Origin: a virus
Taxonomy: Duplodnaviria > Heunggongvirae > Uroviricota > Caudoviricetes
Virus record (IMG/VR): IMGVR_UViG_2734482772_000007
Span: 1 to 18,093 of that record
Direction: 5' to 3' (one strand)
DNA: 18,093 nucleotides
The notes beneath the pieces were generated by a model that did no database searches, was not told where the DNA came from, and saw nothing but the letters and a program-made list of their open reading frames with translations. This document shows, piece by piece, positions 1-18,093 of this stretch. Both the position numbers and the translations under genes were made by a program. Within the stretch, counting starts at the first letter, position 1, and each line of letters starts with the position of its first letter.

Positions 1-19
1 TCACGGTAATACGCATGGG

Positions 20-307
20 TTAAAGAGAAGCGAGTTTTAATGGTGGCTTATAACATGCCCGCGCCAGCAGGTTAGCTCTTTCCACGGCATTACGCATTTC
101 CCGTTCTGCGTCAATCATTCTGTTTACGGCTGACAGCACTTCATCATGATTCGTTACTGATTCCGGGCTTTGGGCCTGTTTCGCCAGGTAACTGGATAAA
201 CTGCACATTTCAGCATGTCGGCGACGGGCTGCATCCCGGGCCTTGTCTGAAAATGCGGTATATTCACCGAGTACTGCATAGTCGATATCGGTGTCAGAAC
301 GCATCAT
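20..307 (-). CDS. hypothetical phage protein (95 aa)
   Basis: ORF with AAGGAG Shine-Dalgarno about 8 nt upstream of the ATG at 307; lies downstream of the Mor/C-like gene on the same strand. No recognisable motif. Confidence 0.5.
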   Translation of the reverse strand: MMRSDTDIDYAVLGEYTAFSDKARDAARRRHAEMCSLSSYLAKQAQSPESVTNHDEVLSAVNRMIDAEREMRNAVERANLLARACYKPPLKLASL

Positions 308-334
308 TTCGTGTCTCCTTTTTTCTGAGGCCCA

Positions 335-802
335 TTAATCAAAAAGCCCCACCTGGGTGGGGCTTTTCAGCGAAGTCTGTTTTTGTCGTCGGTGTATCAG
401 TTGCCATGCGTACCGGTCTGAAATGCCGTAACGGGGACAGAGCAGTGCCAGCGCCTGCCGGTGTGAGCATCCGCCTTTTACATGCTGCTGTAAATCAGCC
501 ATAAAACGGGTGTTACGCAGGGCACGTAACGCATGATCGCAACGGGGAATGTAAAACGGTGCGCCGCCAAGAAAACGGATCAGTTTGTTGATTTCGTCTT
601 CGGTCAGCACGTCATGTAACAGGGCATGGACACCGCCGGTGCGTTCGGCGTGTACGCCGGTTTTACCGCTTAACGTCACGCCACCAAAAGAACGAATCAA
701 CCGGGTCAGGGCGGGGAAGCCAATCACGCTAATCAGTTGCTGCACGGAATCGGGCAGCAGTGCCTGCGCATCGCGAAGATCTGTTTCACTGAAGGTCTGC
801 AT
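335..802 (-). CDS. Mor/C-family transcriptional activator (Mu middle/late operon regulator-like), 155 aa
   Basis: C-terminal region (GGAPFYIPR ... CPRYGISDRYAWQLIHRR) matches the conserved Mor/C helix-turn-helix region as I recall it; GGAG SD 9 nt upstream of the ATG. Cannot decide between Mor-like and C-like. Confidence 0.7.
   Translation of the reverse strand: MQTFSETDLRDAQALLPDSVQQLISVIGFPALTRLIRSFGGVTLSGKTGVHAERTGGVHALLHDVLTEDEINKLIRFLGGAPFYIPRCDHALRALRNTRFMADLQQHVKGGCSHRQALALLCPRYGISDRYAWQLIHRRQKQTSLKSPTQVGLFD
341..362 (-). terminator. putative intrinsic terminator hairpin overlapping the 3' end of the Mor/C-like gene
   Basis: GCCCCACC/GGTGGGGC 8-bp stem (345-362) followed on the - strand by TTTTT (complement of 341-345). 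Confidence 0.4.
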
Positions 803-831
803 GATGGCGTCTCCGGTAGTAACTTACTGTT

Positions 832-859
832 ATTATAGCCATACATGATCGCCTGTACA
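832..859 (-). promoter_or_regulatory. candidate sigma70 promoter for the Mor/C-like gene
   Basis: On the - strand: TGTACA (854-859), 16-nt spacer, TATAAT (complement of 832-837), about 30 nt upstream of the ATG at 802. By-eye match only. Confidence 0.3.
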
Positions 860-864
860 GACCA

Positions 865-894
865 TAAAAAACCTCCGCGTTTGCGAAGGTTTTT
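865..894 (-). terminator. putative bidirectional rho-independent terminator
   Basis: AACCTCCGC / GCGAAGGTT imperfect inverted repeat (869-891) flanked by an A-run (865-870) and a T-run (890-894); sits just after the stop of the 902-1240 gene. Confidence 0.45.
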
Positions 895-901
895 GTTCAT
901 A

Positions 902-1240
902 TTATTTTTTATTCTCGTTTATCAACACCAGGTATCCTCTGACATACTCCCATACTTTCTGGTTATCTGTTGGATGCACTTTTCGACAATCTATGGCTTC
1001 ATTTCCATAATCGCCAATGTCAGCTTGGGCTTGTGTTAAGAGAATAACCTTCCTGAGAGCGCATCCTCTGATGGTATCCTTTGAAATATCATCCCAGCCA
1101 TTCATGTATGAATAAGCCAGATTACGTTGTGCCTGATAATCGCCCTGTAATGTTTTTTTGACCAAATCTTCCTCTGAATCAGAAGCATGGGATATCCCTG
1201 TAAAACATAAAGTCAGAATAAGTAATAACAGTTTTTTCAT
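902..1240 (-). CDS. secreted protein of unknown function (112 aa), predicted cleavable signal peptide
   Basis: N-terminus MKKLLLLILTLCFTGISHA then acidic SDSEED; ATGA start/stop overlap with the upstream GemA-like gene; noticeably AT-rich compared with neighbours. Confidence 0.6.
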   Translation of the reverse strand: MKKLLLLILTLCFTGISHASDSEEDLVKKTLQGDYQAQRNLAYSYMNGWDDISKDTIRGCALRKVILLTQAQADIGDYGNEAIDCRKVHPTDNQKVWEYVRGYLVLINENKK

Positions 1241-1632
1241 TTACGTCTCCTTGAATCTTTAACCAGCGCCACCATCACTCCAAAAAGCTGTTCATCCGTC
1301 AGCCATTCGATCACATGTTGCTTATACATGTGAGATGCCAGTCCTTCTGCATACGCCCAGGAACGACCGGCATCAGCCAGCAACGCTTCAATTTTGGATA
1401 ATACTGATTTTCTGCTCATTGCAACACGAGGGCGGCGACCTTTACCAGCGGGTGCCTTGCGCGGGAATCCCTGTTCGTGCATGTATTCCCGGATGATGCG
1501 CAGTTCATCGAGATTGCAGCGTGTGGTGCTGGTTTTACCGGTCAGGCGGGCCAGCGTCTGGCGATAAAGGGCATCATCCCACCCCAGATACGCCTGACCA
1601 GCTTTAATGGCCCCGATCATCTTTTTCAGCAT
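1237..1632 (-). CDS. GemA-like (DUF1018-type) Mu early protein, 131 aa from the ATG at 1632
   Basis: LGWDD...YRQTL...LTGKTS...LDELRIIREYMHEQGF pattern resembles the GemA/gp16 family as I recall it; GAGGA SD 9 nt upstream of the ATG at 1632. The longer ORF to 1731 has a junk-like N-terminus. Confidence 0.55.
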   Translation of the reverse strand: MLKKMIGAIKAGQAYLGWDDALYRQTLARLTGKTSTTRCNLDELRIIREYMHEQGFPRKAPAGKGRRPRVAMSRKSVLSKIEALLADAGRSWAYAEGLASHMYKQHVIEWLTDEQLFGVMVALVKDSRRRK

Positions 1633-1882
1633 GTTTGTTATCCTCAAAACGCACGGTAAAACGTGAAACGCCAATCCCTGACAAGAACGCAGCGGCACGG
1701 TCAAGAGACAACCACGTCTTGTAATCGCCACGGCGTTCCTGTAGAAAATAGGACACCCCGGCGCGGCGATTCACAGCGAAGAGATGATACACACCACCGA
1801 ACCGCTGCACGACGAACTCATCCACGCCACCGCTTTCAGCCTGTTGCCGAAAGGCTGCCATTCCGATTTGTTCAATCTTCAT
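1604..1882 (-). CDS. hypothetical phage early protein; start uncertain (ATG 1882 or 1861; track used TTG 1891)
   Basis: ORF on the operon strand immediately upstream of the GemA-like gene, overlapping it by about 29 nt; no strong SD found. Confidence 0.35.
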   Translation of the reverse strand: MKIEQIGMAAFRQQAESGGVDEFVVQRFGGVYHLFAVNRRAGVSYFLQERRGDYKTWLSLDRAAAFLSGIGVSRFTVRFEDNKHAEKDDRGH

Positions 1883-1886
1883 AATG

Positions 1887-1929
1887 ACCAAAACACTACT
1901 TTTGGCAGACCAAAAAACATGTTTTGGCC
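1887..1929. promoter_or_regulatory. pair of CCAAAA...TTTTGG palindromes in a noncoding gap
   Basis: CCAAAA-cactac-TTTTGG (1888-1905) and the near-perfect palindrome CCAAAAAACATGTTTTGG (1910-1927) in the 145-bp gap between the 2037-2447 and 1604-1882 genes. Confidence 0.3.
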
Positions 1930-2036
1930 TGCATTTGATTACTGTTTAAACAACTCGCGAAATCAGGAACGTCGAGTTTCGGTGATGGCTTTCATCGTGT
2001 TGTTGCTCCGTGATTCAGAAAATTTCATGCCGGGCC

Positions 2037-2447
2037 TCAGTATGTGAAATAGACAGTTGCCACGCCGTTATAGTGATCAAACGACACGGCGTTTACCTCA
2101 TAACTGGCCGGTAGCTTCGAGCCAAGAACGTATCCGGGCCACGTTTTCCATGGAATTTCTCTGCTCTCACTGTCGCCATATACCGTACATCCCAGTGAGC
2201 CTACAGCTTCATAAGAACGCTTACCGCACGTTATGAACCCCAGATGTTGCTTACTGCCCTTAACAGAAATCGGGAGAGCACTGGCTGATGCGTTAGCAGC
2301 GTCCCGCTCCTGTTGGCTTGCGATATTCGCAGAGTTTGCAGCAGCTACAGCAGCCGTGGTCGCAGCGGCAGATGCCACAATAACTGCTGAAGCCTGCGTA
2401 TGTTGGGTAATGGTTAGCAATGCCGCCACAAAAATCATTTTCTTCAC
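2037..2447 (-). CDS. secreted/periplasmic protein of unknown function (136 aa), signal peptide, GTG start
   Basis: AGGAGG, 6-nt spacer, GTG at 2447; N-terminus KKMIFVAALLTITQHTQA-SA; Ala/Thr-rich linker then a C-terminal domain ending TVYFTY. Confidence 0.6.
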   Translation of the reverse strand: MKKMIFVAALLTITQHTQASAVIVASAAATTAAVAAANSANIASQQERDAANASASALPISVKGSKQHLGFITCGKRSYEAVGSLGCTVYGDSESREIPWKTWPGYVLGSKLPASYEVNAVSFDHYNGVATVYFTY

Positions 2448-2811
2448 CTGGCACCTCCTTTACATACCGTGATTTTTCCAGCGGTTTTGGGCTGCGCTTC
2501 TGTTTCGCCAGACACCGTAAAAACGAATAGAGGACCACTCCCTAAAACCAAGATATCTATAGCGAACAACAAGCCGATTTGAGATACGGATAAGTTGCCC
2601 CGGCTTTGCTATCAGCAGTCTTGCCTTACGGTTTTTCATCATTTTGCTCTCCTGCGTTTCTTTGCTTCGCGTCGTGCAGCTGCAATACCGGTATGGCGGC
2701 GCTTTTGTGCCGGGATGATGTTGTCAGCCATCAGGACATGTGGCTTTGCAATTAGCGCAGAAGCCCAAAAACGAGTCGAGTACGGTAACAAGCCGATACA
2801 TGCCACACGCA

Positions 2812-3441
2812 TTACTCACCTCCTTTGATGCGAATGCCAGCGGCGCGTGGCACATTAACTTCCACGATTCGTACTGTTGGTTTGTACATCTCAATCGCTG
2901 TCAGCCAGTCAGCTCCTGTCATGCGCTTTTCCGCATCGCCATTAGTCCACTGAACTGGTACACCAATAGCCTTCATCGCGATTTCTATTTCCCCGGCAAT
3001 GGCGCTTTTTCCGCAACCAGTAAAACCAGAAACAACGACAAGAACTTCGCCTTTGGCTGGTTTTATTTCCCGTGCTTCCAGTTCTGCTATGCGCTTCTCT
3101 GCGGCTTCCAGCTTGGCTTCTGCATCTTTGGCTCGCATCTGCCAGTTGATAGCGATGTCGATAACGCTGTTAGCACAACTGGACTCATTCTCTTCGGCAG
3201 CTTTAGCTTCAGAAAGCTCATCAAGCAGTCCAAGAACAACAGTTGGCGTGGCGAGCGTGATAAAACGCATATTGCTCATATGCTCTTCATCGCTAACATC
3301 ATCGCCAGCCTCGACCGCTGCCATGTGCTGAACATAGCCGCTATCACAGGTATTCCAGATTGCCCCTGCCTCGTGCCCCCATTCACCATGTAGCGCTTTT
3401 TCTGCCGCCTCACGCAGTGCCTGATAGTTAATTTTGCTCAC
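2812..3441 (-). CDS. Ead/Ea22-like family protein (about 209 aa) with a C-terminal P-loop-like motif
   Basis: From GTG at 3441 (AGGAGG + 6 nt): MSKINYQALREAAEKA... and FITLATPTVVLGLLDELSEAKAAEE, followed by a coiled-coil-like acidic segment, resemble Ea22-like prophage proteins as I recall them. GFTGCGKS fits the Walker A pattern GxxGxGKS. Confidence 0.55.
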   Translation of the reverse strand: MSKINYQALREAAEKALHGEWGHEAGAIWNTCDSGYVQHMAAVEAGDDVSDEEHMSNMRFITLATPTVVLGLLDELSEAKAAEENESSCANSVIDIAINWQMRAKDAEAKLEAAEKRIAELEAREIKPAKGEVLVVVSGFTGCGKSAIAGEIEIAMKAIGVPVQWTNGDAEKRMTGADWLTAIEMYKPTVRIVEVNVPRAAGIRIKGGE

Positions 3442-3802
3442 GGGTTGCCTCCTGTTCATTTCCCTTGTTCAGTTTTCGTCTGCATACAGCGCAATCATCG
3501 GGGCTTTCGAAGCTGTCTGGTTCGCGTTCACCAGAGTACATCCATCTGCGGCAGATACTGGTTACTTCATTCTCGGCAAAATAATGATATTTTTTCGACC
3601 TGGCTGGTCTGCCCCATCCAGCTGTTCTCTCGCTCACATCACGTTTTAATCCCCCCGCGCGGACCTCCTTTAGCTCCAGAAGGGCCAGCCTCAGAAGCGT
3701 CCACCACTCACTGTCTGCAACCGGCTCCATATCAAGCGCTCTGTCAGCATCAGCAATCAGTCTGGTCAGGCTCTTATCGCTTATTCTGGTTTGCTGGCTC
3801 AC
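3428..3802 (-). CDS. hypothetical phage early protein (about 124 aa from GTG at 3802)
   Basis: AGGAGG + 6 nt + GTG start; the upstream ATG at 3820 has no SD of its own (the SD would lie inside it). C-terminal tail NEQEATREQN is encoded by the repeat cassette. Confidence 0.5.
   Translation of the reverse strand: MSQQTRISDKSLTRLIADADRALDMEPVADSEWWTLLRLALLELKEVRAGGLKRDVSERTAGWGRPARSKKYHYFAENEVTSICRRWMYSGEREPDSFESPDDCAVCRRKLNKGNEQEATREQN
3436..3461. repeat. 26-nt repeat copy B (Shine-Dalgarno plus start-codon cassette)
   Basis: GCTCACGGGTTGCCTCCTGTTCATTT; 25/26 identical to copy A at 3797-3822. On the - strand it reads AAATGAACAGGAGGCAACCCGTGAGC. Confidence 0.8.
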
Positions 3803-4088
3803 TGGTTGCCTCCTGTTCATTTTTTTCATTCCGGTACACAAGAATTACGACATCTCCCCGGGTAATTACGCGTGCGGGGTCGCCCTGTTGCATATGGTCA
3901 ATATCAAACGCGTCATTAAACGCATTTAGCGCCTTCGCGCGCTTGTCTTTACAACGACGTTTTTCACGCTGCTTAAAGAGCGAAGAAATCAACCACCTGA
4001 ATGACATAAAAGTGATATAGCCATAACCGATAAGCGCCAGACCTGTATTCATGGCTACATCTATCGTTATCGTTTTATCAATGACCAT
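3774..4088 (-). CDS. small membrane protein of unknown function (104 aa)
   Basis: AGGAGG + 7 nt + ATG at 4088; one hydrophobic helix (NTGLALIGYGYITFMSF) followed by a basic stretch; C-terminal NEQEATSE tail encoded by repeat copy A. Confidence 0.45.
   Translation of the reverse strand: MVIDKTITIDVAMNTGLALIGYGYITFMSFRWLISSLFKQREKRRCKDKRAKALNAFNDAFDIDHMQQGDPARVITRGDVVILVYRNEKNEQEATSEPANQNKR
3797..3822. repeat. 26-nt repeat copy A (Shine-Dalgarno plus start-codon cassette)
   Basis: GCTCACTGGTTGCCTCCTGTTCATTT; 25/26 identical to copy B at 3436-3461. Confidence 0.8.
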
Positions 4089-4308
4089 TGCCAGCCTCCT
4101 GTTTTGCCACTTTAAACGCCCGTAACATCGGGACCGTTTTACCGCTGATGACAGTGTTCATAACAATACCGATTCCACTGTGATGTAACGCTCCCGGTGC
4201 AACAAACAGCGCAGCATCTACAACTCTGAAGTAACGGTGGAACTCCCAGAACCAGCAAGAAATAGTGATAGTTGCGGTGACCCCATGGTCATAAAATTCA
4301 ATTTTCAT
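4078..4308 (-). CDS. hypothetical phage early protein (76 aa)
   Basis: ATGA start/stop overlap with the upstream gene (translational coupling); operon strand. Confidence 0.4.
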   Translation of the reverse strand: MKIEFYDHGVTATITISCWFWEFHRYFRVVDAALFVAPGALHHSGIGIVMNTVISGKTVPMLRAFKVAKQEAGNGH

Positions 4309-4532
4309 TTGCAGTTAAACCTTCTCTTATGACGTTCTACGGCAGCCTTCATATTGTTGTGCACGGTTCTTTTAATAATCCGACGTCCCACACTGTCATA
4401 GAACCGCCACCGGGAAGCCCCCGGATATCCGGGGAACTCAACCACCGCGCTACCGTCATTCATCCTGTATTCGTGGCGTTCTCCGGGCGGCTGGTATATT
4501 GCTTCGGTAACACTGAGAAGTTTAAAAGCCAT
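4305..4532 (-). CDS. hypothetical phage early protein (75 aa)
   Basis: GGAGG SD upstream of the ATG at 4532; begins 2 nt after the stop of the DUF2786-like gene. Confidence 0.45.
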   Translation of the reverse strand: MAFKLLSVTEAIYQPPGERHEYRMNDGSAVVEFPGYPGASRWRFYDSVGRRIIKRTVHNNMKAAVERHKRRFNCK

Positions 4533-4534
4533 CG

Positions 4535-5245
4535 TTACACCCTCCCCAGTGCCAGCGGTCTGTTGCTCTGACCATTAACCCCCTGATGCAGTCTGGCGTT
4601 TTTCCCGGCGATAAAACCGGCTGTAGCGGCAAACGCTGCACCTCGACACGCTTTAGCTGTGCGCATATCCCCGTCGCGTAGCCCCTTAGTGCTGTGCAGG
4701 TTCTTTCTGTAAAGCTCAAGGCGGCTTTTTTCTTCCGGGGAGACGTCATACACCGCAATGACATCACGGGCACCAAAGACCCAGCCTTCGCAGAACTGGT
4801 CGCCACGGGCTACCCGCGTGGACGGACCACAACGTTTGCAGTGTTTATCCTGATATTTCTTGCGCTCTGCCATCATCTGACGGGAAAGCACATCAAACGC
4901 GTAAGCCGCGATTTCCGGGCGGCTGTCAGAGCCATAAAAACGCACGTGACGTTTGAGTGAACCAGAAGCCCGGTATTCGCCGGATATGTAACACTCGACA
5001 CCGAAGGCTTTACAGACCAGGTCACACAGGATGTGCATATAACGCGGCGGTGTACTGGCATCACTCGGCGCACCCGCGCTGGCAGCTTCCTGAATGTCGA
5101 ACAATTCAGCGTCGTTTTCGCTGATGCCATGCTGGCGCATATAAGCCTGGGCTTTTGCAATAGCGTTAGCGGCTTCTTCCGGGCTTGATGTTCCTCTGGC
5201 AAGGCGTAACAGTTTTTTGATTTTGGCAATGTATTTATCTTTCAT
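4535..5245 (-). CDS. DUF2786-like phage protein with Cys-rich C-terminal half (236 aa)
   Basis: N-terminus MKDKYIAKIKKLLRLA...SPEEAANAIAKAQAYMRQHGISE resembles the DUF2786 N-terminal helix as I recall it; C-terminal half has CDLVC ... CKRCG ... FCEGW; GAGG SD upstream. Confidence 0.6.
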   Translation of the reverse strand: MKDKYIAKIKKLLRLARGTSSPEEAANAIAKAQAYMRQHGISENDAELFDIQEAASAGAPSDASTPPRYMHILCDLVCKAFGVECYISGEYRASGSLKRHVRFYGSDSRPEIAAYAFDVLSRQMMAERKKYQDKHCKRCGPSTRVARGDQFCEGWVFGARDVIAVYDVSPEEKSRLELYRKNLHSTKGLRDGDMRTAKACRGAAFAATAGFIAGKNARLHQGVNGQSNRPLALGRV

Positions 5246-5258
5246 GGTCGTCTGAACC

Positions 5259-5441
5259 TCAGCATCCTGAATTCTGAATTACGCAACTTCCGGCACGGCC
5301 TTCAGGAACGTGGGGAGTTCGTTCTGGCTGCGGCGCTGGATGAACATCTGCTGTCGATTGAGAACTGGTCGCAAGACGATTAAAACAAACGATTGTCAGA
5401 TTAATTTCGCGGGCGAATTTTTTTTGCTTAGCGATATTCAT
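5259..5441 (-). CDS. possible small protein (60 aa)
   Basis: GAGGAAG SD 8 nt upstream of the ATG at 5441; its stop overlaps the SD of the next gene. No motif support. Confidence 0.3.
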   Translation of the reverse strand: MNIAKQKKFAREINLTIVCFNRLATSSQSTADVHPAPQPERTPHVPEGRAGSCVIQNSGC

Positions 5442-5461
5442 AAATAAACTTCCTCAGATTC

Positions 5462-5498
5462 AGGCGTAAGCCAGCCCCGGCGGGTTTACGCCTGTTTT
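5462..5498 (+). terminator. GC-rich hairpin plus T-run, terminator-like in the + orientation
   Basis: AGGCGTAA (5462-5469) pairs with TTACGCCT (5486-5493) around a GC-rich loop, followed by TGTTTT (5494-5498). No + strand gene is evident upstream. Confidence 0.3.
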
Positions 5499-5523
5499 AA
5501 ATAACAATTAAAAACAAATTAAA

Positions 5524-5715
5524 TTAATGCGGTGCTTTCAGTGTTTCGACTTTTACGAAATAAGGCTCGACATTAATTTCAACCACACAACCACATTTAA
5601 AATCTCTGGCAGGTGAAACGGTTTTCACCACACGACCACCACGCAACGCCGGATGTGCAGTGTGCATGAAGCGAGTCCCTACCGGATACTGCTTATTAAA
5701 GTTCTTCGCATTCAT
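5524..5715 (-). CDS. hypothetical small phage protein (63 aa)
   Basis: ORF on the operon strand with a GGAAG-type SD; overlaps the 3' end of the ANR-like gene by about 20 nt. Confidence 0.4.
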   Translation of the reverse strand: MNAKNFNKQYPVGTRFMHTAHPALRGGRVVKTVSPARDFKCGCVVEINVEPYFVKVETLKAPH

Positions 5716-5929
5716 GGCGTGGCTTCCATCCTTTCAGGTGAGCATTAGCACAGAACTCGGCCCGGTGTTCCGCCCAGATGCGGCGCAGGGTGCTACACGG
5801 GCTTTGTGCTGCCTTACGCCACAGCTTTTCAGCCTCGGCATAATCGCCGCGTTGTTCTGCTCTGGACGCGCCCAGCGAATACGCCGCGCAACTATTTCCG
5901 GCTCTGTACTCTTTGATATCCTGATGCAT
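5696..5929 (-). CDS. ANR-family-like small regulator (77 aa from the ATG at 5929)
   Basis: RAEQRGDYAEAEKLWRKAA...WAEHRAEFC pattern resembles ANR-family prophage proteins as I recall them; the ATG at 5929 lies 1 nt after the upstream gene's stop. Confidence 0.5.
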   Translation of the reverse strand: MHQDIKEYRAGNSCAAYSLGASRAEQRGDYAEAEKLWRKAAQSPCSTLRRIWAEHRAEFCANAHLKGWKPRHECEEL

Positions 5930-5930
5930 G

Positions 5931-6575
5931 TTAAACCCCTGCAATATCAAGCGGGATTGCGCGGTATTCAGCAGAATCACCGACGCGCTCATACACGCGG
6001 ATATAGCTTTTGCTGCCAATTACCTGGACGGCTTCACCAATCAGTTTCATGGCGTTATCCCAGCGTTCCTCCGTAATATCGAGACGACGCAGAGCCAGAA
6101 CGCGCCCGGTGTTAATGTTACCTTCCTTGTCCGTGCTGAATGCTTCACTGATGATGGCTTTAATTTCAGGGCGCGCTCCTTCCGTCCAGTCAGCCAGACA
6201 GTCATCAATCAGTGCCTTCGCGGTCTGAATGCGTTCATCAAGCGCGATACGGTCCTGCATGGCGCGCTGAATCTTGTAACGCCCGTCAAAGCTGTAAAGT
6301 GTGATATTCCCTTTTTTACCGCCTTTCACAGCGCCGTATTTCTCCGCCGACAGGTCAATAAATGCCTGAATATCACCAAACGCACGCAGTTTCAGTTCAC
6401 GCAGTGAGGCAGAGGCAGCAATCACCATCTCCACAAGCTCACCGACCAGCTGCTCACGGTCGCGGTCAATATCTTTGATAAGACTTTCAGGCGTCATCAC
6501 ACCACGGGCATCAACCCAGTAGCCTTCCTGCACTTTATTTTTTGTATATTGCTTAACTTTATTTTCAGTCGTCAT
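5931..6575 (-). CDS. Mu-like early protein, DUF3164-like (214 aa)
   Basis: Size, position in the early operon and overall composition fit the DUF3164 family of Mu-like prophages; recalled from memory, not searched. Confidence 0.5.
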   Translation of the reverse strand: MTTENKVKQYTKNKVQEGYWVDARGVMTPESLIKDIDRDREQLVGELVEMVIAASASLRELKLRAFGDIQAFIDLSAEKYGAVKGGKKGNITLYSFDGRYKIQRAMQDRIALDERIQTAKALIDDCLADWTEGARPEIKAIISEAFSTDKEGNINTGRVLALRRLDITEERWDNAMKLIGEAVQVIGSKSYIRVYERVGDSAEYRAIPLDIAGV

Positions 6576-6604
6576 AATTAAATTACCTCAGTGATATTTA
6601 CAGA

Positions 6605-6820
6605 TTAATGTGTGTTATGTGCGCGAGGCGCAACATTTTCAGAAAAAAGATTCACGCCGTTATAGTCATTTCTGAGCGTTTCCTTGATAGCATCATGTAA
6701 TCTTGTTGCCACCTGAAACTCCTTTTCGGAAGCTCCGTCCTTCGAATAACTCCCCGTGGTCTGGGTTAAAACACAGCCTTTTTCATCGGTATAGATAATT
6801 ACTTCTAACTTGACCGCCAT
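6605..6820 (-). CDS. hypothetical small early protein (71 aa)
   Basis: GAGGAA SD 7-8 nt upstream of the ATG at 6820. Confidence 0.5.
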   Translation of the reverse strand: MAVKLEVIIYTDEKGCVLTQTTGSYSKDGASEKEFQVATRLHDAIKETLRNDYNGVNLFSENVAPRAHNTH

Positions 6821-6832
6821 TCTGATTTCCTC

Positions 6833-7072
6833 TCATTGCCATACGACGGTGCAGCCGTCGATACAGGACGTTTTAACCACGCGGCGCAGGCCGCTGAATG
6901 TCTGGATGATTTCCGTTACCGGCCATACAGGACCACCCACGGGCGGGCAGGCATAAACCACAGGTAAACGGTGATGTTGTCCCGTTACACGACCACCAGT
7001 GGTGTGGATGGCCACACGGGCACGGGAACGGACGGCGTTAATGGTCTGCTTGTCCATCGTCTTGTTCTCCAT
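6833..7072 (-). CDS. hypothetical small early protein (79 aa) in the position Mu uses for kil
   Basis: Start overlaps the B-like gene's stop by 1 nt (TAATG-type coupling); no sequence motif recognised. Confidence 0.45.
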   Translation of the reverse strand: MENKTMDKQTINAVRSRARVAIHTTGGRVTGQHHRLPVVYACPPVGGPVWPVTEIIQTFSGLRRVVKTSCIDGCTVVWQ

Positions 7073-7965
7073 CAGTGAATTAACATTTCTGCGAATTTAT
7101 CAATGGCCTGCACACTGACCGGCGCATCGCTGATATCACAAATCCGGTACACACCACGCGCCAGCTTGAACAGACGGCGGGCATTACCCAGCGAACGTGT
7201 ATAAAGCGCCTCGCTGATTTCCGGCTCTGCTGCTTCCGGCATCAACCCGGTAGCTATCTGGTTAAAATCTTCCTGCGACAACGTATCGCCCAGGTTAAGC
7301 GCCAGCGCCACGCGGCTGTATAACTGGGCGAACTCACCACGACGCCCCTTGAGGTTAATCAGAAGGCGAGGCATACCCGCCAGAACAACCCCGATACCCG
7401 CTTTGTCATGCAGACGGCGCAGAACCTCCAGTGCGCGATAGGGGAGCAGTTCAGCCTCGTCCACCATCAGCAGACGACCGGAATCACGCAGTTCGCGCAC
7501 ACAGGCATCTATCAGTTCGTGAATGTTGCCGCGAACCTTTACCCCCAGCTGGCGGCACAACTCCTCAAGCAGTGTTCTGGCTGTATAGCCCGGGTCAGCC
7601 TCAATCAGGACCGCATCCCGGTTTCTGGCGGCGTATTCACGCAGAATCATTGTTTTGCCAAGACCTGCTGCGCCATACAGCACACAGATTTCACATTCCA
7701 GGTGAGCGTAGGCCAGCACCTCCAGTCCTTTGGCAGTCATACTGGTGGTCACAAACTTTGCTTTAATACGGCGGCTGTTTTCCTTTTCCCGCTCACGGGT
7801 CACAAAGGCAGAAATGCGTTCTTCAATATCAGCCATATCGCCCTGATATTTACCCTGTAAATACTGGCTGATAACGGCGCTGCTACGCCCAATGGCACGG
7901 GCGACGTGGGTCTGCGTATAGCCGCGACGGGCCATTACGTCATTTAATTGCGTAATTAAACTCAT
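7072..7965 (-). CDS. MuB-like transposition ATPase / target DNA activator (297 aa)
   Basis: N-terminal HTH region (YTQTHVARAIGRSSAVISQYLQGKY), Walker A GAAGLGKT, Walker B-like LLMVDEAE; immediately downstream of the transposase, as in Mu. Confidence 0.85.
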   Translation of the reverse strand: MSLITQLNDVMARRGYTQTHVARAIGRSSAVISQYLQGKYQGDMADIEERISAFVTREREKENSRRIKAKFVTTSMTAKGLEVLAYAHLECEICVLYGAAGLGKTMILREYAARNRDAVLIEADPGYTARTLLEELCRQLGVKVRGNIHELIDACVRELRDSGRLLMVDEAELLPYRALEVLRRLHDKAGIGVVLAGMPRLLINLKGRRGEFAQLYSRVALALNLGDTLSQEDFNQIATGLMPEAAEPEISEALYTRSLGNARRLFKLARGVYRICDISDAPVSVQAIDKFAEMLIH

Positions 7966-7983
7966 AATTAAATACCTTTTAAA

Positions 7984-10026
7984 TTAACGGTTGTTTGTGC
8001 CGTTTTTCTTTAAATTGCGCTCGCGCTCAGATGCGAATAAATAAAGTTCTTCTTTTTCCTTTTTCTCCGGGCGTTCCAGTCCATATCCCAGATTAAAGTC
8101 AGGCTTCTGCGTAATAGCCGGGGTAAGCTCGCGTTTCGCCTCTTCGATTTTCTGCGTGGCCCGTGCAATGCGGCCCCTGACGCGTTTCTCCAGTTTTTGT
8201 TCGATAACTGGTTTAGCGAAGGCATCAACCTTGTTACCGTTCCAGATGGCATCGCAGATATAAGAGCCATCAGCCCGCCGGACAATGACGCTGTTTGCAT
8301 CATGAATATCGTAACTGACCCTGACTTCATTCCCGTGCTCTGCGGCCAGCTCATATGAGTAATAAATATTGTTGAATAACTGAATTTCCCCGCGAAATGT
8401 TTTGCGCGTCACTTCCGGTCTGAACATTTCATGCAGCTCTTCCGGCGACAGGAAATCAATTTCAACATTCTGCTCTTTTATCAGTTTCCGGCGATACGCT
8501 GCCGGGCTGTAATATTCGCCATCCTCTTTGCGGGGAAGGCTGCTGTGTGGCCGGTTGTTATAGCGTCTGACTTCCAGTTCTATAGCTGCCATCAGTTGCT
8601 CAAAGGTGGGGACTTCATCCCTCGCCTTAACCTGCCGTTTTGTCAGTTCTTTCCCTTTGTGGGTGGCCTTAATGGCTGACTGCATAATCCGTTGCTGCAT
8701 CATTACGGTTTCCTTGTCTGCTCCCTTTGAGCAGTACGTCTGGAAACTCAGGGCCACATCCCGGGGAATTTCCTTGTTAAGCCTTTCAATCACCCCGCGC
8801 CCCTGTGGGTTACCTGGTATCCCCGTGTGATGTTCCACACCCAGCCGGGGCAGAATCCCGGTAATATCGGCATCAAGCACCCGGTTTTTTTCACCGCCCC
8901 CGTTATCGGAGTAATAAATCAGCGGTATCCCGTGCTGCGCCATGCCGTAACGTAACGCATCAGCAACGGCTATCACGTTCTCCGACAGGGACAGTGACCA
9001 GCCCACAACAAAGCGCTGCCCCGCATCCATAACCAGCGTCACTTCTGGCCGGAAAATATTGCCGGTCAGTGGGTTAAACGCGGTCATTTTCATACAGTGA
9101 CCATCCCCGACCCATACCGCATTAACCGGTAATGTGCTCCAGTCGCGCCGCACAAAGGGATTGAGCGAACGCCAGGCTGAACCGGTGGAGCGGAAACGCT
9201 CTTTAACAATCACCGGGACGCTGCTTAACACCCGTCTTACTGCGTGAACTGAAGGCAGTGCCGCCAGCATTCCCGCATCATTCGCGTGTTTTTCATGCCA
9301 CCAGGCTGAAAACTCACGATACGCATATTCAACAGTCGGGCGCTTCCATGAGCGATAGAACATAAAGAAATCGCTCAACCACCAGACCTGCTCCCACGGT
9401 GTTCCCTTATGATGACCGGGAGCCAGTAACGCCAGTAACTGATTGGCATCACCGCGCGCCATCACCCAGCTGGAGTACCAGCTATCCAGGCTGCCGGTGC
9501 TGACACCGGTTCGCTTTCCCTGACGTGCATTTGCAGTATTCGCTGCTTCGATAATGCGGTCAGGTAACGCCCCCATGCGCACACCATCAACGATGTGCTT
9601 TAAAGCGGCCTTCCTGGTCATTCCGGCATACTCGCGCAGCTTATGCACTTCAGTAGCCAGCAATATCCGCGCATCAGCGATGGCCTTTTGCTTGTCAGTC
9701 AGTGCCTGAACTTCACGTAATGCCAGTTCCGGGCATTTGACCATCACCTCCAGTTCATCGCGAACGGCGACGTTTTTAACTGCCTTCGCCTCAACTACGA
9801 CGGGCAGTTGCGCATCTTCCAGGACCTGATGGGTCAGGCGCTTACGTAAAACTTTCTGCGCTTCAGCGGGCAGGCAGTCGATGTGATACTCGAATGCTTT
9901 GGTGCCTTCACGCTTGCGCTTCCATTCCGGGTGCGTCTCTGTGATCCGATTGAGCGTCCAGCGCACCCCCTGAACTGTACCGGGCAAACCAGGAAGACCG
10001 GCCAGCTCATTGGCTGAATAAAACAT
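7984..10026 (-). CDS. MuA-like DDE transposase (680 aa)
   Basis: N-terminus (LAGLPGLPGT ... GTKAFEYHIDCLPAEAQ) resembles the MuA end/enhancer-binding domain; central region looks like an rve/DDE core (VWVGDGHCMK ... YYSDNGGGE); size and position after ner fit. Confidence 0.9.
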   Translation of the reverse strand: MFYSANELAGLPGLPGTVQGVRWTLNRITETHPEWKRKREGTKAFEYHIDCLPAEAQKVLRKRLTHQVLEDAQLPVVVEAKAVKNVAVRDELEVMVKCPELALREVQALTDKQKAIADARILLATEVHKLREYAGMTRKAALKHIVDGVRMGALPDRIIEAANTANARQGKRTGVSTGSLDSWYSSWVMARGDANQLLALLAPGHHKGTPWEQVWWLSDFFMFYRSWKRPTVEYAYREFSAWWHEKHANDAGMLAALPSVHAVRRVLSSVPVIVKERFRSTGSAWRSLNPFVRRDWSTLPVNAVWVGDGHCMKMTAFNPLTGNIFRPEVTLVMDAGQRFVVGWSLSLSENVIAVADALRYGMAQHGIPLIYYSDNGGGEKNRVLDADITGILPRLGVEHHTGIPGNPQGRGVIERLNKEIPRDVALSFQTYCSKGADKETVMMQQRIMQSAIKATHKGKELTKRQVKARDEVPTFEQLMAAIELEVRRYNNRPHSSLPRKEDGEYYSPAAYRRKLIKEQNVEIDFLSPEELHEMFRPEVTRKTFRGEIQLFNNIYYSYELAAEHGNEVRVSYDIHDANSVIVRRADGSYICDAIWNGNKVDAFAKPVIEQKLEKRVRGRIARATQKIEEAKRELTPAITQKPDFNLGYGLERPEKKEKEELYLFASERERNLKKNGTNNR

Positions 10027-10262
10027 TACGCCGCCTTACTGGCATACCGGCTTGGCCAGATCTCCGCAGGTTCCACACCAATAGCATCGGCTATGATGCG
10101 TTCATATTTAGGGCATGAGCGATACAGTGCATTTTTTAAAGAGTCTTTTTTTAGACCAGCGCGTTCAGAAAGTTCACGCAATGTAAAACCTTTGGTGTGC
10201 ACAGCGGCAACGATGTACTCGCGGTGCCAGTCTTTGTTCATTACTTCATTTCTAACCATCAT
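10026..10262 (-). CDS. ner: Ner-like DNA-binding protein (78 aa from ATG at 10262)
   Basis: MNKDWHREYIVAAVHTKGFTLRELSERAGL...NALYRSCPKYERIIADAIGVEPAEIWPSRY closely resembles the Mu Ner / E. coli Nlp family; 1-nt stop/start overlap with the transposase. The longer ORF to 10412 is rejected. Confidence 0.85.
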   Translation of the reverse strand: MMVRNEVMNKDWHREYIVAAVHTKGFTLRELSERAGLKKDSLKNALYRSCPKYERIIADAIGVEPAEIWPSRYASKAA

Positions 10263-10278
10263 TAGGTTACCCTTAAAA

Positions 10279-10321
10279 GTTATCCGTGCGGATAACACCG
10301 CCGTGTTATCCCTTCGGATAC
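10279..10321. promoter_or_regulatory. operator-like palindromes in the repressor-ner divergent control region
   Basis: GTTATCCG-TG-CGGATAAC (10279-10296, perfect 8-bp arms) and imperfect GTTATCC-CTTC-GGATAC (10305-10321); a further ATCCG at about 10330. Confidence 0.5.
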
Positions 10322-10444
10322 AAGTATTGATCCGTATGTAGCCCATGTAAAGCAAAAATAGCTCTTTCTTTGTATTTTCTTTTTGATTTTGGTCTTTATA
10401 TGGTTTTTGCAATTAAAATCAATCAGTTATAGAGGAAAGAAAAA

Positions 10445-11092
10445 ATGACTAGAAATGATGATGCTTTTTCTTTTGTCGACCAGGGAAAAGAAAGTTTCAG
10501 AGAGCGTTTAGTAAAGCTGATAGGTAACCGTAGTGTCAGAACTGCTGCGAGTGATTGGGGAATCCCCCCTTCAACCTTAAACAACTACATTCATAAAGGA
10601 ACAGAGCCTTCTTTTAAAATAGCTTGTCTTATCTCAGATAAAGAACAAGTGAGCTTAAATTGGCTCGCTTATGGTGAGGAACCCACCGCCAAAGAAGGTT
10701 CTCTATCAAATCAAACAGCGCAGCCTTCTCCCGATATTACAAACGAGCTAGTTAACGAGTTATTGAAAAGAGCGTCCACAGAAGATAAGGAACAACTGAT
10801 AAGTGCAATATGCGATATGGGCATTAAAGGAATCTTGGAACGCCTACAGCAACCCACCAGGCAAACTAAGCAAGCCGATAGCGAACTTGAGGAGCAAAGG
10901 AAGGCCATTCAAAGCCTGAACATCAGGCAATCGCTTAAAGACGCTGTTTGCATGGCATTAGCTGGCGATGAGGAAAATGACAAAGAGATTTTGCGCCGCG
11001 CCAAAGCCATTTTCTGTGCTGGAACACCAGGTGATCGCGTTCCCGTCACACCGGAGCAAGAAACTAAGCCTGTAAACAAGAAATCAGCATAA
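10445..11092 (+). CDS. prophage repressor, CI-type HTH (215 aa), in the position of Mu c
   Basis: Divergent from ner; HTH region VRTAASDWGIPPSTLNNYIHKGTEPS followed by VSLNWLAYGE, typical of phage CI-like repressors; GAGGAAAG SD; no S24 peptidase motifs seen. Confidence 0.7.
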   Translation: MTRNDDAFSFVDQGKESFRERLVKLIGNRSVRTAASDWGIPPSTLNNYIHKGTEPSFKIACLISDKEQVSLNWLAYGEEPTAKEGSLSNQTAQPSPDITNELVNELLKRASTEDKEQLISAICDMGIKGILERLQQPTRQTKQADSELEEQRKAIQSLNIRQSLKDAVCMALAGDEENDKEILRRAKAIFCAGTPGDRVPVTPEQETKPVNKKSA

Positions 11093-11251
11093 GCGCCTCG
11101 TTTTGGCGGGGCGTGTGCTGTTAGCTAATCAGCAATAACCACAACAAAACCGAACACAACAGATGAGAACAAATTGAGGAAAACGGGTAAGGATAAAACA
11201 CTTTTTTAAAAGCATTTAAAACCCGTTAAGTTTGTAGCAGAACCAGATCAA

Positions 11252-11406
11252 AAGCGCCCAGAAAAAAGCGCAAAAAAAAGCGTTTTTGGTCATTTCTCAC
11301 AAATCCGCCCAGAATCACACTAAATCACCATACCCCGCGCCACACAAGGCTTGCAGGTTCTACCAGGCTGCACGAACTCCGCCCAGAATTGATCACTACC
11401 CCACAC
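11252..11406. repeat. terminal direct repeats, candidate transposase-binding sites of the prophage end
   Basis: GCGCCCAGAA (11254-11263), TCCGCCCAGAATCAC (11304-11318) and TCCGCCCAGAATTGATCAC (11378-11396); the sequence ends ...CACACA at 11406, consistent with a 5'-TG terminus read on the - strand. Confidence 0.45.
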
Positions 11407-14400
11407 ATGGGCGGAAAACCGGCAGCGCGGCAGGGTGACATGACCCGCAAGGGACTGGATATTGTGCAGGGTTCAGCAGGGGTGCTGATAGGTGCGCCAA
11501 CCGGTGTGGCCTGCTCGGTGTGTCCCACAAAAAAGGACAGTCCGAACTATGGCAGCCCGGTGAACCCGCTACTCGGTGCGAAGGTTCTGCCTGTTGAAAC
11601 CGACCTGGCACTGCCCGGCCCGCTGCCGTTTATTCTTTTCCGCGCCTACAGCAGCTACCGGACCAGGACGCCCGCGCCAGTGGGCGTGTTTGGTCCCGGC
11701 TGGAAAGCGCCCTTCGATATCCGCTTACAGATACGCGATGAAGGCCTGATACTCAACGACAGCGGTGGCAGGAGCATTCACTTTGAGCCGTTGTTTCCCG
11801 GCGAGATAAGCTACAGCCGCAGCGAGTCGTTCTGGCTGGCAAGGGGCGGAGTGCTGAAACAACACAAAGGCCATCCGCTTGCGCGGCTCTGGCGGGCGTT
11901 GCCGGAAGCGGTCCGTCTGAGTCCACACACCTATATGATGGCTGTCAGCACAACCGGGCAGTGGCTGATACTCGGCTGGCCGGAGCGGGTGCCGGGGGCG
12001 GACGAGGTGCTGCCGCCTCCGCCGCCCGCATACCGGGTGCTGACGGGGGTGGTGGACGGCTTCGGGCGGACGCTGGCCTTTCATCGGGCAGCTAAGGGTG
12101 ACGTGGCGGGCGCGGTGACGGGGGTGACGGACGGCGCGGGCCGCCGTTTTCACCTGGCGCTGACCACGCAGGCGCAGCGGGCGGAAGCCTTCCGTAAACA
12201 GCGCGCCACGTCTTTATCTTCCCCGGCCAGTCCCCGTTCTGTTTCCTCTTCTCAGGTTTTCCCCGACACGCTGCCCGCCGGTACAGAGTACGGTGTCGAT
12301 AACGGTATCCGGCTGGAGGCGGTGTGGCTGACACACGACCCGGCATACCCGGATGAACAGCCGACTGCGCCGCTGGCGCGCTACACGTACACGGCCGGTG
12401 GTGAACTGCGGGCGGTGTATGACCGCAGCGGAACGCAGGTGCGCGGGTTTACTTATGATGCGGAGCACGCCGGGCGGATGGTGGCGCACCATTATGCAGG
12501 GAGACCGGAGAGCCGCTACCGGTATGATGATACCGGGCGGGTGACGGAGCAGGTCAACCCGGAGGGGCTGGACTATCGCTTTGAGTACGGGCAGGACCGT
12601 GTGACCATCACGGACAGCCTGAACCGGCGGGAGGTGCTGTACACGGAGGGCGAAGGCGGCCTGAAGCGTGTGGTGAAGAAGGAGCATGCGGACGGCAGCA
12701 TCACCCGCAGCGAGTATGATGAGGCGGGGAGGCTGAAGGCGCAGACGGATGCGGCGGGGCGGCGGACGGAGTACCGGCTGCATATGGCGTCGGGCGCGGT
12801 GACAGCGGTGACGGGGCCGGACGGCAGGACGGTGCGGTATGGCTATAACAGCCAGCGGCAGGTGACGTCAGTGACGTACCCGGACGGGCTTCGCAGCAGC
12901 CGGGAGTATGATGAGAAGGGAAGGCTGGCGGCGGAGACCTCACGCAGCGGTGAGACGACGAGTTACAGCTATGATGACCCGGCGAGTGAGCTGCCGACAG
13001 GGATACAGGACGCGACGGGCAGTACAAAACAGATGGCATGGAGCCGTTACGGTCAACTGCTGGCCTTTACGGACTGCTCGGGGTACACGACGCGGTATGA
13101 GTACGACCGGTACGGTCAACAAATCGCCGTTCACCGGGAAGAAGGCATCAGCACTTACAGCAGTTATAACCCGCGTGGGCAAATGGTCAGTCAGAAGGAT
13201 GCGCAGGGGCGTGAAACCCGTTATGAGTACAGCGCCGCAGGAGACCTGACAGCAACGGTATCACCGGACGGTAAACGCAGCACCACCGAATATGATAAAC
13301 GTGGGCGTCCGGTGAGTGTGACGGAAGGTGGACTGACGCGCAGCATGGGGTATGACGCCGCCGGGCGCATCACCGTGCTGACTAACGAGAACGGCAGCCA
13401 GTCCACGTTCCGGTATGACCCGGTGGACAGGCTGACGGAGCAGCGCGGCTTTGACGGCCGGACGCAACGTTACCAGTATGACCTGACCGGAAAACTCACG
13501 CAGAGTGAAGACGAGGGGCTTATCACCCTCTGGCACTACGATGCGTCGGACCGCATCACGCACCGGACGGTGAACGGCGACCCGGCAGAGCAGTGGCAGT
13601 ATGATGAGCACGGGTGGTTAACCACCCTCAGCCATACCAGTGAAGGCCACCGCGTGTCGGTCCACTACGGGTACGACGATAAGGGCCGCCTGACGGGCGA
13701 ACGGCAGACGGTGGAGAACCCGGAGACGGGGGAACTGCTCTGGCAGCATGAGACGAAACACGCCTACAACGAACAGGGGCTGGCAAACCGCTTTCAGGCA
13801 GACAGCCTGCCGCCGGTGGAGTGGCTGACCTACGGCAGCGGTTACCTGGCGGGCATGAAGCTGGGCGGGACGCCGCTGGTCGAGTATACGCGGGACAGGC
13901 TGCACCGTGAGACGGTGCGCAGCTTCGGCAGCAGGGCAGGCAGTAATGCCGCATATGAACTGACCAGCACATACACCCCCGCAGGCCAGTTACAGAGCCA
14001 GCACCTGAACAGCCTGGTGTATGACCGTGACTACGGGTGGAATGACAACGGCGACCTGGTGCGCATCAGCGGTCCGCGACAGACGCGGGAATACGGCTAC
14101 AGTGCCACGGGCAGGCTGGAGAGCGTGCGCACCCTCGCACCGGACCTGGACATCCGCATCCCGTATGCCACCGACCCGGCGGGAAACCGCCTGCCGGACC
14201 CGGAGCTACACCCGGACAGCACGCTCACGGCGTGGCCGGATAACCGCATCGCAGAGGATGCGCACTATGTTTACCACTATGATGAATACGGCAGACTGAC
14301 GGAGAAGACGGACCGCATCCCGGCGGGTGTGATACGGACGGACGACGAGCGGACCCACCACTACCACTACGACAGCCAGCACCGCCTGGTGTTCCACACG

Positions 14401-15654
14401 CGGATACAGCATGGCGAGCCACTGGTCGAGAGCCGCTACCTCTACGACCCGCTGGGACGGCGAATGGCGAAACGGGTATGGCGGCGGGAGCGTGACCTGA
14501 CGGGGTGGATGTCGCTGTCGCGTAAACCGGAGGAGACATGGTACGGCTGGGACGGCGACAGGCTGACGACGGTACAGACCGACACCACGCGTATCCAGAC
14601 GGTATACCAGCCGGGGAGCTTCGCGCCGCTCATCCGCATCGAAACAGACAACGGTGAACGGGAGAAAGCGCAGTGCCGCAGCCTGGCGGAGAAGTTACAG
14701 CAGGAAGGGAGCGAAGACGGTCACGGTGTGGTGTTCCCGGCTGAACTGGTGGGGCTGCTGGACAGGCTGGAGGGGGAAATCCGGGCAAACTGCGTGAGCA
14801 GTGAAAGCCGCCAGTGGCTTGCGCAGTGCGGGCTGACGGTGGAGCGGCTGGCGGCACAGATAGAGCCGGTTTATTTGCCTGAGCGAAAAATACATCTTTA
14901 TCACTGTGACCACCGGGGCCTGCCGCTGGCGCTTATCAGTGAAGACGGCAATACGGCGTGGAGCGCGGAATATGATGAATGGGGCAACCAGCTTAATGAG
15001 GAGAACCCGCATCACCTGCACCAGCCGTACCGGCTGCCGGGGCAGCAGTATGATAAGGAGTCGGGGCTGTACTATAACCGTCACCGGTACTACGATCCGT
15101 TGCAGGGGCGGTATATCACCCCGGACCCGATTGGGTTGAGAGGTGGATGGAATATGTATCAGTATCCGTTGAATCCCATACAAGTGATAGACCCAATGGG
15201 GTTAGATGCGATTGAGAATATGACATCAGGTGGACTAATTTATGCCGTATCTGGTGTACCTGGATTGATTGCTGCAAACAGCATTACTAACAGTGCTTAC
15301 CAGTTCGGTTATGATATGGATGCTATTGTTGGCGGAGCTCATAATGGGGCCGCCGATGCAATGAGACATTGTTACTTGATGTGTCGAATGACTAAGACAT
15401 TTGGATCAACAATAGCTGACGTGATAGGTAAAAATCATGAGGCGGCAGGGGATAGACAAGGTCAGCCAGCTAAAGAAAGAATCATGGATCTTAAAAATAA
15501 CACTGTCGGTATTGCTTGTGGCGATTTTTCTGCCAAATGTAGCGATGCATGTATTGAAAAATATAACACTGGGCAACTCTTCGGGTTAGATGGTATAAAA
15601 GCAGATAATCCAATAAAAGCAAAGCAAGGGAGTTCAGATGCTTCAAATTATTAG
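11407..15654 (+). CDS. Rhs-family polymorphic toxin with N-terminal PAAR-like region (1415 aa from ATG at 11407)
   Basis: N-terminus [13 protein letters not shown]...[12 protein letters not shown]; many YD/RHS repeats ([22 protein letters not shown], etc.); DPIGL (15124-15138) and DPMGL (15190-15204) preceding a variable C-terminus. The track's TTG at 11389 is rejected in favour of the ATG. Confidence 0.9.
15205..15651 (+). other. Rhs variable C-terminal toxin domain (about 149 aa), family unassigned
   Basis: Begins right after DPMGL; AT-rich compared with the Rhs core; contains [23 protein letters not shown] (15361-15399), KNHEAAGD and [12 protein letters not shown]; five Cys in total. Confidence 0.6.
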
Positions 15655-16120
15655 AGGCAAACTTGTCATTTTTTTAATTACCCTTTGTTTATTTGTTGTT
15701 TACCTTGGGTTTGATAACAATTCAAATTCTGACATCGTATTTTATGGACATAAAACACCAAAGAGCGTTGAGATATATCTTTCTGAAAAAAATATTATTT
15801 ATAAAATAATTAATGACCAAAAAATTAGTAGAGGGAATGGTCATTTTATAAGTATAATGGTTAATAATTACAGGACGCACTGTGGAGTGGTTGATATAAA
15901 TCTTAATTTTTTCAATGATATTCTTTATAGCGTGCGATTAAAAAACATTAGTAAACTGGAGAATATGGAGTTCTGCGCTAAAAAACAACGGGTGTATTTT
16001 AGTGATAAAAACAAGAAGGCTAGTTATAAAATAATTAATTATGGAGACTATTACGATGTTGATTATTATGATAACAATTTGAAAAATGAAGTTTTTGACT
16101 GGATTGGTAAATGGTCATAA
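15638..16120 (+). CDS. putative Rhs immunity protein (160 aa), N-terminal membrane anchor
   Basis: ATG at 15638 overlaps the rhs 3' end by 17 nt, with AAGGGAG SD; N-terminus [20 protein letters not shown] is hydrophobic; very AT-rich, N/K/Y/D-rich. Confidence 0.7.
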
Positions 16121-16300
16121 TGAACAACACCAGAAAGAGAAAAATATAAAATACATACAGAAAGACATGAGAGCAAGGGACGGGGCAGGGCAAGATCATG
16201 AAAATTGTGATGTAAATCACGATTTTCATCTTGGCTTTAACGCCTACAGGTGATCAAAATTTAACCTTTGGAATAACTAAAAAGATAAAAAAGGACCCAG

Positions 16301-17423
16301 GTGAGTATTCAAAGTTTGCTTGATTATATTTCAGTGATCCCTGATATACGACAACAAGGAAAGGTTAAACATAAATTATCTGCTATTTTGTTTCTCACCG
16401 TATGTGCAGTAATTGCAGGTGCCGATGAGTGGCAGGAAATTGAAGATTTTGGACATGAAAGACTTGAATGGCTAAAGAAATATGGTGATTTTGATAATGG
16501 CATTCCGGTCGATGACACCATTGCACGCGTTGTGAGTAACATTGACAGTTTGGCCTTTGAAAAGATGTTTATTGAATGGATGCAGGAGTGCCATGAAATC
16601 ACTGATGGTGAAATTATAGCAATAGATGGAAAGACCATAAGAGGCTCCTTTGATAAGGGAAAAAGAAAAGGAGCAATCCATATGGTGAGTGCATTCTCGA
16701 ACGAAAATGGTGTTGTACTGGGGCAGGTGAAAACGGAAGCCAAAAGTAATGAGATTACAGCCATTCCAGAGTTGCTTAACCTACTGTATTTAAAGAAAAA
16801 TTTGATAACCATTGATGCTATGGGCTGTCAGAAAGATATCGCTTCGAAGATCAAAGATAAAAAAGCAGATTATCTTCTGGCAGTAAAAGGCAATCAGGGG
16901 AAATTACATCATGCATTCGAGGAAAAATTTCCTGTAAATGTGTTTTCTAATTATAAAGGCGATTCGTTTAGTACGCAGGAGATAAGTCATGGAAGAAAAG
17001 AAACACGTTTGCATATTGTCAGTAACGTAACGCCTGAACTTTTGTGATTTTGAATTCGAATGGAAGGGATTAAAAAAGCTTTGTGTAGCATTGTCATTCA
17101 GGCAGAAGAAAGAAGATAAATCAGCAGAAGGTGTAAGCATCCGATATTATATTTCATCAAAGGATATGGATGCTAAAGAATTTGCACATGCTATCAGAGC
17201 GCACTGGCTGATCGAGCACAGTCTTCATTGGGTGTTAGATGTAAAAATGAATGAAGATGCCAGCCGGATAAGAAGAGGAAACGCAGCCTAAATAATATCT
17301 GGAATAAAGAAGATGGCACTGAATTTATTAAGGGATTGCAAAGACATTAAGGGTGAAGAGGAAAAGAAAGAAGGCTGCGTTAAACACAGGGAAAGATCAT
17401 CAGAAGTTCACTTTTTGTACTAA
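16301..17423 (+). pseudogene. ISAs1-family (H-repeat) transposase, diverged copy, disrupted
   Basis: 16301-17047 encodes an N-terminal part colinear with the second copy ([41 protein letters not shown]). A frameshift at about 17045 moves into the frame encoding [18 protein letters not shown]...RYYISS...[14 protein letters not shown]...RRGNAA, an in-frame TAA sits at 17289-17291, and the tail continues to a stop at 17421-17423. Confidence 0.7.
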
Positions 17424-17529
17424 ATAATTCGCATTTTATGTTTAAAAATTGAGATATTCCTCATTACCTGAAGCTGTTTTTTATTGATTATACATGATCA
17501 AATACTCCTTACATAAATAAGGTGAACAA

Positions 17530-18093
17530 ATGGAACTTAAAAAATTGATGGAACATATTTCTATTATTCCCGATTACAGATAAGCCTGGAAAGTAGAGCA
17601 TAAATTGTCAGGCATCCTACTATTGACTATTTTTGCCGTTATTTCTGGTGCAGAAAGTTGGGAAGATATAGAGGATTTCGGGGAAACACATCTCGATTTC
17701 TTGAAGCAATATGGTGATTTTGAAAATGGTATTCCTGTTCACGATACTATTGCCAGAGTTGTATCCTGTATCAGTCCTGCAAAATTTCATGAGTGCTTTA
17801 TTAACTGGATGCGTGACTGCCATTCTTCAGATGATAAAGACGTCATCGCAATTGATGGAAAAACGCTCCGGCACTCTTATGACAAGAGTCGCCGCAGGGG
17901 AGCGATTCATGTCATTAGTGCGTTCTCAACAATGCACAGTCTGGTCATCGGACAGATCAGGACGGATGAGAAATCTAATGAGATTACAGCTATCCCAGAA
18001 CTTCTTAACATGCTGGATATTAAAGGAAAAATCATCACAACTGATGCGATGGGTTGCCAGAAAGATATTGCAGAGAAGATACAAAAACAGGGA
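17530..18093 (+). pseudogene. ISAs1-family (H-repeat) transposase, second copy, premature stop, 3' end outside window
   Basis: MELKKLMEHISIIPDYR then TAA at 17581-17583 where homologues have a sense codon, then AWKVEHKLS...[32 protein letters not shown]...[26 protein letters not shown]... in the same frame to the window end; AAGGTG SD upstream. Confidence 0.75.

What the first reader, a model, noticed from the sequence alone, without database searches (positions are those of the whole stretch)
902..1240. AT-rich secreted-protein gene inserted between GemA-like and Mor/C-like genes
In Mu, gemA and mor are adjacent. Here a 112-aa protein with a clear signal peptide and unusually AT-rich coding sequence sits between them and is followed by its own terminator hairpin (865-894). 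That is the signature of an acquired moron, possibly a lysogenic-conversion or surface-exclusion factor acting in the periplasm.
Basis: partly seen in the sequence, partly recalled or inferred. Interest (0 to 1): 0.5.

Follow-up and report, generated by a model that had tools for sequence, protein, structure and literature searches.

The report
Secreted-protein cassette in Mu-like prophage
A small gene for an exported helical-repeat protein of unknown function sits in a swappable slot between two regulatory genes of a Mu-like prophage, which makes it an ordinary phage accessory gene rather than a new kind of system.

Summary
Positions 902-1240 (- strand) encode a 112-aa protein with a Sec-type signal peptide. 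Its GC is 0.38 against 0.51 in the flanks. It lies between gemA and mor and is followed by a hairpin with a U-tract.

The gemA-mor interval is a variable slot. Near-identical prophage backbones carry this gene, one of two unrelated signal-peptide genes, or nothing.

It is not a classical moron. It has no promoter of its own. Its ATG overlaps the gemA stop (ATGA), with the Shine-Dalgarno sequence inside gemA. The terminator is also present in empty-slot relatives, so it belongs to the backbone.

It is not a recent foreign pickup either. Homologues (PHROG 5882) sit at the gemA/mor/lysis boundary of Mu-like phages in Enterobacteriaceae, Pasteurellaceae and other proteobacteria from several classes. 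They have diverged about as much as GemA and Mor, and they are repeatedly AT-richer than their flanks.

My best reading is a periplasmic protein-binding accessory factor, co-expressed here with the early operon. Its target and role are unknown, and exclusion or envelope modification is only a guess. It is a new member of a known kind and of moderate interest.

The parts
902..1240 (-). CDS of the 112-aa exported Sel1-like-repeat protein ('X', PHROG 5882)
   Evidence: ORF list. PHROG 5882 E 1.9e-57. Homologues aligned. dN/dS 0.23.
1184..1240 (-). Codons 1-19: Sec signal peptide MKKLLLLILTLCFTGISHA, with predicted SPase I cleavage before S20
   Evidence: Sequence features read directly. The pattern is conserved in all homologues. 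pLDDT is below 50 for residues 1-19. No dedicated predictor was run.
905..1183 (-). Mature domain of about 93 aa: five helices forming two Sel1-like repeats plus a capping helix. Invariant residues are C60 and C85 (a likely periplasmic disulfide) and Y35, R39 and D77; N40 and N80 are nearly invariant
1237..1240 (-). ATGA overlap between the gemA stop codon (TGA) and the start codon of X, a translational-coupling junction
   Evidence: Read from the sequence. The two alternative cassettes use the same junction type.
1247..1251 (-). Shine-Dalgarno AGGAG, 6 nt upstream of the ATG and inside the last codons of gemA
   Evidence: Read from the sequence.
1237..1632 (-). gemA (gp16 family), the upstream gene to which X is coupled
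   Evidence: Pfam GemA E 1.5e-18. RefSeq annotates it as 'gp16 family protein'.
865..894 (-). Intrinsic-terminator-like hairpin plus U6. This is the backbone terminator at the end of the early operon, not specific to the cassette
   Evidence: Fold -18.2 kcal/mol, z -4.3. A hairpin and T-run are also present at this position in empty-slot relatives and in allele-2 relatives.
832..859 (-). Sigma-70-like promoter TGTACA-16-TATAAT in front of mor, conserved in all slot states
   Evidence: Promoter scan, 10 of 12 matches. Invariant in the alignments.
335..802 (-). mor (Mor/C-family late or middle transcription activator), the downstream boundary of the slot
   Evidence: Pfam Mor E 1.6e-06, phrog_836 E 3.5e-42.

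Best explanation
X is an accessory gene cassette of Mu-like transposable phages and is not part of the phage core. It encodes a protein of about 10.5 kDa that is exported by the Sec pathway and released into the periplasm. There it folds into a two-repeat Sel1-like (SLR) helical module, probably locked by a C60-C85 disulfide. It presents a conserved polar groove (Y35, R39, N40, D77, N80). Like other SLR/TPR modules, it most likely acts by binding another envelope or periplasmic protein or peptide rather than by catalysis. In this prophage it is the last cistron of the early operon. It is translationally coupled to gemA (ATGA overlap, Shine-Dalgarno inside gemA) and lies upstream of the backbone terminator that precedes the mor promoter. 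It should therefore be made when the early promoter fires, after infection or induction, rather than from a promoter of its own. Shown here: the gene is real, it carries export-signal features, it has the SLR fold, the slot is variable, the coupling anatomy is as described, and the synteny is wide. Inferred: periplasmic location, the disulfide, the timing of expression, and the binding function. Guessed: that the benefit is protection or modification of the envelope during phage development, such as exclusion of other phages or masking of an envelope component.
Against: No experiment or transcript data were available. Expression in the lysogen from a weak or non-sigma-70 promoter inside gemA cannot be excluded. 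In some distant transposable prophages (L115, L118, L098) X is the last gene of the operon that begins with the HTH repressor-like gene. That suggests lysogenic expression there. In Pasteurellaceae phages a terminator hairpin lies between gemA and X, so the coupling seen here is not universal. The Pfam Sel1 score is below threshold (15.5 against 30.7 bits), and Foldseek E-values are above 0.1. No binding partner is identified.
Confidence: 0.55

Rival explanations
1. Classical lysogenic-conversion moron. X is an autonomously transcribed promoter-gene-terminator unit, recently acquired from a low-GC source. [quoted passage not shown]
For: GC is 0.38 against 0.51, and the gene is present or absent among near-identical backbones. 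All alternative cassettes in the slot also encode signal-peptide proteins. In L115, L118 and L098, X sits in the repressor-side operon, a typical place for lysogen-expressed genes.
Against: No promoter-like site lies upstream, there is no intergenic space, and the ATGA overlap with gemA argues against autonomy. The terminator is present without the gene. X diverges in step with GemA and Mor across phage lineages: 36-53% identity against 29-59% and 30-45%. It is AT-richer than its flanks in many hosts, so low GC is a standing property of phage-borne copies and not a mark of recent arrival. The same tail fibre (99.9% nt) occurs with X and with the allele-2 cassette, which does not fit masking of the phage's own receptor.
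Confidence: 0.25
2. Lysis-associated periplasmic regulator. X binds and modulates a peptidoglycan hydrolase or holin, acting as an antiholin or a hydrolase inhibitor in the manner of Spackle or EnhC. It would set lysis timing or protect against lysis from without.
For: X always lies within about 0-1.5 kb upstream of the lysis cassette in Mu-like phages, and directly before the endolysin in L094 and L114. From my own knowledge, some periplasmic SLR proteins bind murein enzymes, such as Legionella EnhC with Slt, and T4 Spackle is a small exported helical early protein that inhibits a tail lysozyme.
Against: The neighbouring endolysins belong to four unrelated families: GH108, Amidase_2, GH19 and SLT. 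The identical holin protein WP_001372993.1 is present with X, with allele 2 and with the empty slot. In L109, X lies in the tail module between the tape-measure and DNA-circularisation genes. No fold match to Spackle appeared.
Confidence: 0.1
3. Orphan immunity protein. X is a periplasmic SLR protein that neutralises a periplasm-acting antibacterial toxin, such as a T6SS effector. It would resemble the SLR immunity protein PA5087 and protect the lysogen in bacterial competition.
For: The fold class and compartment match. PA5087 appears among the Foldseek hits (rank 16).
Against: That hit is weak: E 4.4, 42 aligned columns. Pfam scans of the neighbouring ORFs at the X loci examined did not turn up a toxin/effector family. 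PADLOC and NCBIfam gave nothing. The Rhs toxin in the window lies outside the prophage and has its own downstream ORF.
Confidence: 0.07
4. Not a functional gene: a chance ORF or a decaying remnant in an AT-rich spacer.
For: The composition is unusual and no family library assigns a function.
Against: Full-length homologues exist in hundreds of clusters. The profile search found 409 representatives at E<=1e-3. Cysteines and motifs are invariant, dN/dS is 0.23, and the AF2 model is confident.
Confidence: 0.01

Closest known systems
Phage morons and accessory 'regions of genomic plasticity' (Hendrix/Juhala concept; RGPs of Pseudomonas Mu-like phages, PMC4378225)
   Same: A single extra gene lies between two genes that are adjacent in close relatives. 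It is AT-richer than its flanks, and alternative unrelated genes occupy the same slot.
   Different: There is no promoter or terminator of its own. The gene is translationally coupled to the upstream core gene and lies inside the early operon. The same family has kept the same neighbourhood across distant phage lineages.
Sel1-like repeat (SLR) proteins: AlgK, E. coli c5321/EsiB, Legionella LpnE/EnhC, Helicobacter Hcp proteins, Vibrio SflA periplasmic domain
   Different: It has only two repeats (about 93 aa mature) and scores below the Pfam Sel1 threshold. It has its own signature (GDYQAQRNLAY ... C ... GDYGNE ... C). It is phage-borne and its partner is unknown.
PHROG 5882 (phage protein family of unknown function)
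   Same: Full-length match at E 1.9e-57. Distant homologues from other prophages match the same PHROG.
   Different: Nothing differs; this is the family it belongs to. The family has no assigned function.
Small exported phage proteins made early that act on the envelope: T4 Spackle (Sp), T5 Llp, Cor of phi80/N15 (from my own knowledge)
   Same: It is small, carries a signal peptide and is phage-encoded. Its position in an early transcription unit would fit a 'lytic conversion' or exclusion role.
   Different: No sequence or fold similarity was detected. It is not a lipoprotein, unlike Llp and Cor. No exclusion phenotype has been tested.

Membership tests
Moron (autonomous promoter-gene-terminator insert) | Inserted between two genes that are adjacent in related phages | tested here: met
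   Relatives with GemA 95-97% identical have a 119-120-nt gemA-mor gap. More distant relatives have gaps of 13-105 nt.
Moron (autonomous promoter-gene-terminator insert) | Own promoter upstream of the gene | tested here: not met
   No sigma-70-like site on the - strand upstream of 1240. The ATG overlaps the gemA stop, so there is no intergenic DNA. The consensus scan is crude, so a weak internal promoter is not excluded.
Moron (autonomous promoter-gene-terminator insert) | Own terminator downstream | tested here: not met
   A hairpin and T-run are also present at the same place in empty-slot relatives. Two hairpin versions exist and are not tied to the cassette type.
Moron (autonomous promoter-gene-terminator insert) | Nucleotide composition different from neighbours | tested here: met
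   GC 0.381 against 0.507 in the flanks; GC3 0.354 against 0.52-0.56.
Moron (autonomous promoter-gene-terminator insert) | Expressed from the repressed prophage | not testable with these tools
   No transcript data. The anatomy argues for expression with the early operon.
Sel1-like repeat proteins (Pfam PF08238) | Pfam Sel1 HMM at or above the gathering score | tested here: not met
   15.5 bits against a cut-off of 30.7, E 0.026, residues 36-59.
Sel1-like repeat proteins (Pfam PF08238) | Alpha/alpha repeat fold superposable on solved SLR proteins | tested here: met
PHROG 5882 | Full-length match to the family profile | tested here: met
   E 1.9e-57, residues 1-112 on profile positions 1-114 of 114.
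Sec/SPase I secreted proteins | Positively charged n-region, hydrophobic h-region, small residues at -3 and -1, and no lipobox | tested here: met
   MKK / LLLLILTLCFTGI / S-H-A|S by inspection. The feature is conserved in all 10 aligned homologues. The residue before the Cys is L, so there is no lipobox. No SignalP-type predictor was available.
Known phage exclusion or envelope proteins (T4 Sp, T5 Llp, Cor) | Sequence or fold homology to a characterised member | tested here: not met
SLR-type T6SS immunity proteins (PA5087-like) | Encoded next to a cognate effector gene | tested here: not met
   Neighbours are phage genes. Pfam scans of the neighbouring ORFs did not turn up an effector family.

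The most novel reading that the evidence does not exclude
X may be the founding phage member of an unrecognised, widely distributed family of periplasmic mini-SLR effectors. The profile search found 409 cluster representatives, with homologues in at least four proteobacterial classes, Acidobacteria and other phyla. The family has a conserved Y/R/N...D/N groove, which would clamp a conserved envelope ligand or protein. On this reading, the gemA-mor-lysis boundary of transposable phages is a dedicated slot for interchangeable secreted cargo. That cargo would reprogramme the periplasm during phage development, for example by blocking DNA entry of competing phages or neutralising a murein enzyme.
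Probability: 0.2. Interest if true: 0.6.

Novelty: new member of a known kind. Interest (0 to 1): 0.35.

Why it matters
The slot between gemA and mor, or between mor and the lysis genes, holds interchangeable genes for exported proteins. This is a compact natural experiment in what a transposable phage finds useful to put into the host periplasm. The protein family here is rare in E. coli (13 of 5426 complete genomes). It is nevertheless kept at the same genomic boundary in Mu-like phages of several proteobacterial classes, so it is probably doing something for the phage. If its target were found, it would add a periplasmic binder to the short list of phage proteins known to act outside the cytoplasm. 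It might also explain an exclusion or envelope phenotype of these lysogens. As it stands, it is a well-delimited accessory gene of unknown function, not a new kind of system.

Tried and rejected
1. Near-identity DNA search of window 1-2500 against deposited phages found no match. The prophage is represented only in bacterial genomes and IMG/VR.
2. Pfam, NCBIfam and PADLOC gave no significant family for X, for the allele-2 protein or for the 136-aa neighbour.
4. A profile of X against PDB sequences gave only a marginal Sel1-repeat match at E 0.1.
5. I tested whether X and the alternative 158-aa cassette protein are homologous. hhalign aligns only the signal peptides, with probability 28%, so I rejected this.
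6. I tested whether the genes upstream of X in L098, L108, L115 and L118 are cryptic GemA homologues. HMM scores were not significant: best whole-sequence E 0.0073 against four sequences, and no single domain below 0.05. This remains unproven.
7. I tested whether X co-varies with the tail fibre, as a receptor-masking role would predict. The Ec55 tail fibre occurs at 99.9% nt identity in prophages with X and in one with allele 2, so there is no support. The sample is small, and the E. coli searches may be capped at 58 records.
8. I tested whether X is tied to one endolysin type. It is not; four families were seen.
9. Literature searches on Mu-like accessory genes, Sel1 proteins in prophages and periplasmic phage proteins found no paper that describes this family.

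Full report
THE OBSERVATION. The window carries the early arm of a Mu-like prophage on the minus strand. Its genes include:
- a CI-type repressor at 10445-11092 (+);
- a ner-like HTH gene at 10026-10412 (-);
- transposase A at 7984-10026 (-);
- the B ATPase at 7072-7965 (-);
- DUF3164, DUF2786 and Ead/Ea22 genes, then gemA at 1237-1632 and mor at 335-802.

Between gemA and mor lies the reported ORF, 902-1240 (-), 112 aa. Its N-terminus, MKKLLLLILTLCFTGISHA|SDSEE, has the three regions of a Sec/SPase I signal peptide and no lipobox. Its GC is 0.381 (GC3 0.354), against 0.52-0.55 for both neighbours. The sequence at 867-894 folds into a 12-bp hairpin followed by U6: -18.2 kcal/mol, z = -4.3, and none of 200 shuffles folds as well.

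IT IS A REAL GENE. The protein matches PHROG 5882 end to end (E 1.9e-57). A search of 5.8 billion proteins found nine clusters at E<=0.001: three enterobacterial ones at 84-98% identity, the rest at 39-44%. All have a signal peptide, two invariant cysteines (C60, C85) and the motifs LQGDYQAQRNLAYS and GDYGNE. Against the Citrobacter copy, dN/dS is 0.23. That is purifying selection, though looser than for gemA (0.06) and mor (0.08). A profile search of 1.84 billion cluster representatives found 409 proteins at E<=1e-3 and 122 at E<=1e-10. In many of these the domain is the C-terminal part of longer proteins of 150-420 aa, which begin with a signal peptide, a lipoprotein signal or a membrane anchor. 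The domain is thus consistently extracytoplasmic.

Foldseek ranks the same proteins first, but with E above 0.1. Pfam Sel1 is hit below threshold (15.5 against 30.7 bits). A profile of the family aligns to a Sel1 repeat of PDB 6ok3. So the fold assignment, a two-repeat SLR module, is well supported, while formal Pfam membership is not. In a 50-sequence alignment the invariant positions are Y35, R39, A42, C60, D77 and C85. G33, D34, N40, A61, N80 and L88 are nearly invariant. The polar ones lie in the helices at 35-47 and 75-86, the first helix of each Sel1-like repeat. I infer that they line a ligand-binding groove, as in other TPR/SLR proteins. This is inference and was not tested.

THE SLOT. 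I anchored on GemA and collected 44 related phage contigs, plus E. coli genomes. Among backbones whose GemA is at least 95% identical to the window's, the gemA-mor interval exists in four states:
- X (112 aa);
- a 158-159-aa signal-peptide protein, as in EPEC E2348/69 (WP_000976762.1);
- a 167-aa signal-peptide protein (phrog_19473), which shares the leader MMKKWLFCLVGVI with the previous one but not the mature part;
- nothing, a 119-120-nt gap.

All three cassette genes are AT-rich (GC 0.38-0.42). All three start with the same ATGA overlap on the gemA stop codon. hhalign finds no similarity between X and the 158-aa protein beyond the signal peptide. More distant relatives (GemA 59-66% identical) mostly have gemA directly followed by mor, with gaps of 13-105 nt. 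X itself occurs in 13 of 5426 complete E. coli genomes. It also occurs in Citrobacter freundii and on an Escherichia albertii plasmid-borne prophage.

First, the terminator is not the gene's own. Empty-slot prophages have a hairpin and T-run (GCCCCTGCCTTGCAGGGGC-T6) at the same position, immediately followed by the invariant TGTACA-16-TATAAT promoter-like site and mor. Two hairpin versions circulate, and the window's version is also found behind an allele-2 cassette. The hairpin is therefore the backbone terminator at the end of the early operon, and the cassettes are inserted upstream of it.

Second, there is no room for a promoter and none was detected. The ATG of X overlaps the TGA of gemA, AGGAG lies 6 nt upstream inside gemA, and the consensus scan finds nothing on that strand. 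The simplest reading is that X is the last, translationally coupled cistron of the early transcript. In Mu-type phages that transcript is repressed in the lysogen; this rests on established knowledge of Mu regulation and was not tested here.

Third, X is not a recent foreign arrival. In all 45 loci recovered through X itself, from Enterobacteriaceae and from Pasteurellaceae-type phages including Mannheimia phage vB_MhM_3927AP2, gemA lies -1 to 154 nt upstream and mor lies downstream. A scan of one genome per species found 36 more loci. Seven of them are Mu-like prophages with both gemA and mor. The two Pasteurellaceae loci have the order gemA-X-mor. The other five have the order gemA-mor-X; by record title these are Martelella alba, Chitinimonas, Chromobacterium, Aquitalea and Mariprofundus. 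In L094 and L114 a GH19-type endolysin ORF follows X.

Identity between the window's X and these copies is 36-53%, against 29-59% for GemA and 30-45% for Mor. The three genes have therefore diverged roughly together. Phage-borne copies are AT-richer than their flanks in hosts ranging from 40% to 60% GC, by 0.06 to 0.18. Long chromosomal homologues are not. Low GC is thus a standing feature of the phage-borne gene and not a timestamp of acquisition.

OTHER CONTEXTS. In Pasteurellaceae phages a terminator hairpin lies between gemA and X, only about 17 nt before the start codon, and a second terminator follows X. In Pandoraea, Burkholderia and Deefgea prophages, X is the last gene of an operon that starts with an HTH repressor-like gene, divergent from the transposase genes. 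That position suggests expression in the lysogen. In a Herminiimonas prophage, X lies between the tape-measure and DNA-circularisation genes. Other homologues are chromosomal. The family is therefore mobile cargo with a strong but not exclusive preference for the end of the early region of transposable phages. Its timing of expression may differ between phages.

TESTS OF FUNCTION. A role tied to one lysis enzyme is unlikely for two reasons. The adjacent endolysins belong to GH108, Amidase_2, GH19 and SLT families. The identical holin protein WP_001372993.1 is encoded by prophages with X, with allele 2 and with the empty slot.

A role in masking the phage's own receptor gets no support. The Ec55 tail-fibre gene is 99.9-100% identical in prophages that carry X (Ec55, SCAID WND1, AVS0151) and in one that carries the allele-2 cassette (Ecol_AZ146). 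Other representatives have quite different fibres. This test is weak. The sample is small, and three different E. coli searches each returned exactly 58 records, which may be a hidden cap.

Defence-system and NCBI family libraries gave nothing. No paper in the searchable library describes the family.

VERDICT. X is an exported two-repeat SLR protein encoded by an optional cassette in a variable slot of a Mu-like prophage. Here it is wired into the early operon. It most likely works by binding an envelope or periplasmic partner. Which partner, and whether the benefit is exclusion, envelope modification or something else, cannot be decided with these tools.

I file it as a new member of a known kind: a phage accessory gene and an SLR protein belonging to PHROG 5882. 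It fails two of the defining features of a classical moron, own promoter and own terminator, although it behaves like one in its presence or absence and in its composition. Interest is moderate. The recurring secreted-cargo slot and the wide synteny of a functionless family are worth an experiment, but nothing here contradicts current understanding.

Noticed in passing
window 2037-2447 (-): A second ORF with a clear signal peptide (136 aa, MKKMIFVAALLTITQHTQASA...). It matches phrog_8805 over its full length, with no Pfam or PADLOC hit. It lies in the early region two genes upstream of gemA.
   Followed up: partly
window 11389-17047 (+): Just outside the prophage's repressor end lies an Rhs toxin gene of 1421 aa, with RHS repeats, DUF6531 and a C-terminal DUF6973. 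It is followed by a 160-aa ORF (15638-16120, a candidate immunity gene) and a DDE_Tnp_1 IS transposase (16301-17047). GC is at or below 0.40 over about 15335-17556.
   Followed up: partly
L058 3396-3899 versus L002 3593-4069: Two unrelated cassette proteins in the same gemA-mor slot share the signal peptide MMKKWLFCLVGVI but have different mature domains. This suggests recombination within the leader-coding region.
   Followed up: partly
L133 (Klebsiella phage ST405-OXA48phi1.1) 2162-3122: mor is unannotated in this deposited phage; the ORF at about 2198-2632 overlaps the gemA 3' end. A 159-aa signal-peptide protein sits between mor and the GH19 endolysin. It has marginal similarity to the E2348/69 cassette protein (BLASTP E 6e-4 over 51 aa).
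   Followed up: partly
NZ_CP041431.1 (E. coli STEC316), around 621539 and around 2035394: One genome carries two Mu-like prophages of this backbone, one with X and one with the empty gemA-mor slot.
   Followed up: no
L005 4963-5000; L004 3882-3955: In Pasteurellaceae-type Mu-like phages a terminator hairpin lies between gemA and the X homologue, with only about 17 nt left before the X start codon in L005 (about 47 nt in L004). How X is transcribed there is unclear; read-through or attenuation are possibilities.
   Followed up: partly
L098 5090-5917, L108 5307-5918, L115 5475-6002, L118 5361-5942: In four beta-proteobacterial prophages, X is preceded by a poorly conserved protein of 175-275 aa that follows an HTH repressor-like gene. 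The proteins are weakly related to each other. One has a sub-threshold Pfam GemA hit (E 0.005).
   Followed up: partly
window 983-1011 (+): A sigma-70-like site (TCGACA-17-CATAAT, 10 of 12 matches) lies antisense inside the X coding sequence. The number of such sites in the region is no higher than in shuffles, so it is probably chance.
   Followed up: no
search_dna_similar on E. coli genomes: Three unrelated megablast queries each returned exactly 58 matching records. This may be an undeclared cap, so counts of backbone-carrying genomes should be read as lower bounds.
   Followed up: no

Follow-up and report, generated by a model that had tools for sequence, protein, structure and literature searches.

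The two palindromes that precede ner in the early control region of a transposable, Mu-like E. coli prophage most likely serve as the operator of the Ner-like protein and not of the CI-type prophage repressor. The window, that is, the whole 18,093-nt stretch of DNA analysed, contains the early (left) end of this prophage, and its divergent early control region (10262-10445) is limited by the ATG of ner on the minus strand (10262) and the ATG of the repressor gene (10445). The repressor (215 aa, 10445-11092) is encoded on the plus strand, and the minus strand encodes a Ner-like regulator, the analogue of Cro (78 aa, 10026-10262), a MuA-type transposase (680 aa, 7984-10026) and a MuB-like AAA+ protein (7072-7965). 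The early region downstream of B (2812-6575), with all genes likewise on the minus strand, codes for DUF3164, DUF2786/DUF7168 and Ead/Ea22-like proteins. A 1.3-kb control segment was found in 49 of 5,426 complete E. coli genomes, and the EPEC strain E2348/69 carries a copy of this 1.3-kb control region with 98.7% identity; a literature search on the Mu-like prophage of E2348/69 found no papers.

Relatives were collected by using a transposase alignment to scan a single genome from each species, which gave 69 loci; in 45 to 49 of them, the repressor, the control region, ner and the transposase could be parsed. A first contig scan with a repressor alignment, for which a poor, degenerate pattern was chosen, had confirmed no loci. 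By recognition helix, the repressors were assigned to the classes R1 (STLNNY, the class of the window), R2 (SExSIRKY), R3 (TLKNYY) and some Vibrio types. Motif positions, protein families, conservation and co-variation were computed, and we infer from the sequences which protein binds which site in the control region. A rank correlation of pairwise distances, computed for 28 loci, suffered from noise and from confounding by shared ancestry and gave weak support.

The first palindrome, GTTATCCG-TG-CGGATAAC (10279-10296), is perfect, with 8-nt arms and 2 nt between them, and the second, GTTATCCC-TT-CGGATAC (10305-10321), is an imperfect copy, 26 nt apart and 88% identical to the first over 16 nt. 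Both are present where the initial annotation had placed a perfect palindrome with 8-nt arms and an imperfect copy. Combined, they form a single inverted repeat with 18-nt arms (10281-10298 and 10303-10320) that are 83% complementary. The pattern TTATCC-N4-GGATAA, with up to 2 mismatches allowed, has three matches in the 18-kb window, whereas 0.51 would be expected, and two of the three are these palindromes (10279-10321). The palindromes are also conserved: position and core sequence are kept in 25 aligned relatives. In the proposed Ner operator, the imperfect palindrome, which overlaps the predicted start of the early promoter Pe, would provide the half-sites h1 and h2 and the perfect palindrome the half-sites h3 and h4.

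A consensus scan of positions 10150-10550 revealed Pe as the sole sigma-70-like site (10323-10351, minus strand), with the predicted -35 element TTTACA (10351-10346), a 17-nt spacer and the -10 element AATACT (10328-10323); a promoter for the repressor gene on the plus strand was not found by this simple consensus scan of 10150-10550. GATCAATACT and TTTACA recur in most of the Enterobacterales relatives, similar elements are seen in some relatives from Vibrio and Aeromonas, and Pe of Mu likewise carries GCTTTACA. The palindrome block is located 17-59 nt upstream of ner, just downstream of the -10 element and in the ner leader. Since the only promoter-like site is Pe, on the minus strand, the palindromes would span about +1 to +45 of the early transcript, counted from the inferred promoter start.

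The Ner-like protein matches PF13693 with 90.1 bits (cut-off, 25), as expected for a member of the Ner/EnrR/SfsB (Nlp) family, is 43% identical to Mu Ner and matches the structures of EnrR (7f9h) and Mu Ner (1neq) in the PDB. In the EnrR-DNA crystal, Arg47, Asn51 and Arg55 read the bases, and two monomers are bound to a palindromic TATC...GATA duplex (PMC9023278). When the Ner of the window is aligned to EnrR, the N and R of its recognition helix fall on Asn51 and Arg55, whereas the base-reading Arg47 is replaced by Asp, giving D/N/R at the three positions; TATC and GATA are 6 nt apart here, compared to 4 nt in the EnrR site. The N and R are present in all tabulated Ner helices but two or three distant ones, and position 47 varies (D, S, G, T) along with the type of half-site. 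An Enterovibrio locus (L064) combines a Mu-like APTTL Ner helix with Mu-like TTAGTT/AACTAA repeats.

If the palindromes are read by Ner, they should stay with ner when the repressor is exchanged. In 19 pairs of loci whose Ner proteins are at least 90% identical and whose repressor N-domains are at most 60% identical, the palindrome block was 80 to 100% identical (mean, 88%), whereas the repressor-proximal half reached only 53 to 74%, against a background of 54%. These Ner-sharing pairs with differing repressors include the window with L002 and L003, L020 with L022, and L015 with L016. L002 and L003 are E. coli prophages that have the Ner, the palindromes and the transposase N-terminus of the window together with another repressor domain, and they diverge from the window from about 10336 rightward. 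The initial annotation had read the palindromes as operators of the CI-type repressor, bound as a dimer; in that position, the repressor would stop the early transcript shortly after it begins. The symmetry would suit a dimeric HTH protein, and the recognition helix of the R1 repressors is nearly invariant while most R1 loci carry GGATAAC, so the comparison of the window with L002 alone leaves a repressor operator standing. However, the GATAA core is found next to ner with three unlike repressor helices, those of R1 (STLNNY), R2 (SExSIRKY) and R3 (TLKNYY), and conversely the R1 loci of the Sodalis/Pantoea clade (STLNNY, STINNY or STLHNY), which have another Ner helix, carry GGTAAG/CTTACC in its place. 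This change of half-sites is confined to essentially one clade and thus counts as a single event. The palindrome block is unchanged when the repressor domain is exchanged, and the repeats that are specific for a repressor class occur elsewhere, over the -35 element of Pe. With a block that lies in the ner leader, tracks Ner and has a core indifferent to the repressor helix, we consider it unlikely that the CI-type repressor is the protein for which the palindromes are made. Because the palindromes are next to ner and the AAAG repeats next to the repressor gene, linkage by itself might account for their co-inheritance; a reciprocal pair, with the same repressor (at least 75% identity) and a different Ner, was not found among the relatives compared.

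A Ner operator at this place would match the arrangement in Mu and D108. Mu has an inverted repeat with 18-nt arms at 1023-1064, 35-76 nt upstream of ner (start, 1099), and the inverted repeat of D108 (996-1025; ner start, 1050) is perfect, consists of 11-nt arms separated by 8 nt and lies 25-54 nt upstream of the gene. We take these two inverted repeats to be the footprinted Ner operators. For D108, a Ner operator of 61 bp is cited in the reference list of PMC10434027. The block of the window is placed between the predicted Pe and ner, is symmetric and, among the relatives, co-varies with Ner. In the central inverted repeat, symmetric co-variation was found in 25 cells, compared to 10.9 in shuffles; when the two palindromes were taken as separate hairpins or dimer sites, co-variation was not above that in shuffles. 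The symmetric co-variation of the central repeat fits a dimer site for a protein of changed specificity and an RNA hairpin equally. Located in the leader at the 5' end of the early transcript, such a hairpin might affect the stability of the transcript, its processing or the translation of ner, and the hairpin is predicted to be stable (dG, -22.8 kcal/mol; z, -3.5; equalled by one of 200 shuffles), with changes on both sides commoner than in shuffles. On the other hand, the sequence of the half-sites itself is conserved, which a hairpin does not need, about 22% of the cells are unpaired, the three direct GGATAAC repeats of L013 cannot form a hairpin at all, and the window gave no match to an Rfam family at gathering thresholds. 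An RNA element is therefore an improbable explanation for the repeat, although a hairpin would not exclude a Ner operator in the same DNA. That the palindromes belong to the transposition enhancer and are bound by the I-alpha domain of the transposase is very improbable: I-alpha HTH, ner and palindromes are indeed exchanged together between the window and L004, but the enhancer of Mu, to which I-alpha binds, is O1-O2 on the repressor side (PMC3562280), the types of I-alpha helix agree with the repressor (adjusted Rand index [ARI], 0.58) and not with Ner (-0.07 to 0.34), and loci of the L019 and L007 types have similar I-alpha helices and different half-sites.

The initial annotation had described the repressor as a CI-type protein without the winged helix that Mu c shares with MuA, and this was borne out. 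Residues 20-80 (10502-10684), an Xre/CI-type HTH, match PF07022 (Phage_CI_repr) with 28.1 bits (cut-off, 22), and the full length matches phrog_3037 (E = 6e-58). A profile of 47 related repressor N-termini matched 434 repressor, P22 C2, 186 CI and TP901-1 CI (E = 7e-5 to 8e-3), whereas hhalign of this profile with the profile of the transposase N-termini gave a probability of 0.2%. The DNA-binding domain PF02316 of Mu was detected neither in this repressor nor in the repressors of the 47 relatives, and BLASTP comparison with Mu c, MuA and the transposase of the same prophage gave chance matches only. The single repressor sequence also gave only chance matches in the PDB, and NCBIfam has no model for it. 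The DNA-binding domain of the repressor is not homologous to the winged helix of Mu c and MuA. The N-terminal HTH resembles that of 434 repressor, P22 C2, 186 CI, TP901-1 CI and P2 C; the repressor differs from this group in a C-terminal half without detectable similarity and without a LexA-like autocleavage domain, and in its location in a transposable phage. Neither an S24 peptidase nor any other Pfam domain was found in residues 90-215, so that the features of a lambda CI/LexA-type autocleaving repressor are absent, whereas several of the related Vibrio phage repressors are annotated with an S24 peptidase.

The swapped repressor is no peculiarity of this prophage. CI-type repressors (PF07022) are present in 35 of the 47 relatives, and the same family occurs in Yersinia phages classified as Muvirus and in Mu-like phages of Vibrio and Shewanella; a CI-type repressor at the left end is the usual state in this branch of Mu relatives. 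In Yersinia vB_YpM_5 and vB_YpM_6, Vibrio 1.028.O and Shewanella MuM16-1 and MuM16-2, the same-family repressor at the left end is followed by a Ner homologue and the transposase. Compared to the window, vB_YpM_5 has a Ner with 74% identity, a repressor with 35% identity and a conserved first palindrome. Descriptions of operators in these Yersinia, Vibrio and Shewanella phages were not found in the literature searched, which treats "C-repressor and Ner" by analogy with Mu only. In one distant relative, Chitinibacter sp. S2-10 (L047), the repressor upstream of ner begins with MQIPGLPASRQNVSVRAEREGW and looks like the Mu c/I-alpha type; thus, both types of repressor occur among the relatives of this transposase.

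A better candidate for the operator of the CI-type repressor is the inverted repeat AAAGCAAA-N7-CTTTCTTT (AAAG-N15-CTTT; 10349-10371), which lies over the -35 element of Pe and might be a repressor operator, an element of the enhancer, or both. R1 loci share it in the form AAAGAAAG-N7-TTT(G/C)CTTT, again AAAG-N15-CTTT over the -35 element, and with exact spacing and at a fixed distance from ner it was present in 18 of 25 R1 loci, in none of nine R2 loci and in one of eight R3 loci. The hexamer AAGAAA/TTTCTT was found 2.05 times per 100 nt of repressor-proximal DNA in R1, 0.12 times in R2 and 0.61 times in R3, and different inverted repeats bracket the -35 element in R2 and R3 loci. Two loci with Ner type d illustrate the same dependence on the repressor: L010, with an R1 repressor, has AAAAGAAA, a copy of the R1 motif without the exact repeat, whereas the R1 motif is absent from L031, with an R3 repressor. 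Further copies of the motif are an extra TTTTCTTTTT at 10375-10384, one at the ribosome-binding site (10436-10445), and two within the first codons of the repressor ORF (10466-10495), 12 nt apart, namely, TTTTCTTTT (10466-10474; F8-S9-F10) and AAAGAAAGT (10487-10495; K15-E16-S17). At these two positions, the codons are frozen in 23 distinct relatives (TTT, 35 of 35; GAA, 22 of 22; AGY for Ser, 16 of 16; AAA, 21 of 23), and amino acid replacements still preserve the nucleotides, while all the other conserved columns of the repressor (for example, N, Y, E and R) use mixed synonymous codons. The frozen codons suggest that the first 50 nt of the repressor gene contain an element that acts in cis as a nucleotide sequence. 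Between the two clusters of motifs, AATCAATCAGTTA (10417-10429, plus strand) is an exact match to the IHF consensus WATCAANNNNTTR, and 12 of the 25 R1 relatives have an exact match at the same place, 12-15 nt away from the start of the repressor. The AAAG motifs are candidate binding sites for the repressor, for I-alpha of the transposase, or for both.

The transposase has the three parts expected for the MuA type, an I-alpha-like N-terminus, a DDE core and the Mu transposase C-terminal (II-beta) domain. It matches PF02316 (residues 7-140; E = 1.8e-10), Mu-transpos_C (PF09299; 62 bits), rve (below the cut-off) and, over residues 1-659, phrog_310 (E = 7e-196), and BLASTP aligns residues 13-53 to residues 5-44 of Mu c with 39% identity (E = 2e-4). 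The MuA-like N-terminus that had been proposed for this protein is thus confirmed. Residues 1 to about 35 (10026 to about 9922) form the HTH of the I-alpha-like winged-helix domain; the N-terminal alignment profile matches 1tns and 1g4d, in part by construction, as MuA and Mu c were rows of the alignment.

Competition for the operator/enhancer arises in Mu because the repressor and the transposase have a DNA-binding domain in common. How the two proteins could share sites when the repressor is of another type was a question raised by the initial annotation, and the comparison of relatives gives some evidence on it. In seven pairs with transposase bodies of 76 to 97% identity and repressors of different classes, the transposase identity collapses only in the first 30 to 45 residues, the I-alpha HTH, and resumes at the conserved stretch R(K/R)R.G(T/S)KAFEYHIDCLP; the I-alpha HTH and the DNA-binding class of the repressor are thus exchanged jointly in at least seven recombinants. 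When HTH types and repressor domains were clustered, the ARI between the two was 0.58 to 0.62 at 3, 4 and 6 clusters and 0.39 at 5; the values for comparison were -0.07 to 0.34 for Ner and 0.06 to 0.21 for transposase body against repressor. A permutation test at 4 clusters gave a P value of at most 2e-4, uncorrected for phylogeny. All eight clustered R2 loci (nine by motif) have the same HTH type, and this R2/HN association spans three transposase body clusters and two Ner clusters. Only the R2/HN split was robust; a split of the I-alpha helices into QG and KG types that had been drawn by eye was not recovered by unsupervised clustering. L010 and L031 share a Ner type, as do L064 and L067/68, and in both cases the differences on the two sides of it are coordinated.

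Much of this co-variation between I-alpha and repressor follows from the contiguity of the cassette. Nevertheless, the exchange of the I-alpha HTH along with the DNA-binding class of the repressor suggests that operator and enhancer still overlap despite the unrelated folds, and the co-variation is as expected if the enhancer stays embedded in the operator segment of the repressor, by analogy with Mu. We tentatively propose, at somewhat less than even confidence, that in this large branch of Mu relatives the Xre/CI domain of the repressor and the non-homologous I-alpha HTH of the transposase behave as one exchangeable specificity cassette. If so, the operators would continue to serve as the transposition enhancer as well, matched specificities for the same segment of about 150 bp would be found in two unrelated folds, and part of this shared segment would lie inside the coding sequence of the repressor itself. 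A natural chimera was observed in E. coli OkiPb01701 (L004), whose transposase is 97 to 98% identical to that of the window from residue 33 onward, with residues 1-32 (9930-10026 of the window), ner, the control region and the repressor N-domain belonging to a different immunity type.

The following model would accommodate these data. Pe is predicted to fire leftward (in window coordinates) and to transcribe ner and the genes for the transposase and the MuB-like protein. Within about +1 to +45 of the early transcript, the palindromes would provide four half-sites of the GATAAC type (10279-10321). As in Mu and D108, dimers of Ner would occupy them and reduce the activity of Pe, and probably that of the repressor promoter also, after the onset of lytic growth. 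The CI-type repressor would act further to the right, at AAAG-N15-CTTT over the -35 element (10349-10371), with further candidate sites at 10375-10384, 10436-10445, 10466-10474 and 10487-10495, up to and inside its own gene. The IHF-like site (10417-10429) between the clusters would then resemble the O2-IHF-O1 layout of Mu, and the repressor-proximal segment probably serves as the enhancer for the N-terminal winged helix of the transposase.

Gene order and divergent layout match the order c - O1/IHF/O2 - Pe - Ner operator - ner - A - B of Mu and D108, with which the prophage also shares a Ner homologue, a transposase with an I-alpha-like N-terminus and an inverted repeat directly upstream of ner. 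Further resemblances are the CTTTACA-type -35 element of Pe and an IHF-consensus site with a cluster of short T-rich motifs on each side. The immunity cassette extends into the first transposase codons; such a reach was reportedly described for Mu versus D108 by Mizuuchi et al. in 1986 (cited in PMC3820752). Differences are the Xre/CI-type HTH of the repressor, whereas Mu has a winged helix shared with its transposase, the low identity of the transposase to MuA (about 21%) and the GATAAC type of the operator half-sites. For the most part, the finding is an ordinary one: a variant of the lysis/lysogeny switch of the Mu type with a common type of repressor and ordinary palindromes; the parts worth an experiment are the co-variation of the cassette and the frozen motifs in the repressor ORF. 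The comparative data raise the possibility that the coupling of repressor and transposase known from Mu survives when the repressor domain is replaced with one of unrelated fold. Natural chimeras (the window, the L002/L003 type and the L004 type) are ready-made swaps of specificity, and the copy in E2348/69 makes the idea directly testable.

The left end of the prophage (11250-11405) contains three direct repeats CCGCCCAGAA(T) and a terminus ...CCCCACA that ends at about 11405. It was placed there because homology to three other E. coli copies, which are inserted elsewhere, stops at this position. The repeats AAnnCCGCCCAGAA(T), at 11250-11264, 11301-11315 and 11375-11389 with spacings of 51 and 74 nt, are inside the prophage end and are candidate L3, L2 and L1 sites for end binding by the transposase. 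The terminus (11399-11409) is located 2 nt before the ATG of a gene for an Rhs-family toxin (11407-15654; 1,415 aa) with RHS repeats, an RHS core and a DUF6973 C-terminus; therefore, the insertion parts rhs from its upstream region. Downstream of rhs and a small ORF (15638-16120), an ORF at 16301-17047 with DDE_Tnp_1_assoc and DDE_Tnp_1 domains encodes an IS transposase that is apparently truncated.

Follow-up and report, generated by a model that had tools for sequence, protein, structure and literature searches.

The left end of transposable phage Mu runs attL-c-operators-ner-A-B. Its repressor gene c (339-929, minus strand) is read outward and lies 338 nt from the left end. On insertion, such phages duplicate a short target, which measures 5 bp in Mu and 6 bp in B3 (PMC8705779). 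A second described system is relevant to the 3' end of an outward-facing transcript. Rho-dependent mRNAs of E. coli have steady-state 3' ends just past stable low-U stem-loops, with C enriched over G further downstream, and stable U-less hairpins at mRNA ends are ascribed to Rho termination and trimming (PMC6061677). Our literature search found nothing usable on Mu-type repressor transcripts whose 3' ends have been mapped or on outward transcription from Mu ends, nor on the family of the prophage described here or phage insertions in rhs.

This study concerns a stretch of 18,093 nucleotides (the window; IMG/VR record IMGVR_UViG_2734482772_000007) in which a prophage end abuts an rhs gene. By the junctions set out below, the prophage sits in the CATG at the rhs start. 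From the sequence features we think it probable that the repressor mRNA ends inside the phage through Rho, and that the insertion disconnects and silences rhs.

Mu-like prophage end and its insertion site

Judged from gene content and order, positions 1-11405 of the window belong to a transposable prophage of Mu-like type and make up its left end, with the immunity and early regions (Table 1). A MuA-type DDE transposase adjoins a MuB-type AAA+ protein by both Pfam and PHROG matches. The Ner-like gene follows; its mechanical ORF extends to a TTG at 10412, and the RefSeq start in identical relatives corresponds to 10262. Between the ner and repressor genes are two palindromes, TATCCGTGCGGATA (10281-10294) and TATCCCTTCGGATA (10307-10320), which may be operators, and a promoter scan placed a promoter-like site on the minus strand (10351-10323). 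No promoter could be assigned to the repressor gene. An Rfam search of 10200-11600 gave a single match, to RsmY, whose 15 bits (E = 0.59) compare with a gathering score of 57; it was taken as chance.

Table 1. Positions of features in the window (strand: +, plus; -, minus;., none assigned)
Feature	Position	Strand	Evidence or remark
MuB-like AAA+ transposition protein	7072-7965	-	Pfam AAA_22 8.9e-23 and TniB; PHROG 296 'DNA transposition protein' 4.3e-104
MuA-like DDE transposase	7984-10026	-	Pfam Mu-transpos_C 5.3e-17, HTH_Tnp_Mu_1 1.8e-10, rve; PHROG 310 transposase 7e-196
Ner-like early regulator	10026-10262	-	Pfam HTH_35 3.4e-25; PHROG 769; RefSeq annotation of relatives L002/L003
Divergent operator/promoter region (putative operators)	10263-10444	.	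Repeats, promoter scan; GC 0.39
CI-type repressor gene	10445-11092	+	215 aa; Pfam Phage_CI_repr 2.6e-06; PHROG 3037 'transcriptional repressor' 6.4e-58
Conserved 9-bp stem-loop without U-tract, directly 3' of repressor stop	11093-11114	+	ViennaRNA; relatives
Smaller conserved hairpin of 5 bp with a 9-nt loop	11116-11134	+	RNAalifold consensus
A/C-rich, G-poor tract AUAACCACAACAAAACCGAACACAACA	11135-11161	+	10 C vs 1 G in 27 nt; conserved in relatives
Subterminal repeat 3 AAAAGCGCCCAGAAA, likely transposase-binding site L3	11250-11264	+	Repeat family D1
C-rich, G-poor stretch of phage end	11260-11405	+	C/G ratio 2.0-2.9, 78-nt windows
Weak terminator-like site AAAAGCGC-A8-GCGTTTTT, then GGTCATTTCT	11264-11287	+	Scan; mostly A-U stem
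Subterminal repeat 2 AAATCCGCCCAGAAT, likely site L2	11301-11315	+	Repeat search and conservation in relatives
Subterminal repeat 1 AACTCCGCCCAGAAT, likely site L1	11375-11389	+	Repeat search and conservation in relatives
Terminal CA of prophage left end	11404-11405	+	Junction homology; 20 insertion sites
CATG, first host bases, predicted 4-bp target duplication holding rhs start codon	11406-11409	+	
Intact rhs with PAAR-like N-terminus, RHS repeats, DUF6973 C-terminal domain	11407-15654	+	1415 aa; Pfam
160-aa ORF, candidate immunity gene (function from position)	15638-16120	+	Overlaps rhs stop

As in the Mu-like layout, the repressor gene diverges from both ner and the early operon and reads toward the nearby prophage left end, its stop codon lying 313 nt from the terminus. 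The first-pass annotation had called this ORF on the plus strand, heading out of the prophage toward a same-strand rhs, and had taken it, with an 'if', for the lysogeny repressor. Its coordinates were confirmed, and the Phage_CI_repr and PHROG 3037 matches, together with the Ner, MuA and MuB neighbours, support its assignment as the immunity-region repressor. The outward orientation is nothing special to rhs. It is the fixed Mu architecture, identical at 20/20 insertion sites of the prophage family; since the orientation is the same at all of these sites and in Mu, it shows no design tied to rhs, and the repressor faces outward because the layout is fixed in this phage group. The repressor belongs to the CI-type HTH proteins and not to the Mu c type: the Mu c-type DNA-binding domain (Pfam HTH_Tnp_Mu_1) is absent, and only Phage_CI_repr and PHROG 3037 were matched. 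Judged by domain content, it corresponds to Mu c in position and is not homologous to it. In being of CI type it presumably recalls the D3112/B3 group.

Homology to other lysogens breaks off at 11405 or 11406; from 11406 onward the sequence is homologous to uninterrupted rhs. Every end at 20 independent insertion sites of the family reads ...CCCCACA, with unrelated flanks. With the end fixed at 11405 and empty loci reading hcp-vgrG-75 bp-rhs, the phage therefore inserted at CATG; the empty site sequence is ...GAAGGAATTGATTCATGGGCGG. The 4-bp duplication is present in 4/4 complete relatives; in the window, the second copy falls beyond the stretch. A 5-bp duplication of the Mu type was rejected, as the aligned junction pairs of the four complete relatives share just 4 bp, and moving either prophage end by one base loses the duplication in three of them. 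The element is of the 36-kb class, the Mu-like prophage of E2348/69 measuring about 35.7 kb.

The CCAGAA core of the subterminal repeats is invariant across 16 relatives, and the bases flanking it co-vary in all three repeats between lineages. The right end of the window prophage lies beyond the stretch; in relatives the right end is TGTAAC... and bears the repeat-1 motif (TTCTGGGC) at the same 18-nt offset. With the right end of these relatives, the element has TG...CA ends and several subterminal, putatively transposase-binding repeats that are inverted at the other end. The right junction of the window prophage would be expected to read vgrG-...GGAATTGATTCATG followed directly by TGTAACTTCGCG..., i.e. 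vgrG-intergenic-CATG and then TGTAAC....

Relatives were drawn from complete E. coli genomes and viral contigs. In E. coli O127:H6 E2348/69, a Mu-like prophage lies in eutC. Together with its relatives, which occur in 60 of 5426 complete E. coli genomes, it is 98-99.9% identical to the window prophage over the repressor gene and attL; hairpin, repeats and end are identical, and the insertion site differs. The rhs junction was found in none of the complete genomes of the collection, no place covering at least 80% of the junction query. A scan of the genome collection with the repressor alignment found only one truncated Edwardsiella locus, and among the phages of the collection only Mu-like phages of Yersinia have similar DNA, over the ner region alone (74%).

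Stem-loop and spacer downstream of the repressor gene

Immediately after the repressor stop codon, a hairpin at 11094-11113 had earlier been described as weak. Its arms are real and extend to 9 bp (11093-11114), but "weak" is wrong: the stem closes a tetraloop with a predicted -14.2 kcal/mol, and 0/200 shuffles were equally stable (ViennaRNA). The hairpin is kept in all relatives, with 96% of cells paired, vs 28-52% when the partners are slid. Compensatory double changes occur at pairs 22-31 and 23-30, the exchanges seen being of C-G with A-U and of G-C with C-G, in 8 distinct sequences that probably represent two or three independent changes only. We propose that this stem-loop is the 3'-end hairpin of the repressor mRNA. 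The smaller hairpin at 11116-11134 is preserved through one-sided changes alone.

The absence of a clear U-run, also noted earlier, is confirmed: U occupies 4/8 nt past the stem in the window (UGUGCUGUU), and 2-3 of 8 in relatives (CAUGCUGC, for example, has 2/8). The locus thus has the stable GC-rich stem-loop of an intrinsic terminator and lacks its U-rich tract. The stem could still act as a U-poor, non-canonical intrinsic terminator that halts most transcripts near 11120 without Rho. Its GC-rich 9 bp and tetraloop directly past the stop codon, its stability, its compensatory changes and the four U of the window tail fit such a role. However, the relatives retain the stem with still fewer U, so the U-tract is not under selection. 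The consensus terminator scan, whose rule demands 5 of 8 T, left the hairpin unflagged, and comparable U-less mRNA-end hairpins of E. coli are those ascribed to Rho termination and trimming (PMC6061677). We therefore regard Rho-free termination at this stem as unlikely.

The inverted repeat might instead block incoming host transcription to the repressor gene, or be a palindrome bound by a protein. Flanks and annotations indicate that transposable phages insert within transcribed genes, and a hairpin can also form on the minus strand (-8.0 to -12 kcal/mol), followed by UUAUGCUGAUUUCUU. Yet of the nine plus-strand pairs three are usually G-U, and these turn into A-C mismatches in the minus-strand hairpin, whose stability is consistently lower (-8.0 vs -14.2; -9.1 vs -14.6 kcal/mol). 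The stem sequence varies while pairing is retained, which argues for RNA pairing and against a sequence-specific protein site. A role of this kind is highly improbable.

Terminator prediction on 11093-11406 agreed with the first-pass annotation in giving no canonical intrinsic terminator, but one weak plus-strand site (11264-11287) was flagged. The scan produced 5 hits in total, not above shuffles (2.5 +/- 1.6). The flagged site makes up the inner portion of a longer hairpin of 12 bp with a 22-nt loop (11246-11291, -14.2 kcal/mol in its long version), preserved in relatives through G-U changes only. Because there is no canonical intrinsic terminator between the repressor stop and the rhs ATG, the sequence forces no termination. 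The promoter scan found no plus-strand promoter-like site in 11093-11406, and hence no outward promoter in the phage end. Two ORFs inside the spacer, 11286-11438 (+) and 11325-11528 (-), were rejected as spurious because they span the phage-host junction and are unannotated in any relative. Extended upstream, the rhs-frame ORF reaches 1421 aa from a TTG at 11389 within the phage end and is junction-specific; a search for this protein, starting with either L or M, found no record.

The composition of the spacer would suit Rho. The A/C-rich tract at 11135-11161 may serve as a rut site. Over 11260-11405, C/G lies at or above the 95th percentile (1.8), and mostly at or above the 99th (2.23), of plus-strand 78-nt windows in the 18-kb sequence, a composition that may merely reflect the transposase-binding repeats. 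On the 3' side of the repressor gene, a stable low-U stem-loop is thus followed by sequence richer in C than in G, which is the arrangement of the Rho-dependent module (PMC6061677). From this composition and the analogy with that genome-wide study, we infer that the repressor 3' end depends on Rho.

The rhs start region and read-through

Proteins identical to the 1415-aa Rhs occur in uninterrupted genomes, where the gene stands in its native hcp-vgrG-rhs context, 75 bp past vgrG and beside tssBCEFG. It carries PAAR-like/DUF6531, RHS repeats, RHS core and a variable C-terminal domain (Pfam), as expected of a T6SS hcp-vgrG-rhs-rhsI locus. In the window, vgrG is displaced from rhs by the prophage, and its adjacency is taken from the uninterrupted genomes. 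The 160-aa ORF occupies the same position at native loci; its GC is about 0.29-0.35, and it matched no Pfam family.

Uninterrupted E. coli loci, including NCTC9082, have GAAGGA 8 nt ahead of the rhs ATG. The insertion severs rhs from the operon promoter and from this ribosome-binding site, and the ORF is still intact because the duplicated target includes the ATG. That rhs has no SD in the window, as the first-pass annotation had stated, is borne out: the best anti-SD duplex is +0.2 kcal/mol, vs -5.7 at the uninterrupted locus. Opening the start region costs 15.9 kcal/mol with the phage end and 9.3 at the native locus, and the AUG lies inside a predicted 8-bp RNA stem formed by TCCGCCCA (11378-11385, repeat 1) with UGGGCGGA (11408-11415). 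The rhs ORF therefore lacks a functional ribosome-binding site, having neither anti-SD pairing nor a free AUG. In E. coli, starts that lack an SD can be weakly translated.

Against this background, the first-pass annotation had suggested that transcripts from the repressor promoter run through the attL spacer into rhs and the immunity gene, with RNA levels tracking lysogeny. Parts of this stand: the gene is an immunity repressor, it faces outward on the same strand as rhs with 314 nt between its stop and the ATG at 11407, no hairpin with a U-tract intervenes, and the lone plus-strand hit is a weak A-U stem among hits not above shuffles. Mu likewise has no terminator-like site after c. The stable conserved hairpin followed by C-rich, G-poor untranslated RNA, however, suits Rho-dependent 3'-end formation. 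With no SD and a sequestered AUG, the 4.2-kb rhs ORF would be mostly untranslated and open to Rho ahead of the immunity gene. The geometry is also identical at other insertion sites irrespective of the flanking gene, so nothing points to selection for coupling, and Mu insertions are classically strongly polar, which further counts against read-through. We find lysogeny-coupled transcription of this kind quite improbable, and useful expression of Rhs or its immunity protein from read-through unlikely. In a weaker form, low-level read-through from the repressor promoter could be the sole remaining transcription of rhs-rhsI, its RNA being found in lysogens only and falling on induction; this is very doubtful.

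The silencing of rhs by the insertion, which we favour, would proceed as follows. A Mu-like prophage transposed into the CATG carrying the rhs start codon, within the T6SS operon hcp-vgrG-rhs-rhsI. RNA polymerase would run beyond the repressor stop codon, and Rho would load on the RNA of the 313-nt attL spacer, which is untranslated, rich in C and poor in G, and would cause termination; the U-less stem-loop at 11093-11114 would shield the trimmed 3' end of the repressor mRNA. RNA that still crosses 11405 would be poorly translated, the rhs ORF having no SD and its AUG being paired with the phage terminal repeat, and it would stay open to Rho along 4.2 kb. On balance, the insertion most likely disconnects and silences the Rhs effector, rather than coupling it to lysogeny.

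Significance and comparison with known systems

Overall, the case is an ordinary prophage insertion together with a hypothesis on read-through. It resembles a natural knock-out: a transposable prophage stands between hcp-vgrG and the gene pair for a T6SS Rhs effector and its immunity protein, and the effector gene has lost its ribosome-binding site, which would change the competitive weaponry of the strain. That an rhs ORF looks "intact" in a genome does not mean that it is expressed. If read-through did take place, the locus would be a simple case of a host toxin-immunity pair under prophage control, a lysogeny-coupled T6SS effector-immunity module made by a single transposition; the sequence does not favour this. 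The conserved U-less hairpin and the C-rich spacer may show how phages that insert at random terminate their sole outward-facing transcript; that the two are a general insulator by which such phages stop repressor transcription from leaking into host genes is very doubtful.

The gene order of the window prophage is shared with the left end of Mu, the repressor lying 313 nt from the end rather than 338. Both elements have a terminal ...CA, three subterminal repeats and unrelated insertion sites. They differ in the target duplication, which is 4 bp in the relatives of the window prophage and 5 in Mu, and in the hairpin, for which the scan gave no comparable hit after Mu c. With the Rho-dependent 3' ends described by Dar and Sorek in 2018 (PMC6061677), the module shares a stem-loop of terminator size, reduced U and a downstream excess of C over G; that class was defined by Term-seq data, and the module in the window is known from sequence alone. 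As in classical polar insertions of Mu or IS elements, an element of the 36-kb class parts rhs-rhsI from hcp-vgrG and the promoter, and the rhs ribosome-binding site is lost; the window differs from them in that the ORF itself is left intact.

Left end of the prophage and its target site

A Mu-like transposable prophage precedes rhs; the window contains its left (immunity and early) end, in reverse. Its outermost gene encodes a repressor, and the product matches PHROG 3037 ("transcriptional repressor") over its full length (6.4e-58). The Ner-like gene, transposase and ATPase diverge from the repressor gene, with Kil-like and DUF3164 early genes further into the prophage. Two palindromes in the ner-repressor gap, TATCCGTGCGGATA (10281-10294) and TATCCCTTCGGATA (10307-10320), 26 bp apart, are probably operators; a minus-strand promoter-like site (10351-10323) adjoins them. 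In two viral contigs (loci L008 and L009), the repressors are 66% identical overall to that of the window and are identical to it from about residue 131 on and through all of attL. The immunity region is therefore mosaic, with a recombination breakpoint within the repressor gene.

Genes at the prophage-rhs junction
Feature	Position	Strand	Remarks
MuB-type ATPase	7072-7965	-	
MuA-type transposase	7984-10026	-	
Ner-like gene	10026-10262/10412	-	
Repressor	10445-11092	+	215 aa; CI-repressor helix-turn-helix (Pfam Phage_CI_repr, 2.6e-06)
rhs	11407-15654	+	whole ORF
160-aa ORF	15638-16120		candidate immunity gene, after rhs

When 10400-12400 was compared by megablast with 5426 complete E. coli genomes, homology of other lysogens ran to 11405 or 11406, and that of uninterrupted rhs loci began at 11406 or 11410. 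The prophage-rhs junction itself occurred in none of the 5426 genomes; the prophage family was found in 60, including E2348/69, where it measures about 35.7 kb and occupies eutC. At all 20 insertion sites compared (with junctions from TUM1881, E2348/69, five viral contigs and twelve more genomes), the terminus was ...CCCCACA and the flanks were unrelated, which places the prophage end, with its usual CA terminus, at 11405. In each of four complete relatives (junction pairs L003/L004, L002/L024, L022/L028 and L012/L029), the two junctions share 4 bp only: AGTG, GATA, TCAG and CAAA. The predicted target here is thus CATG (11406-11409), which includes the rhs start codon. A relative only 70% identical, in E. 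coli strain 47258 (L011 2950/2951; NZ_CM135147.1), ends on its left within the body of a different rhs paralogue, near codon 470 and in the same orientation; this gene shares 78% identity with the rhs of the window. Chance may account for two rhs insertions in about 20 sites.

Three copies of a direct repeat whose core is CCAGAA begin at 11250, 11301 and 11375, and in complete relatives the same motif lies inverted 18 nt in from the right end, an offset equal to that at the left end. These are likely transposase-binding sites. In alignment A4, which covers the attL spacer and repeats, the three copies (11250-11264, 11301-11315 and 11375-11389) change in concert between lineages, CCGCCCAGAAT versus AGTCCAGAAT or GATCCAGAAT, with the core invariant, as expected for sites co-evolving with the transposase. 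The attL spacer of the family is 300 to 330 nt long; two relatives (L013 and L015) carry a 21-nt insertion in it (A4 columns 108-128) that repeats adjoining TTTTAAA-type sequence.

State of rhs after the insertion

In NCTC9082 and assemblies with the identical 1415-aa Rhs protein, the uninterrupted locus is ordered tssBCEFG <-> hcp-vgrG-(75 bp)-rhs-160-aa ORF, with the native sequence ...AAGCAGAAGGAATTGATTCATGGGCGG. Host sequence in the window resumes at C 11406, one base 5' of the rhs ATG. Since the predicted target holds the start codon, the ORF was left intact; the prophage now stands between rhs and its GAAGGA Shine-Dalgarno (SD), the vgrG-rhs spacer and the promoter of the operon. An in-frame TTG at 11389, within the phage end and likewise lacking an SD, extends the ORF by six codons (11389-15654; mechanical call, 1421 aa); no such 1421-aa protein with an L or M start was found in the gene-position collection. 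A perfect 14-bp inverted repeat, ATGAAAATTGTGAT-GTAA-ATCACGATTTTCAT (16198-16229), lies shortly past the 160-aa ORF, and is followed by a truncated ISAs1-type (H-repeat) transposase ORF (16301-17047).

As the first-pass annotation had noted, rhs has no SD: the best anti-SD pairing 5' of its ATG is +0.2 kcal/mol, versus -5.7 at the native locus. Opening -20 to +13 costs 15.9 kcal/mol versus 9.3, and the AUG is inside a predicted 8-bp stem in which rhs codons 1-3, UGGGCGGA (11408-11415), pair with the terminal repeat, UCCGCCCA (11378-11385). This indicates that an RNA crossing the junction would be poorly translated. Such an RNA would be open to Rho for 4.2 kb ahead of the candidate immunity gene. 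Mu insertions are classically polar. A separate promoter for the candidate immunity gene may exist but draws no support from the promoter-like matches in the AT-rich 3' part of rhs, whose number (6) is at the shuffle level (5.7 +/- 2.2).

The 3' end of the repressor transcript

The ORF call, Pfam and PHROG agree with the earlier view that this is a repressor gene pointing out toward rhs, from which read-through linking toxin and immunity transcription to the prophage state had been proposed. The hairpin after its stop, described there as weak, is a stem-loop of 9 bp with a tetraloop (11093-11114; -14.2 kcal/mol), and none of 200 shuffles was as stable. A clear U-run is indeed lacking: U makes up four of the eight nucleotides of the tail UGUGCUGU, and for this reason a consensus scan does not call the hairpin a terminator. 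The scan does flag another plus-strand site in the spacer, with a mostly A-U stem (11264-11287); the number of terminator-like sites (5 in 1.9 kb versus 2.5 +/- 1.6 in shuffles) carries no weight. With no strong intrinsic terminator in 11093-11406, read-through could still occur.

The stem is present in 16 of 16 relatives (8 distinct sequences across the hairpin segment), and 96% of cells are paired, versus 28-52% after shifting partners by 1-3 columns. Compensatory switches occur in two neighbouring pairs, one from C-G to A-U and one from G-C to C-G, and both sides of the closing pair are altered as well. The independent changes behind this covariation are few. On the plus strand several pairs are G-U, and the minus-strand fold is weaker (-8.0 versus -14.2 and -9.1 versus -14.6 kcal/mol), which points to a structure of the repressor-sense RNA. 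No family in Rfam matches the spacer region. That the hairpin alone acts as a U-poor intrinsic terminator would accord with the conserved stem but is unlikely, because the relatives' tails, CAUGCUGC or UAUGCUGC, have 2-3 U of 8 and are never U-rich; selection thus maintains the stem, not a U-tract.

In E. coli Term-seq data, Rho-terminated mRNAs end just past stable stem-loops that resemble terminator hairpins with fewer U, are followed by C-over-G enrichment, and shield the RNA from 3' exonucleases (PMC6061677). Here, the 27 nt 3' of the second small hairpin contain 10 C and 1 G, and over the 145 nt that close the phage end the C/G ratio is 2.0-2.9, which equals or exceeds the 95th percentile for plus-strand windows of this sequence and for the most part exceeds the 99th. 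The repressor 3' region therefore agrees point by point, in sequence features only, with such ends (PMC6061677), and we infer that the repressor mRNA may have a Rho-dependent 3' end.

The same outward repressor at the other 19 sites faces unrelated neighbour genes in both orientations, giving no hint of selection for coupling. Apart from the terminator scan, all evidence points to an end within the phage and to silencing of rhs. Biologically meaningful read-through into rhs is disfavoured by the sequence and seems unlikely; we rather favour a repressor transcript that ends inside the phage, with rhs silenced and not rewired.

Comparison with Mu

The element has the defining features of Mu-like transposable phages but differs in two respects: the repressor is of CI type, not Mu c type, and the family makes a 4-bp target duplication, whereas this recognisable scar of transposable phages is 5 bp in Mu and 6 bp in B3 (PMC8705779). 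The rhs site is new, for an element of a known kind; the chief points left are the conserved hairpin 3' of the repressor gene and the precise hit on a start codon. In Mu, the c repressor gene (339-929, minus strand) is also aimed at the left end, which makes the repressor orientation a fixed architecture of the phage group; its stop lies 338 nt from that end, compared with 313 nt in this prophage.

Follow-up and report, generated by a model that had tools for sequence, protein, structure and literature searches.

A Mu-like prophage of Escherichia coli inserted across the start codon of rhs, a type VI toxin gene, with a 4-bp target-site duplication

How does an apparently complete rhs gene come to begin a single base beyond the end of a prophage, and what remains of the signals that should express it? 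The question is raised by an 18,093-bp stretch of DNA from a viral sequence record (the window), in which a transposable prophage gives way directly to a gene for an Rhs effector. A preliminary description of the window had proposed that a Mu-type prophage end, carrying three transposase-binding sites, had cut rhs away from its 5' untranslated region and its upstream partners with almost single-base precision. The analysis described here leads to an account that we hold with high confidence: a Mu-like element inserted across the CATG at the start of rhs in an hcp-vgrG-rhs operon, bringing with it what would be terminal transposase sites and leaving rhs cut off.

Positions 1–11405 of the window make up the early half of a transposable, Mu-like E. 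coli prophage. The arrangement of its genes resembles that of Mu, with a c-like repressor gene (10445..11092, plus strand; Pfam Phage_CI_repr, 2.6e-06) that reads towards the prophage end and rhs, divergently from a set of minus-strand genes corresponding to ner-A-B. This set comprises a Ner-like early regulator (10026..10412; HTH_35, 3.4e-25), a MuA-like DDE transposase of 680 aa (7984..10026; Mu-transpos_C, 5.3e-17; HTH_Tnp_Mu_1, 1.8e-10; rve) and, directly downstream of the transposase gene as in Mu, a MuB-like AAA+ transposition ATPase of 297 aa (7072..7965; AAA_22, 8.9e-23; TniB, 4.4e-07). The listed reading frame of the regulator corresponds to 128 aa, and its relatives in homologous copies are called at 78 aa, equivalent to 10026–10262. 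An identical transposase protein is present at no fewer than 10 different chromosomal sites, and its closest relative from an isolated phage is 48.5% identical; at the DNA level, no similarity to isolated phages was detected in the phage collection searched. Complete copies of the prophage family are about 35.3 kb long (35,288 bp in one complete copy) and further encode Mor, GemA, a Mu gpT head protein, a DUF935 portal and a Mu-type tail. Parts of the accessory early region show only patchy identity, of 88–97%, to the copy in TUM1881.

The exact base at which the prophage stops is given by other insertions of the same family. The non-coding stretch beyond the repressor gene (11093..11405), equivalent to Mu attL and referred to here as the c-end, accompanies the prophage at 32 different insertion sites, where its final letters are always ...CACTACCCCACA; the sites have ...TTGATCACTACCCCACA in common and diverge beyond it. 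Megablast matches to E. coli genomes, with insertions in eutC, yfcC, hyfB, scpC and other genes, all end at query position 1006, which is window position 11405. The 32 sites thus fix the Mu-like end at 11405 and not elsewhere, 1 bp from the rhs ATG and one base short of the 11406 originally given. Similarly, a CACACA run that had been read as closing at 11406 occupies 11402–11407, and its last A doubles as the A of the start codon. Complete copies start with TGTAACTTCGCG and end with CACTACCCCACA, so that they have TG...CA termini, and the prophage part of the window closes with CA at 11404–11405. From the stop of the repressor-like reading frame at 11092 to the terminus is 313 bp, in good agreement with the distance of about 300 bp that had been taken as typical of a Mu-type end. 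An Rfam search of the region matched no family.

The rhs gene on the other side of the terminus belongs to a type VI secretion cluster with the native order tssB...hcp-vgrG-rhs-immunity-ISAs1, adjoining yafV/ivy/fadE. In two prophage-free strains, NCTC9082 and GCA_021104695.1, vgrG is followed by 75 bp containing an AAGGA Shine-Dalgarno sequence and then by the same rhs gene. In NCTC9082, C 11406 is precisely the first base homologous to the window, and GCA_021104695.1 is identical to window positions 11406–18093 at 6688 of 6688 bases. Neither a native rhs leader upstream of 11406 nor the earlier caveat that prophage-free relatives might share 11250–11405 survives this comparison: the prophage-free strains are wholly different there, and their rhs loci are without the c-end sequence 11093–11405. 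C 11406 is thus the sole native base of the 5' untranslated region remaining ahead of rhs, and the proposed severing of the gene from its leader and from vgrG at near single-base precision is borne out. The exact Rhs protein was found in 318 blocks of public assemblies, and every one of the 24 contigs that were read has the native arrangement of vgrG, 75 bp and rhs. The linkage to vgrG, which ends 75 bp upstream in the native tssB-hcp-vgrG cluster, is broken by the prophage in the window.

The empty site reads GATTCATGGGCGG and has one CATG only. The right junction, in the window, reads CCCCACA/CATGGGCGG (the slash marks the prophage boundary). The search for the other prophage end that had been recommended was successful: the left junction, vgrG...GGAATTGATTCATG/TGTAACTTCGCG, was found in the IMG/VR contig IMGVR_UViG_2734482772_000016. 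In shorter form it is vgrG...GATTCATG/TGTAACTTCGCG, that is, GATTCATG/TGTAAC, and the stretch ...AAGGAATTGATTCATG/TGTAACTTCGCGTTTTTTTCTGGGC adjoins a vgrG of 713 aa. The two junctions come from two different public records rather than from one assembled genome, and the left-junction contig appears to end about 180 bp short of the window start when compared with a related contig. The right junction is also present in an independent Logan assembly of SRR2239648, with 100% identity over 9523 bp. It was found neither in IMG/VR nor in any complete RefSeq E. coli genome, and neither junction occurs in GTDB representative genomes or JGI metagenomes. The insertion is rare, with a single SRA run and possibly an IMG genome as its observed carriers, and its spread is not evident.

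When both junctions are set against the empty site, the duplicated target is seen to be CATG, with its right-hand copy at 11406..11409, and not the five bases at 11407–11411 that had been anticipated. This duplication includes the rhs start codon (ATG, 11407–11409), and the rhs reading frame is therefore intact. The length of four is not peculiar to this insertion. Perfect 4-bp duplications flank all eight family copies for which both ends are available, the present CATG and seven others (GATA, AGTG, CTTC, ATTT, CGTA, TCTC and TGTC), and a five-base parse fails in all eight. The control, a genuine Mu-type insert in LC727881.1, has TG...CA ends and is parsed with a duplication of 5 bp (GATGA).

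The three direct repeats reported just ahead of the rhs ATG were confirmed. The 18,093-bp window has exactly three copies of CGCCCAGAA, all within the last 151 bp of the prophage. Read inward from the terminus, on the minus strand, they appear as TTCTGGGCG and occupy nt 18–26 (copy 1, putative L1; 11380..11388), nt 92–100 (copy 2, putative L2; 11306..11314) and nt 143–151 (copy 3, putative L3; 11255..11263). With up to one mismatch allowed, CGCCCAGAA has 11 matches in the window compared with 4.8 +/- 2.2 in shuffled sequences, none of the 200 shuffles reaching 11, and a repeat search lengthens the copies to 15 nt (AAAnnCGCCCAGAAn). The string CCAGAA is unchanged in all six divergent family members that were aligned. 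At the opposite (S) end, the same core is found inverted, beginning at nt 18 from that terminus; in a complete copy, the c-end has cores at inward positions 18, 92 and 143, and the S-end has them at 18 and 40 and, in inverted orientation, at 68. Of the seven occurrences of the 8-mer TTCTGGGC in the 35,288-bp copy, six are no more than 151 bp away from a terminus, where about 0.7 would be expected per strand.

Because the core recurs inverted and equidistant from the terminus at the other end, and because the layout parallels that of Mu, the repeats are read as putative transposase sites. On this sequence evidence they are very probably the end-binding sites of the MuA-like transposase, laid out as L1, spacer, L2 and L3, which upholds the earlier assignment. 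The repeats might instead bind the repressor, IHF or HU, or be structural A/T-tract elements of the prophage end, given that the ends of Mu are bound by its repressor as well and that its L end contains an HU site (PMC3820752). The surroundings of copy 3 in the window are also rich in A/T tracts, with small hairpins. Against this, the core is placed, in inverted orientation, exactly 18 nt from each terminus, has a 22-bp R1-R2 step with an inverted third copy matching Mu, and is essentially limited to the two ends of a 35-kb genome. In addition, the operators of the Mu repressor are located in the interval from c to ner and not at the terminus. We therefore regard a purely non-transposase role as unlikely, and the reading as putative transposase sites is retained; the repeats could still serve a second protein besides the transposase.

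Taken together, the junctions and the empty site suggest how the locus was formed. The element would have entered the hcp-vgrG-rhs operon, in the type VI secretion cluster close to yafV, by transposition, and its transpososome would have cut with a 4-bp stagger across CATG, corresponding to rhs positions -1 to +3. Gap repair would then have duplicated CATG, placing an ATG at both junctions. The right-hand copy preserves the rhs reading frame, and the left-hand copy remains with vgrG, the native Shine-Dalgarno sequence and the promoter, opening a 35-codon junk reading frame into the phage S-end. In this way, rhs and the immunity gene would have been parted from promoter, Shine-Dalgarno sequence and vgrG by about 35 kb of prophage.

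The gene left on the right-hand side (11407..15654, plus strand) is intact and encodes a PAAR-like/DUF6531/RHS-repeat type VI effector of 1415 aa with a DUF6973 C-terminal domain. Its Pfam matches include RHS_repeat (3.2e-71, 10 stretches), the RHS core (2.9e-16) and DUF6973 (8e-11, residues 1306–1372), and DUF6531 is clear. The N-terminus had been described as intact with a PAAR motif, and this holds only in part: the literal string PAAR is present at residues 5–8, whereas the PAAR_motif profile of Pfam is matched along part of its length and does not reach the threshold (E = 0.029; 15 bits vs a cut-off of 27). A version of the reading frame extended to a TTG (11389–15654), with either L or M as first residue, matched no database record. 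Overlapping the rhs stop, and likewise downstream of the insertion, is a candidate cognate immunity gene of 160 aa (15638..16120, plus strand). The annotation of NCTC9082 assigns it to the YdcD family, and it is 100% identical to that of the prophage-free strain; a Pfam search gave it no match.

The region ahead of rhs is another matter. Pairing of positions -22 to -4 with the anti-Shine-Dalgarno sequence was calculated at +0.2 kcal/mol in the window vs -5.7 kcal/mol in the native leader, in keeping with the reported lack of a Shine-Dalgarno sequence, and the cost of opening positions -18 to +12 is 13.5 kcal/mol vs 7.5 kcal/mol. A chance 8-nt inverted repeat, TCCGCCCA/TGGGCGGA (11378..11415, plus strand), sets the L1 core against rhs codons 1–3, and the predicted minimum free energy structure of the RNA has its two halves paired in a hairpin that covers the start codon. 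A dedicated structured RNA at the prophage end and rhs start is unsupported, with a fold z-score of only -1.3. The native promoter and vgrG had both been noted as missing upstream; indeed, no promoter-like site was found on the plus strand between 11093 and 11406, and vgrG lies beyond the other junction. These features suggest that rhs is probably silenced, and most likely neither it nor the immunity gene reaches a useful level of translation. Weak Shine-Dalgarno-independent translation of rhs may nevertheless take place, and read-through transcription from the repressor promoter is possible because there is no convincing terminator between the repressor stop and rhs (three weak terminator-like hairpins vs 2.4 expected).

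Such read-through could in principle have made the junction a functional one, with rhs transcribed from the repressor side, translated from the duplicated ATG and its toxin thereby coupled to lysogeny. The orientation of the repressor gene (10445–11092) towards rhs, the presence between them of nothing more than hairpins at chance frequency and the perfectly intact state of both rhs and the immunity gene are all compatible with this idea. The intactness, however, is accounted for by how recent the insertion is: with 0 differences from the prophage-free strain over 6688 bp, neither decay nor selection has had time to act. Moreover, the transcript would have no Shine-Dalgarno sequence, its start codon is predicted to lie within an 8-bp G+C-rich stem, Rhs is parted from the vgrG normally encoded alongside it, and the insertion is as rare as described above. 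Functional rewiring of this sort thus appears very unlikely, and we favor an rhs gene that was simply cut off from its expression signals. For the strain concerned, the insertion probably disarms one type VI Rhs toxin, the expression of the immunity gene may be affected as well, and contact-dependent competition with prophage-free kin carrying the identical toxin could shift. The locus is also a clean example of a target-site duplication that preserves a reading frame while every expression signal is removed, and annotation pipelines would label a gene cut off in this manner as intact.

Why the element came to lie next to an ATG can be judged from the other insertions. The 32 distinct flanks are in unrelated genes, which excludes site-specific integration, and they reveal only a weak C-R-T-N target preference, with T at duplication position 3 in 20 of 32 sites (p = 8e-6) and C at position 1 in 15 of 32 (p = 0.006). 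One insertion at a start codon is expected, since about 0.2–0.6% of random registers would overlap a start codon and hundreds of family insertions are on record (762 blocks). The location is therefore essentially a chance result of near-random insertion, slightly aided by the weak preference. Specific targeting of rhs start regions, for example through a likeness of the native GATTCATGGGCGGA to the putative transposase site GATTCTGGGCGGA, is very unlikely. The native target is the reverse complement of repeat copy 2 save for one inserted A, CATG conforms to C-R-T-N, and a related prophage resides within another PAAR/rhs gene in STEC346. Yet the latter prophage lies in reverse orientation inside the body of a different rhs gene, no other flank among the 32 resembles the end motif, and a single start-codon case needs no special explanation in a family of this size. 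Furthermore, transposase-bound end sequences of Mu repel rather than attract nearby insertion, a property known as target immunity. It is also very unlikely that the junction is an assembly artefact in which a Mu-like prophage was mis-joined to an rhs repeat, even though both are multicopy in E. coli (median of 2 rhs-like places per genome) and the junction is missing from the complete RefSeq, GTDB representative and JGI collections, because the SRR2239648 assembly has it in identical form inside a 9.5-kb stretch matching the window at 100%, the reciprocal junction exists with exactly the 4-bp duplication foretold from other copies, and the conserved terminus of the phage and the onset of host homology both match the breakpoint with single-base accuracy.

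The 4-bp duplication is the only unusual feature of this otherwise ordinary chance insertion of a known kind. Among transposable phages, duplications of 5 bp for Mu and 6 bp for B3 have been reported (PMC8705779). Our literature search returned no described 4-bp duplication in Mu-like phages and nothing on the prophage of E. coli O127:H6 E2348/69. The paper on the E. coli W genome goes no further than citing the Mu genome paper. As a tentative suggestion, somewhat more doubtful than not, the common E. coli lineage of the E2348/69 eutC prophage and its relatives may represent an undescribed variant of Mu-type transposition geometry, with a 4-bp stagger transpososome and a C-R-T-N preference. 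Less likely is the corollary that start codons following a C are mildly favored targets in which the duplication regenerates the ATG. Wider interest is limited to the consistent 4-bp duplication of the family, which bears on strand-transfer spacing in Mu-type transpososomes.

Among known elements, Mu offers the closest parallel in layout. Both have a repressor gene divergent from ner-A-B that reads towards the end (stop to terminus, 313 bp here and 338 bp in Mu), TG...CA termini, a c-end with one terminal and two internal sites, another end with two sites 22 bp apart (R1-R2) plus an inverted third, and near-random insertion; the sites of Mu are at L 5–27 and 150–172 and at R 27–49 and, inverted, 56–78. 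They differ in that identity of the transposase to Mu-type MuA is only about 45%, the core TTCTGGGCG bears no resemblance to the ...AAGYRCGAAA consensus of Mu, putative L1 and L2 are spaced at 74 nt and L2 and L3 at 51 nt rather than at about 105 and about 40, and the duplication is 4 bp rather than the 5 bp of Mu. With this duplication, a transposase of about 45% identity and no DNA match to any phage record searched, the prophage is not a close relative of Mu/D108 (Muvirus sensu stricto). The prophage in eutC of E2348/69 and its many relatives in E. coli genomes, on the other hand, belong to the same family: the E2348/69 copy shows 98.3% identity in the c-end and has the same termini and again a 4-bp duplication (AGTG), although the insertion site is another one and the accessory early region differs in parts. 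The record of Klebsiella phage ST405-OXA48phi1.1 is trimmed at gene boundaries, without ends, and falls outside the end comparison.

In the broader sense of 'saltoviruses', the prophage has a MuA-type transposase, an adjacent MuB-like ATPase, TG...CA termini, a short duplication and many unrelated insertion sites without attachment site or integrase; its multiple end sites would be the core's six copies, which are restricted to the two ends, equally far from each terminus, in a Mu-like layout. B3/D3112-type phages of Pseudomonas and other members share a DDE transposase with an ATPase, TG...CA ends, random insertion with a short duplication and a genome of about 36–39 kb, but B3 is reported to have a 6-bp duplication, and its transposase is of the Tn552-like lineage (PMC8705779). 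D3112-like transposases are about 30% identical to the one in the window. The host gene is likewise of a familiar type, sharing DUF6531, RHS repeats, an RHS core and a C-terminal toxin domain, and possibly a PAAR-like N-terminus, with the vgrG-linked PAAR-Rhs effector/immunity modules of E. coli, except that in the window vgrG and the remaining cluster have been displaced by about 35 kb of prophage. Finally, the 'mutator' phenotype of Mu arises from polar insertions by the complete prophage, in which a reading frame is usually interrupted. As in those classical mutations, a complete prophage within an operon has parted the downstream genes from their promoter, and here from the ribosome-binding site as well, but the coding sequence is untouched and the four duplicated bases regenerate its start codon.

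A megablast search with window 10400–11900 covered 5,426 complete E. coli genomes. The prophage part was found in many strains and in different host genes (eutC, yfcC, hyfB, scpC and others), with all matches ending at query position 1006–1008, corresponding to window 11405–11407, and no match among these genomes spanned the junction. Flanks gathered by looking up the exact repressor and transposase proteins, from complete genomes and from IMG/VR gave 32 distinct sequences, each following the identical terminus ...TTGATCACTACCCCACA. Because this terminus is constant and the first flanking base varies among copies (A, C, G or T), we place the prophage end at the CA of 11404–11405. The sequence leading up to the rhs ATG was as given in the preliminary description except for one-base offsets: the CACACA run covers 11402–11407, its final A being the first base of the start codon (11407–11409), and the prophage ends at 11405 rather than 11406.

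The interrupted gene (ORF 11407–15654) encodes a 1415-aa Rhs protein with DUF6531, ten RHS-repeat stretches, an RHS core and a C-terminal DUF6973 domain. The N-terminal PAAR claimed for it is present as the literal string PAAR, but the Pfam PAAR match is partial and below threshold (E = 0.029). The top match to the 5′ part of rhs (99.9%) was the prophage-free locus of E. coli NCTC9082, where the gene sits in a type VI secretion cluster (tssF-tssE-tssC-tssB, hcp, vgrG, rhs) and is followed by a ydcD-family gene, ISAs1 remnants, and then yafV, ivy and fadE. In this strain 75 bp lie between the vgrG stop and rhs, the spacer ending in ...AAAGCAGAAGGAATTGATTCATGGGCGG. Upstream of rhs the two sequences differ until window 11406, the C of CATGGGCGG, where identity starts; one native base is therefore left upstream of the ATG. 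Public assemblies list the exact Rhs protein in 318 blocks, and the native arrangement was found in 24 of the 24 contigs read that carry it. Among these, the prophage-free locus of GCA_021104695.1 is identical to window 11406–18093 at 6688 of 6688 positions, which argues that the insertion is very recent. Downstream of the rhs-immunity pair, the window contains remnants of ISAs1-family (H-repeat) transposases (16301–17047, on to 18093); since they are identical in prophage-free strains, they are older than the prophage insertion.

The opposite terminus was defined as TGTAACTTCGCGTTTTTTTCTGGGC from three family copies with both ends, in scpC of TUM1881 (duplication GATA), in eutC of E2348/69 (AGTG) and, internally deleted, in a gntP-like gene of GCA_949281755.1 (CTTC), the interrupted reading frame of the last being consistent with 4 bp. 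These duplications predicted a left junction of ...GATTCATG followed by TGTAAC. A gapped-pattern search permitting any duplication length found no match in GTDB representatives or JGI metagenomes and one in IMG/VR, contig IMGVR_UViG_2734482772_000016, in which the missing prophage end does lie beside vgrG: the sequence runs from vgrG (713 aa) to ...AAAGCAGAAGGAATTGATTCATG and directly into TGTAACTTCGCGTTTTTTTCTGGGC. The duplication is accordingly CATG, window 11406–11409, and includes the start codon. The 5-bp duplication proposed at 11407–11411 must be abandoned: four further complete copies have ATTT, CGTA, TCTC and TGTC, the duplication is 4 bp in 8/8 family copies with both ends, and a 5-bp parse fits none. 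The two junctions are known from separate records; judged against a related contig, the one from IMG/VR seems to stop ∼180 bp before the window start. An assembly artefact at the right junction is excluded, as an independent Logan assembly of SRR2239648, the same as window 3984–13506, contains it identically.

Over the duplicated bases, the 32 repressor-proximal flanks (from the window and the loci read, L001–L052) show a weak preference for C at position 1 (15/32, p = 0.006), a purine at position 2 (22/32, p = 0.025) and T at position 3 (20/32, p = 8e-6), with which CATG is consistent; flank position 8 likewise has an excess of G (15/32). A single inserted base separates the native target GATTCATGGGCGGA from the site GATTCTGGGCGGA, a likeness seen in none of the other flanks among the 32 and probably coincidental. 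Among random registers, about 0.2–0.6% would include part of a start codon; with 762 blocks listed for the exact repressor protein, hundreds of family insertions are on record, so one start-codon case is expected by chance. A related prophage in E. coli STEC346 (NZ_CP091044.1; locus L001, 7021–10579), 86.6% identical at its repressor-proximal end, adjoins, near cusS, a truncated PAAR/rhs gene that comes after vgrG and a DcrB-like gene. This makes a second, independent case of a Mu-like element striking a type VI secretion rhs effector, here inside the ORF.

The insertion has altered the expression signals of rhs much as supposed. The prophage now separates rhs from its native Shine-Dalgarno AAGGA (anti-SD pairing, −5.7 kcal/mol), and the stretch that has taken its place, AGAATTGATCACTACCCCA, pairs at +0.2 kcal/mol. 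We found no promoter-like site on the + strand in the interval from the repressor stop codon to rhs, nor a convincing terminator there, making read-through from the repressor gene possible. The core of the most terminal repeat, TCCGCCCA (11378–11385), has 8 nt of perfect complementarity to rhs codons 1–3, TGGGCGGA (11408–11415), which is probably a coincidence; 11304–11311 is also listed with this complementarity. In the predicted fold the start codon would lie within the resulting stem, raising the cost of opening −18 to +12 to 13.5 kcal/mol from 7.5 in the native context; the fold overall is not unusual (z = −1.3). Efficient translation of rhs after insertion is thus unlikely, and the gene has presumably been silenced, possibly with a polar effect on the ydcD-family immunity candidate downstream (15638–16120). 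The duplicated ATG at the left junction, together with the native Shine-Dalgarno, starts an ORF of 35 codons, MCNFAFFSGLIGEQFWAESAQPKSPELDAKLLVSC*, that runs into the prophage (7220–7329, − strand, of left-junction locus L027).

The repeats reported just before the rhs ATG are real: CGCCCAGAA occurs in the window exactly three times, at 11255–11263, 11306–11314 and 11380–11388, copies that extend to 15 nt in a repeat search. Allowing one mismatch raises the count to 11, versus 4.8 ± 2.2 in shuffles (0/200 reach 11). Counting both strands of the complete 35,288-bp TUM1881 copy, there are seven occurrences of the 8-mer TTCTGGGC, against ∼0.7 expected per strand, and 6/7 are within 151 bp of a terminus. 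Counted inward, the cores lie at 18–26, 92–100 and 143–151 from the repressor-proximal terminus and at 18–25, 40–48 and 68–75 (inverted) from the opposite one; in aligned sequences of six family members, the most distant at 79% identity, CCAGA(A) does not vary at any of the three core positions. The same approach applied to Mu recovered L1 (5–27), L3 (150–172), R2 (27–49) and inverted R3 (56–78), L2 and R1 being too divergent for the seed used; these reportedly lie at about 110–132 and 5–27 (Craigie, Mizuuchi and Mizuuchi 1984). Both elements have one terminal and two distant sites at the repressor end; at the other end, a pair of sites with 22-bp spacing is joined by a third in inverted orientation. 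Given this shared architecture, the three repeats are very probably the transposase-binding sites of a Mu-type end, as suggested earlier. The ends of Mu bind repressor as well (PMC3820752).

Judged by its predicted products, the left part of the window represents the early region of a Mu-like transposable prophage: a MuB-like AAA+ ATPase (7072–7965, −), a 680-aa transposase with Mu-transpos_C, HTH_Tnp_Mu_1 and rve core domains (7984–10026, −), a Ner-like HTH_35 protein (10026–10412, −) and a CI-type repressor oriented toward rhs (10445–11092, +). The complete TUM1881 and E2348/69 copies additionally encode GemA, Mor, lysis genes, terminase, a DUF935 portal, a Mu gpT head protein and a Mu-type contractile tail. 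Identity of the early accessory region between the window and TUM1881 is patchy (88–97%), indicating mosaicism. Between terL and the DUF1804 gene, some members carry a gene for a DNA methyltransferase (locus L036, 1–700; E2348/69 locus, 14380–15120) that the TUM1881 copy lacks. The deleted GCA_949281755.1 copy (4122–6961 of its locus) fuses a tail-fibre fragment to a truncated transposase and keeps both termini and its duplication. In GCA_964054095.1 and GCA_964051665.1, the repressor-proximal end adjoins another phage's tail/baseplate module, so the insertion is into a second prophage, and an IS21-type element (rve + IstB) lies within the early region.

The finding is a correctly recognized prophage-host junction and biologically ordinary; its one point of possible interest to transposition specialists is the 4-bp duplication. 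We found no description of such a duplication in the literature searched, where a review-type statement gives 5 bp for Mu and 6 bp for B3 (PMC8705779). As a control for duplication parsing we used GenBank LC727881.1, a different Mu-type insert in an Stx2c phage, for which the depositors annotate a 4-bp GATG (35673–35676, 75645–75648); this would give the element a TA start, and a canonical 5-bp GATGA with TG...CA ends accounts for the sequence just as well. Among isolated phages of the collection searched, none had DNA similarity to the prophage part, and the closest phage transposases are ≤48.5% identical to that of the window. Assignment to Mu sensu stricto was rejected given the 4-bp duplication and a transposase about 45% identical to Mu-type transposases; the element nevertheless works like Mu and, with putative transposase sites at both ends, has the defining features of the broad transposable-phage group.
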